Shown: positions 1 through 64,000 of the stretch, piece by piece
Numbering within the stretch: position 1 is the first letter of the stretch
Layout: each line of letters opens with the position of its first letter
Origin: Alphaproteobacteria bacterium
Lineage (GTDB): Bacteria; Pseudomonadota; Alphaproteobacteria; Rs-D84
Direction of reading: 5' to 3'
Assembly (NCBI GenBank): GCA_017505705.1
Contig: JAFVOS010000005.1
Span: forward strand, 29,493-93,492
Length of the DNA: 64,000 nucleotides
Translations under genes and position numbers: made by a program
The notes under the pieces: generated by a model
The model's database searches: none
Told to the model about the DNA's origin: nothing
Seen by the model: the letters and a program-made list of their open reading frames with translations, nothing else

Positions 1-2193
1 TGCAACCTCACGTTCAATACCGGTACCGACCAATGGTGCCTGGACACGCAATAATGGAACCGCTTGGCGTTGCATGTTTGATCCCATCAGTGCACGGTTC
101 GCGTCGTCGTTTTCAACGAATGGTATCAAACCTGTGGCAATAGATACCACCTGGCGTGGTTCAACGTCGATTAAGTCGATTTCTTCTTTTGGAACCATTG
201 TAAATTCGCCGTCAACACGTGCTGTGACCGTATCTTCGGTTAATTTACCGTCACGTGCAGTTGGGGTATTACCCTGGGCAATTTTGTGACCCAATTCTTC
301 ATCTGCTGTCAGATATACCATTTTGTCGGTCACTTTGCCGTTTTCTACAACGTAATATGGTGTTTCAATAAACCCATATGGATTTACACGTGCATATGAT
401 GACAAATGGTTAATCAAACCAATATTTGCACCTTCGGGGGTGTGAATTGGACATAAACGACCATAGTGTGTTGGATGAACGTCACGAACATCAATGCCAG
501 CACGATCACGGTTTAAGCCCCCTGGCCCCAAGGCCGATATACGACGTTTGTGTTCCAATTCTGATAATGGATTATATGCGTCCATAAACTGGGACAATTG
601 TGATGTTCCCAAGAATTCAGATACCAATGACATCAATGGTTTTACATTGATAACATCTTGTGGTTGCATATTGGCAATGTTTGGACTGGACAACGCTTCA
701 CGAACCAGACGTTCGATACGTATCATACCTGTACGGAAATTCTGTTCCAGCAATTCGCCAACTGTGCGAACACGACGATTTGACAGATTATCAATATCAT
801 CAACAGTATCTTTGCGGTCGATAATATTTGTTAATGTCTTTAATACCGCCAAGAAGTCAGCCTTGGTCAACAGACGTTCATCTTCTGGTTTTTTGCCAGA
901 ATCAATTTTCAAACGCTTGTTCATCTTGAAACGACCAACCGCAGACAAATCATAGTATGCAGGTTCAAAACCTTGGCGCATGAACAGATTAATTGCCGCT
1001 TCCAGTGTTGGACGTTCGCCTGGACGGATAATGTTATAGATTTCAATCAATGCTTCTTCACGATTTGTTGTCTTGTCAGCCAACAGGGTATTACGCATAT
1101 GAGAAGTGATTGTTGTGTTATCAATAGAAATCAAACTGATTTCTTTGACATTCATTTTATCCAAATCATTCAAGACTTCTTCGGTGATTTCTGTGCCAGC
1201 TGGCATTACAACTTCGTCACCATTCATGATTGGATCAAACAGATATTCGCCAATCAAAGATTCTGGCAGCAAACCAAATGTTTTGGATGCATCCATAATC
1301 TTTTTCATACGTTTTGCGTTCAAACGATCACCCTTGGACGCCAACGCTTTTTTATCTTTTGGATTAATCAAATCATAATTCAGGCGATATTTATCCAATC
1401 CCTGGAATGATGCAGTGTCACCAACCCATAATTTGCCATCGAATTTTAATCCAATGCGATTATAGAATGTAGACAAGATTTCTGTGTCACTCATACCACG
1501 AATTGATGTCTTGCGTGGTTCTGCCAACCATTTCTTTTCATCTTCGGCCGCAGGCAAGCAACGCAACAGAACAGTCGCAGGAACTTTGCGGCGACGATCA
1601 ATACGTACATAGATTACGCCTTTGGCTTCTTCGAAATCAATCCATGAACCATGTTCTGGAATAATACGTGCAGTATAAGTAATCGGATTTCCAGCAACTT
1701 TGGCTTCTTTGGTTGTTGCAAACACAACACCCTGGGCACGATGCATCTGGGATACAATAACACGTTCAACACCCGATGCGATAAAGCTGCCACGTTCTGT
1801 CATAAGTGGCACTTCGCCCATAAATATTTCTTGTTCCTTGATGTCACGCAGTGTTTTTTTACCATCTTCTGCGACATCCCATAAAATCAATCTCAGCTTC
1901 AATTTCAGCTTGCTGGAATATGTCATATTGCGCAGCATGCATTCTTTTACATTGTATACAGGCTTGTCTAATGTATATTCTACAAATTCCAGGTCGGCAA
2001 TGCCGGCATAGTCTTTGATTGGGAACATAGACGAAAATACGTTCTGCAAACCGATATTCTTACGGTTCTGTGGCGCAACGTCAGCCTGCAAAAAATCTTT
2101 GTAGGAATCGTATTGAATTTCAACTAAATCAGGAAGCGGAGTTTGCAAAAAACTTTTACCAAAAGATTTTCTAAATTTCTGGATAACTGCCAT
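1..2193 (-). CDS. rpoB: DNA-directed RNA polymerase beta subunit, N-terminal approx 730 aa (partial, continues beyond window start)
   Basis: Manual translation of the minus strand from ATG at 2193-2191 gives MAVIQKFRKSFGKSFLQTPLPDLVEIQYDSYKDFLQ..., a typical RpoB N-terminus. The frame stays open to the window edge. Position directly downstream of rplL is the conserved order. The ORF track omitted it because the frame runs off the window. Confidence 0.9.
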   Translation of the reverse strand, partial: MAVIQKFRKSFGKSFLQTPLPDLVEIQYDSYKDFLQADVAPQNRKNIGLQNVFSSMFPIKDYAGIADLEFVEYTLDKPVYNVKECMLRNMTYSSKLKLKLRLILWDVAEDGKKTLRDIKEQEIFMGEVPLMTERGSFIASGVERVIVSQMHRAQGVVFATTKEAKVAGNPITYTARIIPEHGSWIDFEEAKGVIYVRIDRRRKVPATVLLRCLPAAEDEKKWLAEPRKTSIRGMSDTEILSTFYNRIGLKFDGKLWVGDTASFQGLDKYRLNYDLINPKDKKALASKGDRLNAKRMKKIMDASKTFGLLPESLIGEYLFDPIMNGDEVVMPAGTEITEEVLNDLDKMNVKEISLISIDNTTITSHMRNTLLADKTTNREEALIEIYNIIRPGERPTLEAAINLFMRQGFEPAYYDLSAVGRFKMNKRLKIDSGKKPEDERLLTKADFLAVLKTLTNIIDRKDTVDDIDNLSNRRVRTVGELLEQNFRTGMIRIERLVREALSSPNIANMQPQDVINVKPLMSLVSEFLGTSQLSQFMDAYNPLSELEHKRRISALGPGGLNRDRAGIDVRDVHPTHYGRLCPIHTPEGANIGLINHLSSYARVNPYGFIETPYYVVENGKVTDKMVYLTADEELGHKIAQGNTPTARDGKLTEDTVTARVDGEFTMVPKEEIDLIDVEPRQVVSIATGLIPFVENDDANRALMGSNMQRQAVPLLRVQAPLVGTGIEREVA

Positions 2194-2545
2194 GGGTCTT
2201 AATCCTTTTTTTCTGTGCGTTTTGTGCAAACGTTAGCAGGGCAAAAAGAAAATTCTTAAACAAATTGTGAATAAAATTTATCAAAGATATCAGATAATTA
2301 AATAATTAACTGCAAATTTTTATTTGAATGTATGACATACATCCTGCATAAAAATTTTTGTTTCTTCTTTAATTATCTTGCCACAATTTATTTAACAATC
2401 TCCTTTTTGCCCTGCTTTTGTCTTGTTCTTTTGACTTTCGTCTTTTACGCCTTTGTGCCCGCATGAGATTTTCATCCCACACGGGCGGCGTTTTTGTCAT
2501 ATTTGCATATGACTGATTTTTTTGAACCAATCGGTTCGGGTTGAA

Positions 2546-2911
2546 TTATTTCAATTCAACTTTGGCACCGGCGGCTTCGATTGTAGCTTTCATTTTTTCA
2601 GCTTCATCTTTTGCAACGCCTTCTTTTACTGCCTTTGGTGCAGATTCAACCAAAGCTTTTGCTTCGCTCAAACCCAAACCTGTGATGTCTTTAACTGCTT
2701 TGATAACAGCCAATTTGTTTGCGCCAACTTCTGCCAACACAACATCAAATTCGCTCTTTTCTTCTGCAGCAGCAGCAACTGGACCAGCAGCAACTGCAAC
2801 AGCAGCAGCAGCGCTTACGCCCCATGTTTCTTCCAACGCTTTGGACAATTCAACTGCTTCCAAAACGGTCAATTTTGACAATTCTTCAACTAATTTCTGA
2901 ATGTCTGCCAT
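2546..2911 (-). CDS. rplL: 50S ribosomal protein L7/L12
   Basis: 121 aa. Ala-rich flexible hinge followed by a C-terminal domain ...[22 protein letters not shown]...VELK, characteristic of L7/L12. Located between rplJ and rpoB. Confidence 0.95.
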
Positions 2912-2959
2912 TTTTTTACTCCTAATTTTTGTTTTAGGTCAGAATAAAATATTCTGATT

Positions 2960-3454
2960 TTATTGTTCTTTTTTTCCATACTCTGCGGAAACACGTGCCA
3001 AGCGAGAGCCTGGTTCGACCAAAATACGTGCGATTGTGCCACGAATTTCCAACAGGGAAGGAAGCTTGGATAATTGCAATACGCCGTCACGATCCAGAAC
3101 GTCTGCGTCCATTTTTCCACCCAGGATTGTCAAATTTGGATGTTCTTCTGCAAATTTTGCCAATACTTTGGTGACCGCCAAACCATCAGTTGCAACCGCA
3201 ACCGCTGTTGGGCGTTTCAACATATCAGACACAGGTTCGAAATCGGTGTCTTTTAACGCCAATTTCATCAAACGGTTTTTGACAACCTTGAATACGGAAA
3301 CCAATGGGCGCAATTCATTACGCAGGCCTTCGAATTCTTTTACTGTCAAACCATGGTTTTCAATTACGAAAACGCCGTTTGCATCTTTCAGGGACGACTG
3401 CAACGCTGAAATCAGATCTGATTTTTCTTCGCGTTTCATCTTTATTTCCTTCAA
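2960..3454 (-). CDS. rplJ: 50S ribosomal protein L10
   Basis: 164 aa with L10-like sequence. Conserved position upstream of rplL. The true start may be the internal Met 5 codons downstream (MKREEK...). Confidence 0.9.
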   Translation of the reverse strand: MKEIKMKREEKSDLISALQSSLKDANGVFVIENHGLTVKEFEGLRNELRPLVSVFKVVKNRLMKLALKDTDFEPVSDMLKRPTAVAVATDGLAVTKVLAKFAEEHPNLTILGGKMDADVLDRDGVLQLSKLPSLLEIRGTIARILVEPGSRLARVSAEYGKKEQ

Positions 3455-3627
3455 GCTTCTGTTTTGTTAACTTTCCATCTGGGGTTCGCCCAGGTGGGGC
3501 TTTGGTTCCTGCCCCAAAGAATTTTTTCTTTGTCTATGATGGCAATTAAGCAACATTTTCGTCACACCATCAGTCTTGGACAGAAATCTATTTTTGCGAC
3601 AATGGAATTTTCCATTGTCGCAATTAA

Positions 3628-4302
3628 TTATTTTGCTTCTACCTTCAGGCCTGGTCCCTGGGTTGTCGCAACGGATATACCCAAGATATACTGACCCTTA
3701 GATGATGCAGGCTTAATCTTTTTCAACTGATCAATCAGTGCATTTGCATTTTCAACCAATGCATCAGTTGTAAATGACATTTTACCAATACCTGCGTGAA
3801 TAATACCTTTCTTTTCAGCACGATATTCAATCTGACCTGCTTTTGCAGTTTTTACTGCATCTGCAACATTGTTTGTAACCGTACCCAATTTTGGATTCGG
3901 CATCAAACCCTTAGGCCCCAAGACACGTGCAATCTTTGACATTTTTGGCATCATGTCTGGTGTTGCAATAACACGATCAAAATTGATATTGCCAGCCGCA
4001 ACAGAATCAATCAAATCCTGGCCGCCAATAACGTCGGCACCAGCTTTTTTTGCTTCATCTGCTGAATTTTCTGTAAATACTGCAACACGTACAGTTTTAC
4101 CAGTACCATTTGGCAAGGACAACATACCACGAATGTTCTGGTCTGCCTTGGTCACATCAATACCCAAACGGATAGCAATTTCCAATGTTTCATCAAATTT
4201 CTTGGATGCATATTGACGCAATGCTTCAACGGCTTCAGATAAAGTATAAACTTTGTCTGTGTCCAAATTTTTCCAAGTTTGCTGTTTCTTTGTCAGTTTC
4301 AT
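3628..4302 (-). CDS. rplA: 50S ribosomal protein L1
   Basis: 224 aa with L1 family sequence (…GTGKTVRVAVF…ADVIGG…). Lies in the rplK-rplA order. Confidence 0.95.
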   Translation of the reverse strand: MKLTKKQQTWKNLDTDKVYTLSEAVEALRQYASKKFDETLEIAIRLGIDVTKADQNIRGMLSLPNGTGKTVRVAVFTENSADEAKKAGADVIGGQDLIDSVAAGNINFDRVIATPDMMPKMSKIARVLGPKGLMPNPKLGTVTNNVADAVKTAKAGQIEYRAEKKGIIHAGIGKMSFTTDALVENANALIDQLKKIKPASSKGQYILGISVATTQGPGLKVEAK

Positions 4303-4306
4303 GATA

Positions 4307-4738
4307 TTATTCCTCCACCTTTACGCCCATAGAACGGCACTGACCCGCAACGATATTCATAGCAGATTCAATGGTAGAGCAATTCAAGTCTGGCATTTTC
4401 GCTTCGGCAATTTCTTTTACCTGGGCTTGGGTCAATGTACCAACAAAGTCACGACCAGGTTTATGAGAACCGATTTTCAGTTTCAATGCCTTTTTAATAT
4501 AATACGATACAGGTGGCAATTTCATAATGAATTCGAAACTGCGATCTGTGTAAACAGTGATAATACATGGAATTGGCATTCCTGGTTCTTTATCAGATGT
4601 TTTATCGTTAAACTGTTTGCAGAATTCTGCGATGTTAACACCAGCAGCACCCAACGCCGGACCGATTGGAGGCGCAGGATTTGCCTGTTTTGCAGGGACG
4701 ACCAATTTGACCAATCCCTTAACTTCTTTCTTTGCCAT
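4307..4738 (-). CDS. rplK: 50S ribosomal protein L11
   Basis: 143 aa starting [30 protein letters not shown]..., the canonical L11 N-terminus. Confidence 0.95.
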
Positions 4739-4857
4739 TTTTCACTCCGTTTTTTTTCGTTTGTGTCGTGGTACGATATGGCGTATCTACCACGTGTCCT
4801 GTGATTTTACTGAATATTTTTCAGAAAACCACAAAAAACTTTTTGACATTACGTCAA

Positions 4858-5391
4858 TTAAACTTTTTCAACCTGCTCAAATTCCAATTCCATGCTGGTT
4901 TCACGACCAAACACCAGAACCGTCACAGTCATTTTTTGTTTTACATTGTCTACTTCGGATGCAATACCGTTAAAGCCAGCAAATGGACCATCGATTACAT
5001 GCACTTCTTGACCAACAGAATATTCAATATCATCCATTGCAACCGCACCTTCTTCGACCTGTTTCATCAGGCGACGTGCTTCTTCTTCGCTGACCGCAAT
5101 TGGTTTATTTTTGGCGCCCAAAAACATAACAACCTGGGGTATTTGGCGAACCAATGTAAACGTTTCATTGTTCATAACCATCTGAACAACGATATAGCCA
5201 GGAAAAAACTTTTTTTCTGTTTTAACACGTTTGCCGCCTTTGATTTCGGTCACTTCACGTGTTGGAACCAAAATTTCACCAAAGTAAGCATTCAAACGAC
5301 GCTTATCAATCTGTTCACGTAGACCACGTGCCACTTTATCTTCGCAGCTAGTATGAACGTTAACAACAAACCATTGCATTTTTTCTTCCAT
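4858..5391 (-). CDS. nusG: transcription termination/antitermination factor NusG
   Basis: 177 aa with an N-terminal NGN domain and a C-terminal KOW motif region (…GFNGIASEVD…). Conserved secE-nusG-rplK context. Confidence 0.9.
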   Translation of the reverse strand: MEEKMQWFVVNVHTSCEDKVARGLREQIDKRRLNAYFGEILVPTREVTEIKGGKRVKTEKKFFPGYIVVQMVMNNETFTLVRQIPQVVMFLGAKNKPIAVSEEEARRLMKQVEEGAVAMDDIEYSVGQEVHVIDGPFAGFNGIASEVDNVKQKMTVTVLVFGRETSMELEFEQVEKV

Positions 5392-5414
5392 TTACGCTTC
5401 CTTTGCCAAATATG

Positions 5415-5603
5415 TTAAAAAATCCAATTAACAATCGCCCCCAGCACACTGTCCACCGCAAAGAAAAACAGCGCCGCAATGGCAGAAAACACCAGAATCA
5501 TGACAGTTGCATGCACAACAGTATCACGTGACGGCCAAACAATTTTAAACCATTCACGACGTACAGATTTAATATATTCCAGTATCTTCTTCATAAAACA
5601 CAT
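5415..5603 (-). CDS. secE: preprotein translocase subunit SecE
   Basis: 62 aa small protein with a single C-terminal transmembrane helix. Lies immediately upstream of nusG and downstream of tRNA-Trp, the canonical arrangement. Confidence 0.8.
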   Translation of the reverse strand: MCFMKKILEYIKSVRREWFKIVWPSRDTVVHATVMILVFSAIAALFFFAVDSVLGAIVNWIF

Positions 5604-5632
5604 CCACTTTTTATAAAAATCTTAACTATCAG

Positions 5633-5651
5633 TGGCAGGGGCAGAAGGAAT
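5633..5651 (-). repeat. 19-nt direct duplicate of the tRNA-Trp 3' end (TGGCAGGGGCAGAAGGAAT), att-like remnant
   Basis: Exact 19-mer shared between 5633-5651 and 5809-5827. The copy lies about 155 nt downstream of the tRNA 3' end and is followed by a GAATGttcgCATTC hairpin. Confidence 0.6.
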
Positions 5652-5808
5652 GTTCGCATTCGCTCACCACTCGTACCGATTTCGCATCGTTACACTTGCA
5701 AAATCCTACTCGTATGCGAACCCAACACCATTATTTCCCTCGGGTTCGATTTTCTGCCCACCTTTTTTTGCCAAATTCCAAGACACAAACGTGTTGCGTT
5801 TTGGAATT

Positions 5809-5882
5809 TGGCAGGGGCAGAAGGAATCGAACCCTCATCCGCGGTTTTGGAGACCGATATTCTACCGTTGAACTATGCCCCT
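5809..5882 (-). tRNA. trnW: tRNA-Trp (anticodon CCA)
   Basis: The reverse complement AGGGGCATAGTTCAACGGTAGAATATCGGTCTCCAAAACCGCGGATGAGGGTTCGATTCCTTCTGCCCCTGCCA folds as a cloverleaf. Its anticodon loop CTCCAAA matches E. coli tRNA-Trp. CCA is encoded. Canonical position upstream of secE. Confidence 0.85.
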
Positions 5883-6116
5883 GTGGATATCAACAACCCT
5901 GTCTTTGCACCGCGTGCGCACCCATAGTCTGCGACAGGTTAGCACACAAATACAAAAAATCAAGCGGAAATATTATATTACTTTTAATTTTTTGGCGCAA
6001 GGAGATTTTTAAGCATAAAAACATTTTTCTTTTTTACTTTTTTGATTTTGCAAATTTTTTCTTGCACATGCGTGTGTTTTTTGTCTACAATCCATGTAAT
6101 CAAGGGGGAGATTTTA

Positions 6117-6794
6117 GTGCAAAACCGCATAGAACCGCCAATTTTACTGTCCAGATTGATGACGCTGGTGCTGGCGACGGCCATGGTTGTGCTGGGCGTA
6201 ATGGTTTTAACGCTGTACAAAATGTTCCCACTGAACAGACCACAGATATTCTTTTTGATGACACGCCCCAGCCATACATTGCAGGTGACACTGCACGAAA
6301 TGCCACCAGCAGATAAAAATCTGGATTTATATAAGCGCAGCTTTATACGTGAATACATCAAGGCACGCAATGAAATTTCTGCAAACATTAATGTTATGCG
6401 AAAAAAATGGACAAACACCCCAGGTGCAGCCGTTCGTGCATGGTCAAGCGATGAAGTCTTTAATGATTTTGCACAAACACGCATGTGGACAGCATTAATG
6501 AATGAAGTTCCTGGGTTTGAACTGAAATGCCCTGTCGAATTTGAAACAGGCGCAATTACACCACGTGGCAAAGATATGTATGCTGTAAAATTCCGCCAGT
6601 TTTGTGAAAATAGTGATGGACAGGTGGCAGCAAAAGATTATACAATTGTGTTGAGACTAGAAATAGATGAATCCGCAAAAGTTCAATGGACAGATCGTCT
6701 GAACAACCCATTGGGGATTCGTGTGTCACAGTATACAATAGAGTCTGTAGACGGCGACACAGAAGATAAAACAGATCCACTGAACCGGTTCTGA
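6117..6794 (+). CDS. VirB8/TrbF/DotI-like type IV secretion protein
   Basis: GTG start at 6117 preceded by the strong RBS AAGGGGGAG. Short N-terminus, a single TM helix (LMTLVLATAMVVLGVMVLTLY) and a periplasmic domain ending in the NPLG (NPxG) motif typical of VirB8 homologs. First gene of a VirB8-9-10-like operon. Confidence 0.65.
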   Translation: MQNRIEPPILLSRLMTLVLATAMVVLGVMVLTLYKMFPLNRPQIFFLMTRPSHTLQVTLHEMPPADKNLDLYKRSFIREYIKARNEISANINVMRKKWTNTPGAAVRAWSSDEVFNDFAQTRMWTALMNEVPGFELKCPVEFETGAITPRGKDMYAVKFRQFCENSDGQVAAKDYTIVLRLEIDESAKVQWTDRLNNPLGIRVSQYTIESVDGDTEDKTDPLNRF

Positions 6795-6826
6795 TAAGCA
6801 TGTAAAAAAAACGGAAGGAAGTTGGT

Positions 6827-8350
6827 ATGACGTTGGTAAAGAATTGGAAATTTAACGTTTCTGTATTGTGTATGGCGATTGTTTTGGGCCTTCCATTTGT
6901 TGATGGCGCCATGGCTTATACGAACCCATGGGACAACCCAAGTGCAAATATGGCCAGTGGCAGTACGAAGCCTGGATACGCACAACTGTCTTGGTCCAAG
7001 GGCAGTGTCTTGCCATTGAAATTGCGCAACGGCATGGTGACAATGGTTTCAGTGCCAAACGGCGAACAAATTGCAGATGTTGTTATTGGTGACGACACAT
7101 TGTTTGAGGTAGGAACAAAAGTCGGCGACCAAACTATGTTCATTTCGCCAACACCATCTAATATGGGTGCAGATACGAACATGATTGTCACAGGTAAATC
7201 AGGAAACAAATATGTTTTCTATCTGCGGGCAGAACCATCAAATTCATCAGAGGTCACATATTCACAGGTAGATGTCATTTTAGATAATAATGCAACACTG
7301 CCAAACGCAAGCGCAAGCTCTGCTACAGGCAGCGGTATGAAATCTATATTCAACAAACCAGCAACAACATCAAGTGTTGTTGGCACAGATGGCGAAGATT
7401 ATGGATGGATAAAATCTATGAAGATTGACCCATCAGAGTTTAGATTTGATTTGGATATATTTGTTCCAAACCCAGACGATTATGTTATCGCACCAGAACG
7501 TGTATGGCGTGATCGTATATTTACCTATATTGACTTTGGTGACAAGGTTATTTCCATGACGCAGCGTCCGGTTGTGTCACTGTTGGTTGAAGGTGGCGAA
7601 TCCCCGGTTGGTTTCCGTACAGATGGCGAAGATGGGCGTTTGTTAATCGTAGAAGCAGTGGGCGACATGGTTTTACGCAGTGGGCAACGTATTGTCTGTA
7701 TCAAAAAACGTGAAAAGCCATTCTTGATTGCCGATACAGCATCTGTGATGGCATTGGCAGAGGCAAATGTTGCACAAAGCATGATGAGCAACCAGTCGCT
7801 GAACAACATCGCATACAATATGGACATGGCGGCAATGAATATGAATGCAAACAACTATACCACAACACCAACATTTGTTGGCAATGGGTCAGTTGCCGCA
7901 GCCACAGGTGCAGGGATGTATATGCCAGCGGGTTATTCGGCAGGTACAACAACAGGTGCATCAACCGCAATGACAATGGTACCAACACAGCGTGACACCG
8001 CAGGGGCATATCTACCACAATCAAATATCCCATTAATCAGCAGCAACCAAAGTGGTGTTGCAGTTGAACTGAAAGCGGATCCATCGGTCAAGGCATTGAA
8101 TGATTATTGGACAGGGATGCTAGCAAAATTTAGTGGCAGTGACGGCGCAGGTTTGTTGGCACCGTATAAGGACATGGTATTCTTTGCTGTTGATGAACAG
8201 GGGGTCGGTGAATTGGGTTCAGAATCAACATCAGCACGCCTGTATCGTTTGCGCATTGGGCCGTTGGCTGATATTGATACAGCACAAAAGTTATGTGACC
8301 AATTATTGAAGTTTAGCGGTGCAAGTTGCAGCGTTGTAAGAATCCAGTAA
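6827..8350 (+). CDS. VirB9/TrbG/CagX-like T4SS outer-membrane core protein with a C-terminal SPOR-like extension
   Basis: Signal peptide. N-terminal VirB9-like region (LRNGMVTMVSVPNGEQIADVVIGDD…). A central beta-rich region (…RPVVSLLVEGGESPVGFRTDGEDGRLLIVEAVGDMVLRSGQRIVCI). The C-terminus (…LYRLRIGPLADIDTAQKLCDQL…SCSVVRIQ) resembles a SPOR domain. RBS GGAAGG precedes the ATG. Confidence 0.6.
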   Translation: MTLVKNWKFNVSVLCMAIVLGLPFVDGAMAYTNPWDNPSANMASGSTKPGYAQLSWSKGSVLPLKLRNGMVTMVSVPNGEQIADVVIGDDTLFEVGTKVGDQTMFISPTPSNMGADTNMIVTGKSGNKYVFYLRAEPSNSSEVTYSQVDVILDNNATLPNASASSATGSGMKSIFNKPATTSSVVGTDGEDYGWIKSMKIDPSEFRFDLDIFVPNPDDYVIAPERVWRDRIFTYIDFGDKVISMTQRPVVSLLVEGGESPVGFRTDGEDGRLLIVEAVGDMVLRSGQRIVCIKKREKPFLIADTASVMALAEANVAQSMMSNQSLNNIAYNMDMAAMNMNANNYTTTPTFVGNGSVAAATGAGMYMPAGYSAGTTTGASTAMTMVPTQRDTAGAYLPQSNIPLISSNQSGVAVELKADPSVKALNDYWTGMLAKFSGSDGAGLLAPYKDMVFFAVDEQGVGELGSESTSARLYRLRIGPLADIDTAQKLCDQLLKFSGASCSVVRIQ

Positions 8351-8365
8351 TGTTGTGCAAAATGG

Positions 8366-10747
8366 GTGCGTATACATATGAATAAAATAAAAAAGTCATT
8401 TGCGGATTGGCGCAATAATACCCCAAAACGGATTCAATGGTTGTTGATGGGGGTCGCATTTGTTGTGGTGCTGATACTGTTAACGCTGTTGTTAACAGGT
8501 GATAAGAAAGAAGAAAAGATAGAAGAAGTTGACAGCACACCAATAGAACTGTTGATTTCCCCAGATTCCGTAGATTGGGCAGACGTTATTGTTGGACAGG
8601 CAAAAACCCAGACGCTGAAGGTTTCTGCCACAGGGCCCATTAAAATTGTTGCAGTACGCAGAACCCAGGATATAAATGGATTATCTGTTAATACAGGCTG
8701 CACAAATGCAGGCGAGATTAATCAACAGTTTGCATGTACGATAACGATTGATTATGCACCAACCACCGCAATGAGTGCCAAGGCCGTTCCACTGTTTATT
8801 GATTGGCATGGGGTAAATCAACCCGAAGAAATGAAAAAAACATATAAATATACAATGGTACTGGGGGCAACCAGCCCAAAGGTGGAAACGCCAGAACCTG
8901 TTGTTATCGAAAAGGTTGTTGAAAAAATTATCGAAAAACCAGTTGAAAAAATTGTTGTCAAGGAAGCAGAAGAAGAGTTTCAGGAAGATGAGGAAGAGCC
9001 TGAACTGGATCTGATTGCACCGGCCAAGCCATTTGGTACAGTGACAGAAAGAAAAGCCCCAACCGCATCAGAAGGGTGTTCAGATTTTGCATTCCCAGGA
9101 TATGATAATTCAGGAAGACAAATCGGTTGGATAAAACCAAAGGCCGGGGCGTACTATTTCCATCCTTTTTCTGATAAAAATTGTGAAGACGCCACAGGGG
9201 TTTACAATCCAGACAATGGTATTATTACAGATATAAAAAATCCATCTAAGAAAATCGGCACAGACGCCGATCATATTGGATATGCAACAATAACTAATGG
9301 AATCTTGCCGGAATTGACCAGCATTGGAAAACAATCAATTGAACAGACAACATCAGAAAAACCAGAAAACGTTGGTGGGATGGGCCGTTTGGGCGGCGAG
9401 GGTTTTGCCGCATTTGCCGGATTAACACTTGCACCAGAACCAGATGTAGAATATGAATCATCTGGGGAAGATACCGTTGTTTCCAGCAAGATTCACGACA
9501 GACAATTTTTATTGCGTCAATATAAACCGATTCCTGCAACAATCGTTTCAGATGTTCGTGCAGACGCAGAAGCATTGGCCCAGGGCGTGCCAGTGCGTGC
9601 AACCGTTGATCGCAATGTTTATTCAGACAGTGGTCGTAATGTAATTATTCCAACAGGTACAATGATGTTGGGATATGTGACAGGTAAGTTGCCTGGGCCA
9701 TATACATCGATTGGCCGTATGCAGATTAATTGGTACCAGTTTGTATTACCAAATGGGGTCGAATTTAATTTCAAGGGCGGCAAAAAAGATCCATTTTCAG
9801 CCGATTCCCAGGGGCGTGTTGGTGTTCCAGGATACGGCAGCACCGATTATTTGGAACAGTTTTTTATGCCAATGTTGACCGCAATTGTACCAGCGGCGGT
9901 GAATCTGATTGCGCCAGTGACAGATGCATTTGTTAATCAAATTGACCTGGATAACAATACAGTGGTGCAAAGCGGTACAGTGCGATCATCTGAATTGGCA
10001 AAAAATGAAATCATCACCACATGGAACCAGGTTGCGCAAAAATTACTGGTTGATATGATGGACAATACCGTTCCGCCATTCACAATTGCAGCGGGCACAC
10101 GTATTAATGTTTATTCACCCGTTGATTTAATGGTCACATGTGGGGCACCGGGGTCATCAGATAAAAAATGTGCTGTTGCTGAATATGGTTCTAAAAAGCG
10201 TGCAGATTGGGAACATAATGCAGAAGCGGACTATAATGATGGTTCATGGGTTGGCCAGGTACGCTCGTTCGCAGTCAGTGAATTCTGTACAGAAAATGGT
10301 GATGTTGTTGACAGCTGTAAAAAGGACGGGGAATGCGGCGGTTATGATTATCGAACAATTCTGTTCTATTGCCAGTCAAATCAGTACAAGGCAATAAATA
10401 TGGCAAAACAAGATGCGCTATTCCAAAGCCAACAGCAAAAATTCCAGGATACATACAGTGTACAAAATACAAACACTGGTCTGACAGGAATTCAGGGCGA
10501 CCAGGCATATAATGAACAGGTTCTGGGGTTGACATATGATGACGAAGGATATATCGAAAATCCATTCCAGGAAACACCAGCCCCAGTTGTGGAAGAGTCT
10601 GCTGTTGCACCAGTCTTGACATGCGAAGATGGCAGTCTGCCAGATGCAAATGGTTGCTGTGCGGGCGAAATATATACAGATATGGGCGAACAGGGCTTTA
10701 ATTGCTGTCCAGAAGCGGGTGGCGACTGTTTCCCGCCTATATTGTAA
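8366..10747 (+). CDS. VirB10/TrbI/DotG-like T4SS core protein with an approx 190-aa Cys-rich C-terminal extension
   Basis: N-terminal TM helix. Pro/Glu-rich linker (PEPVVIEKVVEKIIEKPVEKIVVKEAEEE). Clear TrbI/VirB10 C-terminal domain (…IPTGTMMLGYVTGKLPG…IGRMQINWYQFVLPNGVEF…GRVGVPGYGS…IAAGTRINVY…). Then a Cys-rich tail. Start is ambiguous between GTG 8366 and ATG 8378. Confidence 0.8.
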   Translation: MRIHMNKIKKSFADWRNNTPKRIQWLLMGVAFVVVLILLTLLLTGDKKEEKIEEVDSTPIELLISPDSVDWADVIVGQAKTQTLKVSATGPIKIVAVRRTQDINGLSVNTGCTNAGEINQQFACTITIDYAPTTAMSAKAVPLFIDWHGVNQPEEMKKTYKYTMVLGATSPKVETPEPVVIEKVVEKIIEKPVEKIVVKEAEEEFQEDEEEPELDLIAPAKPFGTVTERKAPTASEGCSDFAFPGYDNSGRQIGWIKPKAGAYYFHPFSDKNCEDATGVYNPDNGIITDIKNPSKKIGTDADHIGYATITNGILPELTSIGKQSIEQTTSEKPENVGGMGRLGGEGFAAFAGLTLAPEPDVEYESSGEDTVVSSKIHDRQFLLRQYKPIPATIVSDVRADAEALAQGVPVRATVDRNVYSDSGRNVIIPTGTMMLGYVTGKLPGPYTSIGRMQINWYQFVLPNGVEFNFKGGKKDPFSADSQGRVGVPGYGSTDYLEQFFMPMLTAIVPAAVNLIAPVTDAFVNQIDLDNNTVVQSGTVRSSELAKNEIITTWNQVAQKLLVDMMDNTVPPFTIAAGTRINVYSPVDLMVTCGAPGSSDKKCAVAEYGSKKRADWEHNAEADYNDGSWVGQVRSFAVSEFCTENGDVVDSCKKDGECGGYDYRTILFYCQSNQYKAINMAKQDALFQSQQQKFQDTYSVQNTNTGLTGIQGDQAYNEQVLGLTYDDEGYIENPFQETPAPVVEESAVAPVLTCEDGSLPDANGCCAGEIYTDMGEQGFNCCPEAGGDCFPPIL

Positions 10748-10768
10748 AAGCAATAATACTAACTATAT

Positions 10769-10797
10769 AAACCCACCGATTGGTGGGTTTTATTTTT
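10769..10797 (+). terminator. rho-independent terminator after the T4SS operon
   Basis: Hairpin AACCCACCGATTGGTGGGTT followed by a T-run. Confidence 0.8.
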
Positions 10798-11049
10798 AAT
10801 AAGGGGTTATATAAGTATGCTTGTCTTTATATGTGTATATTTGCGTCCAGTGTTTGGGCGCTTGTTTTTTTATTCGGGCAAACACAGTGATGATTATTAG
10901 TGTTTTTATCGATTCGTATCGAGCACAACAAAACATTTACACGAATCAGGTTTTCGATTCGAATTTCAATCATAGGTTGTAATATTTACCAATGTCGATT
11001 TTTTAGGATATAAATCATAACATACAAAAAAAACAAAGGAGATGTAGGC

Positions 11050-11391
11050 ATGACACAAACACAAACATTATATTATACAGAAAAATTCCAAAGCGCAGAA
11101 CAACTGTGGTTCTGGTTTTTGTATTCGCAATCTGTCAGAAACGGATTTGTACAAAATGGGGCAAGAGCCGCCAAACGTGCGTGCGAACTGGTTGATGTTG
11201 AAACACTGATTACTAAATTATATCTGTCGGGAAAACTGACCGATGAACAGTTATCTGTGATGAAACAATTTGGCGACAAAAGACGTGCCCCACACCAGTA
11301 TATATGGCGTGAAAATCGTGCAGCTGATCAATGGAGACGCGCAATGCATACACTGGAACATGCCGCTAAACAGCGTGGATGGATTGAATAA
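11050..11391 (+). CDS. hypothetical protein (113 aa)
   Basis: ORF preceded by the RBS AAAGGAG. No family recognised from the sequence. Confidence 0.5.
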   Translation: MTQTQTLYYTEKFQSAEQLWFWFLYSQSVRNGFVQNGARAAKRACELVDVETLITKLYLSGKLTDEQLSVMKQFGDKRRAPHQYIWRENRAADQWRRAMHTLEHAAKQRGWIE

Positions 11392-11411
11392 AATTACAAG
11401 GATTTTAAGTC

Positions 11412-11753
11412 ATGATAATAATCGCATTTTCAAACAAGACATCAAAAAAATTTGCACAATTGGTATGCAGAAAATTTAAACATGTGGCACCAATCATTCC
11501 AGACGGACGCTTTTTGATTATGTATCAATTTGTACGCCCGGGATATGTCGAAAAAATAAAACTGGGCACACGTGATTTAAAAATATTAAAAGCACATGGT
11601 TGGCAATTTATTTATATCAATGGAATTGATGTACCATATGATTTTAATATGCGAACAGCATATTCATGCGTAGATCTGGCCAAACGAACAATAAATATGC
11701 ATAATATATTTGTTCAAACACCACTGGCATTATATAAAAGATTAAAACAATAA
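11412..11753 (+). CDS. hypothetical protein (113 aa)
   Basis: ORF following the previous one and ending at a bidirectional terminator. No family recognised. Confidence 0.45.
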   Translation: MIIIAFSNKTSKKFAQLVCRKFKHVAPIIPDGRFLIMYQFVRPGYVEKIKLGTRDLKILKAHGWQFIYINGIDVPYDFNMRTAYSCVDLAKRTINMHNIFVQTPLALYKRLKQ

Positions 11754-11782
11754 AAAGCCGCCCATATGGGCGGTCTTTTATT
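11752..11782. terminator. bidirectional rho-independent terminator
   Basis: Hairpin GCCGCCCATATGGGCGGT flanked by A-run and T-run. Lies between convergent genes. Confidence 0.75.
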
Positions 11783-14700
11783 TATGCAAACGTGGACGCC
11801 AGTTGCGCAACTTTTCCATCAGGAAGAATAGCGCTGGGGTCAACGTGAATGTAAAGATAAGACTGGCCAACATACCACCAATCATAACCGCACCCATGGC
11901 TACCTTCATACCGTCGCCAGACCATAATTGCGGAACCATCCCGGCCATAACAGCAATAGATGTCATAAGAACCATATTCTTTTTATCCATCAATTCTGTC
12001 CACAGTGCGTTATATGCTTTTTCACCAGATGCAACACGATTAATCGTTGGTTCCAATACCAAAATGTTATTATTTACAACCAATCCAACCAACATAACAA
12101 ACGCCAACATTGCACCAATATTCATTGTCGCACCAGACAAGAACATCAATACGAACACACCTGCAAAACTGGTGATAATAGATGTTGCAATTGTAAATGG
12201 ATGCGCCAAAGAATTCAAAATAGCAGCCAGCAACATAAACGTTAATATCGTAGCCAGCAAGAATGCTGTTCCAATTTCTGATGTGGTGTCACCCTGGATT
12301 TCAGACATACCGCCGAATTCAGCACGATAACCGTCTTCCCAGTCGATTTTATTTAGGCTTGATTGAATCTTGGCCTGGACAGGACCCATTGTCGATTTAC
12401 CAATATTAATATCAACTTCTGTTAAACGGTTTTTAGATTTACGACGTATATCTGGGGTGGCAGCAGTGCTTTCAACACGACCCAATTCAGATAATGGGAC
12501 CATACCCTTTTGTGAATTTACGTATACATTTTCAAACAGCGCAGCTGTTTTAAACGCATCGTCAAATTCCAAAATAATTGGGTATTCTTCGCCACCTTCT
12601 TTGTATTTGTATGTGTCATTTCCAAACAAGGCGGTACGCAATGTTGTTCCAGCATATGAATTTTGAACGCCCCAGAAATTCATTTTTTCTTCGTCAGGGA
12701 CAAATCTGAATTCGTTTGCAGGTATTTGCTGTGCACGAACCGCCGATTGCACTTCGGGTATCTGGTTTACCATATCAATAATCTGGGCGGCATATGCTTC
12801 ACGTTTGGTGTCGTCTGGTCCATACACATTCAGAACCAAGTCAGATGACACACCCGCAGATGAAGATTGCCCTGCACGAATTTGAACCTCTGCATCGGGG
12901 ATATCAGATATTTCTGGCAACATTGCCTGGGCCAGTTCTTTGTCTGATAGGCTGCGTTCTGATGCATCGACTAATTCCACCTTAACCGAGATATTCTGCA
13001 AACCACGTTCGCCGATTTTTACAGACAGTGATTTAACTTCATCAAACTTTTCCAAACGCTGCTCAATCTGGGCGGCAATGGATTCTGATTTCTCGTATGT
13101 GGCACCCATGGGGGCACGTGCAGTGATAGTTATTTCGTCTGCATCAGTCGATGGAGAAAATTCATTACCAACAAATTTCATCAACATCGAAGATCCAAAC
13201 AAAATCGCAATCGCCAATAACAATACTTTGCCAGGATGCTTGTGCTGGAAATCATACCATTTTCGTATACCAGAATTTTCAGATGTGTTTGCTGTTTTCT
13301 TGGGCTGAGATTTCTTGGCCTGTTTATTATCGCCCGTCAGACGCAAGAATTTCGCAATCATCATTGGTGTTAATGTAAACGAGAACAACAACGATAATAC
13401 AGTTAAGTATACAACAGTCATACCAAATTGGTTCATAAACAAACCTGCAATACCACTCATAAACGCCAAGGGCAAGAACACCACAACGTTTGTTCCAACA
13501 CCAGCCAACACAGATACAGCAACTTTTTTGGTACCATCAATTGCGGCATCTTCTGGGGATTTTCCGTTGTGCATTTCTTGCAGTGCAGATTCAATCAAAA
13601 TAATCGCATTTGACACCAGTGTACCCAACGCTGTTGAATACGCCAACAATGTCATCGCATTAACGGTAAAACCGGAACCTTCCATGAAGAAAAAGCCAGC
13701 CAACAATGATGCAGGGATAACAACACCTGCAATGACCGTAGAACGCCAGTTGCGGGTAAATGCCAACAACACCAAAACTGTCAAAATAACACCCAAGACA
13801 ATCGAATTTATGGTGTCATCGGTATCTTCGGAAACGGATGTCGAAGAATCAAATACAATCTGCATTTCGGCATTTGGGAATCTGGATTTTAGGTCTGCTT
13901 GGTATTCAGGCATACGTTTGCGCAATTGTTCTGAAATCTTGATTGCATTACCGTCTGATGCCTTGACCACAGATGCAATAACAACATTTTGACCGTTATA
14001 GCGTGCACCTGTTTCTATTTCACGTGCCGCATCGGTGACAGTCGCAATGTCTGACAGTTTGAAGTTATGACCTTCGACGGTGGTTAAACGCAGATTTTCA
14101 ATTTCTGCAACAGATGCAAATTCACCAACAAATCGGACATTCGATGAATTTGTGCCACTTTCAATCTTTCCACCGGGAACATTCAAATTACGATTCCCCA
14201 AGGCCGCAACAACATCCATAACCGTCACACCACGTGCAGCCATTAAATCTGGATTCATTGCAATACGCACAGCACGTTCGGTGCCACCAAATACAGATAC
14301 AGATGCAACACCAGAAAGACCAGTGATTTTATTTGATAAAATATTATCTACATATTCTTCCAGGTCACGTGAATCTGCACCCTGTAAAACAATATCAACA
14401 ACCGCTTCTTGCAAAGGATTTAATTTTTCAACAACAGGCTGTTCCATATCATCTGGGAATTCTGATAGCAAAGCGTCCAGTTTTGTCTTGATTTCTGAAG
14501 CCTTGTCATTAACGTTTACCCCCAGATGAAATTCCGCCAAGACCATACCGCTGTTTTCATATCCGTATGATGTTAATGATTTTAATTCTGCAACCTCTGA
14601 TATTGCGTCTTCGGCACGCTTTAAAATCTGGGATTCCATTTCAGCAGGTGCCGCACCAGGATAAATAAAAGTAGATGTCACAATTGGGAAATCAATCGCT

Positions 14701-14807
14701 GGTGTGCGTTCAATGTTCATCTTGGGGAATGATACCAACCCCAGTACCACCCAAAACAAAACAAACATTAATGTTGTGACAGGTCTGCGAACAAAAAATT
14801 TTAACAT
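11778..14807 (-). CDS. RND (AcrB/HAE1-family) multidrug efflux permease
   Basis: 1009 aa, 12-TM RND architecture with AcrB-like sequence throughout. Final gene of the marR-oep-mfp-rnd operon. Confidence 0.9.
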   Translation of the reverse strand: MLKFFVRRPVTTLMFVLFWVVLGLVSFPKMNIERTPAIDFPIVTSTFIYPGAAPAEMESQILKRAEDAISEVAELKSLTSYGYENSGMVLAEFHLGVNVNDKASEIKTKLDALLSEFPDDMEQPVVEKLNPLQEAVVDIVLQGADSRDLEEYVDNILSNKITGLSGVASVSVFGGTERAVRIAMNPDLMAARGVTVMDVVAALGNRNLNVPGGKIESGTNSSNVRFVGEFASVAEIENLRLTTVEGHNFKLSDIATVTDAAREIETGARYNGQNVVIASVVKASDGNAIKISEQLRKRMPEYQADLKSRFPNAEMQIVFDSSTSVSEDTDDTINSIVLGVILTVLVLLAFTRNWRSTVIAGVVIPASLLAGFFFMEGSGFTVNAMTLLAYSTALGTLVSNAIILIESALQEMHNGKSPEDAAIDGTKKVAVSVLAGVGTNVVVFLPLAFMSGIAGLFMNQFGMTVVYLTVLSLLFSFTLTPMMIAKFLRLTGDNKQAKKSQPKKTANTSENSGIRKWYDFQHKHPGKVLLLAIAILFGSSMLMKFVGNEFSPSTDADEITITARAPMGATYEKSESIAAQIEQRLEKFDEVKSLSVKIGERGLQNISVKVELVDASERSLSDKELAQAMLPEISDIPDAEVQIRAGQSSSAGVSSDLVLNVYGPDDTKREAYAAQIIDMVNQIPEVQSAVRAQQIPANEFRFVPDEEKMNFWGVQNSYAGTTLRTALFGNDTYKYKEGGEEYPIILEFDDAFKTAALFENVYVNSQKGMVPLSELGRVESTAATPDIRRKSKNRLTEVDINIGKSTMGPVQAKIQSSLNKIDWEDGYRAEFGGMSEIQGDTTSEIGTAFLLATILTFMLLAAILNSLAHPFTIATSIITSFAGVFVLMFLSGATMNIGAMLAFVMLVGLVVNNNILVLEPTINRVASGEKAYNALWTELMDKKNMVLMTSIAVMAGMVPQLWSGDGMKVAMGAVMIGGMLASLIFTFTLTPALFFLMEKLRNWRPRLHK

Positions 14808-14823
14808 ATTACACCCCCGAAAA

Positions 14824-15426
14824 TTATTTTCTTACAACTTTAACTTTTTCACCGGCTTTGACATTGGACAAGATAACTTTGTCGCCATCATTTAGACCAT
14901 CAGTGATGTATGCCATTGTGGCATCTTGATCAGAAACAGTGACAGTGCGTATATCAGCAACACCATTGTCAACAACCATGACAGTACCGTTCTCAATCGC
15001 TGAGACAGGAATAAAGAAACCATGACCAGAAACCTCTGCAAATTGCAGGCCATCTGAAACGCCAGATGTACGTACAACATGCATACCAGTGTCATAGTCT
15101 ATTTTTCTGGATACAGATGTAATCTTACCTTCGCCTATTTTTTGGCCCGCATGTAATTTGCCAACACGTGCACCAGATACCAATGCACGATTATTTTTTA
15201 CAGAAATTGGTTCACGCAATATACCGTCTGTGCGTGTGATTGTTATTACTTCGACTGGGGCCCCCTGGTCGGCAGCCACACGTGCGGCATTGAATACATG
15301 ACGTGAATTTTCAGACGCAACCGCCGCAAAGCGAAATACAACCCACCCCGCCAAAACTGCAATCAACAGGATTGTAAAAAACTGTTTCATTTTTTTTGAT
15401 TTTAAATTTTCTGCTATTTTTTCCAT
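14824..15426 (-). CDS. efflux periplasmic adaptor (membrane fusion protein), short form
   Basis: 200 aa with an N-terminal TM anchor and beta-barrel/lipoyl-like regions of the HlyD/AcrA family. Located between the OMP and the RND pump. Unusually short, apparently lacking the coiled-coil hairpin. Confidence 0.65.
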   Translation of the reverse strand: MEKIAENLKSKKMKQFFTILLIAVLAGWVVFRFAAVASENSRHVFNAARVAADQGAPVEVITITRTDGILREPISVKNNRALVSGARVGKLHAGQKIGEGKITSVSRKIDYDTGMHVVRTSGVSDGLQFAEVSGHGFFIPVSAIENGTVMVVDNGVADIRTVTVSDQDATMAYITDGLNDGDKVILSNVKAGEKVKVVRK

Positions 15427-15428
15427 TT

Positions 15429-16754
15429 TTATTCACCTAATTTTTTTACAGATTGTTCAGACATTAAAATATTATATTTCATATTCAACAATGCCATATC
15501 CAATTGATACAGCCCAGCTGCAACATCTGCCAATTCAACAGCAGATGTTTGACCTGCGCCAAAACGATCCTGGGAAAACTGGTACGCTTTGGCCGCTAAA
15601 TCACGTGCTTGTTTTAACTTAGCCAGATTGCCACGCAAATGATTGTATTGTTTTAATGCGTTATCATACTGTTCAGAAGTTAATTTTTTTGCTTTTTCCA
15701 AATCTTGACGAGCGGATTCGGCGTTCATTGCTTCGATTGTAGCGTTGGCACGATTTAAACCACCACTGAAGATTGGAACCTGTAATGCCAAACCAACATT
15801 TACAGATTGTGACCCAGAACGATCAAACATAGAGTCAAATTCATTGCCAATGGCGTTAAAACTGTAGCTGCCAGTGGCGGCCAATGTCGGCAACGAATCA
15901 GCACGTTTAGATCGGGCCAAACGTTCATACATTTCGACCTGTTCAGACAAAATATCCCACTGGGGCGTATTTTCCAGTTTTTGTGACGCAGTTAACTCGC
16001 CGAATGTTGAAGGGAATGAATCTGTCAAAACCAATGGTTCTTCAAGGTCAATGCCTGCCATAATTTTTAACATGCGATGCGCAGTATCACGATTAAATTT
16101 CGCATCGGACAAATTAATTTCTTTGGACGCAATATCAGATTCAATTTTAACCAAATTGCTGCGATTGGCACGACCAGCGGCGGTCAAGCGTTTGCGTGCA
16201 GCACGTGCATTATTCAAATCAGATTCTGACAATTTTACAATTTCATCTGTCATTTTTGCCGTCCAATATAAATTTGCAGCGGCATATTCCACTTCGCGGC
16301 GGGTAAGTTCATATGATGCATCCGCCATCTTTATCGCAGATTTTACAGATTTTACAGCATTGCCAATTTTTCCAAATGTATAAATCGGCTGGGTAATATT
16401 AACACTGGCTGTCAACATATTATCTGGCATTTCAAAAGCAAAACCATCTTTGAATCTTTCGTCTATTTCGCCCAATAAATCACCAGAAATTTCAATCATG
16501 CGTGGTTTTGATGGATTTTCAATATTTACCATATTTGTATATGCGGCTGTACCGTCTATTTTAAACCAGCGATTAGCGTTAACTGCGTCCAGGGACGCTT
16601 CTGCTTTCTGAACATTTGCAGATGCTTTTTTCAGATCATGAGACTGTTCTGTTATTTTTGATACCGCATCAGACAATGATAAATCAATTGCATATGTTGG
16701 CGCAGTCGACAAACAAATTAACGCCATTAAAGATACCATTCGTATTTTATGCAT
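15429..16754 (-). CDS. TolC-family outer membrane efflux protein
   Basis: 441 aa with a signal peptide and two-repeat TolC/OEP organisation. Sits in the efflux operon. Confidence 0.8.
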   Translation of the reverse strand: MHKIRMVSLMALICLSTAPTYAIDLSLSDAVSKITEQSHDLKKASANVQKAEASLDAVNANRWFKIDGTAAYTNMVNIENPSKPRMIEISGDLLGEIDERFKDGFAFEMPDNMLTASVNITQPIYTFGKIGNAVKSVKSAIKMADASYELTRREVEYAAANLYWTAKMTDEIVKLSESDLNNARAARKRLTAAGRANRSNLVKIESDIASKEINLSDAKFNRDTAHRMLKIMAGIDLEEPLVLTDSFPSTFGELTASQKLENTPQWDILSEQVEMYERLARSKRADSLPTLAATGSYSFNAIGNEFDSMFDRSGSQSVNVGLALQVPIFSGGLNRANATIEAMNAESARQDLEKAKKLTSEQYDNALKQYNHLRGNLAKLKQARDLAAKAYQFSQDRFGAGQTSAVELADVAAGLYQLDMALLNMKYNILMSEQSVKKLGE

Positions 16755-16755
16755 G

Positions 16756-17199
16756 TTAGTGTTGCTCCATCTTTGATAAAATTTTATTCATAGTTCTTAA
16801 GGCAGATGTTAATTCTGCTTCATCTTCCTTGGACAATTCTGAAAACATCTTTTCGACACCATTACGAAATGTTTCCAGTGCCCCAGATGCTAACTCTGCG
16901 CCACGATCCGTCACAGAATACCACGTATTGCGACGATCATGTTCGTCAACGACACGCAGGACAAGCCCATCAGCCTCAAGCTTTCTAAAAACAGCACACA
17001 AATTCGGGGCAGATACAAATTCACGACGTGCAATATCTTTTAATAGTGCACGACCGCCCTGGTGCAGGCGCACTAAAATAGACATCTGTTGACGTGGGAA
17101 CCCAGATAATTGTGCATGATCAATACGCAGTTTATCTGCATATTTATCCAACATCCAGATATTAGATTCCATAAGACGAACAAATTCCTTGCGTGCCAT
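16756..17199 (-). CDS. MarR-family transcriptional regulator
   Basis: 147 aa with a winged-helix MarR signature (…ILVRLHQGGRALLKDIARREFVSAPNLCAVFRKLEADGLVLRV…DRRN…). First gene of the efflux operon. Confidence 0.85.
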   Translation of the reverse strand: MARKEFVRLMESNIWMLDKYADKLRIDHAQLSGFPRQQMSILVRLHQGGRALLKDIARREFVSAPNLCAVFRKLEADGLVLRVVDEHDRRNTWYSVTDRGAELASGALETFRNGVEKMFSELSKEDEAELTSALRTMNKILSKMEQH

Positions 17200-17318
17200 T
17201 TTATTTTCCTTTATAATGGTTTGGATTTGTGATTTATTAAAAATCTTAATTATTATATGTTTTAACGAATGTTTTTCAAGTACTTTTTTTCAAAAAGTTT
17301 ATTTTTTTATACAAATTA

Positions 17319-17346
17319 TTGACAAATTATGCTTTTGTGCTATATT
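17319..17346 (+). promoter_or_regulatory. sigma70-like promoter (TTGACA-16 nt-TATATT) for the downstream HD-domain gene
   Basis: -35 TTGACA at 17319-17324 and -10 TATATT at 17341-17346, with a 16-nt spacer. The ATG at 17356 follows closely, giving a short leader. Confidence 0.55.
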
Positions 17347-17355
17347 TATATCACT

Positions 17356-18741
17356 ATGACACGCTTTATACTGACAGACGAGATTTTTTATCATGGTACC
17401 CGGGCAAAATTTAATCAATTTAGGCCCCTGTCCCACTTTGGCACCGCCGAAGCGGCAGATACTATACTGGATTCGATTCCAACTGTAAAAAAAGAAAAAC
17501 TCAATGGTATGGACGATTTAAAAAGTACATCTCAACCAACAGCACCGTTGTCAGAAATAGGCGACAGAAAAATTATTCCGGTACGACTGAATCTGCACAA
17601 CACGTATGAAATGCAAGACATTGCCGCATGTCATGATTTGGATACATACAAATCATTTACCGCATATCATATTGCACACGATTTAAAACTGGGGTTTATC
17701 CCACACTTTTTTGACTATATTTTTAACGAACCATTCGAATTGAGTCATGAAGAAATTACCAAGGAACTGGCGTCTGACAACCTGTATGCACCTGCGTCCA
17801 GCAGAGAAAACAGATACCATCTGGCGTTCCAACGAATGATTCAATATTTTGAATCTATTGGATATGACGGATTTCATTATGTAAATCAATATGAAGACCC
17901 AGGCCATATATCATATATCGTATTTCGTCCTGAAAATGTAATTAGACAGGATATGCAGAGCACAGAAACACGCACCCCCGGCACCAGAACATATAAGCCA
18001 GCAGAAATATTGCCTGCACATGATATGTCGCACAATCACAAACGTGCACTGATGTTGGAAGAATCACACCACAATCAACTGTTTACACAAAAAATTAATC
18101 GACACAAAAATCAAACCGACCCAGAACACGCCGCAAAAACAAAAGTATATTACACGAAAGTATTCTATCAGGATATTTTGCCCAAAATAAAAAAGATATC
18201 TAAACAGCCTGAATTTGGATATCATGGTTTAACACACACCGAACAAACTGTTTTATATGGACTGGATTTAGCGATAACATGTGCGTACGACCCGATGCCA
18301 GTGATGTTGGCATGTGCACTGCACGACATACGTCGCACAAACAGTGCACAATCCGATGACCATGCACGCAAGGCCGTACCTTTTGCCCGCAAGTTTTTAT
18401 ATGAAAACTATCCTATGCTTCCATGCGCAACAGTCGAAGAAATTATAAATGCAATTAAAAATCATTCCGATGGTAAAATCGCCAAGGATTTAACAGCGGC
18501 ATGTATGTGGGATGCAGATCGTATACGTTTATCGTGGGATGGTATATATCGACCAGAATATTTTACAACCCTGACAGGTCAATATATAGCCGACCTGCCC
18601 CCACTGGCCAAAGAGGCATATATAAAACGCCAAAATAACATGCTGATTGAAAACAATATCAAGACCCCAGAACAAATTGCGTACGAACAAACAATGAACA
18701 AATTGGCCATTCAGCGTGAATTTGACATAAAATATCGATAA
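17356..18741 (+). CDS. fusion protein: N-terminal domain with a YHGT (diphtheria-toxin/PARP-like ADP-ribosyltransferase-like) motif plus a C-terminal HD-domain phosphohydrolase
   Basis: The C-terminal part carries the HD motif pattern H…H…HD…D (GYHGLTHTEQTV…ACALHDIRR…WDADRI). The N-terminal part begins TRFILTDEIFYHGTRAKFNQF…HFGTAEAA, reminiscent of H-Y-E clade ART catalytic starts. The ORF-track start at 17329 lies inside the promoter, so the start was moved to ATG 17356. Confidence 0.55.
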   Translation: MTRFILTDEIFYHGTRAKFNQFRPLSHFGTAEAADTILDSIPTVKKEKLNGMDDLKSTSQPTAPLSEIGDRKIIPVRLNLHNTYEMQDIAACHDLDTYKSFTAYHIAHDLKLGFIPHFFDYIFNEPFELSHEEITKELASDNLYAPASSRENRYHLAFQRMIQYFESIGYDGFHYVNQYEDPGHISYIVFRPENVIRQDMQSTETRTPGTRTYKPAEILPAHDMSHNHKRALMLEESHHNQLFTQKINRHKNQTDPEHAAKTKVYYTKVFYQDILPKIKKISKQPEFGYHGLTHTEQTVLYGLDLAITCAYDPMPVMLACALHDIRRTNSAQSDDHARKAVPFARKFLYENYPMLPCATVEEIINAIKNHSDGKIAKDLTAACMWDADRIRLSWDGIYRPEYFTTLTGQYIADLPPLAKEAYIKRQNNMLIENNIKTPEQIAYEQTMNKLAIQREFDIKYR

Positions 18742-18796
18742 ACCTAATTTTATTTCTTGCAAAAAACGCAAAGATAGATATAATTCATGTCGCAAT

Positions 18797-18870
18797 TGGG
18801 GTGTCGTCTAATGGTAGGACAAGAGATTTTGGTTCTCTTTATCATGGTTCGAATCCGTGCGCCCCAACCA
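18797..18870 (+). tRNA. trnQ: tRNA-Gln (anticodon TTG)
   Basis: TGGGGTGTCGTCTAATGGTAGGACAAGAGATTTTGGTTCTCTTTATCATGGTTCGAATCCGTGCGCCCCAACCA. Anticodon stem AGAGA/TCTCT with loop TTTTGGT. T-arm CATGG-TTCGAAT-CCGTG. CCA encoded. Followed by a terminator. Confidence 0.85.
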
Positions 18871-18877
18871 ATATTCA

Positions 18878-18900
18878 AACGCACCCTTGTGGTGCGTTTT
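18878..18900 (+). terminator. rho-independent terminator after tRNA-Gln
   Basis: CGCACC-cttgt-GGTGCG hairpin followed by TTTT. Confidence 0.75.
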
Positions 18901-19286
18901 AATATTGGCTTTGTTACGCCCGTTTGATTTGAAACATCGTCCGCCTTTGGCGTGACAGGTTCGACTATGAGTAAGCGAAAACAAGCCTTGCGTAGTTTGA
19001 GCGCTAACGAATGCGGCGCAGTGTCGGCTCAGCTGACCGAGCCAATCCGTGCGCAATTTTTTCAGTTCGAAAGTTAAATTTCCATTTTTTATCTCTTCGA
19101 ATACACTTTCGAACCGTTTATATCATGTAAACAAACATTCGAACCAACAACAATCTTATAAAACTAATGAGAATCTGCTCTAACTGGTCTTTTTATTCAA
19201 AGTGGTTGGGGTGTGCGGGCGAAATAAAATAATATTTACAATTTTGTTTTATTATTTTACACTAATTTCGGTGACAGGAGCAGGAT

Positions 19287-19973
19287 ATGGATGCTATCAA
19301 AAATATAAAAAAAGCATTTTTAAATTTGAAAAATAAAAATCGTTTTTTTGTGTCAGAGGCGGACTTTCAACATTCTTTTGCAATGGAGTTAGAAAAAATT
19401 TTTAATGGTACCGCAACCATTTTACTCGAGTTTCCAATAGAGCAAAATGGTCGTATAATTTATACTGATATTATGCTGGTTTATAAACAATATCTATACC
19501 CAATTGAACTGAAATATAAGACCAAAATTATTCCGTCAGAACAATTATACGGATTTACTAGTTTGCCAATAAAAAAGATATTAAAAAACCACAATGCCGT
19601 AGATATAAACGGCTATAATTTTTGGAAAGATATAAATCGCATAGAACAACTAGTAGAAAACAATCAAGTTGTTTCTGGGGTATGCATTATGATAACTAAC
19701 GATAAGTTTTATTGGACTGGGAATTGGAAAAATAATTCAAAGGGTTATCCTTTTAGAACTGTGCAAGGGAAATACCTTTATGGCAATTTAAAATGGCAAC
19801 ATAACGATTTAAACCATATTCCGAAATGGATTAAACAACATCCTGGTTTTGAAATAAAAAATGATTATGAATTCCTGTGGTGTAACTTTTGCGACACCGG
19901 TGATAAAAACGGTTTGTTCAAATCGTTGTTTATAGAAATCCCACAAAAAACGGATAGTAAACATGTCAAATGA
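19287..19973 (+). CDS. PD-(D/E)xK nuclease-like protein (islet gene 1 of 3)
   Basis: 228 aa with RBS AGGAGCAGG. Motif arrangement E (…SEADFQHSFAMELEKI…), then D (RIIYTDIMLV), then 12 residues to ExK (PIELKYK). This is the canonical restriction-endonuclease-fold catalytic pattern. Confidence 0.55.
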   Translation: MDAIKNIKKAFLNLKNKNRFFVSEADFQHSFAMELEKIFNGTATILLEFPIEQNGRIIYTDIMLVYKQYLYPIELKYKTKIIPSEQLYGFTSLPIKKILKNHNAVDINGYNFWKDINRIEQLVENNQVVSGVCIMITNDKFYWTGNWKNNSKGYPFRTVQGKYLYGNLKWQHNDLNHIPKWIKQHPGFEIKNDYEFLWCNFCDTGDKNGLFKSLFIEIPQKTDSKHVK

Positions 19974-20496
19974 TTATAAAGTATCACGAATTGGCAATGA
20001 AAAATCGCCTAAACTTGTAATTTTGTTATGTAATCCTGGTGGCAACCCAAAGTATTACAAACGCTTGGCAGAATACCCTATGGATAAGGATGGTTTTTAT
20101 AAACCAACTGGGATGAATTTACATATTTATCGTGAATATTGTGAATGGTGGGACAATATTTTGAAAAAGACGGATAAATTCGGGATAAAAGATACTGATA
20201 TTTTAGCGTTGGAATATTATCCATATCACACCAAACGCTCGAACGACAGCAAACATTGGAATTGGGATGATTTTGCACAAAAATCATTATCAAAAAATAA
20301 AGAATTATTATTAAAGCACATTGCCAATGGTGTTCCGGTATTTGGATATTACTATGGTTTTTGGTTAAATGATAAAGATGTTGGCGAACAATTATCAAAA
20401 TTAAATAAAAAACAATTTTGCAAAAGTTGTAATGGACTAGGGCAATCGTTAAAATTAAAAGATTTAGAAACCTGGCTGCAAACAATAACAGATTAA
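19963..20496 (+). CDS. hypothetical protein (islet gene 2 of 3), possible UDG-superfamily-like fold
   Basis: 177 aa. Its start overlaps the gene-1 stop by 11 nt, suggesting translational coupling. Motifs LLCNPGGN and EYYPYHTKRS loosely resemble motif A (G-x-N-P-G) and motif B of uracil-DNA-glycosylase-like enzymes. The match is weak. Confidence 0.4.
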   Translation: MSNDYKVSRIGNEKSPKLVILLCNPGGNPKYYKRLAEYPMDKDGFYKPTGMNLHIYREYCEWWDNILKKTDKFGIKDTDILALEYYPYHTKRSNDSKHWNWDDFAQKSLSKNKELLLKHIANGVPVFGYYYGFWLNDKDVGEQLSKLNKKQFCKSCNGLGQSLKLKDLETWLQTITD

Positions 20497-20498
20497 AA

Positions 20499-21137
20499 AT
20501 GCAAAAGACGAAAAAATCTTTATCAACATATATAATGGATGAAAATCATTTCAAAGATTTTGAATATGAATTTGATTACTGTATTATTCGCAAAGAAAAG
20601 GATTTTGATTATTTAGGTGGGACATTAACAAGTGCTTTGGCTGAATTTATAACTTTTAATGATAATGAAAGTTTAGCATATTTTCTTGCTCTGTTATTAC
20701 AATCAAAAATATTGCTTCCAATTTATATTTGCCCGCCAGGTAAAAATGATGAATATATTATAAAATTACCAGATTGTGAAAATGACAGTTATTTATATAT
20801 GAAAGATTCTAATATTATTCCACAAATAAAAACAGCCGATAATATCAGGTTTTTTAACGCGTTTTTATCTGTTCGTGAAATACATACAGTTGCATATAAT
20901 CATATGTTTTTATATATAGATTTTGAAACGGTATATAAATGGATAAAAAAACATCGCACAGAAATCGATACAATCGCATTTGATCCATTTGCAAAATATG
21001 ACTATGCTTGGTATATCAATGTCGATGACTTTATAAAACAAATTGAATTATTTAAAAAATTTATAAAAAATTATAAAGGCAAAAATATTATTTCAGATTT
21101 ACACACAATATCACTGCAAAAACACATGCGCAAATAG
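20499..21137 (+). CDS. hypothetical protein (islet gene 3 of 3)
   Basis: 212 aa, beginning 2 nt after the gene-2 stop. Acidic and aromatic-rich. No family recognised. Confidence 0.4.
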   Translation: MQKTKKSLSTYIMDENHFKDFEYEFDYCIIRKEKDFDYLGGTLTSALAEFITFNDNESLAYFLALLLQSKILLPIYICPPGKNDEYIIKLPDCENDSYLYMKDSNIIPQIKTADNIRFFNAFLSVREIHTVAYNHMFLYIDFETVYKWIKKHRTEIDTIAFDPFAKYDYAWYINVDDFIKQIELFKKFIKNYKGKNIISDLHTISLQKHMRK

Positions 21138-21322
21138 CCCGAATCTCGCTTGCCGACCCCAACCAGAAATTAAATCGCCCTTGTGGCGGTTTTATTTTTG
21201 GTCAGAGCCACTGTTCGTAATCTGCAACGTATGTTGCCGGTTCCACAATGAGTAGATTTGATAAGTGAAACGCTATCAAATCGTCAGGAATGCCCCGCAG
21301 GCATTTATGCCGAGGGAATTGA

Positions 21323-21338
21323 GTGCGCCCCAACCAAT
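21323..21338 (+). repeat. attR-like direct repeat of the tRNA-Gln 3' end (GTGCGCCCCAACCAAT)
   Basis: Exact 16-mer match to 18857-18872. Confidence 0.6.
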
Positions 21339-21517
21339 GAATTTTTGTTAGAAATCCGGCGCTTTTGTCGGATTTTTTAATGTTTTTTCCTTTACAACAA
21401 CTGATTTATTGAAAAATCTGGAGCCGAAAAGACGTCAAACAAAATTATTGAAATAATTTACGATTTGTGATATAATAACAAGTATGTCAGCGGACGTATA
21501 TGTCGGCTGTTTTTATT

Positions 21518-21546
21518 TGCTCTCGCTTTTTGCGAGAGCTTTTTTT
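21518..21546 (+). terminator. rho-independent terminator-like hairpin immediately upstream of the tail-fibre-like gene
   Basis: GCTCTCGC-ttttt-GCGAGAGC followed by TTTTTTT. It lies inside the ORF-track version of the downstream gene, which is why that start was moved. Confidence 0.6.
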
Positions 21547-21567
21547 GTTATAACAAAAGGAGTTTTA

Positions 21568-23034
21568 ATGCAGAAAGTATCATATATGGGAAACGGTTTA
21601 ACAACCGAATTTACTTTTAATTTTCCCTATTTTGAAAATACAAATATCGTTGTCACTAAAAATGGTACAACAGCAACTGGATACAGCATCGTCGGAACAT
21701 CTGCTGGTTCAAATGCAGATATTCCATATACTGGTGGCAAAGTGGTATTTGAAATTGCGCCAACCAGTTTGGACAATATAACTATCGCACGCAGTTTGCC
21801 CTTGGTGCGTGTTGTAGACTATCAACCAACCGCTAAAATAACACCAATGCTTTTGAATCAAGACGCCAATTATCTGATGGAAGTATTGAAAGATATGCAA
21901 GATAAAATGGACACATTTTATGCAAAATACGAAGATATTGTAAACAAAGACGATATTCAAAATGTGTTATCCAAAATTTCGTATATCAGCCAGCAGCTAA
22001 GCAACGACAATATTATGATGAAGGATGATTTTTATTCACATATCACAAATTGTTTAACCCAAATTCCACAAAACATACACTTTGAATTAAACGATGGCAC
22101 ATTAACATTAAAAGCAGGTTCAAAAATATATGTCCCAAATGGCGTCGGAATATTTGATACAGTTACGATTGCAAATGATATCACCGCAACAAGAACAGAT
22201 AGTCAAAAATGTATGGTGTGGTATAGCCGTTATGAAAACATCATCAGAGTGTTTCCAATAAGCTTATTCTACTCTGGTGATACCGAACCTTCGCAATACT
22301 CATACATGTTCTGGTATGATACATTTAATAATAAATGTAAGATTACAAATAATAGTGGGACAACTTGGGGAGAAGGAATGTCTTTCCCATTGGCTCTTGT
22401 GTCCACAGACGGAACACAAATTTCAGCAATAGACCAAGTGTTTAACGGTTTTGGCTATATAGCACAAACTTTGTTTGTTCTACCCGGGGTTAAGGGATTA
22501 ATTCCAAATGGTAGAAATACTGATGGCACACTAAAAAGCACTTCTTTTTGTGTAGACTCAGTATTAACAACGCTCTTAACCACCGCAACGGCAAATAGCC
22601 CGCTGCTTTTAAAGTCGAATGCTGTTCAAGTTCTAGATTGCTCTTATAACGAAGCAACCAATTATAATTCAAATCCAGCCTATGCGATTGTTGGGGCAGT
22701 TACAACATCTTCCTCCCTAATAACATCTCTTAGACCTAAAGTGAATTTTCAGCTTCTTGACAGGAACGACAAGTTGACAACTATGCCAGATTATACAGCA
22801 GGCGTAAGCGTTTCAACTGGATATGTCACCGAATATCCCTGTTTTGTTCATGTTCGCCCAATTTGGAATGGAAATGTCTCTGATTTAACATCCCCATTTT
22901 CACAATCATTGGCTAAGAACACTTATGATAATTCGACTAAATTTGAAAATTCAGTATGTTTTATCTGTGATATTGGTGAAACAATCAGTTTCACAAATGC
23001 TACTTGTTATGTCTATCCATTAAAAGGAGTTTAA
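21568..23034 (+). CDS. phage tail-fibre-like / receptor-binding-like protein
   Basis: 488 aa from ATG 21568 with RBS AAAGGAG. The N-terminus MQKVSYMGNGLTTEFTFNFPYFENTNIVVTKNG resembles conserved N-terminal domains of phage tail fibre proteins. The rest is Ser/Thr/Asn-rich and beta-rich. It is followed by a small coupled gene. Confidence 0.4.
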   Translation: MQKVSYMGNGLTTEFTFNFPYFENTNIVVTKNGTTATGYSIVGTSAGSNADIPYTGGKVVFEIAPTSLDNITIARSLPLVRVVDYQPTAKITPMLLNQDANYLMEVLKDMQDKMDTFYAKYEDIVNKDDIQNVLSKISYISQQLSNDNIMMKDDFYSHITNCLTQIPQNIHFELNDGTLTLKAGSKIYVPNGVGIFDTVTIANDITATRTDSQKCMVWYSRYENIIRVFPISLFYSGDTEPSQYSYMFWYDTFNNKCKITNNSGTTWGEGMSFPLALVSTDGTQISAIDQVFNGFGYIAQTLFVLPGVKGLIPNGRNTDGTLKSTSFCVDSVLTTLLTTATANSPLLLKSNAVQVLDCSYNEATNYNSNPAYAIVGAVTTSSSLITSLRPKVNFQLLDRNDKLTTMPDYTAGVSVSTGYVTEYPCFVHVRPIWNGNVSDLTSPFSQSLAKNTYDNSTKFENSVCFICDIGETISFTNATCYVYPLKGV

Positions 23035-23035
23035 T

Positions 23036-23341
23036 ATGAAAAAATACGCAAGAATAGTTAACGAAGAAACGAAAGAGTGTTCTGTTGGTTTGGGTAAAAA
23101 CGTCAATTTTTATAAATCTGTTGGGTTGCAAGAAATGGACGTGGAATTGTCTTATGACGGCAGATGGTATGTTTTGGGGTTTGCCCCTGAAAAACCCGAG
23201 TCCACTTATGCAGAAAAACGTTTAAACCAATATCCACACATTGCTGATCAACTAGATATGATTTATTGGGATAAGATGAACGGAACAAATTTATGGCAAG
23301 AAAAAATTAGCGAAATTAAAAGTAAATATCCTAAAAATTAA
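23036..23341 (+). CDS. small protein coupled to the tail-fibre-like gene (possible tail fibre assembly chaperone)
   Basis: 101 aa. Starts 1 nt after the upstream stop. Ends at a bidirectional terminator. Confidence 0.35.
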   Translation: MKKYARIVNEETKECSVGLGKNVNFYKSVGLQEMDVELSYDGRWYVLGFAPEKPESTYAEKRLNQYPHIADQLDMIYWDKMNGTNLWQEKISEIKSKYPKN

Positions 23342-23344
23342 AAA

Positions 23345-23375
23345 AGAAGCCCGTCTTTTACGACGGGCTTTTTCA
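23345..23375. terminator. bidirectional rho-independent terminator
   Basis: AGCCCGTC-tttta-GACGGGCT followed by TTTT. Lies between convergent genes. Confidence 0.75.
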
Positions 23376-23398
23376 TATTGCCTTAGATAATTGCAACA

Positions 23399-24589
23399 TC
23401 AAAGTTTAACATACGACTTCTTTTTGGTATAAAACTTCAACAACCATTTTACAAAATAGTCAGCAACAAGAGAGGCTAACAGACAAATTGCGATACTGAC
23501 GAATAAAACATTCAAATCTCCTTTTAAAAATGGTTTTTGCCATATATACTCATTCATAACAGCAATCATTGGGAAATGCATCAAATAAATTGGATATGAT
23601 AAATCACCTAGCCAAGCACTAAATTTATTATTTAGAAATCTGGAAAAGAAGCCTTCTTCAAACAAGAACGAGACAAAAATAATAATAAACAATATTTCCC
23701 AGAAAATAAATTCGCCAGCAGGTTTATGAAAAGACATATGATATACAAAAAAGAATAACGCTGCTATTTCAAACAAACCAAAAAGAAATTTCTTTTTCTT
23801 TGATACAATTCGTTTTGTTTCAAGTTTACGTTTTAAAAAAGCCCCTATCAATATTCCCAAACTTATTCCAGCTAATCCTTCTATCATACCATTAATCATA
23901 AATGGCATAGAAGCAATTGGTGCGGCCTTATAAAGAGTAGTTGAACCAGTGCCACGCACGATAAAACCGAACAAGGCAATAATTCCACAGACAAAAGCTA
24001 CTTTTTCCCACCTAAAATGACGTAGCGCATAGAAAAAGAATAAAGAGAGAACAAACAGCACACAAACATACCACGATGCAGCATTTTGAGACGTTTCTTG
24101 CATTAATCCCGCAGCATTCGTAACAAAAAACAGATTTAATGTATCAGGATATACCCTATAGGTGCCAATCAGAATATAAGGGATATATGAAAAAGCGAGT
24201 ATTGGCCACAGACGCAAAATACGTCGTTTGGCAAAAGCTTCTAAATCGTATTTCTTGAATCCTTCGCTATGATACAGAAAAAAGCCACTCATTATAAAAA
24301 AACTGAATACAATGAGCAATCCTGAATAACTGCTCATAACTTGCAATGAAGAAAATAGAGTCGACTCTTTATATTTGATCGTCAAAAAGGCCAAAAGATG
24401 TCCATACATAATCATAAGTGCAAACAGAAAACGTATAAAATCTATTTGATAAAAACGTTTTTTATGTTCTACACTCTGCGTATCATCACACGCTGTAGTA
24501 TCTGTTGATGCAGATGTGCTAATACCTGTGCCTGCGCACTCGTTTACATGTGCGGGGGGACAACATGTTGTTATTACTGTTTTTTTCAT
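23399..24589 (-). CDS. acyltransferase family 3 (OafA/OatA-like) integral membrane O-acyltransferase
   Basis: 396 aa, polytopic, with the motif RFYQIDFIRFLFALMIMYGH typical of the Acyl_transf_3 N-terminal region. Precedes the polysaccharide cluster. Confidence 0.7.
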   Translation of the reverse strand: MKKTVITTCCPPAHVNECAGTGISTSASTDTTACDDTQSVEHKKRFYQIDFIRFLFALMIMYGHLLAFLTIKYKESTLFSSLQVMSSYSGLLIVFSFFIMSGFFLYHSEGFKKYDLEAFAKRRILRLWPILAFSYIPYILIGTYRVYPDTLNLFFVTNAAGLMQETSQNAASWYVCVLFVLSLFFFYALRHFRWEKVAFVCGIIALFGFIVRGTGSTTLYKAAPIASMPFMINGMIEGLAGISLGILIGAFLKRKLETKRIVSKKKKFLFGLFEIAALFFFVYHMSFHKPAGEFIFWEILFIIIFVSFLFEEGFFSRFLNNKFSAWLGDLSYPIYLMHFPMIAVMNEYIWQKPFLKGDLNVLFVSIAICLLASLVADYFVKWLLKFYTKKKSYVKL

Positions 24590-24599
24590 GTTTTTCTCC

Positions 24600-25646
24600 T
24601 TATATTGCTTTAATTTTTACGGATTTGAACCCAATACCTAATTTTCTTGTATCATTACCAGCGTTTAAATCTTGGGGTGATACTGGATTTTTTATTATAA
24701 AATGCAACTTCAAAGAAATTCCTTTGATATTGCCTGCTGGAATATGTAATACCGTTTCTGGTTTTTCTTTACCAAAATCAAAATGCCAAGTTGCAATTTT
24801 TTTATCATTTAATAAAACATCAACATCTTGGGTTGGCCATTGTTCAGCAAGATATCCCTCAACATTGAAATCAACAACGACATCAGTATTAAAAGATAGT
24901 GGTAATTCTATAAAGACATCGTTTCCATTGCTCCACCGACCCCAGCCCTCTTTGACGGACAAGCCATAATTTTTGATATTATCGGTTGCAAAGTTATATT
25001 CTACTTCGCCATTGATAAATTCAGAAAAGATGCGTTTAAGAACCGCCCTATTTCCTAAATTGCCAGGCAAATCGTGATATAGCATAAGATAGATATGATC
25101 GTTAATTTTGAACCGACTAACGTCTGCCTGTTCACAATCAGCGCTATCTTGTACCAATAAAAAATCAATATCTTTATTTATAAATCGTGTTGTTAACAAA
25201 GACAAAGCCTGTTTTAATTCGTCTATTGATAAAAAATGCTTAATTCTTGTCACAAACACAAATAATATACGATCCCCAGTTTCAATATTTTCTATTAATC
25301 TTTTTGCACGTCTGGTTTGTTTTTCATAAAAAGAATCGTATTGCTTTTCAACACTTTCACCCCATTCAAAATCATGAAAATAATGCACGCCTGTCTTCGT
25401 ATTAATTACTCCACGATGCTCTTTATTTTCAGACCAGGTTTCTTTTAAATCTTGTAATTCAAACGCACCAGCAAAATCATTACAAATCATTTTTATTTTA
25501 CCAATAAAACCGCAATTGCCACATATATCTGTTTCTGCACCATTCCAATCAAACGGATAGCTTGCTTTACGAATGTCGCAATCACGCAAAGCCCCTGCTG
25601 TTGCACAAAATTCACCAAGCGGAATAACGACATCATATTTTTTCAT
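24600..25646 (-). CDS. DUF1796-like (putative papain-like cysteine peptidase fold) protein with a C-terminal beta-rich domain
   Basis: N-terminus MKKYDVVIPLGEFCATAGALRDCDIRKASYPFDW matches the DUF1796 signature (SLG..C…SYPFDW). Confidence 0.5.
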   Translation of the reverse strand: MKKYDVVIPLGEFCATAGALRDCDIRKASYPFDWNGAETDICGNCGFIGKIKMICNDFAGAFELQDLKETWSENKEHRGVINTKTGVHYFHDFEWGESVEKQYDSFYEKQTRRAKRLIENIETGDRILFVFVTRIKHFLSIDELKQALSLLTTRFINKDIDFLLVQDSADCEQADVSRFKINDHIYLMLYHDLPGNLGNRAVLKRIFSEFINGEVEYNFATDNIKNYGLSVKEGWGRWSNGNDVFIELPLSFNTDVVVDFNVEGYLAEQWPTQDVDVLLNDKKIATWHFDFGKEKPETVLHIPAGNIKGISLKLHFIIKNPVSPQDLNAGNDTRKLGIGFKSVKIKAI

Positions 25647-25672
25647 TTTTTCCCCTATGATTCATATATACA

Positions 25673-26755
25673 CTATTCTTTTGTCTTTTCAATCGCATTT
25701 GCCAACGCATCTAATTTTTTCCAAAATTGATGGTTTGAATCTATAATATCATCAGTATAAACAAAAATTATTCTTTTGGCCGATAAAATATTCTGTATAT
25801 CTGTGTCATTTAATGGGTTGTTCCCATAATGAACAACCATTCCATTATCTGAAAAGCCAGAATTACACAACATATAATTATATTCGTTTGAATAAGAATC
25901 GCCAATTACAATTGTTTTGTCGTGCCATCTGTGCGTTGCTAACATAATCGGCTTATAAAAGCTTTTATCATTACGTTTTGTAAAAAACAAATTTTGTAAA
26001 TTTGTTAAATCTTGCTCTGCAAAATACGGTTTTGGCGAGCTTTCAACACCCAGCCATTTAACGGGTGCCCATTTAAAATATTTTGCAGATTCTTGGAGTG
26101 TCTTGCCTGCACCATAATAATTCCAATGTATTCCACCGATTGGGAATGGCTGATATTCACCTTCTTCACGCAGTTTTTCCATCAAAGGCTGACTGTTATA
26201 TACTGGGATGCCCAAATCCTTGATACCAGATGCCAATTGTTCATGAACAGGACATTTGCCCAGGAAATATTTATAGCGCATTGGCAAATAATCATAATAA
26301 GTCAACGCCTTGCTGGGGGCTAAAACAAAATATATTTTTATTCCATGCCTTTGAGCATAATTCTGTAATTTTTCTAATTTTTCAAAATTGGGGGTTGGCA
26401 AACAATTTTTTGATACAGACTTAAACAAATATTTACCAAATAGATATCTGTGTTTACCTTCTATTATATTATCAAAATAACCTTTGTGTATAAGGCCAAA
26501 ATTAGCCCAATCATAAATTTGATTTTTTGATTTTAACATAAACTTTCGAAATGCAAAATGTGAATTCCACCATCTTTCAAATTCTGGCTGAAACTTACGT
26601 TCTGCAAAAGATTTATCTTGTATACTTGGTAATTCACTGACTGATTCAGAACCGTATATAATCGAAGTATCTTTGACTCCAACCATATATGTCATTGGCA
26701 AAAACAATAAACAAAACAGGGCTAAAACAAAAAATTTTTTATATCCGTTTGCCAT
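25673..26755 (-). CDS. AlgJ/AlgX/DHHW-like partner of MBOAT (polysaccharide O-acetylation accessory protein)
   Basis: 360 aa with an N-terminal membrane anchor. Located immediately downstream of the MBOAT gene, as in AlgI-AlgJ and DltB-DltD pairs. Contains an HRWHD segment. Confidence 0.5.
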   Translation of the reverse strand: MANGYKKFFVLALFCLLFLPMTYMVGVKDTSIIYGSESVSELPSIQDKSFAERKFQPEFERWWNSHFAFRKFMLKSKNQIYDWANFGLIHKGYFDNIIEGKHRYLFGKYLFKSVSKNCLPTPNFEKLEKLQNYAQRHGIKIYFVLAPSKALTYYDYLPMRYKYFLGKCPVHEQLASGIKDLGIPVYNSQPLMEKLREEGEYQPFPIGGIHWNYYGAGKTLQESAKYFKWAPVKWLGVESSPKPYFAEQDLTNLQNLFFTKRNDKSFYKPIMLATHRWHDKTIVIGDSYSNEYNYMLCNSGFSDNGMVVHYGNNPLNDTDIQNILSAKRIIFVYTDDIIDSNHQFWKKLDALANAIEKTKE

Positions 26756-26771
26756 CCTTTAACTCCCCATA

Positions 26772-28205
26772 TTAAAATCTGAAATATATAAACGGTGAAA
26801 ATGTTGATATCATCGCAAACATATAAACAACAACAAATAATACAATTAGCAACAAACTTTCTGTTTTAGAATAGCGAAACTTGTCATATTTTCCGTTAAA
26901 TATAGGATATGACAAAATAATACCAATCATCAAAATCAACAAATTACTGTATGTTAAAAAGTCTGTTGCAGTATAAAAACTATTTGTTGGAGCGTTTGGA
27001 TTGCCAGTAAACATTATTTTTAAATAATCTTTGGCATAAGACAAACTATCTGCACGGAAAAACACCCAACCGACCATAACAACCAACCATGTGTACATGT
27101 TTAATACAATATCACCAAGTTTTACCTTTGGTAAATGCCAATGCTGCACCTTGTCGAGCCAACGACCCCACACACCACGTTCCAAGACAAGCCAGGTCCC
27201 ATGGTAAAGGCCCCAGACAATAAAACTCCAGGTTGCACCATGCCACAAACCACACAGCCCAAAAACAATATACAAATTCAAATATGTACGCCATTTACCT
27301 TTTCTGTTACCACCAAGCGGGATATAAAGATAATCCCTGAACCATGAAGACAACGAAATGTGCCACCTGCGCCAAAAATCTCTGATACTATTGGCACAAT
27401 ATGGATAATTAAAGTTTTCCAGAAATCTAAAATTAAATATGCGCCCTAAGCCAATTGCCATATCTGAATATCCACTGAAATCAAAAAATATTTGCAACGT
27501 ATAGGCTACAATACCAACCCATGCAAACAATGTGGGTATTGAGGCAACCGCACTGCCAAAAATTTTATCTGCAATAAAAGCCATTTGATCTGCAATCAAG
27601 ACTTTTTTAGCCAAACCAATGACAAAACGTCTGGCACCAATAAATATATTATCCAAACTCGTTTTTCTGTTATGCAAATCTTCTTCTATGGTCTGATACC
27701 GAACAATAGGCCCGGCAATTAACTGCGGAAACAATGAAACATATGTAGCCAAACTTGCAAAACTTTTTTGCGCAGGAACCTGTTTTCTGTACACATCAAT
27801 TAAATAAGACATTATCTGGAAAACATAAAAAGAAATACCAATTGGCAATGCAATTTGTGGAATTGTCGCAGGTGCAAAATTTAATGTTTCTAAAACTAAA
27901 TTCATATTACCCAGGAAAAACATCCAATATTTATAAAAGAATAATGCAGATAAATTTAAAACTATACCTGATACCAGCAACCACTTTCTTTTTTTGCCAT
28001 CATTTTTTTCTAATAAAATGCCAATCCCCCACGAGATCGCAATAAGACCAAGCATTACAAGCACAGCCTTTGGTTCCCCCCATGCATAGAAGAACAAACT
28101 GGCTATTAGTAAAACCCAATTGCGCAATCTTTCCTGAGCCAAGAAATACAACCCCAAAGTTGTGGGTAAAAAAAACGCTAAAAACAATGCTGATGAAAAG
28201 ACCAT
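26772..28205 (-). CDS. MBOAT-family membrane-bound O-acyltransferase (AlgI/DltB-like)
   Basis: 477 aa, polytopic. Characteristic MBOAT region including the conserved His in …GLCGLWHGATWSFIVWGLYHG…. Confidence 0.8.
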   Translation of the reverse strand: MVFSSALFLAFFLPTTLGLYFLAQERLRNWVLLIASLFFYAWGEPKAVLVMLGLIAISWGIGILLEKNDGKKRKWLLVSGIVLNLSALFFYKYWMFFLGNMNLVLETLNFAPATIPQIALPIGISFYVFQIMSYLIDVYRKQVPAQKSFASLATYVSLFPQLIAGPIVRYQTIEEDLHNRKTSLDNIFIGARRFVIGLAKKVLIADQMAFIADKIFGSAVASIPTLFAWVGIVAYTLQIFFDFSGYSDMAIGLGRIFNFRFLENFNYPYCANSIRDFWRRWHISLSSWFRDYLYIPLGGNRKGKWRTYLNLYIVFGLCGLWHGATWSFIVWGLYHGTWLVLERGVWGRWLDKVQHWHLPKVKLGDIVLNMYTWLVVMVGWVFFRADSLSYAKDYLKIMFTGNPNAPTNSFYTATDFLTYSNLLILMIGIILSYPIFNGKYDKFRYSKTESLLLIVLFVVVYMFAMISTFSPFIYFRF

Positions 28206-28223
28206 TTTTCCTATATCTTGTTA

Positions 28224-29132
28224 TTAATACTGTTTTACCATTTCTGATAAAATTGCATAAACAGGCTTTGTTTTGAATTCGTTATTAATAAACGCATTGC
28301 ATTTTGTTGGATCGCCAACCAAGCGCATAATTTCATTTTTACGTACAAATTCTGGGTTTACACTGATTTTTGGTGAATATTTAGTAATGTCTTGCAACAT
28401 CCCAAGAATATCATTCCCAGTCGTACCATGCCCTGCACACAAATTCAGCACACGTGGTTCAACATTTGGTTGCAGCGCCAATTTACAGAAGAACTTGGCA
28501 GCAAATTCAATATCAACAAAGTCACGAAATGTGTTCATATTGCCAATTTGCAATTCTGGTTGTTTTGATGCAAACGCCTTGACCAGTTTCGGTATAAGGA
28601 AACTTTCGTTTTGACCAACACCAATCATATTAAACGGACGAACTATCCTTATATCCAGTTTATCCGTATAATTTTTAGAAATATATTCCATAACCATTTT
28701 AGAGAAAGAATAATGATTTGCCGGATTATAGGGAGTTTCTTCGGTATCAAAATCAACCCCAGAATTACCATAAACCCCCGCAGTAGATGTCAAAATAACA
28801 CGTGTTCCGTTATCACACACATCATATAAAGCATCTAATAAATTTTCAGAACCATGAACATTAATGTCATACAATTCACCAACATTGCCATAAACGACAT
28901 TTGCTATTGCGGCCAAATGAATAACCGTACTTGGTTTAAATTCAGAAACCGTTTTCTTCAAATTTTCTTTATCCAGTAAATTTACGGTTCTAATAGATAC
29001 GTTTTCACCAAAAGAAGAATTGATATTACGATCAAAACCCATAATTTTAATATCTTTGTTGGTTAATAATTCTTTGGTTATATGACGACCAACAAATCCA
29101 TTTATTCCTGTAATTAATATACGTGCTGACAT
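28224..29132 (-). CDS. NAD-dependent epimerase/dehydratase family protein, possibly GDP-4-dehydro-6-deoxy-D-mannose reductase (Rmd-like)
   Basis: 302 aa extended SDR. GxxGxxG motif at the N-terminus (ITGINGFVGRH) and YxxxK (YSFSKMV). Adjacent to the gmd cluster. Confidence 0.65.
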   Translation of the reverse strand: MSARILITGINGFVGRHITKELLTNKDIKIMGFDRNINSSFGENVSIRTVNLLDKENLKKTVSEFKPSTVIHLAAIANVVYGNVGELYDINVHGSENLLDALYDVCDNGTRVILTSTAGVYGNSGVDFDTEETPYNPANHYSFSKMVMEYISKNYTDKLDIRIVRPFNMIGVGQNESFLIPKLVKAFASKQPELQIGNMNTFRDFVDIEFAAKFFCKLALQPNVEPRVLNLCAGHGTTGNDILGMLQDITKYSPKISVNPEFVRKNEIMRLVGDPTKCNAFINNEFKTKPVYAILSEMVKQY

Positions 29133-29134
29133 TT

Positions 29135-31618
29135 TTAATTCTCCATAAGTTTGTGTAATACATCATTAATATTTTTGGCACATTCTTCCCATGTGGTGTT
29201 ATGCCATTTCTTTTTAATTGCGGCTTCACGTTGTTTTAACGCCCGGGTATTTGTGTAATAGAACATTATCTTTTCTGCCCATTCAACCGGGTCGTATGGG
29301 TTGGCATAATCTATGATGTCCCCACCAATTTCTAGCAGTGACGGCGTGTCAGATGCCAAACAGAATTTACCATAATTTAAACTTTCTGGTAATGTTAAGG
29401 ACCAACCCTCATAGAAAGATGGCAAACATGTGAAAATACAATTTTGATATAAAATATCTAATTCATCATCTGTCGGCGTTATCAACATAACCTTGTTGCG
29501 TATACGATTGTCAACATCAATAACATGTCGAAAATGTTCTGTTTTCCACCCTGGGTGTCCACATATAACAATTTGTGGCAATTTTTCATATTTTTTAGCG
29601 CTACGCTGTAATTCAAGATATGCTTCGTACAAGACTTCTTGATTTTTGCGTGCCTCAATAGTGCCGACCGACAAAATAAAGTCGCCAGTTATTCCATATT
29701 TTTTAAACACCGATTCTTTTTGTTTTTGTGTATATTTGTGCGAAACAATATCCGAACCCCATTTTAATGCGAATGACTTGCCTGTGGTTAGATTGTTATT
29801 TGTTTGATATTTTTCACCATCTTTCTGTGCAGTCTGCCCACCATAAAATATATAATCAGATAAGGCATACATTTTTTCAAGAAATTCTGGATATGCCTTA
29901 ACCCGTTCTTCTGGATGAGTATGTGGAACAGTTATTGGGGTTAAATCATATATTACGTTACAATACGTAAAACCAGTATTTTTATGATGCTTTATCAAAT
30001 TATCATAAGATGCATTATCATAACCAACCCCCGCTGACAAAACGACATCGCCTTTCTTAAATGGCAAAACGTTTTTAGTCGTATACCCCCGTATAGATTC
30101 TCGTGTTTTTACGACCGCCTTGTCTAAACTTTCTTTGCCTAGCAAACAAGATAGTTGTTTATGAGATAATTCACAATAAACCCCTTGGTTCATCCAAAAA
30201 TATTTTATGTTTTGATTGTATTTGTGTAAATGTCTAGCTAATAACATCTGAGTACGTGGAATTCCAGACAAACCTGCACTATACCACAAAAGGCTGATAT
30301 CATAATAAAGTGTTGGCACATTATTCGTTACCTGTTCTTCATTAAATTCCTTATCACGAACGGATACCAAGCTGTCATACAAACTCTGTGTAGATTCTTT
30401 CCATGAAATGGGTTTAAAATTTGTAGTAACTTTTTGTTCCCATTCGGCAATCTTGTCTGGATTATTCATAAACTTTTCTATAGCATCTGCCCAGTCTTTC
30501 GCATGCTCTGGGTTAATAAAATAAGCACAATCGTTGCCAACTTCCCTTAATGGTGGGGTATCAGACGTCAAACACAATTTGCCATACTGTAATGTCTCAA
30601 GCAAAACAACGCTGTACCCTTCATATAATGATGGCAATACAGCAAACGTACAATTATTATAAAGTGCATTTAATTCTTCATCGCTGCACCCCATGATTTT
30701 TACATAATCTTTGGTTAATAAATTGTTCAACATATTGTCTTGCAATTCATTATTGGCTAATTTTCTGCCCACAATCACAAGTTGCGGAATGTTTTTTGCA
30801 CCACGCTGTTTTAACTGGCAATATGCTTGGTATAAGATTTTATAATTCTTTTTATGATCAAAAGAACCAATTGCTAAAATATATGGTTTCTTTACACCAA
30901 GTGATTCTAAAACTTCATCTGCGTCACGCTTAAAAAGCTGATTTTTCGTATCACCGCCATATTTCAACCAATGACCTTCGGGAATATTTAAATCTTTTTC
31001 TTTGAAATATTTTTCGCTGTCTATTTGTGCAGTATGACCACAATAAACAGCCGCACAACAGTTCGTGGAAATCCAATACAAATATTCGTCAAATAAAGAA
31101 TCCGCAGGAAAATAGAGATGACGTAAATTATCCTTAATCATAACCAAATCATAAATCGTATAAACCAATTTAAAATCTTGTAATCTGCTTCTTATTCGTG
31201 AATAAAACTCCTCTTTTCTGGTTCCAAACCAACCACACGAATATACAACATCGCCATCACTATATGGATATGTTAGATATCTGTTTCTTGAGATATTACG
31301 TGGTTTTAAATAATGACGTTTGAACCGGAATATTTCCCATGCCAATTTTTTACAGATTTTATCATATATGCGATTACAAGTCTGTGACTTGCGTTTTTGA
31401 TATTTTCTGTAATCGTCATTTATATTTTGTGATTTGAATAACCATCTCAATTCAGATTTTTTAACTTCACGAAAGCCATAATCTGTCAAGACGGAAAAAC
31501 GTATGGATGGATCAATTTCATGCAAATTTTTTGCCCGCATCAATTCTGCACGAACAATACCAACCACATTACCCTTGTGTTGTGTAAGACTGTTTGTTAA
31601 ATCCATCCATATTGTCAT
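29135..31618 (-). CDS. tandem two-domain GT4-family glycosyltransferase (WbdA-like architecture)
   Basis: 827 aa with two repeated GT4-like halves (…SDTPPLREVGNDCAYFINP… and …SDTPSLLEIGGDIIDYANP…). Confidence 0.7.
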   Translation of the reverse strand: MTIWMDLTNSLTQHKGNVVGIVRAELMRAKNLHEIDPSIRFSVLTDYGFREVKKSELRWLFKSQNINDDYRKYQKRKSQTCNRIYDKICKKLAWEIFRFKRHYLKPRNISRNRYLTYPYSDGDVVYSCGWFGTRKEEFYSRIRSRLQDFKLVYTIYDLVMIKDNLRHLYFPADSLFDEYLYWISTNCCAAVYCGHTAQIDSEKYFKEKDLNIPEGHWLKYGGDTKNQLFKRDADEVLESLGVKKPYILAIGSFDHKKNYKILYQAYCQLKQRGAKNIPQLVIVGRKLANNELQDNMLNNLLTKDYVKIMGCSDEELNALYNNCTFAVLPSLYEGYSVVLLETLQYGKLCLTSDTPPLREVGNDCAYFINPEHAKDWADAIEKFMNNPDKIAEWEQKVTTNFKPISWKESTQSLYDSLVSVRDKEFNEEQVTNNVPTLYYDISLLWYSAGLSGIPRTQMLLARHLHKYNQNIKYFWMNQGVYCELSHKQLSCLLGKESLDKAVVKTRESIRGYTTKNVLPFKKGDVVLSAGVGYDNASYDNLIKHHKNTGFTYCNVIYDLTPITVPHTHPEERVKAYPEFLEKMYALSDYIFYGGQTAQKDGEKYQTNNNLTTGKSFALKWGSDIVSHKYTQKQKESVFKKYGITGDFILSVGTIEARKNQEVLYEAYLELQRSAKKYEKLPQIVICGHPGWKTEHFRHVIDVDNRIRNKVMLITPTDDELDILYQNCIFTCLPSFYEGWSLTLPESLNYGKFCLASDTPSLLEIGGDIIDYANPYDPVEWAEKIMFYYTNTRALKQREAAIKKKWHNTTWEECAKNINDVLHKLMEN

Positions 31619-31619
31619 A

Positions 31620-32678
31620 TTATTTCACCTTTGCGTTCAATTGTTTCAACATCAATTCCTGTTGTGCCAATTTTAAATCTTCGCAAACCATTTCTTTTGC
31701 CAAAGATTTCCAGTCGTATGTTGGTTTCCACCCCAGTTCTGTTTTGGCTTTGGTTGGATCACCCAATAATAAATCAACTTCGGCAGGGCGGAAGAATTGT
31801 GGATCAACCGCAACAACAGTTTTTCCAGTTGCCTTATCAATTGCGTGTTCTTTAACACCTGTGCCAGACCATTCCAGGTCAAAGCCTGCTTCGGCAAATG
31901 CAACCTTTACAAAATCACGAATTGACGTTGTGACACCTGTTGCCAAAACATAATCAGACGGTTTGTCTGCCTGTAAAATGCGCCACATACCTTCGACATA
32001 ATCTTTGGCATGGCCCCAATCACGCTTAGAGTCCATATTGCCCAGATATAAACAATCTTGCAAACCTTGTTTGATACGTGCGGCCGCTAATGTGATTTTG
32101 CGTGTCACGAAATTATCACCACGACGTGGGCTTTCGTGATTAAATAAAATACCATTGCATGCAAACATATCGTATGATTCACGATAATTTACAGTAATCC
32201 AATACCCATATAATTTTGCAACACCGTACGGTGAACGTGGGTAAAATGGTGTTTTTTCAGATTGAATTGGCTCTTGAATTAAACCGAATAATTCAGAAGT
32301 GGAAGCTTGATAAAAACGAGTTTTTTTATCCAGACCATTTGTATGAATTGCTTCCAACAATCTTAACACACCTATTGCGTCTGACTCTGCGGTAAATTCA
32401 GGACAATCCCAAGAAATTTTAACATGACTTTGTGCAGCCAGATTGTATATTTCGTCTGGTTGTATTTCGCGAACTAATCTATTTAAATTCGTAGAATCTG
32501 TCATATCACCATAATGCAAATGAAGTTTATTTTTAATATGGTCAATACGTCCAGTATTCGGCGATGCAGAACGACGAATAATACCATGGACGCTATAACC
32601 CTTTTCCAACAGTAATTCCGCCAAGTAAGATCCGTCTTGACCTGTGATACCCGTAATCAATGCAACCTTATTTGTCAT
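31620..32678 (-). CDS. gmd: GDP-mannose 4,6-dehydratase
   Basis: 352 aa. N-terminus [39 protein letters not shown] is a typical GMD start. Full-length similarity to Gmd. Confidence 0.9.
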
Positions 32679-32697
32679 GTTTTTTTTTCCTTTTTTT

Positions 32698-33132
32698 TTA
32701 TTTGTTATTCCATTTGTTTAAAATCCAAGATGATGAATTTGCCTTGTTTTCACCACCAACACCAAAAACAATCTCTACTCCACATTCTGCACATGTTGGC
32801 ATTTCCGGTATATTATCTTTTGTTCTGTCACCACCGTTGGCAAAAATCAATTCTGCATCCGGATATTTTTGGCGCACCTTTCTTATGCCATCGCATGCAC
32901 TGTTGTCTGAATCATCAAATTCAATAACATCAATTACACCCTTGATATTTTCCAGTATTGCACGACGCGTGGATATTGAATAAAAATTTTTGCCTTTCTT
33001 GCGACACAACCAATCATCAGAATTAGCCAATACGATAACCCCATCTGAAAACTTTGCAGATTCAACAATCATTGCAATGTGACCTTCGTGAATTGGATCA
33101 AATCCACCTGAAACTATACAATATCTCGCCAT
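32698..33132 (-). CDS. cytidylyltransferase-like nucleotidyltransferase (HxGH motif)
   Basis: 144 aa. [12 protein letters not shown] motif of the cytidylyltransferase/RfaE domain II family. Confidence 0.6.
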
Positions 33133-33512
33133 TATCTATCCTTTCTTGTTGTACGATTATAAATATCTTCTAAACGAATAATATCATTTTCATCCAATAT
33201 ATCGCCCATTTGGATTTCAACAACCTCTGCGATATTATCAGTTAAATTTTCCAATCTGTGCTTAGTTTTTACAGGAATATCAACAGATTGCCCATATTGA
33301 TATTCTCTGACATTATTACCAACAGTGATTGTCGGCGTTCCTTTTACAACAGTCCAATGTTCACTACGATATTCATGCATTTGCAAGGATAGTGACTGAT
33401 GCGGATTAACCGTTATAACCTTTGCGATATATTTGTCACCGACCGCTATACATTTCCATGTTCCCCATGGACGATTTCCTGTTTCGTTTAAATGATATTC
33501 TATATTCGCCAT
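33132..33512 (-). CDS. mannose-6-phosphate isomerase type II / ManC C-terminal-like cupin protein
   Basis: 126 aa. Aligns along its length with the C-terminal cupin of ManC: RPWG…SLQMH.YRSEHW.VV.GT…RLEN…E.QMG…EDDIIRLED.Y.R. Confidence 0.7.
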   Translation of the reverse strand: MANIEYHLNETGNRPWGTWKCIAVGDKYIAKVITVNPHQSLSLQMHEYRSEHWTVVKGTPTITVGNNVREYQYGQSVDIPVKTKHRLENLTDNIAEVVEIQMGDILDENDIIRLEDIYNRTTRKDR

Positions 33513-34769
33513 TTAGAAACCTTTATTAATACCATCTATGATAATATCTGCTGTGTTTTTCCAACTGAATTCTTTAGAACGTTTTAAACCAGCATCTGCC
33601 ATTTTTTGGCGATATTTTTTATCTGTATAGTATTTTTCATATGCTGATATATGTTGTTCATCACTGTCCCAATCTATCATTATTGCTGCGTCACCGACCA
33701 CTTCTGGCAAGGATGAATTATTAGATGTAATTACTGGACAGCCGCATTTCATCGCTTCCAATGGTGGCAAGCCAAATCCTTCATACTGCGATGTGTAAAC
33801 AAACCATTCTGCCCCAGAATACAAAGCGGACAAATCTTCGTCATCAATATAACCAGCGCGTATAATCTTATCTTTGTATTTACCTAAATCCTTGATTTCT
33901 GATTCTAATTTACCAATAAATTCATCCCAATGTGCCCCACCAAGAACAAAAACCATATCATCTATTTTATTTTTCTTGATAAATTCAATAAATGTTTTTA
34001 CTGCACGAATTAAATTTTTACGGGGTTCCAAAGTGCAAAGTGAAAACACATATTTTTTATTTGTTGGAACATTGTATTTTTTACGGATTTTTGCGATTTT
34101 TTTAGCATCTGTTTCTGGATAAAAGTTATCACTTGCTGCCAAAGGGATAACCATAATGTCACCCTGGCTCATATCTAATAATTTGATAAAATCTATTTTT
34201 GTGGATTCAGAAATTGAAAAATACTTACATTCAGTATTTTTTGATTTTATGTAATTAATTAAATGTGTATACCAATATTTACCAGTATTCATTTCAGGAT
34301 AATATTCTGGAAACAACAAAGGAATTGCATCGTATAATAAAATATATTTATGTTTTGCTTTTATTTTTTTATCAAAACTTCTAAATGTTGAAAAAGCAAT
34401 ATCAAATTTTGGCAGTTTTGATACTTTTCCAATAAATTTTACAGGTTTCCTTAGAAATACATTTAATAACAATTTTAAAATATTGTGTTTCTTTGTGCGC
34501 AATTCGCCATCCAATACAGATAATTTTTTTAATAATTTACTGTATTTATTACCCAAGCAAATAGGTATTTCACCAAAATTATCGTGCACAAAATTTACAA
34601 AATTTTCATCTGTTTCGGTACTGCAATACAATGATATGTCAAATGCATCAGATTTTATCAGATTTTTTAATATATTATATGTTGTAAAATAAATCCCAGA
34701 GCGTCCACGACCGCTGTGTAAATTTTCTGCAATAACCGAGGCATCAAAAAGCAAATTTTTCTTTTTCAC
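33513..34769 (-). CDS. GT4-family glycosyltransferase
   Basis: 418 aa. C-terminal [31 protein letters not shown] is typical of glycosyl transferase group 1. Confidence 0.8.
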
Positions 34770-34778
34770 AGCATTACC

Positions 34779-35888
34779 TTATTTTTCAAATTCACTTTTG
34801 CTTGGAAATTTTGTTTCAAAAAATGTTTTATTATGTTTGTATGTCAAATCAGAATTATAAACACTGTCGTTGATACAAACGATTGGTGCATGGCAAGATA
34901 AAACCTTGGCTTCAATTGCGTCATGACAGAAAAACACAGATTTTTTGATAGATCTGCAATTTATCAGATTGTATAAAAAATCCAATATAATATTATGTCC
35001 AACATGTTTAGAATGTGAAACGATAATATCTGCACGTTTTGTTACAACATCGTATAAGTTAAATATTAAACGATGAACATCCGTTTCATCACGAAAAGTG
35101 TGATATTTTGTTGCGTTTATATATTGCGATAATACCGGATGTTCACAACATTCAATTACAGAAGATTTTATATATGGATCAATACCATGTGAAGATTTAA
35201 ACCCATAAAGATCGACATTAAAAGCTTTTTCAATTGCACGTGCAGAATTTATCAATAATGTCAGATAAATGCTTTTGCTGTCCCTTGGAACACGACCGTT
35301 TTTACGATAAATACAACGAAATTTCGCACGACCATTTTTATCAAAGAAGTATTCAGGTTTAACAGGTTTGTTAAAAAACATATCATCATTAGATAATAAA
35401 AAATGTTCCGACAGTCCCGGAATATTTGCCAAACACATTTCAACCGCACCAGAATTAAATATGTGTTCTGTGTCTTGTGGCAAAATAGATTCTTGGGGGA
35501 CAACAGTTATTTTTTTATGTTTTGTATTCAACCAAGATGGGATTTGACCAAAACCTGTCACAATATATATATGATTTATCCATGGCGCATATTTTTCAAC
35601 AGATCGTAAAGAATACATCAATTCATTATTGTCTTGAAAAATTTGACTTCGAACATCATCAATATATTTTTCTGTGTCTTTTGTCTTTTTTTTCAGATAA
35701 CTATCTTTTATTGCACAAAATTCTTTATCCTTGCCATCAACCCACAAGTAAACAATATCTATTGGAAAGTTTTGTTTTTTTGGTCGCAAACCAGACACAT
35801 CCGGACGTTTACCAAAAGAAATAAATTTATCTACGATCATTTCCTGCTTCTTTGCAAACAAAGTAATAATGTGCTGCGCTTTATACAT
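34779..35888 (-). CDS. Stealth-family (capsule hexose-1-phosphate transferase-like) protein
   Basis: 369 aa. Stealth CR1-like PIDIVYLWVDGKD, CR2-like MYSLRSVEKYAPWINHIYIVT, and later FLLSNDDMFF. First gene of the minus-strand polysaccharide locus. Confidence 0.7.
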   Translation of the reverse strand: MYKAQHIITLFAKKQEMIVDKFISFGKRPDVSGLRPKKQNFPIDIVYLWVDGKDKEFCAIKDSYLKKKTKDTEKYIDDVRSQIFQDNNELMYSLRSVEKYAPWINHIYIVTGFGQIPSWLNTKHKKITVVPQESILPQDTEHIFNSGAVEMCLANIPGLSEHFLLSNDDMFFNKPVKPEYFFDKNGRAKFRCIYRKNGRVPRDSKSIYLTLLINSARAIEKAFNVDLYGFKSSHGIDPYIKSSVIECCEHPVLSQYINATKYHTFRDETDVHRLIFNLYDVVTKRADIIVSHSKHVGHNIILDFLYNLINCRSIKKSVFFCHDAIEAKVLSCHAPIVCINDSVYNSDLTYKHNKTFFETKFPSKSEFEK

Positions 35889-36275
35889 CCCGAAGAAAAA
35901 TCTCCTGATGTATCATGAGTTAGAAGCATAAAACAAACCGACTGTAAAATCAACCACTTTATTCTTAGCCAGAAATACAATAAAAACTGAAAACAAATAA
36001 AATAAAAAGCCTACAAATCTAAGGTTTTTAATTAAGAATCAGATTCTTTTTCAATAAGGCGGACAGTATATATAACAATTATCCTATTAAATTGAAGTAA
36101 TTTAATGGTTTTGATTGTGCGACATCAAATAAGCAGGCATGCGAACAAACAAAACATATACACAACGATATTTTGTAAAAATAACTGGGTGTATATTCTT
36201 GTGCAAAAACTGCTTCTAAAATTCATTTTTTTTCACAGCAATTTGTGATATAATTAGATAGCGCAAAAGAGAGAT

Positions 36276-37211
36276 ATGAAACGTTTTATACCATTTTTAT
36301 TCACATTATTGGTAATGCCTGCGATTGCAGACACCCAGATGCTGACCGATGCGTTGCGGGCGACATATACTGCGTGCATCGGAATTGATGAAGAATTGAC
36401 AGACCTTAAAAAGATGGCTGGGATTAACACCGCCATTACAGCCGTTGGTACGGCGACTGGGGCGGGCGCAACAGTTGTGGGTGTGGTAAAAACAGCAAAA
36501 GATAAAAAAGCCGAAACACTGGAAGCTATTCTGAAAGAAATTGGAGAAAAGTCTAAAAATCACCAGGAAATGACCGACACAGAAATTTCTGTATTTATGT
36601 CTGAATTTAATTCGGCGTATCAAACCATTCTGACAAGCGAAGATGAAATAGAATCTGAACTTGATAAAACAATCAAGCAATCAAAATCCCTGGGGAATTG
36701 GCGAACAGGATTAATGGCGGGCAGCACCGCAACAAATGTTGCCGGCGCAATTATTGCCAGCACCAACAAGGTTGACGAAGATCTTGAAACACAAATTAAG
36801 GCCTGTGTTAAATCTGTAAACAATCTGCGCAGCGCAATAATGCAAGCACGAATGGATGGAACCGACATTTCAGAAGCACAATCAATCGCAACCACATGTG
36901 GCGAATTTGAATATGCAGATCTAAGCAAAATAAACAAGCGTGCCCAGGGTGCAACAATTTCATCAGGAATCGGTGCAGCAACTGGTTTGGCTGGGACAAT
37001 AACATCTGCATCTGCCAACAGTGACGCTGCACGTGATGACAATACCGAATCCGGCAAAAAGCGCGAGAAAAATCTAAATACAGCATCAAATATTTTAGCC
37101 GGAACAACAACTGTGGCGGGGGCGACTGCAACAGCGTTCAACGCAACACAAATCAAGGCAATTAAGCAGGTTGCCCAGATTGCAGCAAATTGTACAGAGG
37201 TGTTGAAATGA
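36276..37211 (+). CDS. secreted Gly/Ala/Thr-rich protein (hypothetical)
   Basis: 311 aa with a signal peptide (MKRFIPFLFTLLVMPAIA). Repeated GxxxG/A-rich amphipathic segments (TAVGTATGAGATVVGVV, ISSGIGAATGLAGTITSASAN, ILAGTTTVAGATATAF). Its stop overlaps the start of the next gene. Confidence 0.55.
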   Translation: MKRFIPFLFTLLVMPAIADTQMLTDALRATYTACIGIDEELTDLKKMAGINTAITAVGTATGAGATVVGVVKTAKDKKAETLEAILKEIGEKSKNHQEMTDTEISVFMSEFNSAYQTILTSEDEIESELDKTIKQSKSLGNWRTGLMAGSTATNVAGAIIASTNKVDEDLETQIKACVKSVNNLRSAIMQARMDGTDISEAQSIATTCGEFEYADLSKINKRAQGATISSGIGAATGLAGTITSASANSDAARDDNTESGKKREKNLNTASNILAGTTTVAGATATAFNATQIKAIKQVAQIAANCTEVLK

Positions 37212-40200
37212 AAAAGATTTTAACACTGATTATTGGTTTGTTTTTATTCTGCCCTGCAAATGCAGAAACATATTTGCGTGTAAAGCGACCTGTACTGGAA
37301 TCTGTTGTTGAAGAATACTTTGCAGATGAAGACACACAAATTAAAGTCGCAGACAAATACAATGAACTGTTGTCTAAGAACAACAACCAGGGATTAACAG
37401 CCGACGACATGTGGGTTGTTTGCCGGGCGGGCGGTTTAAAGGTCCGGCGTGATAACGACAAACAAACATGTAATAATTTTGTCAGTGCCCTGGCCGTCAA
37501 TACCAGTGTTTTTTATCACGTTTGTGGCGACGACAAAAACAAATCTGGAATCGTTGCAAGATGTATCGAAAATGTATTTGATGCCACATCAGGCGACAGT
37601 AATGTCCAGGTCACAACACGTGATGCCGTCAAACTGTCACAGGCATATGCAAAAAAACAGTTTAATGACAAAATCCAATGCGCAGATGTGGTGCGCACAA
37701 GCTCTAATGATGATTTTATCGCATGCAAATCAAGCACATCACCAAATACATATTATGAATTTAGATTTTCTGATGCCAAAGAACACAAAGACAATGCGAT
37801 TTTACATGGCGTCGAAGCTGGCATTTGCGCAATTCATGGTATGAAATATACCAAGGCAGGTTCAACATCCACAGGTTCGGTCAGTGCGGGTGTTGTATCA
37901 AATATTATTTCATGGCCATCGTCGTGTAAGGCCAACAATGCATCAGAATGTGCCCAGGTTGGAAAAACAGCCGCAGATTTCGACTATACCATGAATTGGT
38001 CTGATGAAAACGGATGCGCATTCGAAAGCAATATTATTCGTGACGCCAATGAAATTAAAAACGAGTACGGAAACCCACCAATTGATAACTGGATTTTCTC
38101 AGGCGATAAATCCCAGATACAGGTATATGCAAACACAACACTGGATGATACAATTCGTGCATATGTTCAACAAAAAATTTATCCAACACCGATTACTAAA
38201 TTTGAATGCAAAAGTGCGCACAGAAGGTATATGCGTACCAGTTTTCAAGATTCAGAAGACGTTTTAACATGTTTTATAAATGGCAAACAGGTCGATTTTG
38301 TATTTGATGATATCACACAAACAAAAACAGGATTAGGCAAAAAGAAAATTGCAGGCAGTAAACAAGCCCTAAATTGTATAGTTGCAGGCGGAACATATAC
38401 AGGAAAGGAATGCTCGTTCTTAACCGAGCAACAATGCAATGATTTAAAAAGCAGCGATATTTCAAACTGCCCGGAATGCAAAACAGCATATTGGGATTCT
38501 ATAGAAGAAATTTGTGTCTTGCCCGCCGCAAAAACTGCTGCTGATATAAAAAAATTTGAAAATGGTTCCATAAAAATTGGTGGCGCAGTATTGGTTGTAG
38601 CGGGAACCGTTGTCAGCGGTGGTAGCGCATTGGCAATTGTAGGCACAACAATGGTTGTGGCAGGAACAACGGCAGAAATGATATCAGATGCTGTTATTGA
38701 CAGTCGGGCAGAAGAATTTATACACACTATGAATCGTTGTAAAAGCAGTGGTTGTGCAGAATCTTTCCTGCGTGACAATTTGCAAAAGATTAGTAATTTA
38801 CGCATAAACTTTGACAAGCCAACATTAAATGCAATTGACACAGAAGTTGCAAGGCTGGTTGAACTGTTGCCCGATGATTCCGAATTTTTTGTAGATCTGG
38901 TTTCTGCATGTGGAATCGATACCAGTGGCGAAAGCAGTGCGGATTGTCCGTTTAATAAAAACAAGGCCGAACCAGTACAAATTATCAGATATGTTGGTCT
39001 TGGGCTACAAATTGTAGGGAATACAATATTAGTTGTTGATGGAATAGTACAACTAACAAAAACCAGCACAATCGTTCAGCAAAGAATAAATGACTTAAAA
39101 ACCAACGGCTGGGTACGTGGCACACAAAATGGTCAACCTGGGTGGATACATGGAAAAACCGGCAAATTCCAACCAACATTACAAAAAGGTCAAATCGGGT
39201 GGAACCCTGCGTCCCAGCGTTTTCATGGTTTTTCTGGTCCGGGGACGACATCTGGCAGTTTCGTTAGTGGTGCTGCGATTCAAAATACAATCAAAGGTAC
39301 ACTGATTGCTGGCAACTTGCTTAAGATTGGCGGTGGGGCGGCAAACCTGGCAAATATCGCAACTGAAGAAGATGTGATACCAAATCTGAATAGAATTCCG
39401 AGCAACAATCCTTTAAACAATATAACACCAACAAATCCAAATGCGCCGTCGAATCCGACGCAGCCGACGCCTGTAATAAGTCTGCCGGGTGTGGATCCAG
39501 TTCAGCCAATTGTTGAACCGACACCTGTATTACAGCCTGACCCAGCGCAAGAACCAGAGCAACAAATAGACACGCCAAATCCATCCAGCAATGTCACGCC
39601 ATATGCAGTGCAAGATCCACGCAAAACAGGTCTGATTGCAACCGCAGCAGTTTTGGGGGCGGTGGGTACAGGATTGTTAATTGGCGGATTGATATCAAAC
39701 AGCTCAGACGATGATAGTAATCATAAAAACACCGGAAATGTCAGTGAACTGGAACAAGATTTGAATAAGATACTGGAAAATGCAGACAGCGCATTAGGTT
39801 TTGTTGACGGCAATATGATAAAACTTGTACGACTTGCAACCGCCACAGGCGCATATGCACCAATACTAAACATAAATGGTAAAGCAGTTGCGGTGGTTAA
39901 TTATCGTGGATACAATTTGCCGTTCTATGTTAATTCTGGCAGCTGGGCGCCATTGTTGGGCATCGGTGCCAATGGTGGTTGGTTTAATGTCTATCCAGTG
40001 TCTGGCAAGACCGGGATTGCTTATATTGATGCAATTGTTGATATGCTGAATGCACAATTAAACCCAGCTGTGACAGCCCAGTTTGTAAAGGCAAACCATT
40101 TGGGATTGGCATTCCCAGCCCCAGGGGCGGACGCATATAAAATTATAAATTCTGAATTTATAAATGGGGTTGTTGAAACGTATAACGGCACATTTAACCC

Positions 40201-40255
40201 AGCTGAACAAACGCTGTATAACAATAATTATGACAAAATGAAAAAACTGTTTTAA
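37208..40255 (+). CDS. large secreted/surface protein (hypothetical, 1015 aa)
   Basis: Signal peptide (MKKILTLIIGLFLFCPANA). Cys-rich N-terminal 400 aa. Gly-zipper hydrophobic segment (IGGAVLVVAGTVVSGGSALAIVGTTMVVAGTTA). Pro-rich linker (…PTNPNAPSNPTQPTPVISLPGVDPVQPIVEPTPVLQPDPAQEPEQ…). A second hydrophobic helix. Start is ATG 37208, overlapping the upstream stop (ATGA). Confidence 0.6.
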   Translation: MKKILTLIIGLFLFCPANAETYLRVKRPVLESVVEEYFADEDTQIKVADKYNELLSKNNNQGLTADDMWVVCRAGGLKVRRDNDKQTCNNFVSALAVNTSVFYHVCGDDKNKSGIVARCIENVFDATSGDSNVQVTTRDAVKLSQAYAKKQFNDKIQCADVVRTSSNDDFIACKSSTSPNTYYEFRFSDAKEHKDNAILHGVEAGICAIHGMKYTKAGSTSTGSVSAGVVSNIISWPSSCKANNASECAQVGKTAADFDYTMNWSDENGCAFESNIIRDANEIKNEYGNPPIDNWIFSGDKSQIQVYANTTLDDTIRAYVQQKIYPTPITKFECKSAHRRYMRTSFQDSEDVLTCFINGKQVDFVFDDITQTKTGLGKKKIAGSKQALNCIVAGGTYTGKECSFLTEQQCNDLKSSDISNCPECKTAYWDSIEEICVLPAAKTAADIKKFENGSIKIGGAVLVVAGTVVSGGSALAIVGTTMVVAGTTAEMISDAVIDSRAEEFIHTMNRCKSSGCAESFLRDNLQKISNLRINFDKPTLNAIDTEVARLVELLPDDSEFFVDLVSACGIDTSGESSADCPFNKNKAEPVQIIRYVGLGLQIVGNTILVVDGIVQLTKTSTIVQQRINDLKTNGWVRGTQNGQPGWIHGKTGKFQPTLQKGQIGWNPASQRFHGFSGPGTTSGSFVSGAAIQNTIKGTLIAGNLLKIGGGAANLANIATEEDVIPNLNRIPSNNPLNNITPTNPNAPSNPTQPTPVISLPGVDPVQPIVEPTPVLQPDPAQEPEQQIDTPNPSSNVTPYAVQDPRKTGLIATAAVLGAVGTGLLIGGLISNSSDDDSNHKNTGNVSELEQDLNKILENADSALGFVDGNMIKLVRLATATGAYAPILNINGKAVAVVNYRGYNLPFYVNSGSWAPLLGIGANGGWFNVYPVSGKTGIAYIDAIVDMLNAQLNPAVTAQFVKANHLGLAFPAPGADAYKIINSEFINGVVETYNGTFNPAEQTLYNNNYDKMKKLF

Positions 40256-40261
40256 AAACCG

Positions 40262-40290
40262 CCAAAACGGCGGTTTTTATTTGACACAAA
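40262..40290. terminator. bidirectional rho-independent terminator
   Basis: ACCGCC-aaaac-GGCGGT hairpin flanked by A-run and T-run. Lies between convergent genes. Confidence 0.75.
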
Positions 40291-40297
40291 AAATGGC

Positions 40298-41872
40298 TTA
40301 TTTATGATTTTTAGCGGAGGCGGCAACAAATGCATTAAACATTGGATGCCCAGAAAATGGGCTGGATTGAAATTCTGGATGAAATTGTCCCGCCACAAAG
40401 AATGGATGAGATGGGATTTCAATAATTTCTGGTAATTTTCCATCAGGACTGATACCAGATATTTTCATGCCAGCGTCTTCAAACTTTTCACGCCATGCAA
40501 TATCCATTTCATACCGGTGACGATGACGTTCACTGATTTGTTCTGCGCCATATATGTCATGGGCACGTGTTCCCGGTGTAATTACACATGGGTATGCACC
40601 CAAACGCAATGTTCCGCCCATATCCGCCGCATCATGGTCGGCCATAATATTGATAACAGGTGTCGCTGATTTGTTAAATTCTGTAGAGTCCGCATCAGAA
40701 ATCCCCAAAACATTGCGTGCAAATTCAATTACTGCAACCTGCATCCCCAGGCAGATACCCATGTACGGGACATTGTTTTCACGCGCATATCTGGCCGCTG
40801 CAATCTTGCCGGGGACGCCACGTGCCCCAAAGCCACCAGGCACCAAAATCCCATCAACGTCCGAACAATCTTCAGCAGAAAATGTTTCTGCGTTAATCTT
40901 TTTTAATTTAACATGAACATTATTTTGAATTCCGGCATGGAACAATGCTTCGTTCAATGATTTATACGCATCTGGGACATCAAAATACTTGCCCACAATA
41001 CCAATATTCACCGTTGGAATGTCTGCGTTTAAATATTTTTCAATTTTTTCAAATCGGCTCATATTTCCAATTGCGTTTGGCAGACCAAAATGATCCGCAA
41101 TTATATCGAATACATGTTGTGATTCATACGCCAATGGAATCTTGTAAATATTATCAACATCAATGCCACTGATTACATTTTTTGCGGGCAGATTACAGAA
41201 CATACCAATCTTGGCACGTTCATCTGATGTCAGCATACGGGGCGTGCGCACAATTAACATATCAGCCTGGATTCCATTTTCCAGCAGGCGTCGCACCGAC
41301 ATCTGGGTTGGCTTGGTTTTCAGTTCACCTGACTTTTCCAAATAAGGTGCCAATGTCAAATGCACAAACATTACATTGCGACGTCCAACCTGGTTCGCAA
41401 ACTGACGAATTGATTCCAAGAAAATTTGGCCTTCTATGTCACCGACTGTTCCACCAATTTCACAGACAACAAAATCTGCATCTGTGGGCGCCGCAACATA
41501 TTCTTTGATTTTATTTGTGACGTGCGGAATCATCTGAACCGTTGCCCCCAAATAATCACCACGACGTTCAGCCGACAGCACATCCCAATATATACGACCA
41601 CCAGACACAGAATCTGTACGTGACAGACGTGCCCCCAGGAATCGTTCATAATATCCCAGGTCTAAATCTGTTTCATATCCATCATTTGTGACGTATACTT
41701 CGCCATGTTGAAACGGCGACATGGTGCCCGGATCTATGTTTAAATACGGATCAAATTTGCGGGCGTGCACAGTATAGCCACGCGATTGAAGAAGGGCGCC
41801 ACAACTTGCCGCTGCGACGCCCTTGCCTAAACTTGAAACCACCCCACCAGTAATAAATATATATTTTGCCAT
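40298..41872 (-). CDS. pyrG: CTP synthase
   Basis: N-terminus MAKYIFITGGVVSSLGKGVAAAS and a C-terminal glutamine amidotransferase domain. Start placed at ATG 41872, preceded by RBS GGGGG, rather than the longer ORF-track start. Confidence 0.92.
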   Translation of the reverse strand: MAKYIFITGGVVSSLGKGVAAASCGALLQSRGYTVHARKFDPYLNIDPGTMSPFQHGEVYVTNDGYETDLDLGYYERFLGARLSRTDSVSGGRIYWDVLSAERRGDYLGATVQMIPHVTNKIKEYVAAPTDADFVVCEIGGTVGDIEGQIFLESIRQFANQVGRRNVMFVHLTLAPYLEKSGELKTKPTQMSVRRLLENGIQADMLIVRTPRMLTSDERAKIGMFCNLPAKNVISGIDVDNIYKIPLAYESQHVFDIIADHFGLPNAIGNMSRFEKIEKYLNADIPTVNIGIVGKYFDVPDAYKSLNEALFHAGIQNNVHVKLKKINAETFSAEDCSDVDGILVPGGFGARGVPGKIAAARYARENNVPYMGICLGMQVAVIEFARNVLGISDADSTEFNKSATPVINIMADHDAADMGGTLRLGAYPCVITPGTRAHDIYGAEQISERHRHRYEMDIAWREKFEDAGMKISGISPDGKLPEIIEIPSHPFFVAGQFHPEFQSSPFSGHPMFNAFVAASAKNHK

Positions 41873-41952
41873 AAGAATTGCCCCCTTATGTAAATGTATC
41901 TTAGGAAATTTTTCATTGCGGCGCAATCAAATAAATTCCTATACTGAAAAAC

Positions 41953-43863
41953 ATGTGGAAATGGATTGAAAACCAGCATCAGAATTTATTTTTATATGTC
42001 GGGCTGACGTTGGCTTTTGGCGCAGCCTTGTATTTTTCCATACCATTTGAACCAAGTATTCCATATGCAGCATTATTGGCAATGGCACTGGGTGTAATTG
42101 CAATCTGGAAACGTGTGCCGGTTATCCTGCGGGCAATTGCGATATTCTTGTTTGGATTTGTTTATGCATACATATATACAAACGCTGTCGATACACCACA
42201 AATAAAATCAACCATGCGTGATGTAAACCTTGTCGGCAATGTTTATAAAATTGATTTCACGAACACTAAGCCAAGAATCTATATAAAAACAGATGACAAT
42301 ATGAACGTACGTGTGTCTGTCAGCGAAAACCAGGCGACACCAAATGTTGGCGACAAAATAAATGCAACAGCAACACTGTTTCGTCCAAGTGGGGCATATG
42401 CACCAGAAACGTTTGACTATGCACGTTGGGCGTATTTTAATAATCTGTCTGCAACGGGTTATATTTCTGATTACAATGTAATTGTATCAGCAGATAAAAT
42501 TTCCATTAATGCATTACGTGACCGATTGCATAAAAATGCAAATTCATTCCTGGTAGACAGTCTGGCATTGGGATATAAAAACGCAGTTCCAGAAAGAGAC
42601 AATAAAATATGGACTGCAACAGGTATCGGACACGTGTGGTCAATCAGCGGATTCCACATGACACTGGTTGGCGGATGGTTGTTTGCAATATTCTTTTTAA
42701 TATTCCGTTCAATACCATATGTCACACGACGGATGCCGGCACGAATTCCTGCGCTGTGTTGTGCATGGATAGGATTGATAGCATACCTGTTTATATCGGG
42801 GATGGATGTGGCAACCGTTCGTGCTTTTTTGATGACAACATTGGTATTTATGGCATTCATTTTTGGGCGCATGGCAATTTCAATGCGCAATATATGTATA
42901 GCATTTTGTCTGATATTCTTTATTAACCCACACTATGTTATGCAACCAGGATTTCAGTTATCTTTTTCAGCGGTATTTGGCCTGATTTGGTTTTGGGGTG
43001 ACACAAAATATACCAAGCGCACACCCATGCAAAAAATCATGAGAACAATTTATACGATAATTATAACATCGGTTATCGCAAGTGTTTTTACAGCCCCATT
43101 TGTTTTGGCACACTTTGGGGCACTGCCGCTGTTTGGCATAATTGGCAATTTGATTTTATTGCCAATATTTTCGTTTGCAATTATGCCACTGGTAATGATT
43201 GGGGCGTGTGGGGCAAACTGGGCAACTATTTTTGCGCACGAAATATATAATTGGACATTAAATATTGCAACACAAATTGCTGATTTACCACTGTCTGAAA
43301 TTACTGTATCCCACATTCCAAATTCTGCAATGGTCTGCTTTATTCTGGGAATGGCATGTGTGATATTTATTAAGAATATAAAAATTAAAATCAACCTTAT
43401 CACTGGTGGGATATTTGTAATAGTGGGGATATTGCTGGTCGCAACGCAACCAAAACCAGTATTTATGTCAACATATGACAACGAATTGGTGGCAATTCGA
43501 CGTGCAAATGGACAATTGGCATTCAATATGAAAAGCGCATCAAAACACTATTTCGCATTTGATACATTCTTGCAAATTTCTGGGAACACACCAGATGCAA
43601 TGCGCCACAAGCACAAATGTCACAAAGGCGTATGTGAATTTAAGTCTGATAACTTTAAATTAATGTACACCCAACGCTTTATGCCATTGATGAAAAATCT
43701 GAACAACTGGTGCGCAGATGACGACATTGATTATATTGTTTCATACCTGGACATAGATGCCCAACATTGCAATCACAAGATTTTACGCAATGCGTTTATA
43801 ATTTACGACAATGGGCGAATTGATTACATTCCACTTAATCGCCGCTGGCATAATCGGCCCTAA
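41953..43863 (+). CDS. comEC: ComEC/Rec2-family competence membrane protein (no metallo-beta-lactamase domain evident)
   Basis: 636 aa, polytopic. DUF4131-like N-terminal region and a competence domain (…GIGHVWSISGFHMTLVGGWLF…). Confidence 0.7.
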   Translation: MWKWIENQHQNLFLYVGLTLAFGAALYFSIPFEPSIPYAALLAMALGVIAIWKRVPVILRAIAIFLFGFVYAYIYTNAVDTPQIKSTMRDVNLVGNVYKIDFTNTKPRIYIKTDDNMNVRVSVSENQATPNVGDKINATATLFRPSGAYAPETFDYARWAYFNNLSATGYISDYNVIVSADKISINALRDRLHKNANSFLVDSLALGYKNAVPERDNKIWTATGIGHVWSISGFHMTLVGGWLFAIFFLIFRSIPYVTRRMPARIPALCCAWIGLIAYLFISGMDVATVRAFLMTTLVFMAFIFGRMAISMRNICIAFCLIFFINPHYVMQPGFQLSFSAVFGLIWFWGDTKYTKRTPMQKIMRTIYTIIITSVIASVFTAPFVLAHFGALPLFGIIGNLILLPIFSFAIMPLVMIGACGANWATIFAHEIYNWTLNIATQIADLPLSEITVSHIPNSAMVCFILGMACVIFIKNIKIKINLITGGIFVIVGILLVATQPKPVFMSTYDNELVAIRRANGQLAFNMKSASKHYFAFDTFLQISGNTPDAMRHKHKCHKGVCEFKSDNFKLMYTQRFMPLMKNLNNWCADDDIDYIVSYLDIDAQHCNHKILRNAFIIYDNGRIDYIPLNRRWHNRP

Positions 43864-44578
43864 TAAAATACAGGCCAGACGCCGGTGCGGTTGGGCCGGC
43901 GGCACTGCGATTTTTTGCAGCCAAAATCTTATCAACATCATATGGTTTGCCAACACCAATCTCAATCAATGTACCAACAATATTACGCACCATGTGGTGT
44001 AAAAAAGAGCGTGCAGAAAATTCAAAAACAATTTCGTCACCACTTTGCGTTATTTCGATTTTATCAAGTGTTTTGATGGGGGATTTTGCCTGACACTCGG
44101 ATGCACGAAAACTGGAAAAATCATGATTGCCAATCAATTTACCAGCCGCAATGCGCATCTTTTCAACATCCAGTTTACGTGGCACCCAATAAACACGATT
44201 TTTTTGCAATACTGGGGCCATTGGACGATTTAAAACAACATACTTGTAATGGCGGGCAACGCAATCAAAGCGGGCATTAAATTCATCGGACACAATTTCG
44301 CACGCACGCACCACCACAGGTTTACCAACCAGGTAAAAATTTATTGCACGCATTACAGTTTCCGCAGGCGTTTCACCCGGCAAATCAAAATGAGCCGTCA
44401 TTGCAACCGCATGAACCCCTGCGTCAGTGCGACCGGCACCAACAACATCCACACGTGCCCCACAAAACCCAGCAATCGCATCTTTGACCAACGATTGAAC
44501 GGATGGCCCCTGGGCGTTTTCCTGCCAGCCAATCAAATCAGTGCCATCGTATTCCAATATTACCTTGTATCGTGTCAT
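43835..44578 (-). CDS. truA: tRNA pseudouridine(38-40) synthase
   Basis: 247 aa. MTRYKVILEYDGTDLIGWQ…GAGRTDAGVHA, with the catalytic Asp in RTDAGVHA. Confidence 0.9.
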   Translation of the reverse strand: MTRYKVILEYDGTDLIGWQENAQGPSVQSLVKDAIAGFCGARVDVVGAGRTDAGVHAVAMTAHFDLPGETPAETVMRAINFYLVGKPVVVRACEIVSDEFNARFDCVARHYKYVVLNRPMAPVLQKNRVYWVPRKLDVEKMRIAAGKLIGNHDFSSFRASECQAKSPIKTLDKIEITQSGDEIVFEFSARSFLHHMVRNIVGTLIEIGVGKPYDVDKILAAKNRSAAGPTAPASGLYFIRADYASGD

Positions 44579-44853
44579 TATTTTGTTTTTCCCATTTGTT
44601 CTTTTTCAGCCGCAATGCGTGCACGAATCTGACGTGTTTTTATAGCACAATCAGCACACATGCTGTCCCGACGTTTTATTTCGTCTGCATCATAGTTTAT
44701 CGCACATGATTTGCAGTCTTTGCCGATATAGCAATGTGCACATCTGCAATTGCGGTTATAGCATCCACGAATTACATATTGATGTGAATAAAGACAATAA
44801 AATTCACGTGGACGTGAACCAATGTGCGTGTTTCTGTGTGGGTTCTTTGACAT
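44578..44853 (-). CDS. small Cys-rich (zinc-ribbon-like) protein, paralog 1
   Basis: 91 aa with 9 Cys residues in CxC-xx-C, CxxC, CxxC arrangements. Its TAA stop overlaps the truA ATG (TAATG), indicating translational coupling. Confidence 0.5.
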   Translation of the reverse strand: MSKNPHRNTHIGSRPREFYCLYSHQYVIRGCYNRNCRCAHCYIGKDCKSCAINYDADEIKRRDSMCADCAIKTRQIRARIAAEKEQMGKTK

Positions 44854-44869
44854 TATTCATCCATTTGGT

Positions 44870-45103
44870 TTAACGTGTATAGCCCTGGCATTTTTGACAA
44901 CGTGTTTGTCCAGCAATGCAAATTAATTCTTCTACCAGTTTGCTGTATGTTTTGCATTTATGACAACCACCACCAAAGCATTCCAAACATGGGCATTCGC
45001 CGTTATTATTATGCTGTGATATATCTACATGGGCATGCCACAGGCCACACATCTTTTTTTCTGTACACATTATATTATTCCCCATAGCGTATCGGTAATC
45101 CAC
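44870..45103 (-). CDS. small Cys-rich (zinc-ribbon-like) protein, paralog 2
   Basis: 77 aa with 10 Cys residues. CPCLEC, CHKC and CQKC motifs are spaced as in paralog 1. It overlaps the fmt 3' end, so the start is probably an internal Met around 45070. Confidence 0.4.
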   Translation of the reverse strand: MDYRYAMGNNIMCTEKKMCGLWHAHVDISQHNNNGECPCLECFGGGCHKCKTYSKLVEELICIAGQTRCQKCQGYTR

Positions 45104-45881
45104 GCAGGCCGTTTACAAAACTTTTCCAATCCATTGGATTTTTTCCAGACGGCTGAATTCGCATGATTTTTAATTCGCCATTTTCAATTCTTGTTTCCAG
45201 AATCTTGACATCTGTGCCATTGATTTTTGTACGCCCTGCCCCCAGCGCACGAATTTGGTTATGTATTTGACGGGCAGATTTATTCCAATCTATTACCTCG
45301 TCCGCCCCTGTCCATTTGTGTGTATATGATGGTGTACCTGTTTGCGGCGTTGATGGATATGCAGATGGATTATCCAAGTATTCAATTAACATATTACCAC
45401 CAATTTCAGACACGACTTTTTCAACACTTTCATTTGTGTCATTTTCATCAATTTCAAATTCACGACACATATGAATATCACCAGCATCCAGTTCCGCCGT
45501 CACATCCATTAAGCATACCGCCGACGTCTTGTCACCGTTATAAATTGCAGTTCTGATTGGTGACGGTCCACGATACTGCGGCAGGCGACTGGGGTGAATA
45601 TTAACACATGGCGCAGATGCCAAAACATTATCACGCAATATCACACCATAGGACACAACAACAATCATATCTGGCGCAAAATTATAATCATTGATATTTG
45701 TGTAAACAGGTAATTTATTTGCGTCTGCCCACACGTGTACAGGCGATGGTGTCAGTATTTTTTTTCGGCCTGCGGGTTTTGGCGCACGTGTAAAGACCGC
45801 CATGATTTCATGACCTGCATTTTTTATTTTTTCAAACATTGGAACAACGAATGCGTTCGTCCCCATCAAGACCAATTTCAT
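45075..45881 (-). CDS. fmt: methionyl-tRNA formyltransferase
   Basis: 268 aa with a formyltransferase N-terminal domain (…VVSYGVILR…NIHPSRLPQYRGPSPI…). Overlaps the def stop by 4 nt, consistent with a def-fmt operon. Confidence 0.9.
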   Translation of the reverse strand: MKLVLMGTNAFVVPMFEKIKNAGHEIMAVFTRAPKPAGRKKILTPSPVHVWADANKLPVYTNINDYNFAPDMIVVVSYGVILRDNVLASAPCVNIHPSRLPQYRGPSPIRTAIYNGDKTSAVCLMDVTAELDAGDIHMCREFEIDENDTNESVEKVVSEIGGNMLIEYLDNPSAYPSTPQTGTPSYTHKWTGADEVIDWNKSARQIHNQIRALGAGRTKINGTDVKILETRIENGELKIMRIQPSGKNPMDWKSFVNGLRGLPIRYGE

Positions 45882-46378
45882 TTGCGACGTCTCACTTTTC
45901 TCATAACCATTTCACGACGCACAGGCGACAAATGATCAATAAACAACACACCGTCAAGATGATCTGTTTCATGCTGAACAATGCGTGCAGGCAGCCCTGA
46001 CATTTGTGCGCCAACACGTTCACCATGTTCGTTTGTCCATTCAACCGTCACAGATTCAGGTCGGGTAACATTAGAATACACCGGTAAATTGTCACCCCCA
46101 AGAACAGACAAGCACCCTTCTTCCATTGTGCAGCGTTCGTCGGACAGTGATGTAATTTCTGGATTTATCATCCGATATACGGTTTTAGTATCTGGATCCA
46201 TCATAACCAAAAAACGTGACAAAATACCAACCTGGGGGGCAGCAAGTCCCACACCGTTTTGTGAATCCATCATTGACACCATTTCATCCATGGTCTGTAA
46301 TAATTCAGGCGTTATGTCAGCAACAGGCTGACATTTCTGACGCAGAACTAAATCACCACAAAGTTTCATTTGCAACAT
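45878..46378 (-). CDS. def: peptide deformylase
   Basis: 166 aa. Contains the Def motifs GxGxAAxQ-like (GVGLAAPQVG), EGCLS and HETDHLDG. Confidence 0.95.
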   Translation of the reverse strand: MLQMKLCGDLVLRQKCQPVADITPELLQTMDEMVSMMDSQNGVGLAAPQVGILSRFLVMMDPDTKTVYRMINPEITSLSDERCTMEEGCLSVLGGDNLPVYSNVTRPESVTVEWTNEHGERVGAQMSGLPARIVQHETDHLDGVLFIDHLSPVRREMVMRKVRRRK

Positions 46379-46424
46379 ATCTAAATCCCTATATAATATC
46401 GATATGATACCAAAGGATTAGGAA

Positions 46425-47306
46425 ATGACAACTTATATTTTCATTATGCTGGCAGTTATTATTGTCCTGTTAATGGTGCTATTGGTGCGAAAACCAACAA
46501 TAGACATATCTGCACTGCGTGAAGATAATATAAGATTACGGGAACGTCTGGCGGAACGTTTGGGGGCGTTAAGCCAAAATGCAATTGAACTGAAAAACAT
46601 TAGTGCAGATATTGCTAATTTTAAAAACATTCTTATGGGAAACAAACAGGCACGTGGAACATTTGGTGAACGACAACTGGAAGATCTGGTTTCGGACATT
46701 ATGCCGCCTGAAACATATGCATTTCAAAGCGTACTGGAAACTGGTGTGCGACCAGATTGTATAATACGTCTGCCGTATCCGCCAGGTGATATGATTATCG
46801 ACAGTAAATTTCCACTGGAAAGCTTTAACCGTATGATGGCAGACAACACAGACGGCATTGCACGCAAACAATTCGAATTAGACGTACGCAAACACATCGA
46901 TGCAATCGGCGAAAAATACATTATCCCAGGGCGCACAGCAGAATCTGCAATGATGTTTATCGCATCAGAATCTATATTTGAAACACTGCATCGAGAATTT
47001 CCAGACACAATTGAATACGCTGGACGAAAAAAGGTGTTTATCGTATCACCATCAACACTGTGGGCAACGCTGAACACAATTCGGGCGGTGTTATCAGATA
47101 TTAAAATCAAACGTGTTGCCGCAAAAATAAAAAAAGAACTGGAATTATTGTTAACCGATTTATCTCGATTAAATGAACGTGCCACCAAGGTAAACCAGCA
47201 TTTTGCCATGGCCCAGACAGATATTGATCAACTGCAAACATCCATCGGAAAAATTACACCACGTGCAGAAAAATTACGTGCAATGGATTTTGGTGACGAA
47301 CAATAA
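46425..47306 (+). CDS. rmuC: DNA recombination protein RmuC
   Basis: 293 aa. N-terminal TM helix, coiled-coil, and a RmuC core (…RPDCIIRLPYPPGDMIIDSKFPLESF…). Confidence 0.8.
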   Translation: MTTYIFIMLAVIIVLLMVLLVRKPTIDISALREDNIRLRERLAERLGALSQNAIELKNISADIANFKNILMGNKQARGTFGERQLEDLVSDIMPPETYAFQSVLETGVRPDCIIRLPYPPGDMIIDSKFPLESFNRMMADNTDGIARKQFELDVRKHIDAIGEKYIIPGRTAESAMMFIASESIFETLHREFPDTIEYAGRKKVFIVSPSTLWATLNTIRAVLSDIKIKRVAAKIKKELELLLTDLSRLNERATKVNQHFAMAQTDIDQLQTSIGKITPRAEKLRAMDFGDEQ

Positions 47307-47308
47307 AA

Positions 47309-47338
47309 ATACCACCCAAATGGGTGGTTTTAATTTTT
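47309..47338 (+). terminator. rho-independent terminator after rmuC
   Basis: ACCACCCA-aa-TGGGTGGT followed by a T-run. Confidence 0.75.
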
Positions 47339-47356
47339 GGCAGCCCCAACGGGAAT
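47333..47356 (-). repeat. 24-nt direct duplicate of the tRNA-Glu 3' end plus 5 downstream nt (att-like remnant)
   Basis: ATTTTTGGCAGCCCCAACGGGAAT at 47333-47356 is identical to 47515-47538, which overlaps the tRNA-Glu 3' end. Confidence 0.6.
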
Positions 47357-56561: not shown

Positions 56562-58624
56562 ACAATTTTAACAAAGTTTCGGGCAACTTTTTTGATACCT
56601 TTGTTCTTAAACGCCACAGTTAAAATATCGCCATTTTCTTCAATCACAACGCCAGATCCCATTTCAGCATGGGTTACAAATTTCCCCTTTAGCGTATCGC
56701 TTTTTATTGGTGCAGGACGTGATTTTTGTGGTGCTTCATACGAATGTGGCATAGGTGCATGATAAACATGATTTCTGTGTACACCACCCTGGAAATCCAG
56801 ATAACGATTATCCATTTCTGTAATAAATCGACTGGGGCAATTATACTGACGTTGGCCAAACATGACACGTGACATGGCATTGCTGATAACACATATACGG
56901 CGGGCACGTGTTATTGCAACGTACGCCAGGCGACGCTCTTCTTCCAGGGCACCTTCGCTGATTGTGCGTTCATTGGGAAAAATATTTTCTTCCCACGCAG
57001 GCAAAAATACAGTGTCAAATTCCAGCCCCTTGGCCGCATGGATTGTCATAATGGATACAACGTTGCCTGTCACTTCTGCATCATTATCGTCGGTCATCAT
57101 CAATGCCGCATGTTCCAGGAAATCAGCAACAGTATCGTATTTTGATATAACACCATTTATCAATTCACGAATATTTATCAAGCGGTCTGGGGCGTCAGAA
57201 TCCTTGGATTCTTGCCACATTTTTATATAGCCAGAACGTTCTAGCAATGTTTGTGTCGCATCCCGGGGCGAAACAGATTCCCAATCAAATTCAAACGCTG
57301 ATAAAAATTCGTCTGCATTTGTTCGTTGTTTGGCCGATAATGGTGCATTGCGCAAACCAGACATCAAATTTGGACCACAGGCACGTATTTTCGCAATTGC
57401 CGCATCACCAAATCCACGACGAGGCTTGCCAATAACACGTAAAAAAGACATATCGTCAAATGGGTATACCAACAAACGCAAATACGCAATTACATCACGA
57501 ATTTCTGCCCGGTCATAGAACTTTGTTGCACCAACCAATTTATATGGGATTGCACGCCGACCAAATTCTTCTTCGAATAAACGTGACAAAGTTCCTGTCC
57601 GAATTAAAACCGCATAGTCATCAAACTGGGTATTGCCGTCACGTGTTATATAATCTGCGATTATACGCACTTCGTCATAATCAGATGGTAATGTTAGGAC
57701 ATAAACAGGTTCACCATTACCAGCACTGGATAAATTGTGTAATTCTTTGCCCAAACGATCACGATTATGGCGTATTAATGAATTAGCTGCACCCAATATG
57801 TTTGATGTGGATCGATAATTTGTTTCCAGACGAATAATTTGAGCATTTGGATAGGTCTTTTGAAAATCTAAAATGTTCTTTATTTCTGCACCACGCCACG
57901 AATAAATAGACTGGTCGTCATCACCAACGCAACAAATATTTGGATTATCCATGCCAGACGTTAGCATGCGCAATAATTCCATCTGGGCATTGTTTGTGTC
58001 TTGAAATTCATCAACCAGAATATATTTAAACTGATTTTGATATCGTGCAAGAACATCTGGATTATCACGAAACAGCTTTAAAACATGCAAAATTATATCA
58101 CCAAAATCAACTGCATTTAATCGGGCAAGTTCAGCGTTATATGCATTAAACAATTTATCTTTGTTATCCAGCGCAGATAATCCCTTGTCTTTTATCTTGG
58201 AAAATTCTTCAACATAGTCGGCTGGCGATTTCGTGGATGTGCCAAGAACTGATTTTATGACAGCCTTTTGGTCTTCTTCGCCATATATAAGAAAATTTTG
58301 CATCAAACCCGATGCCGCCGCATTTGCACGCAATATACGCAGGCATATCGAATGAAATGTTCCACACCATATGTCGCCAGCATACCATGCGCCAGATGAC
58401 AGGGCTGACAAGCGGTTCTTCATTTCATTGGCGGCTTTGTTCGTAAACGTTAATGCCAAAACATTCCATGGCATACACAGGTTCTGGTTTAGTATATATG
58501 CAATGCGTGTCGTCAGGACACGTGTTTTTCCTGTGCCTGCACCAGCCAAAACCAACAATGCACCATCTGTTGTTGTGACCGACAGACTTTGTTTTTCATT
58601 AAGATTTTCTAGCAATGAATTCAT
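56558..58624 (-). CDS. uvrD: UvrD/PcrA/Rep-family ATP-dependent DNA helicase
   Basis: 688 aa. Walker A AGAGTGKT and helicase motifs throughout (…TFHS…VDEFQDTN…). Confidence 0.9.
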   Translation of the reverse strand: MNSLLENLNEKQSLSVTTTDGALLVLAGAGTGKTRVLTTRIAYILNQNLCMPWNVLALTFTNKAANEMKNRLSALSSGAWYAGDIWCGTFHSICLRILRANAAASGLMQNFLIYGEEDQKAVIKSVLGTSTKSPADYVEEFSKIKDKGLSALDNKDKLFNAYNAELARLNAVDFGDIILHVLKLFRDNPDVLARYQNQFKYILVDEFQDTNNAQMELLRMLTSGMDNPNICCVGDDDQSIYSWRGAEIKNILDFQKTYPNAQIIRLETNYRSTSNILGAANSLIRHNRDRLGKELHNLSSAGNGEPVYVLTLPSDYDEVRIIADYITRDGNTQFDDYAVLIRTGTLSRLFEEEFGRRAIPYKLVGATKFYDRAEIRDVIAYLRLLVYPFDDMSFLRVIGKPRRGFGDAAIAKIRACGPNLMSGLRNAPLSAKQRTNADEFLSAFEFDWESVSPRDATQTLLERSGYIKMWQESKDSDAPDRLINIRELINGVISKYDTVADFLEHAALMMTDDNDAEVTGNVVSIMTIHAAKGLEFDTVFLPAWEENIFPNERTISEGALEEERRLAYVAITRARRICVISNAMSRVMFGQRQYNCPSRFITEMDNRYLDFQGGVHRNHVYHAPMPHSYEAPQKSRPAPIKSDTLKGKFVTHAEMGSGVVIEENGDILTVAFKNKGIKKVARNFVKIV

Positions 58625-58687
58625 GATTTAATTATAATACCACAAACAATAATTATCCAAAATATAATTTTATGACGGAAAGGAAAC

Positions 58688-59365
58688 ATGAAACGTATTA
58701 TTTGCTTTGACATTGAAACAACTGGACTGGAATATGCACGTGGTGATCGTATCATTGAAATCGGCGCAGTAGAGGTTATTGATGGCGTGGTCACTGATAA
58801 CAATTTCCACGAATATATAAATCCAGATGGAAAAATTATTCCACCTGATTCATACATGGTTCACAAGATTTCTAATGCCTTTTTGGAAGACAAACCAAAA
58901 ATGGGTGAAGTTGCCCAGAAATTTTTGGACTTTATCGGCGACAGCCCGATTGTTGCGCATAACGGACTGGATTTTGACTTTCCATTTGTAAATCATGAAC
59001 TGTCTATGCTGGGGTTTCCACAAATTCCACGCAGCCAGCAATTAGATTCTATTGTCATTGCAAGAAATCGTGTTTTTGGCCCAAAAAGCTATTCTTTGGA
59101 TGCATTGGCCAAATGGTATGGGATATCACTGACGGCACGTGCAGATGCACACGGGGCATTAATTGACTCTGAAATTCTGGCCAAGGTGTTTATAGAATTA
59201 GAAAACACAGCACCAGCACCAGATGTATCAGAAATAATCGCAAAACAACATGCAGCAATGTTGGCGCATCCAAAAATCGGTGCAGATTTTCCATATCGTA
59301 AATTTACAGTTCCCGCAGAAGACCAATCTGCACATGACGAGTTCATGGCAAAAATTACCGCTTAA
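58688..59365 (+). CDS. dnaQ: DNA polymerase III epsilon subunit (3'-5' exonuclease)
   Basis: 225 aa. Exo I motif FDIETTGL, plus Exo II and Exo III motifs (…HNGLDFDFPF…, …HGALIDSE…). Confidence 0.9.
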   Translation: MKRIICFDIETTGLEYARGDRIIEIGAVEVIDGVVTDNNFHEYINPDGKIIPPDSYMVHKISNAFLEDKPKMGEVAQKFLDFIGDSPIVAHNGLDFDFPFVNHELSMLGFPQIPRSQQLDSIVIARNRVFGPKSYSLDALAKWYGISLTARADAHGALIDSEILAKVFIELENTAPAPDVSEIIAKQHAAMLAHPKIGADFPYRKFTVPAEDQSAHDEFMAKITA

Positions 59366-59427
59366 AAATTTGCACAGGAATAAAATCGTTGGTATACTGG
59401 TCATGAACAATTTAACAAGGAATAAAA

Positions 59428-60030
59428 ATGCTTAGAAAAACAGATGTTGTTGTGTTTGATTTTGATGGAACACTTTCTGCACGTGATTCAAATGTAGAAT
59501 TTGCAAAATATTGTTTTAGACACTCGTTGCGACCATGGTTGTTTCTGCCATTGATGATGGTTTGTGGCGTTATACGCTGGATAAAGCCACATGGATTGTG
59601 GTGGCGTGAAAACATTCGTCGTTTTTTAACACCAGAAATGGTTAAAAAGTTTGCACCTGATTTTATAAAAGCACACAAACGTGAACGATTTGGTTGGGCA
59701 CGTGAACGTGTTCAGGCAGAACGTGACGCAGGACGCAAAGTTGTGCTGATTTCTGCCAGCGCAGATTATCTGATACCAGGTTTGGTTCGTGACATAAAAT
59801 TTGATGCAGTTTTGTGTTCACGCATGAACAAAGTTAAGCCATGGAAATATGAATATATATGCTGGGGGATAAAAAAAGTTTATGCACTGGACGAATGGGC
59901 AAAACAAAATAAAATTATTCCACATGTTGTTCGTTCTTATTCGGACAGTAAATCGGATATGCCAATGATGGAAATTGCCGACGAGCAGGTTTGGATTAAT
60001 CGCAAGACGGGCATGCGAAAAGATGCCTAG
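59428..60030 (+). CDS. HAD-superfamily hydrolase (HAD-IB / phosphoserine-phosphatase-like)
   Basis: 200 aa. DxDGT motif (VVFDFDGTL), a C-terminal YSDSKSD region and a conserved Asp. Confidence 0.7.
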   Translation: MLRKTDVVVFDFDGTLSARDSNVEFAKYCFRHSLRPWLFLPLMMVCGVIRWIKPHGLWWRENIRRFLTPEMVKKFAPDFIKAHKRERFGWARERVQAERDAGRKVVLISASADYLIPGLVRDIKFDAVLCSRMNKVKPWKYEYICWGIKKVYALDEWAKQNKIIPHVVRSYSDSKSDMPMMEIADEQVWINRKTGMRKDA

Positions 60031-60064
60031 TGCACAGATTATTTTGTTTGATAAAATAGTATCC

Positions 60065-60337
60065 ATGGCAATCATGGATACTTTTTTTGATTTTTTAAGT
60101 GCGTCTGGCGGGGCGATTTTAGGTGCATTGTTTGCATTTGTGTTAAATCACAAGCGCAACAAGAAAATGTCAAACCAACTGGTTGTCAGCCGGCAAACAA
60201 TTGATAAAATTAAATTAGAAAATTCTAATTTACTGGAACAAATCAAAGAAAAAGAAAATATGATTTTAAAATTAGAAATGCAAATCTTGGGCACCAACCA
60301 AGAAACAGCCGATAAAAAATCAACAAAAAAGAAATAG
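60065..60337 (+). CDS. small membrane/coiled-coil protein (hypothetical)
   Basis: Roughly 90 aa from the internal ATG. One TM helix followed by a Lys/Glu-rich coiled-coil. Confidence 0.35.
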   Translation: MAIMDTFFDFLSASGGAILGALFAFVLNHKRNKKMSNQLVVSRQTIDKIKLENSNLLEQIKEKENMILKLEMQILGTNQETADKKSTKKK

Positions 60338-60340
60338 TTT

Positions 60341-60655
60341 TTATTTACCAAAAATAAAACTGTTATCACGACTGATTTCGATAATTGCATCAATATCATC
60401 GTCATCAGATGTTCGCTGGCGCTTGATTTTTCCGCACTTTTCGCATTTGTGGGTTATGATAAATTTTGCACCGTCGGATTCAACACTTATCGGGCGCATC
60501 ATTCCACCACATGTCGCCAAACGATCACCTGGGTTATTATCAACATGGCACGACCACAAACATCTGGGGCAATGATTTGTGTATCCGTTGCCACGAACAA
60601 CTGCGCCACAGTGGGCGCAGTTAAAATCTTCAACCGTTTTTGTAAACGCCTTCAT
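60341..60655 (-). CDS. RNHCP-domain zinc-ribbon protein
   Basis: 104 aa. Contains FNCAHCGAVV…YTNHCPRCLWSCHVD…CEKCGK, with the RNHCP signature present. Confidence 0.7.
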   Translation of the reverse strand: MKAFTKTVEDFNCAHCGAVVRGNGYTNHCPRCLWSCHVDNNPGDRLATCGGMMRPISVESDGAKFIITHKCEKCGKIKRQRTSDDDDIDAIIEISRDNSFIFGK

Positions 60656-60903
60656 TACAGTCCCAATGCGTTGCGGTACATTTGTGTTAATTCGTCCGCT
60701 TCATCAATTTCATCTGGATCCATCTTGCGCAGACGTATCATCTGGCGGATATATTTTGGATCATAACCAGCGGATTTTGCTTCGCTAAAAATTTCTTTGA
60801 TATCGGCGGCAATTGCAGCGGTATCTTCGTTTAACTTTTCAATTCTTTCAATAATGCTGATTAATTGCTGGTTATCAAATGCGCCATGGTTTGCTTGTTT
60901 CAT
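60655..60903 (-). CDS. gapR: GapR-like DUF2312 nucleoid-associated protein
   Basis: 82 aa. …IERIEKLNEDTAAIAADIKEIFSEAKSAGYDPKYIRQMIRLRKMDPDE… is the conserved alphaproteobacterial DUF2312/GapR pattern. Confidence 0.75.
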   Translation of the reverse strand: MKQANHGAFDNQQLISIIERIEKLNEDTAAIAADIKEIFSEAKSAGYDPKYIRQMIRLRKMDPDEIDEADELTQMYRNALGL

Positions 60904-60984
60904 TTCTGTTTTCCCCTTGTTTATTTGACAAGTTTATGATATACCATAAATCGAAAAATGCAAGAAAAACAGGAAGGGAAAATT

Positions 60985-62355
60985 ATGAATAAATACACAA
61001 AAATTACTGCATCAATTGGCCCAAATTGCGAAGATAAAGAAACTTTAACACGTATGATTTCTGCTGGTGTTAACATTTGTCGCCTAAACTTCAGTCATGA
61101 TACAGGCGATGCCCAGGGTGCAAAAATTGATTTAATACGTTCTGTTTCCGAAGAATTGGAAACACCTGTGGCAATTATGATTGATTTGCAAGGACCCAAG
61201 CATCGTATCGGTAATTTCGCAACCGAAAAACCATATGATTTAGTAATCGGACAAAAGTTTACATTTGATAACGATCCAACACCGGGCGATAATACACGTG
61301 TTCAGTTGCCAGACAGCGACGTGTTAAAATCACTGAATGTTGGCGACAGGGTTTTATTAAATGACGGCAAAATAGAAATGCGTGTTGACGATGTGTTGGA
61401 TAATGCCGTTGTGACAACGGTTCTGCGTGGTGATAAAATCTGGTCCAGACGTGGTTTCAATTTACCAGACACTGAAATCTCAACATCTGTTTTAACCCCA
61501 AAAGACAGGGCGGATTTGGAATATGCAATAACAAAAAAACCAGACTATGTTGCAATTTCTTTTGTTCAGAAACCAGAAGATATTGCAGAGGTTCGTGATT
61601 TCATAACCCAACGTACTGCACACCCAATAAAAATTATCGCAAAAATAGAACGACCAAATGCCGTTGAACGTATTTGCGATATTGCCGCCGCCGCAGATGG
61701 TATTATGATTGCACGTGGCGATTTAGCAGTAGAGGTACCATTCGAAGCAGTTCCTGCAATTTCCAGATGCATCATTCGTGAATGCAGAAAAATGAACAAG
61801 CCTGTTATTGTGGCAACACAAATGCTGGGATCAATGGTCGCCAGTGAATTCCCAACACGTGCAGAAATTACAGACGTTGCAAATACTGCGTATCTGCGTG
61901 CTGATTCAACAATGACCAGCGAAGAAACAACGATTGGTATTAATCCTGTTAATGTTATCGAAACAATGTATAAAATTTTGTCGCACGCAGATATGGACGC
62001 AATCGCAAATCCATACGATTGGTCACGTGTAGAAAATATACCAGAAAACGATTGGTCACGATCTGTGGCATCTATGGCATATTTGAACAAGGCATCGGCC
62101 ATCGTAGTTTTTGCACGTGATACAGATATTGCAATACAGATTTCCTGTCGCAAACCAGATATTCCAATTGTTGCGGTGTGCAATGAATCTGCGACGGCAA
62201 ATCAATTGTGTTTGGCGCGTGGGATATTCCCAATATATGACCCACAACTGTTTGGAATGCGCGATGCATTTAACGCAGTTCGCAGATTCCAAATCAATAT
62301 GGGCAAACTGGTTATTGTTGATGAAGACAAAATCAGCCTGCGAACACTGGATTAA
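60985..62355 (+). CDS. pyk: pyruvate kinase
   Basis: Start at ATG 60985 after RBS AGGAAGGGA. N-terminus KITASIGPNCEDKETLTRMISAGVNICRLNFSH and motif MIDLQGPKHRIG are classic pyruvate kinase features. Confidence 0.92.
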   Translation: MNKYTKITASIGPNCEDKETLTRMISAGVNICRLNFSHDTGDAQGAKIDLIRSVSEELETPVAIMIDLQGPKHRIGNFATEKPYDLVIGQKFTFDNDPTPGDNTRVQLPDSDVLKSLNVGDRVLLNDGKIEMRVDDVLDNAVVTTVLRGDKIWSRRGFNLPDTEISTSVLTPKDRADLEYAITKKPDYVAISFVQKPEDIAEVRDFITQRTAHPIKIIAKIERPNAVERICDIAAAADGIMIARGDLAVEVPFEAVPAISRCIIRECRKMNKPVIVATQMLGSMVASEFPTRAEITDVANTAYLRADSTMTSEETTIGINPVNVIETMYKILSHADMDAIANPYDWSRVENIPENDWSRSVASMAYLNKASAIVVFARDTDIAIQISCRKPDIPIVAVCNESATANQLCLARGIFPIYDPQLFGMRDAFNAVRRFQINMGKLVIVDEDKISLRTLD

Positions 62356-62377
62356 AAAAACTAATTGTTAGCTTAAA

Positions 62378-62408
62378 AAAATCCCCCAAACGGGGGATTT
62401 TTTTTTAG
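62378..62408. terminator. bidirectional rho-independent terminator between pyk and ppdK
   Basis: AAATCCCCC-aaac-GGGGGATTT hairpin followed by a T-run. Confidence 0.8.
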
Positions 62409-64000
62409 TTCTTTCTTGGGAACCGAACGGCGGCTTGGGCCGCGGCAAGACGTGCAATTGGCACACGGAACGGTGAACAAGAAACCGAGTTAAATCCACA
62501 CTGGTGGAAGAACTGGATTGATTCTGGATCACCACCATGTTCACCACATACGCCCAAGTGGATTTTGTCGCCCTTGGTATCACGTGCTTTTTTAACAGCG
62601 TCCTTAATCAACAGACCAACACCCAACTGATCAACAGATGCGAATGGGTCTGCAACATATACACCACGTGCACGATATTCGTCCAAGATTTTTGCAGTAT
62701 CGTCACGCGACATACCCAATGTTGTCTGGGTCAAGTCATTTGTACCAAATTCAAAGAATTCACATGATTCTGCAATTTCATTTGCCAAAACAGCGGCACG
62801 TGGCAATTCAATCATTGAACCCACAGTGTATTCAACAGATTCGCCTGTTTCTGCAAACAATGATTGGGCCGTTGCATCAATAACCGCCTTGACGATATCA
62901 ACTTCTTTTTTCGAACCAACCAATGGAACTTCGATTTCTGGGAATACACGAATGCCAGCTTTTTTAACTTCCAGCGCAGCAGACAAAATCGCACGTGTTT
63001 GCATTTCGCAGATTTCTGGGTATGTAATCGCCAAACGGCAACCACGATGCCCCAACATTGGATTTTGTTCGTGCAAGGTTTCTGCACGCTGTTTAATGAA
63101 TTCAACAGATTTGCCAATATGGGCAGCCAATTCTTCGATTTCAGCGTCTGTATGTGGCAAGAATTCATGTAATGGTGGGTCAATCAAACGGATTGTGACC
63201 GGCAGACCATCCATAATTTTGAACAATTCGACAAAGTCCGCTTTCTGGTATGGCAATAATTTTGCCAGCGCAGCACGACGGCCTGCTTCGTCTTCGGCCA
63301 AAATCATTTCACGCATATCCTGGATACGTGATGGGTCAAAGAACATGTGTTCTGTACGTGCCAGACCGATACCTTCGGCGCCAAAATCACGTGCCTGTTT
63401 TGCATCTTTTGGTGTTTCGGCGTTTGCCTTGACCGTCAATGTTTTAATCTGGTCAACCCATTCCATCAATGTTCCAAAATTACCGGTTAATTCAACAGAT
63501 ACTGTTGGGATTTTGCCTTCGATAATCTGGCCCTTGGCACCATCGATTGAAATCCAGTCACCTTCGTTGATAACAACACCAGATGTTGTTTTCAATGTCT
63601 TGGATTCATAGTCGATTTTGATGTCTGGGGAACCAGATACACATGGTGTTCCCATACCACGTGCCACAACCGCTGCGTGTGATGTCATACCACCACGTGC
63701 AGTAATAACACCCTGGGCGGCGTTCATACCGGCGATGTCTTCCGGGGACGTTTCGATACGAATCAACATAACCTTTTTACCTTCGGATGCCCAACGTTCC
63801 GCATCTTCGGCGTTAAATACGGCCTGGCCAACGGCGGCACCTGGGGATGCAGGCAAGCCAGTTGCAATAACTTTCTTTTCAGCTTTTGGGTCCAGCATTG
63901 GGTGCAACAAGTGATCCAATTGGTCTGCACCAACACGCAAGATTGCTTCTTCTTTGGTCAACAGGCCCTCGCTAACCATTTCAACCGCCATGCGAACGGC
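62405..64000 (-). CDS. ppdK: pyruvate, phosphate dikinase, C-terminal approx 530 aa (partial, continues beyond window end)
   Basis: C-terminal PEP-utilising and TIM-barrel domains with motifs RLIDPPLHEFLP, GTNDLTQ and the catalytic Cys region. The frame is open to the window edge. Confidence 0.9.
   Translation of the reverse strand, partial: AVRMAVEMVSEGLLTKEEAILRVGADQLDHLLHPMLDPKAEKKVIATGLPASPGAAVGQAVFNAEDAERWASEGKKVMLIRIETSPEDIAGMNAAQGVITARGGMTSHAAVVARGMGTPCVSGSPDIKIDYESKTLKTTSGVVINEGDWISIDGAKGQIIEGKIPTVSVELTGNFGTLMEWVDQIKTLTVKANAETPKDAKQARDFGAEGIGLARTEHMFFDPSRIQDMREMILAEDEAGRRAALAKLLPYQKADFVELFKIMDGLPVTIRLIDPPLHEFLPHTDAEIEELAAHIGKSVEFIKQRAETLHEQNPMLGHRGCRLAITYPEICEMQTRAILSAALEVKKAGIRVFPEIEVPLVGSKKEVDIVKAVIDATAQSLFAETGESVEYTVGSMIELPRAAVLANEIAESCEFFEFGTNDLTQTTLGMSRDDTAKILDEYRARGVYVADPFASVDQLGVGLLIKDAVKKARDTKGDKIHLGVCGEHGGDPESIQFFHQCGFNSVSCSPFRVPIARLAAAQAAVRFPRKN

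What the first reader, a model, noticed from the sequence alone, without database searches (positions are those of the whole stretch)
6117..10747. VirB8-VirB9-VirB10-like T4SS core operon with unusual appended domains (SPOR-like on VirB9, Cys-rich tail on VirB10)
The three genes give the conserved inner/outer-membrane core complex order. Gene 1 has a TM plus NPLG motif. Gene 2 has VirB9-like N- and C-domains. Gene 3 has a clear TrbI/VirB10 domain. The VirB9-like protein is about twice the usual size and ends in a segment resembling a peptidoglycan-binding SPOR domain (…LYRLRIGPLADIDTAQKLCDQL…SCSVVRIQ). The VirB10-like protein carries an extra approx 190-aa C-terminal extension with about 16 cysteines after the canonical domain. 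In VirB10, the C-terminus forms the outer-membrane cap, so an extra Cys-rich domain would be surface-exposed. No virB11/virD4/virB4 follows; the operon ends at a terminator. Scattered T4SS loci of this kind are typical of Rickettsiales-like genomes.
Basis: partly seen in the sequence, partly recalled or inferred. Interest (0 to 1): 0.6.

Follow-up and report, generated by a model that had tools for sequence, protein, structure and literature searches.

The report
Decorated VirB8-9-10 secretion core operon
This is the membrane-spanning core (VirB8, VirB9, VirB10) of a very divergent type IV secretion machine that every member of a tiny-genome gut bacterial lineage (Candidatus Enterousia) keeps beside its ribosomal genes, carrying extra cell-wall-binding and disulfide-rich domains not described for such machines in the libraries and papers searched here.

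Summary
Three co-directional genes (6117-6794, 6827-8350, 8366-10747) pass Pfam thresholds for VirB8, VirB9/CagX and VirB10/TrbI, behind an invariant promoter and before a terminator.

The SPOR call on VirB9 is real: it is detected in 18 of 18 family members. The VirB10 tail is real but has 12 cysteines, not 16. Its cysteine number is even in 118 of 119 homologs, and one variable cysteine never occurs without one of two alternative partner cysteines. That pattern indicates disulfides.

The last ~43 residues form a 6-Cys module that also ends at least three other classes of envelope protein.

The operon sits beside secE-nusG-rplKAJL in 80 of 80 species loci fetched, of 248 matching species genomes. 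It is vertically inherited, not mobile.

No VirB4, VirB11 or VirD4 lies in the 64-kb window or in any flank. Their presence elsewhere in the genome could not be tested.

Verdict: a new variant of a known kind, of moderate interest.

The parts
6061..6091 (+). Operon promoter: CTTGCA (-35, 6061-6066; TTGCAC at 6062-6067), then 18 nt, then TACAAT (-10, 6086-6091)
   Evidence: Both hexamers are invariant in an 11-species alignment of the spacer. The consensus scan found TGCACA-17-TACAAT at 6063-6091. Promoter function is inferred.
6102..6110 (+). Shine-Dalgarno AAGGGGGAG, 6 nt before GTG 6117
   Evidence: Read from the sequence. Nearly invariant in the spacer alignment.
6117..6794 (+). VirB8-like protein, 225 aa: short cytoplasmic N-terminus, one TM helix, periplasmic VirB8 domain with NNPLG motif
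   Evidence: Pfam PF04335 scores 54.4 bits against a cut-off of 23.2. TM-like segment at aa 7-25. Present in 77 of 80 loci, median identity 52%.
6827..8350 (+). VirB9-like protein, 507 aa: signal peptide, VirB9 N- and C-domains, conserved helix, Asn/Met/Ala/Gly-rich linker, SPOR domain
   Evidence: Pfam PF03524 scores 79.9 bits. Residues 186-330 are invariant or nearly so in 18 species. Median identity across species is 73%, against 78% for SecE. The PDB profile search gives its best hit to TrwF/VirB9 of R388.
8048..8347 (+). SPOR-like domain of the VirB9-like protein (about aa 408-507; Pfam-matched part aa 469-505, with YRLRIGP and invariant C490 and C501)
   Evidence: PF05036 scores 21.8 bits against a cut-off of 21. 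It is matched in 18 of 18 members, best E 3.8e-6. hhalign against an E. coli FtsN/DamX/DedD/RlpA SPOR profile gives P = 5.5e-4 over beta3-alpha2-beta4 only. The N-terminal half of the fold is inferred from the pattern of residues.
8366..10747 (+). VirB10-like protein, 793 aa from GTG 8366 (probably 789 aa from ATG 8378)
   Evidence: Pfam PF03743 scores 59.6 bits. Foldseek matches Xanthomonas VirB10 (6gyb_C, 5.3e-10), TrwE, CagY, TraF, ComB10, DotG and TraB. There are 887 full-length homologs.
8426..8497 (+). VirB10 N-terminal TM helix (aa 21-44), preceded by a conserved cytoplasmic peptide (P20 and W25 invariant in 119 sequences; R16 and Q24 invariant in the 16-sequence alignment)
   Evidence: Modelled as helix 21-44. 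Invariant residues.
8546..8875 (+). PapD/ASH-like Ig beta-sandwich (aa 61-170) with the invariant pair C112/C124
   Evidence: pLDDT about 90. Foldseek matches the CEP192 PapD-like domain (6fvi, 5.2e-6), HYDIN and MSP. Pfam ASH (20.3 bits, cut-off 27) and NCBIfam choice-of-anchor D (23.6 bits, cut-off 45) are both below cut-off.
9077..9310 (+). Conserved small beta module (aa 238-315, CSDFAFPGY...GTDADHIGY) with the invariant pair C238/C273; no known family
   Evidence: pLDDT 83-89. Mean identity 76% over 119 sequences. No Pfam or NCBIfam match.
9497..10135 (+). VirB10/TrbI C-terminal barrel (aa 378-590) with the antenna hairpin (helices 494-528 and 542-568)
   Evidence: Mean identity 84%.
10136..10744 (+). 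Disulfide-rich C-terminal tail (aa 591-793), 12 Cys in this genome
   Evidence: The tail has 10 Cys in 54 sequences and 12 in 64 sequences, of 119. C657 occurs only together with C651 (47 sequences) or C640 (18 sequences). The full tail is found only in VirB10-length proteins or fragments of them.
10616..10744 (+). Terminal 6-Cys module (aa 751-793): C-x10-CC-x14-CC-x6-C-FPPIL
   Evidence: Mean identity 87%, the most conserved part of the protein. pLDDT 68-81 with a beta hairpin. It also occurs at the C-terminus of small secreted, tiny TM-anchored and about 680-850-aa bitopic proteins.
10769..10790 (+). Terminator-like hairpin plus T-run after the B10 stop; a second lies at 10843-10861
11050..11753 (+). 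Two conserved 113-aa ORFs (11050-11391 and 11412-11753) that follow the operon in 76 and 74 of 80 loci. No TM helix, no known family. Whether they belong to the system is unknown.
   Evidence: median identity 69% and 48%. No hits in Pfam, NCBIfam, PHROGs or the PDB. Absent after B10 in the divergent relatives L083 and L085.

Best explanation
The three genes encode the envelope-spanning core module of a chromosomal, vertically inherited and very divergent VirB-type (MPF-T-like) type IV secretion machine of Candidatus Enterousia. This lineage belongs to order Rs-D84, whose members are gut Alphaproteobacteria with genomes under 1 Mb.

Proposed working (shown where stated, otherwise inferred):
- VirB8 is a bitopic inner-membrane assembly factor.
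- VirB10 is anchored in the inner membrane by one helix. This is modelled.
- VirB10 crosses the periplasm on a stalk that carries a PapD-like Ig domain and a small beta module, separated by acidic and proline-rich disordered linkers. The folds are modelled with confidence.
- VirB10 ends in the canonical barrel, whose two-helix antenna makes the outer-membrane pore together with the VirB9 C-domain. The fold match is shown; assembly is inferred from the pKM101, R388 and Xanthomonas structures.
- VirB9 has no lipobox, and no VirB7 lipoprotein gene is in the operon. Instead VirB9 carries a SPOR domain on a roughly 60-100-residue low-complexity tether. I infer that this grips denuded peptidoglycan strands, fixing the core complex to the wall and possibly targeting it to septal or polar sites.
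- The VirB10 tail is an oxidised, disulfide-bonded extracytoplasmic domain. It most likely hangs on the periplasmic side of the outer-membrane layer.
- The tail ends in a 6-Cys module that the lineage also places at the C-terminus of several other envelope proteins. It is therefore most likely a shared docking or binding module.
- The ATPases and the inner-membrane channel must be encoded elsewhere. This was not tested.
- The substrate is unknown. Given the proposed partner-dependent lifestyle of the lineage, protein delivery to a partner cell or DNA uptake from outside are the likeliest uses.
For: Family assignments are above curated cut-offs for all three proteins.

The VirB10 fold with its antenna matches seven solved T4SS families.

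SPOR is detected in 18 of 18 members and is supported by hhalign against bona fide SPOR domains.

The Ig domain is modelled at pLDDT about 90 with PapD/ASH fold matches.

Cysteine parity and partner switching across 119 homologs indicate disulfides.

In all three other protein classes the module follows a signal peptide or a TM helix.

The order rplL-rplJ-rplA-rplK-nusG-secE, then divergently B8-B9-B10, holds in 80 of 80 species loci and in two more divergent relatives. VirB9 median identity is 73%, against 78% for SecE. The promoter is invariant. Together these show vertical inheritance under strong purifying selection in genomes under 1 Mb (PMC12306168).

The short cytoplasmic N-terminus of VirB10 has invariant residues (P20 and W25 in 119 sequences; R16 and Q24 in 16). 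That suggests a cytoplasmic partner exists.
Against: No VirB4, VirB11, VirD4, VirB2, VirB3, VirB5, VirB6 or VirB7 homolog was found in the 64-kb window, in plus or minus 10 kb of the operon in 80 species, or in the other loci fetched. The one genome survey of the lineage does not mention a T4SS.

Scores against the NCBIfam equivalog models for VirB9 and VirB10 are far below cut-off, so these are not orthologs of any characterised system.

The SPOR score in the window protein is only 0.8 bit above the cut-off, and only the C-terminal half of the domain aligns.

The tail's structure and location are not established. The tail-only model was unusable at pLDDT 49, and in the full-length model aa 593-634 are below 50.
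Confidence: 0.68

Rival explanations
1. Orphan core. The lineage has lost, or never had, the T4SS ATPases. It keeps VirB8-9-10 as a stand-alone trans-envelope scaffold that ties the inner membrane, the wall (through SPOR) and the outer membrane together, or as a passive conduit, together with the other proteins that carry the 6-Cys module.
For: No ATPase gene lies anywhere near the operon in over 80 genomes. VirB9 is conserved almost as well as SecE, as a structural housekeeping protein would be. A wall-binding domain has been added. The module is shared with non-T4SS envelope proteins encoded beside ftsQ/ftsA and lolCD-like genes. The lineage survey reports no secretion system.
Against: Scattered T4SS genes are well known in other reduced alphaproteobacterial genomes (Rickettsiales rvh; my own knowledge). 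The antenna helices and the cytoplasmic N-terminus of VirB10 are invariant, which fits a gated channel coupled to cytoplasmic ATPases. VirB8 is an inner-membrane assembly factor for the complete machine. Less than about 10% of any one genome was visible to me.
Confidence: 0.14
2. ComB-like DNA-uptake machine. The core belongs to a T4SS that imports environmental DNA into the periplasm. ComEC then carries it across the inner membrane, supplying nucleotides to a bacterium that cannot make them.
For: ComEC is encoded in the window at 41953-43863 (Pfam Competence, 1.8e-50). The NCBIfam ComB10 model hits at 2.1e-13, and ComB10 is among the PDB sequence and fold matches. No relaxase or coupling protein lies nearby. 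The survey reports that complete pathways for amino-acid, nucleotide and fatty-acid biosynthesis are missing, in a passage about the reduced-genome lineages that does not name Rs-D84 in the excerpts I read; for Rs-D84 specifically it reports no standard transporters and a possible partner dependence. The survey mentions type IV pili only for another lineage.
Against: The ComB10 score (50 bits) is below the generic VirB10 score (63 bits) and far below its cut-off of 300. ComEC is about 31 kb away and is common in non-competent bacteria. ComB4 and the other ComB proteins were not found. A prepilin peptidase gene occurs in a related genome.
Confidence: 0.2
3. One reading: the Cys-rich VirB10 tail is displayed on the cell surface above the outer-membrane cap, as an adhesin or contact domain.
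For: The tail follows the outer-membrane-associated domain. Other T4SS display VirB10-family regions on the surface, CagY being one (my own knowledge). Disulfide-rich small modules are typical of extracellular proteins. The module is the best-conserved part of the protein.
Against: The antenna is a helical hairpin, so the chain returns to the periplasm before the tail begins. The same module ends bitopic inner-membrane proteins and tiny TM-anchored proteins whose C-termini are periplasmic by topology. No outer-membrane-crossing segment is predicted in aa 591-793.
Confidence: 0.12
4. Remnant of a conjugative element or integrated plasmid.
For: NCBI names the proteins 'P-type conjugative transfer protein'. 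The nearest sequence relatives in annotated collections are plasmid VirB10 proteins.
Against: The chromosomal position beside secE-nusG is identical in 80 of 80 species. GC content matches the flanks. No relaxase, integrase, repeats or other transfer genes are present. Identity to plasmid VirB10 is at most 30%. Purifying selection is strong.
Confidence: 0.02

Closest known systems
VirB/VirD4-type (MPF-T) T4SS outer-membrane core complexes with solved structures: pKM101 TraN/TraO/TraF, R388 TrwH/TrwF/TrwE, Xanthomonas citri VirB7/VirB9/VirB10
   Same: The gene order B8-B9-B10 is the same. VirB8 has a TM helix plus an NPxG domain. VirB9 has N- and C-domains. VirB10 has an N-terminal TM helix, an acidic and proline-rich stalk, and a C-terminal barrel with a two-helix antenna. 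Foldseek gives 5e-10 to 3e-7, and the PDB profile search hits TrwF.
   Different: At most 30% identity. No VirB7 lipoprotein gene. VirB9 is twice as long and ends in SPOR. VirB10 is 1.7 times as long, with an Ig domain, a beta module and a 203-aa disulfide-rich tail. The genes are not contiguous with virB1-B6, virB11 or virD4. The locus is chromosomal and lineage-wide, not plasmid-borne.
Helicobacter pylori Cag (CagX/CagY) and ComB (ComB8-ComB9-ComB10) systems
   Same: These are the best PDB sequence matches for VirB10: CagY at 1.1e-4 and ComB10 at 2.9e-3. CagY is also a VirB10 enlarged by lineage-specific regions. comB8-comB9-comB10 is likewise encoded apart from comB2-comB4 (my own knowledge).
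   Different: CagY's additions are N-terminal repeat regions, not a C-terminal Cys tail. Neither system has SPOR on CagX or ComB9. NCBIfam ComB10 scores 50 bits against a cut-off of 300.
Rickettsiales rvh T4SS
   Same: It is a chromosomal, vertically inherited VirB-type system in reduced alphaproteobacterial genomes, with its genes scattered in several loci (my own knowledge).
   Different: In rvh, virB8-virB9-virB10 is followed by virB11 and virD4. Here a terminator follows virB10. The scattering is not demonstrated here. The tandem array of five membrane-protein paralogs at 50-56.6 kb gave no VirB6 signal.
SPOR-domain proteins (FtsN, DamX, DedD, RlpA)
   Same: A C-terminal domain of roughly 75-100 residues with the YR(V/L)R(V/I)GP signature. 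A cysteine pair is invariant in the VirB9 SPOR domain; the E. coli FtsN SPOR domain is also disulfide-bonded (my own knowledge). The domain sits on a long low-complexity periplasmic linker.
   Different: It is fused to a secretion-system ring protein, not to a division protein. Only the beta3-alpha2-beta4 half is detectable by sequence.

Membership tests
VirB8 (Pfam PF04335) | Score at or above the Pfam gathering cut-off over the whole periplasmic domain | tested here: met
   54.4 bits against 23.2, covering profile positions 9-210 of 213.
VirB8 (Pfam PF04335) | Bitopic topology (N-terminal TM helix) and the conserved NPxG motif | tested here: met
   TM-like segment at aa 7-25. NNPLG is read from the translation.
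VirB9/TrbG/CagX (Pfam PF03524) | Score at or above the gathering cut-off, covering both the N- and C-domains | tested here: met
   79.9 bits against 34.2, profile positions 5-197 of 198. Matched in 18 of 18 members.
VirB9 equivalog (NCBIfam TIGR02781) | Score at or above the equivalog cut-off | tested here: not met
   55.4 bits against 217.7. The protein is in the VirB9 superfamily but is not an ortholog of characterised VirB9.
VirB10/TrbI (Pfam PF03743) | Score at or above the gathering cut-off | tested here: met
   59.6 bits against 35. Matched in 16 of 16 members.
VirB10/TrbI (Pfam PF03743) | C-terminal beta barrel with a two-helix antenna projection, plus an N-terminal TM anchor | tested here: met
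   The AlphaFold2 model has helix 21-44, strands across 381-590, and helices 494-528 and 542-568. Foldseek gives 5.3e-10 to Xanthomonas VirB10 and matches TrwE, CagY, TraF, ComB10, DotG and TraB.
VirB10 equivalog domain (NCBIfam NF038091) | Score at or above the cut-off | tested here: not met
   63.1 bits against 220.
Complete VirB-type T4SS | A VirB4 ATPase encoded in the genome | not testable with these tools
   Absent from the window and from plus or minus 10 kb in 80 species.
Complete VirB-type T4SS | VirB11, VirD4, VirB6, VirB2, VirB3 and VirB5 encoded with the core genes | tested here: not met
   None is found in the window or the flanks by Pfam, by the Walker-A screen, or by phmmer with a reference plasmid set. 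The phmmer set also failed to recover B8 and B9, so that negative is weak for the non-ATPase components.
Complete VirB-type T4SS | A VirB7 lipoprotein partner of VirB9 | tested here: not met
   No small ORF with a lipobox lies in 5600-6200 or 10700-11100. The Cys in the VirB9 signal peptide is not conserved.
SPOR domain (Pfam PF05036) | Score at or above the gathering cut-off | tested here: met
   21.8 bits against 21 in the window protein. Matched in 18 of 18 members, best E 3.8e-6.
SPOR domain (Pfam PF05036) | The full beta-alpha-beta-beta-alpha-beta fold | tested here: inconclusive
   Only profile positions 40-76 of 76 align. hhalign against the E. coli SPOR profile aligns 37 columns, P = 5.5e-4, probability 30%. 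No PDB sequence hit.
SPOR domain (Pfam PF05036) | Binding to denuded peptidoglycan glycan strands | not testable with these tools
   This needs a biochemical assay.
ASH/PapD-like Ig domain | Sequence score at or above the cut-off | tested here: not met
   Pfam ASH scores 20.3 against 27. NCBIfam choice-of-anchor D scores 23.6 against 45. ASH is matched in 3 of 16 members.
ASH/PapD-like Ig domain | Beta-sandwich fold matching solved PapD-like domains | tested here: met
   pLDDT about 90 over aa 61-170. Foldseek matches 6fvi at 5.2e-6 and 2ys4 at 1.1e-4.
ComB DNA-uptake T4SS | ComB10 equivalog score at or above the cut-off | tested here: not met
   50.1 bits against 300.
Rickettsiales rvh-type scattered T4SS | Other T4SS loci elsewhere in the genome, including tandem VirB6 paralogs | tested here: inconclusive
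   A conserved tandem array of five membrane-protein paralogs exists at 50014-56561. It shows no TrbL/VirB6 signal in Pfam, NCBIfam, the PDB profile search or hhalign.

The most novel reading that the evidence does not exclude
The VirB8-9-10 triad works without any T4SS ATPase. Under this reading, a reduced-genome lineage has turned the core complex into a wall-anchored trans-envelope structure. That structure is wired, through a previously undescribed 6-Cys C-terminal module, to a set of other envelope proteins. It may form the contact or exchange apparatus of a partner-dependent gut bacterium.
Probability: 0.12. Interest if true: 0.8.

Novelty: new variant of a known kind. Interest (0 to 1): 0.5.

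Why it matters
Candidatus Enterousia and its order Rs-D84 are widespread, uncultured gut Alphaproteobacteria with genomes under 1 Mb. They lack respiration, and a partner-dependent lifestyle has been proposed for them without any known contact machinery (PMC12306168).

A T4SS core that is kept in all 80 species loci fetched (248 species genomes encode a relative), and that is conserved almost as well as SecE, is a strong candidate for that machinery.

For T4SS biology it offers three things that I found described neither in the libraries searched nor in the papers held:
- a VirB9 fused to a SPOR wall-binding domain, in an operon that has no VirB7
- a VirB10 whose periplasmic stalk carries folded domains in addition to its disordered linkers
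- a disulfide-rich C-terminal tail whose terminal 6-Cys module is a free-standing domain shared by at least three other envelope protein classes

The module is a candidate new domain family with roughly 250 clusters at 50% identity.

Tried and rejected
1. The tail-only AlphaFold2 model from 12 sequences had pLDDT 49 and was unusable for fold search.
2. PDB profile searches with the SPOR-like domain and with the tail returned only chance hits, such as antibody chains and a GH5 enzyme.
3. PHROGs, Pfam, NCBIfam and PDB searches of the two conserved downstream 113-aa ORFs found nothing.
4. The first Walker-A screen used G-x4-GK[ST] and missed A-x4-GK[ST] proteins such as UvrD. I repeated it with the wider pattern.
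5. phmmer with one reference plasmid T4SS set found only VirB10. It did not even recover B8 and B9, so its negatives are weak.
6. Looking for T4SS genes genome-wide failed.
7. I considered whether the module proteins are exported by an adjacent MacB-type pump. I rejected this as over-reading, because the permease and ATPase look like housekeeping LolC/E-LolD next to ftsQ/ftsA.
8. I considered whether the five tandem membrane paralogs at 50-56.6 kb are VirB6-like. No test supported it.
9. I considered a known RNA in the conserved spacer upstream of virB8. Rfam finds none.
10. The AFDB fold library was unavailable.

Full report
**What is there**

Three co-directional ORFs occupy 6117-10747.

A strong Shine-Dalgarno sequence (AAGGGGGAG, 6102-6110) lies 6 nt upstream. 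The longer TTG-initiated ORF from 6042 merely reads through the conserved promoter region.

Pfam places the three proteins above the curated cut-offs:

| Protein | Pfam family | Score (bits) | Cut-off (bits) |
|---|---|---|---|
| gene 1 | VirB8 | 54.4 | 23.2 |
| gene 2 | CagX/VirB9 | 79.9 | 34.2 |
| gene 3 | TrbI/VirB10 | 59.6 | 35 |

The NCBIfam equivalog models for VirB9 and VirB10 are hit only far below their cut-offs. Plasmid VirB10 proteins are at most 30% identical. PDB profile searches give only weak hits: CagY 1.1e-4, ComB10 2.9e-3 and TrwF 2.6e-3. So these are true members of the three superfamilies but orthologs of no characterised system.

A terminator-like hairpin at 10769-10790, and a second at 10843-10861, follow the VirB10 stop.

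**Whose genome, and how the locus behaves**

A scan of one genome per species found relatives in 248 species genomes. The 80 best are titled Candidatus Enterousia, Alphaproteobacteria bacterium or uncultured Rickettsiales bacterium. They come from gut and rumen metagenomes and include a closed 958,618-bp chromosome.

The lineage belongs to order Rs-D84. It is described as having genomes mostly under 1 Mb, no TCA cycle and no respiratory chain, with a possibly partner-dependent lifestyle (PMC12306168).

In all 80 loci the order is rplL-rplJ-rplA-rplK-nusG-secE, then divergently B8-B9-B10, usually followed by two 113-aa ORFs. Two more divergent relatives, with VirB10 of 765 and 806 aa, keep the same position but have different downstream genes.

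Median identity to the window proteins across species:

| Protein | Median identity |
|---|---|
| NusG | 88% |
| SecE | 78% |
| VirB9 | 73% |
| VirB10 | 56% |
| VirB8 | 52% |

Residues 186-330 of VirB9 are invariant or nearly so in 18 species.

The spacer upstream of virB8 contains an invariant CTTGCA ... TACAAT promoter and the invariant ribosome-binding site.

This is a vertically inherited core gene set under strong purifying selection. It is not a mobile element.

**The appended domains**

*VirB9 (507 aa, against 245 aa in a reference plasmid system).*
- After the VirB9 C-domain come an invariant helix, an Asn/Met/Ala/Gly/Tyr-rich linker, and a roughly 100-residue C-terminal domain.
- Pfam SPOR matches this domain in the window protein at 21.8 bits, just over the cut-off of 21. 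It matches in all 18 homologs tested, best E 3.8e-6.
- A profile of the E. coli FtsN, DamX, DedD and RlpA SPOR domains aligns to the beta3-alpha2-beta4 half, P = 5.5e-4. The N-terminal half is not detectable by sequence.
- I accept the SPOR assignment with that caveat.

*VirB10 (793 aa, against 459 aa).* A full-length AlphaFold2 model built from 119 homologs shows the following:

| Region (aa) | Feature | pLDDT (10-residue block means) |
|---|---|---|
| 21-44 | TM helix | 83-88 |
| 61-170 | beta sandwich | about 90 |
| 178-232 | disordered acidic and proline-rich linker | 31-39 |
| 240-307 | small beta module | 83-89 |
| 308-380 | second disordered linker | 30-41 |
| 381-590 | TrbI barrel with two long antenna helices (494-528, 542-568) | 41-83, lowest in the 525-539 antenna loop |
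| about 640-735 | partly helical tail | about 46-78 |
| 750-793 | terminal module with a beta hairpin | 68-81 |

Foldseek against the PDB matches the barrel to Xanthomonas VirB10 (5.3e-10), TrwE, CagY, TraF, ComB10, DotG and TraB. It matches the N-terminal sandwich to PapD/ASH-like domains (CEP192 5.2e-6, HYDIN, MSP).

**The cysteines**

The protein has 16 Cys, of which 12 are in the tail.

Across 119 homologs the tail has 10 Cys (54 sequences), 12 Cys (64 sequences) or 13 Cys (1 sequence). The variable C657 is present in 65 sequences. In every one it is accompanied by C651 (47 sequences) or C640 (18 sequences), and never occurs without one of them.

Even parity and partner switching are what a real disulfide predicts. 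The Ig domain (C112/C124), the beta module (C238/C273) and the SPOR domain (C490/C501) each hold one invariant pair. All of these domains are therefore extracytoplasmic and oxidised.

**An unexpected result: the terminal module is a free-standing domain**

I searched a profile of the tail exhaustively against 1.84 billion cluster representatives. It gave 246 hits.

The whole tail occurs only in VirB10-length proteins or fragments of them. The last ~43 residues (C-x10-CC-x14-CC-x6-C-FPPI[LK]) also end three other protein classes:
- small Sec-exported proteins with one to three copies
- TM-anchored proteins of 70-130 aa
- bitopic membrane proteins of about 680-850 aa with a conserved cytoplasmic N-domain

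In all of these the module follows a signal peptide or a TM helix, and in nearly all it lies 4-10 residues from the C-terminus.

No Pfam or NCBIfam model covers the module. It is the best-conserved part of VirB10, at 87% mean identity.

Three small module proteins are encoded after lolC/E-lolD-like genes next to ftsQ-ftsA. One bitopic protein is encoded next to gcrA. I read the first as conserved housekeeping neighbourhood, not as evidence for an export route.

**Where is the rest of the machine?**

I found none of it in the sequence I could see.
- The window's other genes are ribosomal and transcription genes, an RND efflux operon, a low-GC island, a polysaccharide cluster, CTP synthase, ComEC, UvrD and central metabolism.
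- The only real P-loop protein of at least 250 aa in the window is UvrD.
- No candidate T4SS ATPase lies within 10 kb of the operon in any of the 80 species.
- I could not search a whole genome.

The invariant residues in the short cytoplasmic N-terminus of VirB10 (P20 and W25 in 119 sequences; R16 and Q24 in 16), the invariant antenna, and the presence of VirB8 all argue that cytoplasmic and inner-membrane partners exist. This is an inference.

**How it most likely works**

Shown:
- family and fold of the three proteins
- the domain map
- the oxidised state, from cysteine statistics
- vertical inheritance

Inferred:
- VirB10 spans from the inner membrane to the outer-membrane pore.
- VirB9 forms the ring around it.
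- With no VirB7 lipoprotein gene present and no conserved lipobox on VirB9, the SPOR domain on its flexible tether fixes the ring to denuded glycan strands of the wall. This possibly occurs at septal or polar sites, as for other SPOR proteins.
- The VirB10 tail lies on the periplasmic side, because the antenna is a hairpin that returns the chain to the periplasm.
- The terminal module docks to a partner shared with the other module proteins.

The substrate cannot be named. Effector delivery to a partner cell and ComB-like DNA uptake are the two sensible candidates. For the second, ComEC is present at 41953-43863.

**Comparison and novelty**

The closest known systems are the VirB-type core complexes of pKM101, R388 and Xanthomonas, the H. 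pylori Cag and ComB systems, and, by lifestyle and chromosomal scattering, the Rickettsiales rvh system.

None of these, to my knowledge, has a SPOR-bearing VirB9 or a Cys-rich C-terminal VirB10 tail. None of the full-text searches returned a paper describing either.

The extensions are universal in this lineage, so they are not peculiar to this genome. NCBI already labels the proteins VirB9 family and VirB10 family, so the basic identity is not new.

I rate this a new variant of a known kind, interest about 0.5. It would rise sharply if closed genomes prove to lack VirB4.

Noticed in passing
window 10616-10744; also P0258, P0266, P0275, P0279, P0288 and loci L081, L082, L087, L090: The last ~43 residues of VirB10 are a free-standing 6-Cys module (C-x10-CC-x14-CC-x6-C-FPPI[LK]). 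It also ends small secreted proteins (1-3 copies), tiny TM-anchored proteins and about 680-850-aa bitopic membrane proteins. About 246 clusters at 50% identity carry it, and no Pfam or NCBIfam model covers it. Several of the small proteins are encoded after lolC/E-lolD-like genes next to ftsQ-ftsA.
   Followed up: partly
window 50014-56561: Five mutually similar polytopic membrane proteins: one gene divergent from four in tandem, flanked by uvrD. At least three share a CxxC motif just after the first TM helix. The block is conserved in other species, about 40 kb from the virB8-10 operon on the same contig. The layout recalls the tandem VirB6 arrays of Rickettsiales, but Pfam, NCBIfam, a PDB profile search and hhalign gave no VirB6 signal.
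   Followed up: partly
window about 5922-5985 (spacer between tRNA-Trp and virB8): A second invariant block of about 60 nt (ATAGTCTGCGACAGG.TAGCACAC..ATACAAAAAATCAAGCGGAAATATTATA) is conserved at 80-90% identity, even in species whose VirB8 is only about 50% identical. It has no Rfam match. It could be the promoter or leader of the tRNA-Trp-secE-nusG unit, or an unknown small RNA.
   Followed up: partly
window 11050-11391 and 11412-11753: Two 113-aa ORFs with no TM helix and no known family follow the operon in 76 and 74 of 80 species. The first has a median identity of 69%, which is better conserved than VirB8 or VirB10. They are bounded by a bidirectional terminator at 11757-11774 and are absent in the two most divergent relatives.
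   Followed up: partly
window 7382-7816 (VirB9 aa 186-330): About 145 consecutive residues of VirB9 (the C-domain plus the following helix) are invariant or nearly so in 18 species whose overall VirB9 identity to the window protein is 73-88%. That is an unusually hard constraint for a secretion-system ring protein.
   Followed up: yes
window 8366-8378: The VirB10 ORF opens at GTG 8366, but the homologs begin at the Met that corresponds to residue 5 (ATG 8378). That Met is probably the true start.
   Followed up: partly
window 18797-23034: A low-GC block (0.32-0.36) lies directly after tRNA-Gln. It holds four ORFs with no significant family match; one carries a weak, sub-threshold SseB hit. One 516-aa protein has an N-terminus resembling phage tail fibres. 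This is probably an integrated island, and it is absent from the related loci.
   Followed up: no
window 23399-35888: A polysaccharide biosynthesis and modification cluster with low GC (0.30-0.36) on the minus strand. It includes GDP-mannose dehydratase, epimerases, GT4 glycosyltransferases, a Stealth protein, and MBOAT and AlgX-like acyltransferases.
   Followed up: no
window 36276-40255: Two adjacent proteins with no significant family match and hydrophobic, signal-peptide-like N-termini (read by eye), of 311 and 1021 aa. The larger has 23 cysteines.
   Followed up: no
window 41953-43863: A ComEC competence channel gene (Pfam Competence, 1.8e-50). It is relevant to the DNA-uptake reading of the T4SS core.
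   Followed up: no
window 11778-16754: An RND efflux operon (pump, adaptor and outer-membrane factor) follows the locus here but in only one of the 80 related loci (L039). Synteny therefore breaks immediately after the two 113-aa ORFs.
   Followed up: no

Follow-up and report, generated by a model that had tools for sequence, protein, structure and literature searches.

Within a 64,000-nucleotide stretch of alphaproteobacterial DNA (hereafter the window) lies a gene, here termed ART-HD, whose product joins an N-terminal half resembling ADP-ribosyltransferases (ARTs) to a predicted C-terminal HD phosphohydrolase (Table 1). Its position is as a prior sequence-only reading had described it: upstream and divergent lies the efflux operon marR-OEP-MFP-AcrB (11778–17199), of which marR is the first gene, and downstream is a gene for tRNA-Gln(UUG).

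Table 1. Features of the ART-HD locus (positions are those of the window)
Feature	Position	Strand	Basis
marR (16756–17199) with its promoter (17279–17252)	16756–17279	-	divergent from ART-HD; context and synteny
sigma-70-type promoter of ART-HD	17319–17346	+	11/12 match, extended -10 TG
ART-HD coding sequence (461 aa plus stop)	17356–18741	+	homologue starts, dN/dS, AlphaFold model
ART-PolyVal-like domain, residues 1–200	17356–17955	+	sequence searches and fold searches
linker, residues 201–285	17956–18210	+	AlphaFold secondary structure and pLDDT
predicted HD phosphohydrolase domain, residues 286–440	18211–18675	+	PF01966, PDB matches, Foldseek, ligand table
C-terminal tail, residues 441–461	18676–18738	+	pLDDT and charge
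tRNA-Gln(UUG) (18797–18870) with promoter-like site (18757–18784)	18757–18870	+	conserved downstream neighbour

The open reading frame begins at 17329 and encodes 470 amino acids when counted from its first ATG. Translation probably starts at the ATG at 17356, which yields the N-terminus MTRFILTDEIFYHGT: the equivalent Met is the start in all 50-odd homologues, and the ATG at 17329 sits within the promoter spacer. The longer version is therefore probably not used. The promoter itself is the top-scoring site of the region, with a -35 TTGACA (17319–17324), a 16-nt spacer and an extended -10 element, TGcTATATT (TG at 17338–17339, hexamer at 17341–17346); the near-consensus promoter recognized in the sequence-only reading thus holds, as does its remark that there is almost no leader. 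Just 9 nt separate the -10 hexamer from the ATG and no Shine-Dalgarno sequence precedes it, so that the mRNA appears effectively leaderless. As judged from these signals, ART-HD is a monocistronic gene with a strong promoter of its own. The same geometry, with TTGACA and the -10 element at a conserved distance, is present at six further loci (L001, L002, L004, L012, L014 and L016); in other lineages the leader is longer and includes a GGGG/GGAG box. The 461-residue protein is made in the cytoplasm and carries no signal peptide. Strain-level dN/dS, computed between diverged strains, is 0.08–0.10 in both halves, and accordingly ART-HD is genuine coding sequence evolving under constraint, as a chance open reading frame would not be.

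ART-HD occurs in reduced-genome gut Alphaproteobacteria (Candidatus Enterousia and relatives), a clade with genomes smaller than 1 Mb whose members are inferred to be obligate symbionts or parasites (PMC12306168). The locus is syntenic on the chromosomes of at least 14 species and is free of attached phage or conjugation genes; ART-HD is a stable chromosomal gene of these bacteria. At most loci it is flanked by tRNA-Glu and tRNA-Gln, and between the gene and tRNA-Gln lie 0–8 kb of non-conserved cargo. Some neighbours are conserved within sub-clades (a PQ-loop protein, an alpha/beta hydrolase, a GT8 and a histidine phosphatase) and none is general. Across the loci compared, no open reading frame is conserved beside the gene in any orientation. 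No conserved candidate for the adjacent immunity gene raised as a possibility in the sequence-only reading was found at these loci, the neighbours being tRNA genes, marR or variable cargo. In the window the type IV secretion genes virB8/9/10 lie 6.6 kb from ART-HD; in other species T4SS genes are not adjacent.

The proximity of the efflux operon bears on one explanation, namely that ART-HD modifies xenobiotics or antibiotics in concert with a MarR-regulated RND pump, the N-terminal half acting on a small molecule in the manner of Arr and the HD half trimming the adduct. Arr is indeed an H-Y-D-type ART with a small-molecule substrate, linkage to the operon is retained in 14 loci, and the window, L001, L002, L004 and the HD-only loci described below share a 156-bp intergenic region from which the gene and marR-OEP-MFP-AcrB diverge. 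However, only one sub-clade shows the divergent arrangement, and in most lineages an oppositely oriented tRNA-Gln and 0–8 kb of variable DNA separate the gene from marR. Moreover, a conserved inverted repeat (GTTAAAA-N17-TTTTAAC) overlies the marR promoter and is some 50 bp from the ART-HD -35 element, Arr was unmatched in both Pfam and fold searches, and synteny in small genomes is weak functional evidence. We consider such a role quite improbable. Co-regulation of ART-HD by MarR was considered separately and rejected on the grounds that the repeat covers the marR promoter only and that the divergent layout is limited to that sub-clade.

The N-terminal domain contains FYHGT (residues 11–15; H13 at 17392–17394), PLSHFGT (24–30), which runs into SHFGTAEAA (26–34), IIPVRLNLHNTYEMQD (73–88) and QR..E..GYDGFHYVNQYEDPGHISYIVFRPE (D171 at 17866–17868), together with a helical insert of about 70 residues (approximately 95–167). 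From the YHGT tetrapeptide the sequence-only reading had proposed an H-type ART akin to those of polyvalent phage and conjugative-element proteins, and profile, BLASTP and fold comparisons all agree. The family in question, ART-PolyVal (PF18760), is known from polyvalent proteins delivered by virions or T4SSs (PMC5512222). Taken singly, the window protein is sub-threshold for PF18760 (E 0.025; 15.8 bits against a cutoff of 31.2), and its membership follows from family-level matches instead: 35 of 59 family members match PF18760 (E <= 0.01, the best at 2.8e-10), and a profile of the ART-HD family retrieves giant polyvalent proteins with E values of 1e-20 to 1e-42, one of them confirmed as carrying ART-PolyVal and LPD38. 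BLASTP also reaches a phage domain (3e-11) that itself scores 4.6e-32 by Pfam ART-PolyVal. A profile of the N-terminal domain run against PDB sequences gave matches at chance level only.

Fold comparison points in the same direction. In the AlphaFold model (pLDDT 86.8), residues 1–200 match ART-fold structures, which make up nearly all PDB fold neighbours (AcrIF11, RES, NatT, tankyrase/PARP and ParT), and a search of BFVD returned 34 matches at E <= 1e-3, many of them named ART-PolyVal. We read the N-terminal half as a divergent member of ART-PolyVal and a predicted ADP-ribosyltransferase. The presence of RES, NatT and ParT toxins among the neighbours is the point in favour of ART-HD being the toxin of a toxin-antitoxin or polymorphic-toxin system. 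Those matches are nevertheless weak (E > 0.1) beside the strong matches to ART-PolyVal, the protein is without N-terminal trafficking or repeat domains, no small adjacent gene is conserved in any orientation, and no cognate antitoxin of the DarTG, ParST or RES-Xre kind adjoins the gene at the loci compared. With no conserved neighbouring gene, the earlier suggestion of a toxin with adjacent immunity is unsupported, and a toxin of either type seems to us barely credible.

The active site of ART-PolyVal domains comprises a His in strand 1, a Tyr in strand 2 and an Asp in strand 5 (Iyer et al. 2017, PMC5512222). H13 of FYHGT lies in strand 10–15 and is retained by 52 of the 53 two-domain members and by 111 of the 121 distant domains in the alignment; in the strand that follows, S-H-F-G is invariant and is shared by canonical ART-PolyVal domains. 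D171 of GYDG, directly before strand 172–176, is conserved in 50/53 members and 112/115 distant domains, and E180 and D181 are also conserved. By its position, D171 is most likely the acidic active-site residue. The Y-x10-Y motif, one of the second ART motifs that the sequence-only reading suggested seeking, is absent from the N-terminal half. At the canonical Tyr position (PVYL) the window protein has R77, and 52 of 53 family members have K, Q, H, R or N. ART-HD proteins possess a family-specific N-T-Y-E motif, the Tyr of which (Y84) might substitute. The lack of conservation at the usual Tyr of the H-Y-D triad means that catalysis could differ, for example through NADase activity or use of another nucleotide donor. 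To our knowledge no ART-PolyVal domain has been shown biochemically to transfer ADP-ribose, nor has any assay been published.

The C-terminal half retains the HD-domain pattern noted in the sequence-only reading, with a complete set of metal ligands: H294, H323-D324 (18322–18327), H336, H370 and D386 (DADR). Pfam HD (PF01966) matches the window protein at 29.3 bits (cutoff 22) and 44 of the 59 family members. By profile, the closest PDB entries are 2PQ7 (6e-10) and YedJ (3GW7; 1.7e-6), and Foldseek recovers 2pq7, YedJ, PgpH and PDE4/5/6; the half is also loosely akin to YqeK-type and CCA-enzyme-type HD domains. NCBIfam gave weak matches only, to PRK10119 (the YedJ family; 22 bits against 286) and to PRK12705.1-4 ('hypothetical protein'; 15 bits against 579), and neither Pfam nor NCBIfam returned an HD-GYP or RelA/SpoT match for the protein. 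We interpret this half as a YedJ/2PQ7-like HD phosphohydrolase, predicted to be metal-dependent. Assignment to HD-GYP or to (p)ppGpp hydrolases was considered and rejected: the closest relatives are the uncharacterised 2PQ7 and YedJ, and no such subfamily matches.

Between the two domains a low-confidence loop (about 200–220) is followed by long helices at 226–247 and 256–281, which reach the HD domain; the second helix is kept in HD-only relatives, solo HD proteins covering 94–100% of residues 265–461. In the full-length AlphaFold model (pLDDT 90.5, pTM 0.90) the modules are joined via this two-helix linker. The C-terminal tail varies in length across the family and is basic on average, the last 25 residues having a mean net charge of +2.3 compared with about 0 for the whole protein. 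Its mean pLDDT is 96 for residues 441–450, 73 for 451–460 and 35 for residue 461, the drop being confined to approximately the last ten residues.

Both halves of the fusion of an ART-like region to an HD phosphohydrolase, as first proposed, are thus supported, and the architecture is not described in the literature searched (ART-PolyVal, polyvalent ARTs and ART-HD fusions; limited coverage). H13, H27 and D171 are kept in 50 of the 53 two-domain members and all HD ligands in about 46. The ART residues are lost in P0042, P0048 and P0049, and HD ligands in P0004, P0006, P0050, P0051, P0053 and P0054; the two kinds of loss are mutually exclusive among the 53. In addition, HD-only proteins forming at least 120 clusters, 41–50% identical, occupy the same locus beside the marR-efflux operon (for example L022), and in a rough NJ tree most solo HD proteins nest within ART-HD lineages. 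Because natural variants have dispensed with either half separately, and because the HD half is also found by itself at this locus, we infer that the two activities are autonomous and not obligatorily sequential. Against this, the pTM of 0.90 suggests a rigid two-domain unit, and the sites could therefore cooperate.

A separate observation concerns P0055 and P0344, in which the same HD clade occurs in the reverse order, followed by a region with the ART-like motifs YH[GA]T...[YF]F[AT]P. Only one homologue is known, and reading the region as an ART, unsupported by Pfam, the family HMM and hhalign, is no more than a lead.

The alternative to autonomy is sequential chemistry in the manner of SidE, in which the ART modifies a substrate and the HD half then cuts the attached ADP-ribose at its pyrophosphate or phosphodiester, so that a phosphoribosyl or ribosyl mark is left or transferred, or free ADP-ribose is recycled. 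Precedents exist: SidE combines mART and PDE on one protein, and in mycobacteria the ADP-ribosyl group on rifampicin is processed to ribosyl. The covalent fusion with its confident, fixed domain arrangement, the fold-level resemblance of the HD half to phosphodiesterases (PgpH, PDE4/5/6) and the reversed fusion in P0055 and P0344 speak for such a model, although the last depends on an ART-like reading without statistical support. The natural variants argue the other way: HD-only proteins are abundant at the same locus, and members with an intact ART and a dead HD half exist, as does the converse, so that neither half requires the other. Sequential chemistry is in our judgement unlikely. A more elaborate version, an independently evolved counterpart of the SidE logic in which a sub-megabase gut alphaproteobacterium with an obligate dependence on a partner would secrete the protein by a VirB-type T4SS, and the protein would mark a partner-cell macromolecule through its H-type ART and convert the mark through its metal-dependent HD half to a phosphoribosyl or ribosyl adduct, is a long shot; if true, it would provide a new route to a modification that is non-canonical and difficult to reverse, and would assign a chemistry for the first time to the ART-PolyVal family and to the YedJ-type HD family alike.

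Between species the protein is 42–56% identical, compared with 60–93% for flanking genes, and between strains its dS is roughly threefold that of the flanks. A further explanation is that the enzyme serves the cell's own housekeeping or stress response, in NAD+/nucleotide or RNA-end metabolism, for instance by Tpt1-like removal of a 2'-phosphate and subsequent HD cyclic-phosphodiesterase action, or by turning over NAD+ or ADP-ribose. A core-genome position in genomes of less than 1 Mb, strong purifying selection, the flanking tRNA-Glu and tRNA-Gln genes, and the loose kinship to YqeK-type and CCA-enzyme-type domains are consistent with this. Yet the rate of evolution of the protein is far above that of the neighbours, a large clade does without the ART half, the N-terminal domain belongs with the conflict-associated ART-PolyVal and not with Tpt1/KptA, and the adjacency of tRNA genes is better explained by their being integration hot spots. 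We regard a housekeeping role as distinctly unlikely.

Another explanation is single-gene defence against phages or plasmids, by ADP-ribosylation of invader or host components or by depletion of NAD+ or nucleotides. ART and HD domains both recur in defence systems, the gene adjoins the variable tRNA-Gln integration site, and it combines fast evolution with raised local diversity. PADLOC, however, returned no match for the protein or for the five downstream open reading frames, and the sequence-only suggestion of a defence component thus finds no counterpart among known defence families. There is, moreover, no sensor or regulatory domain and no partner gene, the near-consensus promoter, with no regulatory site found nearby, may point to expression that needs no special induction, and the locus is inherited vertically as opposed to being island-borne. 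Such a function is very unlikely.

The reading we prefer, and hold tentatively, is that ART-HD is a miniature, domesticated protein of the polyvalent kind with two autonomous activities, probably directed against a partner or competitor cell. The ART head would ADP-ribosylate a macromolecule and the HD head would hydrolyse a phosphoester bond of a nucleotide-type substrate. As a conflict or interaction factor, the protein would be aimed at a partner, host or competitor cell or at an invading element, and delivery could plausibly proceed via the organism's VirB-type type IV secretion system. Given the independence of the halves, the protein would behave as two unrelated enzymes co-deployed on one chain. 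A conflict or effector role accords with the virion- and T4SS-delivered proteins typical of the ART-PolyVal family (PMC5512222), with divergence much faster than that of neighbouring genes, with a strain-level dS about threefold that of the flanks at a dN/dS near 0.1, with the want of a conserved immunity or partner gene, with virB8/9/10 at 6.6 kb, with a tail that is basic on average and in which model confidence falls at the extreme end, and with a host clade of sub-1-Mb genomes inferred to be symbionts or parasites (PMC12306168). On the other side, the window protein is below the Pfam gathering score, the canonical Tyr is replaced by K, Q, H or R, T4SS genes are non-adjacent in other species, and the core position, the strong purifying selection and the wholesale disappearance of the ART half from a large clade are also compatible with an internal, dispensable metabolic or stress role. 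That the protein is a T4SS effector is possible.

The gene is retained under purifying selection in genomes of less than 1 Mb, in bacteria thought to live off other cells, and for this reason it may report on how uncultured gut symbionts or parasites manipulate their partners. ART-PolyVal is among the commonest predicted host-modifying domains in polyvalent proteins of phages and plasmids, and we know of no activity or target that has been demonstrated for it; biochemically, the YedJ-type HD family is likewise a blank. At 461 residues, soluble-looking, with a structure predicted confidently and with single-domain knock-outs available as natural variants, ART-HD is tractable and far easier to study than giants of several thousand residues. 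Even if it turned out to be an ordinary nucleotide hydrolase to which the ART is an accessory, it would document how a weapon domain of mobile elements became domesticated at a core chromosomal locus.

Comparison with known systems places the two halves separately. For the HD half, the best sequence and fold matches are E. coli YedJ (PDB 3GW7) and Thermotogales 2PQ7, both uncharacterised, which share the pattern H...HD...H...H...D at about 20% identity; the domain here differs in being fused to an ART. For the combination, the nearest analogy is Legionella SidE, a single polypeptide of a T4SS-bearing bacterium that unites an ADP-ribosyltransferase with a helical phosphodiesterase-type domain. 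In SidE the mART is of the R-S-E type and follows a PDE that needs no metal, whereas the ART here is H-type; there is no sequence, profile or PDB match, making this an analogy only, and the single-domain variants of ART-HD argue against obligatory coupling of the SidE kind.

For the N-terminal half, the second-best solved-structure neighbour is AcrIF11 (PDB 6KYF), a phage and plasmid anti-CRISPR that exemplifies a small H-type ART with which mobile elements attack a macromolecule of the host. Similarity is weak (E 0.023, TM about 0.3–0.4, 9% identity), and AcrIF11 is without an HD partner and resides on mobile elements. The best (E 8e-5) is the ejection protein gp28 of cyanophage A4 (PDB 9K3A chain B), a multidomain protein packaged in the virion, as is classic for ART-PolyVal. 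The paper describing gp28 (9K3A) assigns no domains other than lytic transglycosylase and M23 peptidase and gives the alpha+beta domain no name, and the equivalence is for that reason structural only.

The closest family remains ART-PolyVal itself (PF18760; for example gp225 of Tunturiibacter phage Tunturi_5), which shares the N-terminal domain's predicted fold, its strand-1 His and GYDG Asp, and the motifs [YF]H[GA]T, PL[ST]HFG[TS], I.PV.L..N....D and GYDG[FI].Y.N..ED.G..S[YW]..F.P. ART-HD departs from canonical members in its helical insert of about 70 residues, its HD fusion partner, and K, Q, H or R in place of the Tyr with N-T-Y-E instead; and whereas those domains sit within virion- or T4SS-delivered giants of 1–5 thousand residues, ART-HD is a stand-alone protein of 461 residues at a stable chromosomal locus. 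The parts are known; their combination, and its settled chromosomal home, are new.

The first ATG of the ART-HD open reading frame falls within the promoter, and it is the second ATG, at position 17356, that matches the start of every homologue and gives a protein of 461 amino acids (MTRFILTDEIFYHGT...). An identical sequence is on deposit as MBR2011895.1, a 461-aa hypothetical protein from a gut "Alphaproteobacteria bacterium" MAG. The product has no signal peptide. The gene's own promoter is predicted to be strong: it scores 11/12, has an extended -10 and ranks first in the 2.3-kb region scanned. The -10 lies just 9 nt before the ATG, with no Shine-Dalgarno sequence, and a leaderless or almost leaderless transcript is therefore expected, much as the sequence-only reading had proposed in describing a near-consensus sigma70 promoter with almost no leader. 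The same promoter-ATG geometry recurs at six homologous loci (L001, L002, L004, L012, L014 and L016); in other lineages the leader is longer and contains a GGGG/GGAG box. Against two diverged strains dN/dS is 0.10 and 0.08, the ART, linker and HD parts behaving alike, and the gene is a constrained coding gene.

Positions of features in the window and in homologous loci
Feature	Locus	Positions	Strand	Details
virB8, virB9/CagX, virB10/TrbI genes	window	6042-10747		type IV secretion system
Two 113-aa ORFs	window	11050-11753		paralogous-looking; no family match
marR-OEP-MFP-AcrB operon	window	11778-17199	-	MarR-regulated RND efflux
Inverted repeat	window	~17236-17266		GTTAAAA-N17-TTTTAAC
ART-HD promoter	window	-35 17319-17324; -10 hexamer 17341-17346	+	TTGACA; 16-nt spacer; TGcTATATT
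ART-HD ORF	window	17329-18741	+	from first ATG (17329)
tRNA-Gln 3' end repeat	window	18857-18872 and 21323-21338		GTGCGCCCCAACCAAT; perfect 16-nt direct repeat
Three islet ORFs	window	19287-21137		
516-aa ORF region	window	21484-23341		apparent prophage remnant
Surface-polysaccharide operon	window	23399-35888	-	
311- and 1021-aa ORFs	window	36276-40255		no Pfam match
Paralogous gene copies	L009	7971-9341 and 10001-11446		
Paralogous ART-HD or ART copies	L028	2728-3411 and 4163-4972		
gp225	L029 (phage)	2362-6150		
P0055	L030	8001-9731		

Taken alone, the window protein matches ART-PolyVal (PF18760), a predicted ADP-ribosyltransferase family of phage and conjugative-element polyvalent proteins, below the Pfam threshold (E 0.025, 15.8 bits against a cutoff of 31.2 bits); it is matched at E <= 0.01 by 35 of 59 homologues, with a best E of 2.8e-10. 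The N-domain (residues 1-215) of 24 family members was made into a profile and searched against 1.84 billion representative proteins; 1588 matched at E <= 1e-3, of which 383 reach E <= 1e-10, and some of the matches are 1.7-4.8 kaa in length. The 1756-aa protein P0101 matches at E 4e-42 and by Pfam carries ART-PolyVal (2.8e-24) and LPD38. From phages, tblastn recovered Tunturiibacter phage Tunturi_5 gp225 (1262 aa), in which Pfam finds Nuc_deoxyribosyltransferase-like and ART-PolyVal (4.6e-32) domains; pairwise BLASTP aligns the latter with the N-domain at E 3e-11. In PHROGs, residues 10-201 fall within a phage family profile of 1664 positions. Four motifs are common to the family and ART-PolyVal: [YF]H[GA]T, PL[ST]HFG[TS], I.PV.L..N....D and QR..E..GYDG[FI].Y.N..ED.G..S[YW]..F.P. 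The phage record names gp225 a MutT/NUDIX hydrolase; Pfam finds no NUDIX domain at E <= 0.01, and the gene adjoins the portal gene, directly upstream.

The predicted fold agrees. In the full-length AlphaFold model (pLDDT 90.5, pTM 0.90) the two modules are confidently packed together; the N-domain alone is modelled at pLDDT 86.8. Its best Foldseek match in the PDB is the cyanophage A4 ejection protein (9K3A_B, E 8e-5), and the further matches, individually of weak E, nearly all have the ART fold (AcrIF11 (6KYF), RES toxins, NatT, tankyrases/PARPs, ParT). Among predicted viral structures there are 34 matches at E <= 1e-3, many of which bear the names "ART-PolyVal-like" or "PolyVal ADP-ribosyltransferase"; an N4-like virion RNA polymerase is also among them. 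The ART-PolyVal active site comprises His on strand 1, Tyr on strand 2 and Asp on strand 5 (Iyer et al., PMC5512222). H13, within strand 10-15, and D171 (GYDG), directly preceding strand 172-176, are nearly invariant, and E180 and D181 are conserved too. Where canonical members frequently have Tyr (PVYL), however, the window protein has R77, and 52 of 53 family members have K, Q, H, R or N; the N-T-Y-E motif (Y84, E85) is likewise the family's own, canonical members having N-P-L-[RE]. A helical insert of some 70 residues (95-167) interrupts the domain, and the Y-x10-Y motif, expected as a second ART signature, is absent from it. Sequence and modelled fold thus agree, yet the Tyr position is non-canonical, which places the N-domain in a divergent branch of ART-PolyVal; the suggestion that the YHGT region is ART-like and of polyvalent type is borne out.

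The C-terminal half matches Pfam HD at 29.3 bits (cutoff 22) and has the full set of ligands (H294, H323-D324, H336, H370 and D386), so that the metal-binding pattern of the sequence-only reading, like the YHGT and HFGT motifs it quoted, is present. Among solved structures this half comes closest to 2PQ7 (profile E 6e-10), then to E. coli YedJ (1.7e-6), and YqeK-type proteins match far less well; PgpH and PDE4/5/6 are additional fold matches of weak E, and NCBIfam gives matches far below threshold only, to PRK10119 (the YedJ model) and PRK12705.1-4 (named only 'hypothetical protein'). The half is of YedJ/2PQ7 type and is neither an HD-GYP nor a RelA/SpoT hydrolase, the two housekeeping identities that had been weighed. 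We regard the two domain assignments as very secure, and both modules look catalytically competent as predicted. The nearest relatives of the HD half are themselves uncharacterised and so point to no substrate. A part for the protein in internal NAD or RNA-end metabolism strikes us as quite unlikely.

The two halves are separable in nature. H13, H27 and D171 are intact in 50 of 53 two-domain members, about 46 keep the HD ligands, and the defects never fall in the same protein: the ART motifs are degraded and the HD is intact in P0042, P0048 and P0049, and P0004, P0006, P0050, P0051, P0053 and P0054 have lost HD ligands and kept the ART. A profile of the HD half matches 170 proteins at E <= 1e-5; the 120 matches listed are all stand-alone HD proteins (164-249 aa, 36-50% identical) from similar MAGs. 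In both contigs examined the solo HD gene (P0290, P0226) occupies the same locus, divergent from marR-OEP-MFP-AcrB, and L022 is a further case. In a rough neighbour-joining tree without support values most solo HD proteins form one clade nested among ART-HD lineages, and this nesting suggests that the solo proteins have lost an ART half, and not that the fusion came late. Relatives with the ART alone, about 330 aa long, also occur (P0057-P0059). Since each module persists without the other, the two would work autonomously. This is evidence against an obligatory ART-then-HD sequence of the SidE kind, a mechanism that we consider unlikely; cooperation is possible where both are present.

The same HD clade has other partners. 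P0056 joins it to a GT1/GT4 glycosyltransferase, another nucleotide-sugar-using partner. In P0055 and P0344 it is N-terminal to a region of about 400 aa, whose motifs (YH[GA]TPD.IA.F ... [YF]F[AT]P; DG..NY.V.N..AI) are reminiscent of ART; neither HMM nor hhalign supports that assignment. Ankyrin-repeat, NUDIX, PHP and Fic proteins are among the neighbours. L009 and L028 each have two paralogous copies of the ART-HD or ART gene within a few kb; in L009 a histidine-phosphatase gene separates them, and the upstream copy (456 aa) has no Pfam match.

From 185,579 species genomes 28 loci were recovered. Every one comes from a gut MAG, assigned to Candidatus Enterousia or to unnamed Alphaproteobacteria, and one record carries a Lactobacillales label. 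The Rs-D84 clade has genomes of ~0.75-1.0 Mb without respiration and standard transporters and is an inferred obligate symbiont or parasite (PMC12306168). The gene adjoins marR-OEP-MFP-AcrB in 14 loci, in most of them between tRNA-Glu(CUC) and tRNA-Gln(UUG); in the window's sub-clade it is inverted and transcribed divergently from marR, with tRNA-Gln after it, the position first described. Arr-like drug modification tied to the efflux operon appears very unlikely. The DNA between gene and tRNA-Gln (0 to 8 kb) has nothing in common between species, and at the loci examined the family has no conserved neighbouring ORF, hence no candidate immunity or partner gene, a result that lends no support to the earlier guess of a toxin. 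The gene is monocistronic. A toxin-antitoxin role is scarcely credible, and single-gene defence highly unlikely.

The protein is also fast-evolving. Its identity between window and L001 is 56% (79-90% for the four efflux-operon proteins), between window and L002 52% (78-93%), and to more distant loci 42-44% (58-76%). At strain level (L041 against the window) dS is 0.13 at the ART-HD gene and 0.03-0.05 at adjacent efflux genes, about threefold on small counts, with dN/dS still ~0.1; this suggests locally higher diversity, recombination or an older allele.

The repeated tRNA-Gln 3' end flanks an islet of ~2.5 kb that lacks an integrase, is missing from related species and is present in same-species contigs; the ART-HD gene lies outside it. 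The islet ORFs have no Pfam, PADLOC or PHROG match save a sub-threshold SseB N-terminal domain in the third (E 0.0017, 19 bits against 21). Just past it is what looks like a prophage remnant: at its N-terminus the 516-aa ORF matches the tail, tail-fibre and tail-spike families of phages (PHROG E 8e-15), and the following 101-aa ORF matches phage families of unknown function. The inverted repeat, which lies across the -10 of the marR promoter and clear of the ART-HD promoter, is kept in seven loci including HD-only ones and is probably a MarR autoregulatory operator. The polysaccharide operon encodes acyltransferase-3, DUF1796/DUF7024, AlgX-like SGNH, MBOAT, epimerase, an 826-aa double GT1/GT4, GDP-mannose dehydratase, cytidylyltransferase, mannose-6-P isomerase cupin, GT1 and Stealth CR1/CR2 proteins. 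In L014 homologues of the 311- and 1021-aa ORFs lie ~1.3-5.9 kb downstream of the ART-HD gene, and in L012 ~1.2-2.1 kb upstream of it. The virB cluster is not adjacent to the gene in other species.

Our best single reading, offered tentatively, is a role in conflict or interaction. Several observations favour it: the ART descends from mobile elements, the protein diverges rapidly, no immunity gene accompanies it, its C-terminal tail is on average basic (model confidence falling at its extreme end), virB8/9/10 lie 6.6 kb upstream, ankyrin and Fic proteins stand beside a relative, and the clade has a partner-dependent lifestyle.

Both domain families are already catalogued. A literature search of limited coverage found no published account of an ART-PolyVal plus HD protein, and the sequences checked bear no functional name: all are unnamed, 'hypothetical protein' or generically labelled ('HD domain-containing protein', 'HD superfamily phosphohydrolase YqeK', 'putative nucleotidyltransferase with HDIG domain'). 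What is new is a domesticated, stand-alone ART-PolyVal fixed in the chromosome and fused to a YedJ-like HD; it brings no new principle, but in an unusual organism it gives compact, tractable access to two families whose biochemistry is blank. Within its superfamily the HD half is ordinary, and its branch is unstudied. By sequence and by fold the N-domain qualifies as ART-PolyVal, but it departs from that family in the canonical Tyr and in residing outside a giant mobile-element protein. Polyvalent proteins join unrelated enzymes for co-deployment (Iyer et al., PMC5512222), and the ART-HD protein would be that logic pared down to a pair of domains with a fixed chromosomal place.

What the first reader, a model, noticed from the sequence alone, without database searches (positions are those of the whole stretch)
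18857..21342. Decayed genomic islet at tRNA-Gln bounded by direct repeats of the tRNA 3' end
The 3'-terminal 16 nt of tRNA-Gln (GTGCGCCCCAACCAAT, 18857-18872) recur exactly at 21323-21338. A second, more degenerate copy (CCCCAACCA at 21157-21165) is followed by a degenerate duplicate of the post-tRNA terminator. The 2.4 kb in between is far more AT-rich than the flanking core genes. It carries three tightly coupled genes and no integrase or transposase. This is the classic signature of a tRNA-targeting integrative element that has since lost its mobility genes. The two nested repeat copies suggest two successive integrations or a tandem array.
Basis: seen in the sequence. Interest (0 to 1): 0.75.

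Follow-up and report, generated by a model that had tools for sequence, protein, structure and literature searches.

The report
Gene-cassette stack attached to tRNA-Gln
The repeats are real, but they mark a stack of small integrase-less insertion units that pile up at the end of the glutamine tRNA gene in a whole group of gut bacteria, and one unit carries three genes that are probably an anti-phage defence module.

Summary
The 16-nt tRNA-Gln 3' end recurs exactly at 21323-21338. A degenerate copy plus terminator sits at 21157-21192. The three genes have 29% G+C and no integrase is present.

The 16-nt pair does not bound the three genes. Relatives (L006, L088, L110) have the second copy about 175 nt after the tRNA with no genes between.

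Comparison with 120 related loci, from gut Alphaproteobacteria of the Candidatus Enterousia type, shows a stack of units:
- module A, 18871-19053
- a gene cassette, 19054-21165
- module B, 21166-21338
- a prophage-like remnant from 21339

The cassette has a conserved GTTCGAA-rich platform and 22-bp inverted repeats (19203-19224 and 21144-21165) around the cargo. The same frame holds other cargo in at least 14 relatives. Indel pairs show whole units inserted exactly after the tRNA's CCA, flanked by 6-9-nt repeats. Module B has a covariation-supported fold.

The cargo is a putative PD-(D/E)xK nuclease, a distant Brig1/UDG-like glycosylase and an unknown partner. In one relative an Mrr-type restriction enzyme replaces the nuclease. 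The recombinase is unidentified. I rate this a new variant of tRNA-linked tandem integration.

The parts
18797..18870 (+). tRNA-Gln(UUG). This is the anchor and insertion point of the stack. Its T-loop carries GGTTCGAATCC and its 3' end is CCCCAACCA.
   Evidence: ARAGORN. Rfam tRNA, 57.7 bits. Promoter-like TTGCAA-16-TATAAT at 18757-18784.
18868..18908 (+). Long hairpin or terminator that starts within the tRNA's CCA (CCAATATTCAAACGCACC / GGTGCGTTTTAATATTGG). It is the left end of unit 1.
   Evidence: Inverted repeat I15, 18 nt, 94% complementary. The same sequence follows the tRNA in L005, L006, L035, L046 and others.
18871..19053 (+). Unit 1, 'module A': hairpin, then a GC-rich body (0.51 G+C) containing GGTTCGAC, then a truncated copy of the tRNA 3' end (AATCCGTGCGC, 19043-19053).
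   Evidence: 89-96% identical in L005, L024, L035, L046, L064 and L111. L064 and L111 show the complete form ending in CCGTGCGCTCCAACCA.
19054..19202 (+). Unit 2 'platform': AT-rich leader with GTTCGAA(A/T) sites at 19065 (+), 19108-19114 (-) and 19138-19144 (-). The last reads TGGTTCGAAT, as in the tRNA T-loop.
   Evidence: Four TTCGAA within 78 nt. The sites sit at -137, -94 and -65 from the left inverted repeat in most cassettes. The motif is about 9-fold enriched downstream of tRNA-Gln.
19203..19224 (+). Left inverted repeat of the cassette, TGGTTGGGGTGTGCGGGCGAAA.
   Evidence: (I10). Identical 22-mer in L054 and L080. The family is found in 27 of 103 relatives.
19235..19263 (+). Promoter-like site (TTTACA-17-TACACT) just inside the left repeat, upstream of ORF1.
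   Evidence: The homologous leader in L090 and L008 reads TTTACA...TATAAT. This is a consensus match only.
19287..19973 (+). ORF1 (228 aa), a putative PD-(D/E)xK nuclease.
   Evidence: Invariant E48, D61 and E74-L-K76 across 37 homologues. Weak NERD (7 of 37), HSDR_N_2 (2) and REase_MTES_1575 (1) hits in family members. An Mrr-type REase occupies this position in L009.
19963..20496 (+). ORF2 (177 aa), a UDG-superfamily-like protein distantly related to the anti-phage glycosylase Brig1. It is the constant gene of the cargo.
20499..21137 (+). ORF3 (212 aa), partner of ORF2 with unknown function.
21144..21165 (+). Right inverted repeat of the cassette (TCTCGCTTGCCGACCCCAACCA).
   Evidence: (I10). 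It aligns to the real tRNA 3' end of L006 (window 21157-21338 against L006 11486-11669, 87.6%).
21166..21338 (+). Unit 3, 'module B': terminator (21172-21192), then a structured body, then an exact copy of the tRNA 3' end (21323-21338).
   Evidence: Terminator. 23 distinct instances align. 21 pairs are 95.4% paired, 14 pairs carry compensatory changes, and 0 of 500 shuffles reach the observed score. It lies directly after the tRNA in L006, L088 and L110.
21339..21381 (+). Terminator that follows copy 3. It is the left end of an older unit, and in L031 it follows the tRNA directly.
   Evidence: Terminator at 21350-21377. 93% identical over 43 nt to L031 positions 78-120, which are followed there by an ORF with a weak DUF6538 hit.
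21568..23341 (+). Prophage-like remnant: a tail-fibre-like gene (21568-23034) and a small phage-family ORF (23036-23341).
   Evidence: phrog_1640 tail protein, E=9e-15. phrog_9114, E=8e-12. N-terminus 35% identical to Yersinia podophage proteins.

Best explanation
Interval 18871-21338 is the tRNA-proximal end of a hypervariable, integrase-less stack of insertion units. The stack is anchored on the 3' end of tRNA-Gln(UUG) throughout a clade of gut and rumen Alphaproteobacteria (Candidatus Enterousia and relatives).

Shown:
- Units begin right after the tRNA's CCA with their own hairpin or terminator.
- Units end with a copy of the tRNA end, with core CAACCA or CCCCAACCA.
- New units enter next to the tRNA and push older ones outward.
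- Two unit kinds occur. The first is a ~160-190-nt gene-less module with a conserved fold; here these are A (truncated) and B. The second is a gene cassette built as terminator, GTTCGAA platform, 22-bp left inverted repeat, cargo, then 22-bp right inverted repeat ending in the core.
- The three genes are the cargo of one cassette. In the window this cassette has lost its own leading terminator and is fused to the truncated end of module A.

Inferred:
- Insertion is site-specific recombination at the tRNA acceptor/T-loop region, carried out by a recombinase supplied in trans. The GTTCGAA repeats, which mimic the T-loop, and the inverted repeats would be its binding sites.
- Homologous recombination between the conserved frames then reshuffles cargo.
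- The cargo is an anti-phage module aimed at modified DNA. The UDG/Brig1-like ORF2 would excise a modified base, and the PD-(D/E)xK ORF1 (Mrr in a relative) would cut the DNA. The role of ORF3 is unknown.
For: Clade and sampling:
- Identification of the clade.
- 120 loci share the same tRNA.

Insertion polymorphisms with exact ends:
- L054 against the window, L005 and L046: a 692-nt unit flanked by the 9-nt repeat CCCCAACCA.
- L023 against L008, L057 and L109: a 779-nt unit flanked by CAACCA.
- L068 against L109: a 900-nt unit (all).

Empty and partly empty sites:
- L031.
- L006, where window 21157-21338 aligns with the tRNA end plus module B.

Frequency among relatives:
- 28 of 103 relatives carry extra direct tRNA-end copies, mostly spaced 160-193 nt.
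- 27 carry the inverted-repeat motif and 14 carry inverted-repeat pairs.

Cassette frame:
- It surrounds different cargo, in either gene orientation, with 0.27-0.36 G+C.
- The two arms are 93.7% complementary and 5 positions covary.
- The platform sites sit at fixed offsets and the motif is enriched 9-fold.

Module B:
- Fold supported by covariation.

Cargo function:
-.
- Precedent for defence glycosylases, including UDG-like ones in AT-rich integron cassettes: PMC11078745 and bioRxiv 10.1101/2025.10.29.685425.
- Precedent for stacking at a tRNA, with newer elements pushing older ones inward: tycheposons, bioRxiv 10.1101/2020.12.28.424599.
Against: - No recombinase was identified. No tyrosine-recombinase motif occurs in the window or in any of the 132 loci. 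No Phage_integrase appears among the 25 Pfam families listed (of 54 matched) for 65 representative downstream ORFs.
- The only candidates, in L031 and L028, are truncated ORFs with a sub-threshold DUF6538 hit.
- No circular or extrachromosomal form was seen, and there are no matches in viral contigs.
- The 6-9-nt repeats and the mosaic joints (for example GTGCGC fused to the platform at 19053/19054) could arise by homologous or illegitimate recombination alone.
- The window's right inverted repeat is degenerate, with about 6 of 22 mismatches to the left arm.
- PADLOC finds nothing.
Confidence: 0.55

Rival explanations
1. One reading: one decayed tRNA-integrating island bounded by the 16-nt direct repeats at 18857 and 21323. 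It once carried an integrase and lost it.
For: - An exact 16-nt repeat.
- Low-G+C cargo.
- An intact tRNA at one end.
- L031 shows an integrase-like ORF next to the same tRNA.
Against: - Copy 3 with its ~130-nt body lies directly after the tRNA in relatives that lack the genes.
- The genes sit inside a separate inverted-repeat frame that recurs with other cargo.
- The interval is a mosaic of at least 3 units of different composition.
- No comparable unit in 120 loci holds an integrase.
Confidence: 0.07
2. A recombination hot spot with no dedicated recombinase. The modules, platforms and terminators are conserved functional sequences next to tRNA-Gln, such as small RNAs, terminators or regulatory sites. 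Cargo is exchanged between strains by transformation or conjugation followed by homologous recombination in these conserved frames. This is the logic of the Neisseria 'minimal mobile elements' (my own knowledge).
For: - There is no integrase anywhere.
- Conserved frames of 150-190 nt flank the variable cargo.
- Homology between the window and L005 ends inside the left inverted repeat, with different cargo beyond.
- Module B is under structural selection, so it probably has a function of its own.
- The genomes encode VirB8-10 type IV secretion genes.
- Hybrid modules exist, such as the A/B chimera in L054.
Against: - Whole units are inserted exactly at the CCA with 6-9-nt repeats.
- Tandem arrays of 2-3 different modules each end in the same tRNA-end copy.
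- That copy matches each genome's own acceptor variant, C or T.
- The inverted-repeat arms covary.
- All four points are more easily explained by site-specific events.
Confidence: 0.22
3. An integron-like capture system. Each boundary (tRNA-end core, long hairpin, inverted copy) would be a folded single-strand recombination site analogous to attC. Gene-less modules would be empty cassettes, and tRNA-Gln would play the part of attI.
For: - Cassettes are arranged in series and each is separated by a repeat-bounded element.
- The hairpins begin in the CCA (I15).
- The boundary repeats are imperfect inverted repeats with small bulges.
- Sites are conserved in structure rather than sequence, and wobble pairs point to one strand: U-G at 52:109 in 19 of 23 sequences.
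- Arrays without a nearby integrase are known for integrons as CALINs (PMC4889954).
- UDG-like defence genes occur in integron cassettes.
Against: - The canonical attC core boxes (RYYYAAC and GTTRRRY) are not met consistently. I checked this by eye on the sequences.
- No IntI was found.
- The cassettes carry their own promoter-like sites and terminators.
- The inverted repeats lie 0.4-2.2 kb apart around the cargo, or about 250-300 nt apart around the platform. Both distances are outside the attC size range.
- No attC covariance model was available to run.
Confidence: 0.1
4. The gene-less modules are small RNA genes linked to tRNA-Gln. Their tRNA-like 3' ends would serve RNA processing or stability, not recombination, so the 'repeat' would be a functional RNA feature.
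For: - Strong covariation supports a fold on the tRNA-sense strand.
- Each module ends with the tRNA acceptor 3' strand plus a terminator.
- Nucleotide identity of 85-95% exceeds the roughly 78% seen in neighbouring coding DNA.
Against: - No Rfam family matches.
- No promoter-like site lies on the + strand within or just upstream of module B, and it starts right after a terminator.
- No 5' partner for the acceptor strand is conserved.
- The modules vary in presence, order and copy number like mobile units.
- This reading does not exclude the best explanation.
Confidence: 0.15

Closest known systems
Tandem accretion of integrative elements at tRNA genes; cis-mobilizable elements (CIMEs) and decayed islands. 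Reviews: PMC5704250, PMC6323972.
   Same: - Units are flanked by att-like repeats of a tRNA 3' end.
- Units lack integration genes.
- Units are stacked in tandem, with the newest next to the intact tRNA.
   Different: - CIMEs are deletion derivatives of identifiable ICEs or IMEs that share their att sites. Here no parent element or integrase is seen in about 120 loci.
- The units are tiny (0.17-2.3 kb) and have a conserved internal frame of platform plus 22-bp inverted repeats.
Tycheposons of Prochlorococcus (bioRxiv 10.1101/2020.12.28.424599).
   Same: - Hypervariable islands lie next to tRNA genes.
- Partial tRNA copies separate successive integrations.
- Incoming elements push older ones into the island.
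- Cargo includes defence and niche genes.
   Different: - Tycheposons are defined by their own tyrosine recombinase (with replication modules); none is present here.
- The host is a different phylum.
- The paper passages I read mention neither inverted-repeat-framed cassettes nor structured gene-less modules.
Integron cassette arrays and CALINs (PMC4889954).
   Same: - Small cassettes of mostly one to three genes are arranged in series at one site.
- Repeat-bounded, structure-conserved elements separate the cassettes.
- Arrays can lack a nearby integrase.
- Cargo is AT-rich, and a UDG-like defence gene occurs, as reported for integrons.
   Different: - There are no IntI, no attI and no canonical attC boxes.
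- The anchor is a tRNA gene.
- Cassettes have their own promoter-like sites and terminators.
- Repeat geometry and size differ.
Mobile insertion cassettes and MITE-like elements: terminal inverted repeats of an insertion sequence around passenger genes, without a transposase (my own knowledge).
   Same: 22-bp terminal inverted repeats frame passenger genes, and no transposase is present.
   Different: - Only one copy occurs in 64 kb, and always at the same locus.
- There is no consistent target-site duplication.
- The right repeat overlaps the tRNA-end core.
Brig1 and other anti-phage DNA glycosylases (PMC11078745; bioRxiv 10.1101/2025.10.29.685425).
   Same: - ORF2 has a UDG-like predicted fold.
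- ORF2 shows distant profile links to Brig1.
- It lies in an AT-rich mobile context.
- A relative pairs it with a modification-dependent (Mrr-type) nuclease.
   Different: - ORF2 is far below the Brig1 family threshold.
- It is shorter: 177 aa against a profile of 254.
- It always travels with ORF3 and usually with a nuclease gene, whereas Brig1 is described as working alone.
- Substrate and activity are unknown.

Membership tests
tRNA-integrating genomic island / integrative element (tyrosine-integrase type) | Intact tRNA gene at one end and a direct repeat of its 3' part at the other | tested here: met
   The tRNA is at 18797-18870. Direct copies lie at 21157-21165 and 21323-21338. They bound different stacked units, not one island.
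tRNA-integrating genomic island / integrative element (tyrosine-integrase type) | Integrase gene within the element, or a recognisable remnant of one | tested here: not met
   ORF1-3 have no integrase domain. No recombinase motif occurs in the window or in the 132 loci. A candidate exists only in L031 and L028, outside such units, and it is weak.
tRNA-integrating genomic island / integrative element (tyrosine-integrase type) | Presence/absence polymorphism with ends at the att core | tested here: met
   Indel pairs among relatives place ends exactly at the CCA or core. L031 is empty for the whole stack and L006 lacks units 1-2. No exact empty site for the three-gene unit alone was found.
tRNA-integrating genomic island / integrative element (tyrosine-integrase type) | Excision to a circular form and re-integration | not testable with these tools
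   This needs read-level or experimental data.
Integron / CALIN cassette array | attC sites with R'' RYYYAAC and R' GTTRRRY boxes, 57-141 nt | tested here: not met
   By inspection, the boundaries read CCCCAAC or CCACAAC and GTTGGGG or GTTGTGG, and downstream partners such as GTTCGTG do not fit (sequences). The attC covariance model could not be run.
Integron / CALIN cassette array | Integron integrase (IntI) adjacent to the array. This defines an integron, not a CALIN. | tested here: not met
   Upstream neighbours are an HD-domain protein, MarR and an RND pump. No recombinase motif was found.
Transposase-less inverted-repeat element (mobile insertion cassette / MITE-like) | Terminal inverted repeats | tested here: met
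   The 22-bp arms are 93.7% complementary across 13 cassettes and show covariation. The window's own pair is 78% complementary (I10).
Transposase-less inverted-repeat element (mobile insertion cassette / MITE-like) | Target-site duplication and multiple dispersed copies | tested here: not met
   The flanks show no consistent duplication. The motif occurs once in the 64-kb window. All instances lie downstream of tRNA-Gln, which is also where the sampling was anchored.
Brig1-type anti-phage DNA glycosylase (UDG superfamily) | Match to the family profile at its curated threshold | tested here: not met
   ORF2 scores 18 bits against a cut-off of 230. Intermediates P0178 and P0180 score 25-28 bits. 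ORF2 is a distant relative at most, not a member.
Brig1-type anti-phage DNA glycosylase (UDG superfamily) | UDG alpha/beta fold | tested here: inconclusive
PD-(D/E)xK nuclease superfamily (ORF1) | Conserved D...(D/E)xK catalytic motif in the expected arrangement | tested here: met
   E48, D61 and E74-L-K76 are invariant in 37 sequences. Support is weak: NERD, HSDR_N_2 and REase hits in 10 of 37 members. The fold was not modelled.
tmRNA (including the two-piece alphaproteobacterial form) for modules A/B | Recognition by ARAGORN or Rfam; alanine-type acceptor with a 5' partner strand | tested here: not met
   No tmRNA call was made. The 3' strand is that of tRNA-Gln, and no conserved 5' partner exists.

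The most novel reading that the evidence does not exclude
Gut Alphaproteobacteria of the Enterousia type carry an undescribed cassette-capture system anchored on tRNA-Gln. Small units, each with a T-loop-mimicking GTTCGAA platform, 22-bp inverted repeats and structured ~175-nt gene-less modules, would be inserted one after another at the tRNA's CCA. The recombinase would be unlinked and not yet identified, possibly acting on folded single strands as in integrons. This would give a reduced-genome symbiont an integron-like store of defence and niche genes. The cargo here would be a new three-gene defence system built around a Brig1-like glycosylase.
Probability: 0.2. Interest if true: 0.85.

Novelty: new variant of a known kind. 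Interest (0 to 1): 0.6.

Why it matters
If the units are truly mobile, this is a compact, integrase-less cassette system. It accounts for much of the strain-level gene-content variation seen at one tRNA locus in an uncultured, reduced-genome gut lineage, with 333 ORFs in mostly small clusters across about 120 loci.

It offers two things:
- A defined sequence frame (core, platform, inverted repeats) with which to mine further cargo.
- A test case for how tRNA-linked islands grow without resident integrases.

The structured modules are candidates for a new RNA family or a new kind of recombination site. The ORF1-3 cargo is a testable candidate defence system. It pairs a rare UDG/Brig1-like protein (only 30 cluster representatives among 1.84 billion) with interchangeable nucleases (PD-(D/E)xK or Mrr).

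If instead the site is only a homologous-recombination hot spot, the finding is an ordinary variable region next to a tRNA.

Tried and rejected
- tmRNA or two-piece tmRNA for modules A and B. This was prompted by GGTTCGAC, an 'ANE...' reading frame and the CCA end. I rejected it because ARAGORN and Rfam find nothing, the frame is not conserved between the window and L005, and the acceptor is of the Gln type with no 5' partner.
- A small protein in module A (36 aa). A one-base indel in L005 breaks the frame.
- An invertible segment between the inverted repeats. Shared cargo is always in the same orientation in different loci.
- A phage or satellite origin. There are no matches in IMG/VR to the tRNA end plus terminator, the module B core, the inverted-repeat motif or the L031 ORF.
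- Integrase hunts. A motif scan of all loci and of the window, and a Pfam scan of 65 representative ORFs, were all negative. The Pfam listing was cut at 25 of 54 families, so a weak hit could be hidden.
- Sequence searches of ORF1-3 profiles against the PDB found nothing.
- hhalign of the ORF1 family against the L009 Mrr protein found nothing.
- The ORF3 fold search was uninformative.
- A third tRNA-end copy near the end of the low-G+C region (~36 kb). None exists; only a 3-mismatch hit inside a gene at 32999.
- Target-site duplication at the inverted repeats. ATTCAAA-like flanks occur in some loci but not in L047, L072 or L080.

Full report
**Observation**

ARAGORN and Rfam place tRNA-Gln(UUG) at 18797-18870 on the + strand. 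The 16-mer GTGCGCCCCAACCAAT occurs exactly at 18857-18872 and 21323-21338. The 9-mer CCCCAACCA occurs four times in 64 kb, all within 18862-21336, against about 0.7 expected by chance. The degenerate direct copy at 21157-21165 is followed by a terminator-like hairpin at 21172-21192. Copy 3 is followed by another at 21350-21377.

The three ORFs are 19287-19973, 19963-20496 and 20499-21137, and they are tightly packed. The cargo has 0.288 G+C, against 0.405 in the core genes to the left. None of the ORFs has an integrase or transposase domain.
- The interval is not uniformly AT-rich. 18871-19053 has 0.51 G+C and 21166-21338 has 0.46.
- The right flank is not core. It holds a tail-fibre-like gene, a small phage-family ORF and a low-G+C polysaccharide cluster that runs to about 35.9 kb.

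**Context**

The window is a chromosome. It carries rplKAJL-nusG, tRNA-Trp, VirB8-10 genes, an RND pump, MarR and an HD-domain protein upstream of the tRNA. Identical contigs come from gut metagenomes. The nearest named genomes are a Candidatus Enterousia MAG (L005) and an alphaproteobacterial MAG from deer rectum (L006). Coding DNA is about 77-80% identical to them.

**The 16-nt repeat does not bound the genes**

In L006 the tRNA and its hairpin are followed directly by about 115 nt and then GTGCGCCCCAACCAAT plus a terminator. Window 21157-21338 aligns to L006 11486-11669 at 87.6%. The window's 'degenerate copy 2' therefore corresponds to the real tRNA end of L006. L005 instead shares window 18871-19211 right after its tRNA (89.5%). 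After that point it has different genes.

A scan of metagenome contigs with the 60-nt tRNA body returned 120 further loci. In L031 the tRNA is followed directly by the terminator that follows copy 3 in the window, at 93% identity over 43 nt.

**Architecture across relatives**

Two kinds of unit recur downstream of this tRNA.

(i) Gene-less modules.
- Each module is a hairpin or terminator, then a body, then a copy of the tRNA 3' end.
- They are present in 28 of 103 loci that have at least 400 nt of downstream sequence.
- They occur in one to three tandem copies, mostly spaced 160-193 nt.
- The terminal copy matches each genome's own acceptor variant, CGCCCCAA or CGCTCCAA.
- In some instances it extends back into the T-loop (GAATCCGTGCGC...).
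- Window 18871-19053 is one such module (A), cut off after GTGCGC. Window 21166-21338 is another (B).

(ii) Gene cassettes.
- Each cassette is an AT-rich platform, then a 22-bp left inverted repeat (consensus TGGTTGTGGTGTGTGGGCGAAA), then cargo of 0.4-2.2 kb with one to three genes on either strand, then a right inverted repeat ending in CAACCA, then a terminator.
- Inverted-repeat pairs are seen in the window and in 14 of the 103 related loci with enough downstream sequence.
- The two arms are 93.7% complementary over 13 distinct cassettes, and five positions covary. For example, L047 and L072 carry a different variant in both arms.
- The platform carries GTTCGAA(A/T) sites at fixed distances from the left repeat: -137 on the + strand, -94 and -65 on the - strand.
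- That motif, which is also the tRNA's T-loop sequence, occurs at 1.39 per kb in the 1.5 kb downstream of the tRNA, against 0.16 per kb elsewhere in the loci.
- In the window, the frame is 19054-19202 (platform), 19203-19224 (left repeat) and 21144-21165 (right repeat).
- The left repeat is the only match in 64 kb to the consensus with up to 3 mismatches.

**Evidence for insertion at the tRNA end**

Pairs of loci with well-aligned flanks differ by whole units that start immediately after the CCA and end at the core:
- L054 carries 692 nt that are absent from the window, L005 and L046. The insertion is flanked by CCCCAACCA.
- L023 carries 779 nt that are absent from L008, L057 and L109. The insertion is flanked by CAACCA.
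- L068 carries 900 nt that are absent from L109 (all).

The newest unit is therefore next to the tRNA and older ones lie further out. The same pattern is described for tycheposons at Prochlorococcus tRNA islands. Read this way, the window holds, from the tRNA outward:
- module A
- the three-gene cassette, fused to the truncated end of A
- module B
- an older prophage-like remnant that begins with the L031-type terminator

**Module B is structured**

Twenty-three distinct instances align. RNAalifold predicts 16 pairs, 12 of them with compensatory changes. For a 21-pair structure, which adds the GCAAC/GUUGC hairpin:
- 95.4% of cells are paired.
- 14 pairs have changes on both sides.
- No shuffle out of 500 reaches the observed covariation.
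- Slid controls give 27-41% pairing.
- A U-G pair in 19 of 23 sequences points to the tRNA-sense strand.

No Rfam family matches. I cannot tell whether this is an RNA or a folded DNA site.

**No recombinase found**

- No ORF in the window or in the 132 loci has the tyrosine-recombinase box-II motifs.
- 65 representative downstream ORFs give no Phage_integrase among the Pfam families listed, which were 25 of 54.
- L031 and L028 have, just after the tRNA, a truncated ORF with a sub-threshold DUF6538 hit (E=1e-4), which may be an integrase N-terminus.
- Viral contigs hold none of the motifs.

Downstream gene content across the loci is very diverse. It includes a LysR-like regulator, a deaminase-like protein, a GNAT-like protein and secreted proteins (judged by eye from the sequences). 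It also includes methyltransferases, a short-chain dehydrogenase, a GT8 glycosyltransferase, ankyrin repeats and an Mrr-type enzyme.

**The cargo**

- ORF2-ORF3 recur at 85-95% nucleotide identity in L008, L009, L090 and L115.
- The gene in front of them varies. It is ORF1 here, an Mrr-type restriction enzyme in L009, and nothing in L090.
- An ORF1-ORF2 pair without inverted repeats lies elsewhere in another genome, L012.
- The ORF1 family has invariant E48, D61 and E74-x-K76. Ten of its 37 members give weak hits to PD-(D/E)xK families.
- ORF2 gives a weak Brig1 hit.
- Its family is tiny, with 30 representatives in 1.84 billion proteins. Two of its most distant members hit Brig1 at about 1e-6.
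- ORF3 remains unknown.

Defence glycosylases, including UDG-like ones in AT-rich integron cassettes, have been described. I therefore infer, but have not shown, a defence module against phages with modified DNA.

**Verdict**

The stated boundaries and the 'decayed island that lost its integrase' model do not fit.

The best account is a clade-wide, integrase-less stack of framed units at tRNA-Gln. The mechanism is unresolved between two options. One is site-specific recombination by a recombinase supplied in trans. The other is homologous exchange within the conserved frames.

I rate it a new variant of a known kind. There is a minority chance, about 0.2, that the framed cassettes and structured modules represent a distinct capture system.

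Noticed in passing
window 21568-23341: A tail-fibre-like gene (T7-type N-terminal domain; phrog_1640, E=9e-15) and a small phage-family ORF sit alone between the tRNA-Gln stack and a polysaccharide cluster, with no other phage genes nearby. This is probably a prophage remnant or a co-opted receptor-binding protein.
   Followed up: partly
window 23399-35888: A low-G+C (0.34) minus-strand polysaccharide cluster. It encodes Acyl_transf_3, MBOAT plus an AlgX-like SGNH protein, GT4 glycosyltransferases, GDP-mannose 4,6-dehydratase, an epimerase, a cytidylyltransferase and a Stealth phosphotransferase. It is absent from the syntenic positions in L005 and L006, so the variable region next to tRNA-Gln extends about 17 kb beyond the finding.
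   Followed up: partly
window 18870-47520, compared with L006 11494-12937: In L006, tRNA-Gln and tRNA-Glu(CUC) lie only 1.4 kb apart. In the window they are 28.6 kb apart, and the interval includes core genes (pyrG at 40298-41872, fmt, rmuC). In L005, tRNA-Glu lies upstream. The locus is a rearrangement hot spot between genera.
   Followed up: partly
window 20823-20839 and 21503-21519: A perfect 17-nt inverted repeat (CAAATAAAAACAGCCGA / TCGGCTGTTTTTATTTG) lies 663 nt apart. One arm is inside ORF3 and the other is just before the terminator-like hairpin upstream of the tail-fibre-like gene. It is unexplained.
   Followed up: no
window 36276-40255: Two adjacent ORFs of 311 and 1015 aa have no Pfam match. 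They lie at the point where host-like G+C resumes.
   Followed up: no
window 6159-10747: VirB8-, CagX/VirB9- and TrbI/VirB10-like type IV secretion genes lie next to the rplKAJL-nusG-tRNA-Trp cluster. They are conserved in L001 and L002. This is a possible DNA-transfer route for the cassettes.
   Followed up: no
L031 positions 211-1125 and L028 (coordinates counted from the tRNA start): A truncated ORF lies immediately downstream of tRNA-Gln, with a weak DUF6538 hit (E=1e-4). The two copies are 39% identical. This is the only candidate integrase seen at this site, and both contigs end before any catalytic domain.
   Followed up: partly
L115 positions 1-4800 and L008 5830-8830: These arrays hold three or more consecutive framed cassettes. 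Cargo includes a short-chain dehydrogenase (Pfam adh_short), a GNAT-like protein (judged by eye), a small GIY-YIG protein and the ORF2-ORF3 pair. Each cassette is separated by a right repeat, a terminator and a new platform. L054 has an A/B hybrid module.
   Followed up: partly

Follow-up and report, generated by a model that had tools for sequence, protein, structure and literature searches.

The window, a stretch of 64,000 nucleotides from an alphaproteobacterial contig, carries three adjacent genes on the forward strand, which we call g1, g2 and g3, between two copies of a short direct repeat at a tRNA-Gln gene. The features of the locus are given below, with the genes placed from an ORF listing.

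18797..18870, + strand: tRNA-Gln (TTG), the integration target, whose 3' end forms the left repeat (ARAGORN; Rfam tRNA, 57.7 bits)
18857..18872, + strand: left copy of an exact 16-nt direct repeat, GTGCGCCCCAACCAAT (tRNA 3' end, att-like; repeat search)
18868..18908, + strand: hairpin immediately 3' of tRNA-Gln, 18-nt arms, 94% complementary (repeat search)
19066..19236, + strand: conserved leader (blastn, 76.6% to L008 and 71.9% to L095)
19203..19211, − strand: inverted copy of the att core 9-mer CCCCAACCA (homology to L016 starts at 19202)
19235..19263, + strand: promoter-like site TTTACA-17-TACACT (consensus scan; match to consensus only)
19276-19280: Shine-Dalgarno sequence AGGAG, following the promoter-like site (read in the sequence)
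19287..19973, + strand: g1, 228 aa, putative PD-(D/E)xK nuclease with a C-terminal beta-rich domain
19963..20496, + strand: g2, 177 aa, probable distant Brig1-like UDG-superfamily protein, putative DNA glycosylase for a non-canonical base
20499..21137, + strand: g3, 212 aa, predicted SseB-domain protein, the constant last gene behind variable nuclease and glycosylase genes in gut Alphaproteobacteria
21157..21165, + strand: att core copy, 20 nt past the g3 stop (homology to L014, L015 and L018 stops exactly there)
21172..21192, + strand: terminator-like hairpin and T-run at the end of the operon
21323..21338, + strand: right copy of the exact 16-nt direct repeat, attR-like (repeat search)

The reading frames of g1 and g2 overlap by 11 nt (19963-19973) and g3 begins after a gap of 2 bases (20497-20498), as the original prediction had described. 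The promoter-like site, the AGGAG Shine-Dalgarno sequence and the terminator-like hairpin appear to frame a single g1-g2-g3 transcription unit. Because each ORF has 40-73 homologues and a low pairwise dN/dS, the three are not chance ORFs. Pairwise dN/dS was 0.05-0.46 where dS was measurable, and 0.05-0.38 when one near-identical pair with very few substitutions was set aside. Purifying selection acts on g1, g2 and g3 alike.

The operon had also been predicted to sit in a tRNA-linked islet, and this is what we found: repeats of the tRNA 3' end bracket a low-GC cargo, with GC dropping from ~0.41 outside to 0.29-0.32 over the operon. The att core 9-mer occurs four times in the 64-kb window against 0.7 expected, and all four copies lie within 18862-21336, flanking the cassette. 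The breaks in homology to relatives coincide exactly with att core copies, and the segment 21157-21336 is homologous to DNA just downstream of tRNA-Gln in L008, a related locus with the same RND-MarR-tRNA-Gln synteny. The hairpin immediately after the tRNA is likely its terminator, and would set the tRNA apart from the operon promoter. In an Rfam scan of the leader and the operon, the tRNA was the sole match. The ORF listing contains no integrase between the two 16-nt repeats; a Phage_integrase gene is present in the related g3 islets L011 and L117-119. We suggest that, in a gut alphaproteobacterium resembling Candidatus Enterousia, a cargo islet of ~2.5 kb was inserted at the 3' end of tRNA-Gln. 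An HD-domain gene lies just 5' of tRNA-Gln, and a tail-fibre-like gene lies downstream, beyond the right repeat.

From its predicted fold and its invariant catalytic residues, g1 is a putative metal-dependent PD-(D/E)xK nuclease, as originally proposed. The motifs quoted in support of that proposal are present (SEADFQ with E24, IYTDIMLV with D61, and PIELKYK with E74-L-K76, 12 residues separating D61 from E74), and in an alignment of 57 sequences reaching down to 29% identity, E24, E48, D61, E74 and K76 are all invariant. The protein has the alpha-beta-beta-beta-alpha-beta core of the superfamily, with an acidic residue on beta2, (D/E)xK on beta3 and a glutamate on helix 1. The family occurs in at least 522 species and has no Pfam model, and neither Mrr_N nor Mrr_cat matches g1. 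In most of the 80 loci examined g1 is solitary, and most of its homologues have no adjacent g2 or g3. Among 149 neighbours of distant g1 homologues we found no conserved partner and no cognate methyltransferase, and a classical type II restriction-modification reading was dropped on this ground; nor did we find a partner of g1 that is conserved beyond the gut lineages.

The second gene is probably a distant relative of the anti-phage glycosylase Brig1, outside the NF047634 equivalog. Window g2 matches the Brig1 equivalog model NF047634 (NCBIfam) with 18 bits and an E-value of 0.0016, which is below the curated cutoff of 230 bits. The Brig1 HMM is matched, weakly, by 38 of the 40 g2 family members (best 3.1e-4), and any other family by at most two. 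The g2 protein has the four-stranded parallel-sheet alpha/beta arrangement of the UDG fold. In UDG-superfamily enzymes the motif A loop stands at the end of beta1 and reads GINPG in MUG/TDG and GMNPG in SMUG1. The corresponding loop of g2 is LLCNPGG after beta1, in which N24 is invariant and P25 and G26 are at least 90% conserved, and distant members retain it as LLLNPGY or LALNPGH. Aligning the g2 profile with Brig1 by hhalign pairs PKLVILLCNPGG with PRLV(V)LGLNPGI and DILALEYYPYHT with DILNFELYPWHS, at a probability of only 20% with a single-sequence template; the sequence of Brig1 was taken from an OCR'd supplement, with one residue corrected from the DNA. In this alignment the counterpart of Brig1 E147 is g2 E84, a residue with at least 90% conservation, and that of Brig1 Y121 is W62, an invariant aromatic. 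In Brig1, Y121A/E147A abolished the activity, Y121 stacking on the base and E147 forming a hydrogen bond (PMC11078745). Pfam UDG (PF03167) matched neither g2 nor ten distant relatives, motif B (the HPS-type loop) was not recognisable past beta4 in g2, and hhalign of the g2 profile gave no signal against E. coli MUG. The family is rare, with about 30 clusters among 1.84 billion representatives, and confined to gut Alphaproteobacteria and Bacteroidales-labelled MAGs. Searches of the PDB with single sequences and with profiles returned nothing significant for g1, g2 or g3. The g2 fusion protein P0161 has a 158-residue N-terminal extension that was considered as a g1 relative and proved unrelated to g1 and to all ORFs of the locus. 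The g1-g2 fusion ORF of L016, considered as Rosetta-stone evidence, was set aside as a one-base deletion in an A-run in a single MAG.

Brig1 and Brig2 are anti-phage DNA glycosylases of the UDG superfamily (Hossain et al., Nature 2024, PMC11078745; Getz et al., bioRxiv 10.1101/2025.10.29.685425). Like Brig1, g2 has the predicted UDG fold, an LNPG loop after beta1 and the pattern E-(Y/L)-Y-P-(Y/W)-H-(T/S) after beta2, with conserved counterparts of Y121 and E147; both lie in three-gene operons in A/T-rich mobile or defence contexts, with an ADP-ribosylglycohydrolase (ARH) gene next to relatives. Unlike Brig1 (about 262 aa), g2 has 177 aa and lacks the N-terminal extension of ~55 residues, and its operon also encodes an exchangeable nuclease and a predicted SseB-domain protein. 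A UDG fold next to a nuclease recalls base-excision repair, and the tail-fibre-like gene downstream recalls phage DNA, so that the genes could be read as a housekeeping glycosylase-nuclease repair pair or as an inert phage or island remnant. We regard this as highly improbable: the genes lie in a low-GC islet with att repeats, their distribution is patchy and differs even between near-identical strains, the g2 family is very rare, the tail-fibre gene is outside the right repeat, and purifying selection speaks against decay.

Pfam SseB N-terminal domain (PF07179) matches window g3 with 19.0 bits (E 0.0017), under its gathering cutoff of 21, and is matched at E<=0.1 by 25 of 31 g3 family members (best 2.7e-7) over nearly the whole model. 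We thus read g3 as a predicted SseB-domain, peptide-binding chaperone-like protein. Together with the Brig1-like assignment of g2, this revises the earlier statement that none of the three proteins could be matched with confidence to a named family. Three families found between g2 and g1 in other loci (F5, F10 and F33) were considered as chaperone-like relatives of g3 and rejected, having lipoprotein signal peptides and no hhalign relation to g3. In different loci g3 follows g1, Mrr-g2, g2 alone or GIY-YIG nucleases, and its identity stays at 55-97% although the preceding nucleases (PD-(D/E)xK g1, Mrr, GIY-YIG) have unrelated folds. Such conservation is a misfit for a cognate inhibitor, and it bears on the possibility, raised in the original prediction, of a toxin-immunity or toxin-antitoxin module in which g1 would be a toxic nuclease restrained by g3 or g2. 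A compact operon in a mobile islet, with the nuclease first and small partner proteins behind it, has the look of such a module. However, g3 does not co-vary with one toxin, most g1 homologues lack a neighbouring g2 or g3, no toxin, antitoxin or defence-protein model of PADLOC-DB matches any of the three genes with a meaningful E-value, and Pfam assigns none of them to a toxin or antitoxin family. This option is not supported and seems very unlikely.

To place the operon among its relatives, we compared gene neighbourhoods. The neighbour sets were seeded and drawn from MAGs, so the frequencies are biased. Co-occurrence of the three genes as a unit, which had been expected, did not extend beyond near-identical relatives. 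Relatives have Mrr-g2-g3, g2-g3 or g2-g3-HD at this locus. In L008 the leader and g2-g3 share 77-87% identity with the window, and Mrr stands in place of 19237-19980, 3' of the leader; in L095 the leader is directly followed by g2-g3 and the nuclease slot is empty; L120 has the order g2-g3-HD. The nuclease slot is exchangeable, holding g1, Mrr or nothing, and g2-g3 is the stable pair at the tRNA-Gln locus. At other loci g1, g2, g3, ARH and lipoprotein genes shuffle freely, and the neighbours are of the defence-island type (type I restriction-modification, DUF4238, OLD-family ATPase, KAP NTPase, WYL and integrases). The three families are cell-side and not phage-side: none was found in INPHARED, g2 and g3 were not found in IMG/VR, the g1 relatives in IMG/VR number only 9 and are distant, and a megablast of 18700-23400 against phage records returned nothing.

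This shuffling raises the question of whether g1, g2 and g3 are independent cargo from an integration hot spot, co-transcribed merely for compactness, with each acting alone or at least one having no defence role. The gene orders vary (g2-lipoprotein-g1-ARH, g1-lipoprotein-F7-g3, g2-ARH, g2-g3, GIY-YIG-g3), the interspersed F5, F10 and F33 are lipoproteins, g1 is usually solitary, and L116 has g2 without g1, g3 or ARH. In a terminase-adjacent hot spot, g2 and g1 are separated by unrelated lipoprotein genes, so their proximity there may be mere co-location. Divergence from L014 is mosaic, with dS of 0.024, 0.435 and 0.107 for g1, g2 and g3, respectively, and Brig1 alone gave immunity, its operon partners being dispensable. 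Against this, the nuclease gene is swapped precisely while the leader and g2-g3 around it are conserved, neighbouring reading frames either overlap or abut, and the rare g2 family sits beside g1 in at least four distinct arrangements. We consider independent cargo unlikely, if still to be reckoned with.

ARH adjoins g1 or g2 in 18 related loci, and g2 relatives have it as a neighbour in about 10 of 18 loci. Brig1 and its homologues are likewise associated with ADP-ribosylglycohydrolase and also adjoin GIY-YIG nucleases and restriction endonucleases. These shared recurring neighbours tie the Brig literature to predicted ADP-ribosylglycohydrolase-centred (ARG-centric) systems, in which the chaperones SseB, vWA or TY-Chap accompany variable REase effectors (Iyer, Burroughs, Anantharaman and Aravind 2022, PMC9503650). 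The locus resembles those systems (PMC9503650) in having a predicted SseB-type, chaperone-like gene (g3) with variable REase-fold putative effectors (here g1), in the ARH, WYL and HD genes of related loci, and in a core to which modules are added or lost between close genomes, and differs in that the window operon lacks an ARG core gene or regulator. One could propose that the operon is a variant of such a conflict system countering viral ADP-ribosylation, whose window copy has lost the ADP-ribosylglycohydrolase. In support, ARH (PF03747, 1.9e-36), WYL and HD genes lie beside g1, g2 or g3 in related loci, and an HD-domain gene stands just 5' of tRNA-Gln. However, an HMM scan found no ARH in the 64-kb window, which has no ARG gene, WYL or Nudix regulator, the published description has no UDG-like component (PMC9503650), and the published system is itself a prediction. 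We hold this proposal, with g3 (SseB) in the role of chaperone, g1 as REase effector, and g2 acting on ADP-ribosylated bases or ADP-ribose-linked nucleotides, to be distinctly improbable.

The reading we favour, with a probability of roughly 0.55, is a modular anti-phage islet directed against modified DNA: a putative Brig-like glycosylase forms its core, next to a nuclease that can be exchanged and a predicted SseB-domain protein. The defence role put forward in the original prediction is thus also our best reading, with no PADLOC system match: the PADLOC-DB v2 component HMMs matched neither g1 nor g3, and g2 only with PtuA at an E-value of 0.043. The single transcription unit would most likely counter phages or other invading DNA containing non-canonical bases. 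As the core effector, g2 would flip out and excise a modified base and leave abasic sites that block replication; this base-excision step is inferred from the homology and the conserved pocket residues. Brig1-type enzymes have no AP-lyase activity. DNA cleavage would be added by g1, either alone on foreign DNA or at lesions made by g2. The role of g3 is the least certain of the three; it may assist or regulate the other two. The three genes form a modular set in which each may act alone, and any physical or functional cooperation among g1, g2 and g3 is hypothetical.

A more elaborate version, which we consider possible but doubtful, is a dedicated two-enzyme 'base-excision restriction' system. 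Here, the Brig-like glycosylase would leave abasic sites on modified invading DNA, a co-translated, lesion-directed g1, functionally interchangeable with Mrr, would turn these sites into breaks, and an SseB-type adaptor would couple or regulate the glycosylase and the nuclease. If true, this would be an undescribed multi-component defence architecture, at whose centre stands a new Brig subfamily acting on a new substrate; the base in question might be ADP-ribosylated or hypermodified in some other way.

Several known systems share parts of the modular islet proposed here. Like Mrr, an enzyme of type IV modification-dependent restriction, g1 is a putative nuclease without a cognate methyltransferase, and it occupies the slot of Mrr in a syntenic relative; unlike Mrr, g1 has a C-terminal beta-rich domain of its own. 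In END nucleases an inactive EndoIII sensor is fused to a nuclease, an example of a glycosylase-fold module working together with a nuclease against hypermodified DNA (PMC12191111). In the window, the glycosylase-fold protein and the nuclease are separate polypeptides, and g2 retains putative catalytic residues. The restriction glycosylase R.PabI offers a parallel for base excision followed by strand cleavage, but its half-pipe fold is unrelated, it recognises specific sequences in unmodified DNA, and it carries out both steps in one protein or via host AP endonucleases, whereas the window would split the steps over two genes. Overall, we think that the operon is probably a variant of a known defence type and not a new kind of system.

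The anti-phage glycosylases (Brig1, Brig2 and the Dag enzymes) are recent in bacterial immunity, and few have known substrates. To these the locus would add a Brig-like subfamily of short and strongly divergent proteins from gut bacteria not yet in culture, hard-wired in an operon with a predicted SseB-domain gene and an exchangeable slot for an unnamed PD-(D/E)xK family or Mrr. It may serve as a direct test case of whether monofunctional defence glycosylases are naturally paired with finishing nucleases, and would give the PD-(D/E)xK family of g1 a function-oriented label. On small plasmids of Actinobacteria, distant members of that family adjoin rep, a hint that the family may have other roles.

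The layout of the operon stood as originally predicted: ORF listing confirmed the three ORFs, with g1 (the PD-(D/E)xK nuclease) overlapping g2 (the Brig1-like UDG-superfamily protein) by 11 nt and g3 (the SseB-domain protein) starting 2 nt after g2. A promoter-like site, a Shine-Dalgarno sequence and two hairpins, all consensus matches only, probably frame a single transcription unit.

Features of the tRNA-Gln islet in the window
18797-18870, plus strand: tRNA-Gln(TTG), tRNA prediction
18862, plus strand: att core (9-mer within the 16-nt repeat of the tRNA-Gln 3' end), motif search
18868-18908, plus strand: hairpin after the tRNA, consensus match only
19203, minus strand: att core, motif search
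19235-19263, plus strand: promoter-like site, consensus match only
19276-19280, plus strand: Shine-Dalgarno AGGAG, consensus match only
19287-19973, plus strand: g1, ORF of 228 aa
19963-20496, plus strand: g2, ORF of 177 aa
20499-21137, plus strand: g3, ORF of 212 aa
21157, plus strand: att core, motif search
21172-21192, plus strand: terminator-like hairpin after g3, consensus match only
21328, plus strand: att core, motif search

Each gene has 40-73 homologues, and pairwise dN/dS was 0.05-0.46 where dS was measurable (0.05-0.38 without one near-identical pair). The three are real genes under selection, and we disfavour the reading of the operon as an inert remnant.

The GC content drops from ~0.41 outside to 0.29-0.32 across the operon. 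The 16-nt end of the tRNA region, GTGCGCCCCAACCAAT (18857-18872), has an exact second copy at 21323-21338, and the 64-kb window holds four copies of the att core, CCCCAACCA, all of them near the cassette (expected, 0.7). Among the homologous loci on related contigs and plasmids (L numbers), homology to L014, L015 and L018, which are the closest relatives, stops exactly at 21165, and homology to L016, in which ~5 kb of other DNA separates the tRNA from the cassette, begins at 19202. Because of the 16-nt repeat, the att core copies and these homology breakpoints, we read the arrangement as the signature of a site-specific insertion at the tRNA 3' end; the islet itself contains no integrase.

The main correction concerns g2, which had been assigned to no nameable family and turned out to be Brig1-like. 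NF047634, the NCBIfam model of the anti-phage DNA glycosylase Brig1, matched 38 of the 40 g2 family members, which shows the weak match of g2 itself to be systematic, and every other model matched at most two. The AF2 model of g2 is confident (pLDDT 85.2), and its best Foldseek matches are UDG family 4/5 and UdgX (best E 2.2e-3, probability 0.99). Alignment of the g2 profile with Brig1 by hhalign (E=0.0011; Brig1 sequence from the supplement of the Brig1 paper, read off an OCR'd PDF) covered g2 residues 11-93 and paired PKLVILLCNPGG with PRLV(V)LGLNPGI, EWWD with AYWV, and DILALEYYPYHT with DILNFELYPWHS. Brig1 Y121 aligns to W62, invariant in the g2 family, and E147 to E84, which is ≥90% conserved; the Y121A/E147A double mutant of Brig1 abolishes base excision (PMC11078745). 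The g2 family is very small (30 clusters when 1.84 billion representatives were searched with its profile), and LNPG and (Y/F)PY(H/S)(S/T) are kept even in its most distant members. Because g2 scores far under the Brig1 family cutoff and has no match to the Pfam UDG model, it is probably a distant Brig-like relative outside the Brig1 family proper. A role in housekeeping repair is disfavoured.

In an alignment of 57 g1 sequences with identity down to 29%, E24, E48, D61, E74, K76, Y77, K78, D115, R118, E120 and N138 are invariant. The AlphaFold2 model of g1 is confident (pLDDT 93.5, pTM 0.90) and contains an alpha-beta-beta-beta-alpha-beta core in which beta2 carries D61 and beta3 carries E74-x-K76; the C-terminal domain beyond this core is rich in beta strands. 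The invariant motif residues and this predicted core support the original PD-(D/E)xK call; g1 matched no Pfam, PHROG, NCBIfam or PADLOC model. Its relatives occur in at least 522 GTDB species genomes, spanning Alphaproteobacteria, Bacillota, Chloroflexota, Actinomycetota, Bacteroidota and archaea. Outside the gut lineages, g1 is a solitary gene without a conserved neighbour: the 149 neighbouring proteins examined included a few mobile-element genes (DUF6075, DUF3991, Toprim_2, NikA, MobC), a few R-M, GajB or PglX genes and no recurring methyltransferase. g1 was not found in sequenced phages, and its relatives are rare in IMG/VR; 13 plasmids carry them as 'hypothetical protein', some adjoining rep on small Rhodococcus/Prescottella plasmids. 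On two small actinobacterial plasmids, Prescottella equi pRSRe2287 (L112) and the Rhodococcus sp. NJ-530 plasmid (L114), distant homologues (24-27% identity), one annotated 'putative nuclease', occupy a fixed position divergent from rep, which suggests a plasmid-maintenance or competition role for this branch. A pair of fusion variants (L099:3358-4731, L033:4835-5992) comprises the g1 domain with an N-terminal DUF4116-containing region (458 aa) and the g3 domain with an extra ~170-aa N-terminal region (386 aa), the latter with g1 directly after it. In a related MAG (L016:6001-7206), a one-base deletion in an A-run, corresponding to the window region 19945-19950, joins g1 and g2 as a single 402-aa ORF, which may be a true fusion or an error in assembling the homopolymer.

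Window g3 falls 2 bits short of the Pfam SseB gathering score, and the SseB N-terminal domain is recognised in 25 of the 31 g3 family members (best 2.7e-7); Iyer et al. 2022 related this domain to Tic22-type peptide-binding chaperones (PMC9503650). All g3 homologues found share 55-97% identity, and their organism-named source records are uncultured Alphaproteobacteria MAGs. We infer the role of g3 only from its domain and operon position.

As a conserved unit the trio did not hold up, since the three genes stand together only in the near-identical relatives L014, L015, L016, L018 and L094. The compared lineages share an RND-efflux/MarR/tRNA-Gln locus as a frame. Mrr (Mrr_N + Mrr_cat) replaces 19237-19980 in L008-010, with the leader (77%) and g2-g3 (87%) kept; the leader leads directly into g2-g3 in L095; an HD protein follows g2-g3 in L120-122; T5orf172, GIY-YIG and g3 lie on islands with an integrase in L011 and L117-119; and g1-g2 occur without g3 in L001 and L017. 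A second hot spot converges on a Terminase_6C-DUF5681-ParB/methylase block and was seen in gut Alphaproteobacteria as well as on contigs assigned to Muribaculaceae (MAG contigs can carry incorrect taxonomic labels). There, g1, g2 and g3 are shuffled with ADP-ribosylglycohydrolase (ARH, PF03747) and small lipoprotein genes in the orders g2-F5-g1-ARH, g1-F5-F7-g3, g1-F10, g2-F33-ARH and g2-ARH-g1 (F numbers, further gene families). The statistics on neighbours were obtained by seeded searching of contigs from MAGs and metagenomes, with ORFs called by a simple greedy scheme. Divergence between the window and L014 is mosaic, with dS of 0.024 (g1), 0.435 (g2) and 0.107 (g3). Each component occurs without the others somewhere; at the tRNA-Gln locus, we take g2-g3 to be the stable pair and the nuclease to be an exchangeable front module.

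The terminase block (Terminase_6C, DUF5681, ParB_N/N6_N4 methylase), which lies outside the window, is conserved in L002-L005, L013, L020-L038 and L107-L109, with no portal gene after the terminase; on some contigs, type I R-M, DUF4238 and an OLD-family ATPase flank the cargo hot spot beside it. The arrangement resembles a packaging module, satellite-like or domesticated, that serves as a defence hot spot. The small F5, F10 and F33 proteins (120-170 aa; for example L002:5495-5989, L028:6690-7109, L107:4710-5069), which sit among g2, g1 and ARH, have lipoprotein signal peptides, lipobox cysteines and no Pfam match, and may be surface or superinfection-exclusion factors.

The gene brig1 is gene c of a three-gene operon flanked by ADP-ribosyl glycohydrolase, and Brig1, which is monofunctional without AP-lyase activity, is by itself sufficient for T4 immunity (PMC11078745). 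Brig1 homologues are surrounded by ARH, GIY-YIG nucleases, restriction endonucleases and BREX genes (PMC11078745), the same company as that of the g2 relatives here. Further UDG-like proteins (Brig2), found in A/T-rich mobile contexts, protect against thymidine-modified phages (Getz et al. 2025, 10.1101/2025.10.29.685425), and END nucleases illustrate that a glycosylase-fold module and a nuclease can be combined against hypermodified DNA (PMC12191111). SseB chaperones and variable REase effectors are components of the ARG-centred conflict systems that Iyer et al. 2022 predicted (PMC9503650; ARG being the same glycohydrolase as ARH); the related loci match this description, whereas the window operon has no ARG gene. 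The defence half of the original prediction of a novel defence or toxin-immunity module is retained and the toxin-immunity half disfavoured: the most probable reading (about 0.55-0.6) is an islet directed against phages or MGEs, with the Brig-like glycosylase g2 as a core effector that would act on some non-canonical base of invading DNA. That g1 cooperates by cleaving the damaged DNA is plausible, but we hold it to be considerably less probable: the overlapping frames and the exact g1/Mrr swap within a conserved operon frame favour it, whereas the lipoprotein genes found in between, the fact that g1 usually stands alone and the ability of Brig1 to act by itself speak against it. Both estimates are for single steps and do not grade the reading as a whole. 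The operon would be a variant on an already known defence type, the Brig-type glycosylase, here joined by an exchangeable nuclease and an SseB partner.

Between MarR and the tRNA-Gln, a 470-aa protein (17329-18741, plus strand) ends in an HD domain (PF01966, 1.2e-6), and its N-terminal region has weak ART-PolyVal likeness (E 0.026) and a phrog_21376 match (1.1e-6). The gene is missing in L014, the closest relative; in L016 the corresponding position holds an HD part with 39% identity, and a copy of the N-terminal part (31% identity) lies elsewhere. It is possibly another mobile conflict gene; ARG-centric components include HD phosphatases (PMC9503650). Directly past the right att repeat (21484-23341, plus strand) lie an orphan tail-fibre-like gene (516 aa; phrog_1640, 8e-15; weak T7 tail-fibre N-terminal match) and a 101-aa gene (phrog_9114, 8e-12), with no other phage genes nearby and no homologues in any of the compared loci. 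A low-GC (0.28-0.37) surface-polysaccharide cluster follows on the minus strand (23399-35888), encoding Acyl_transf_3, an AlgX-like SGNH protein, MBOAT, epimerases, GDP-mannose 4,6-dehydratase, two GT4 glycosyltransferases (also matching GT4-conflict), a cytidylyltransferase and a Stealth protein. Relatives have a tRNA-Glu(CTC) on the strand of g3, 2-2.5 kb further downstream (L008:9160-9234, L018:5185-5259), whereas the sole copy in the window (47520-47594, minus strand) is 26 kb off on the opposite strand, implying a probable large insertion or inversion that takes in the tail-fibre gene and the polysaccharide cluster.
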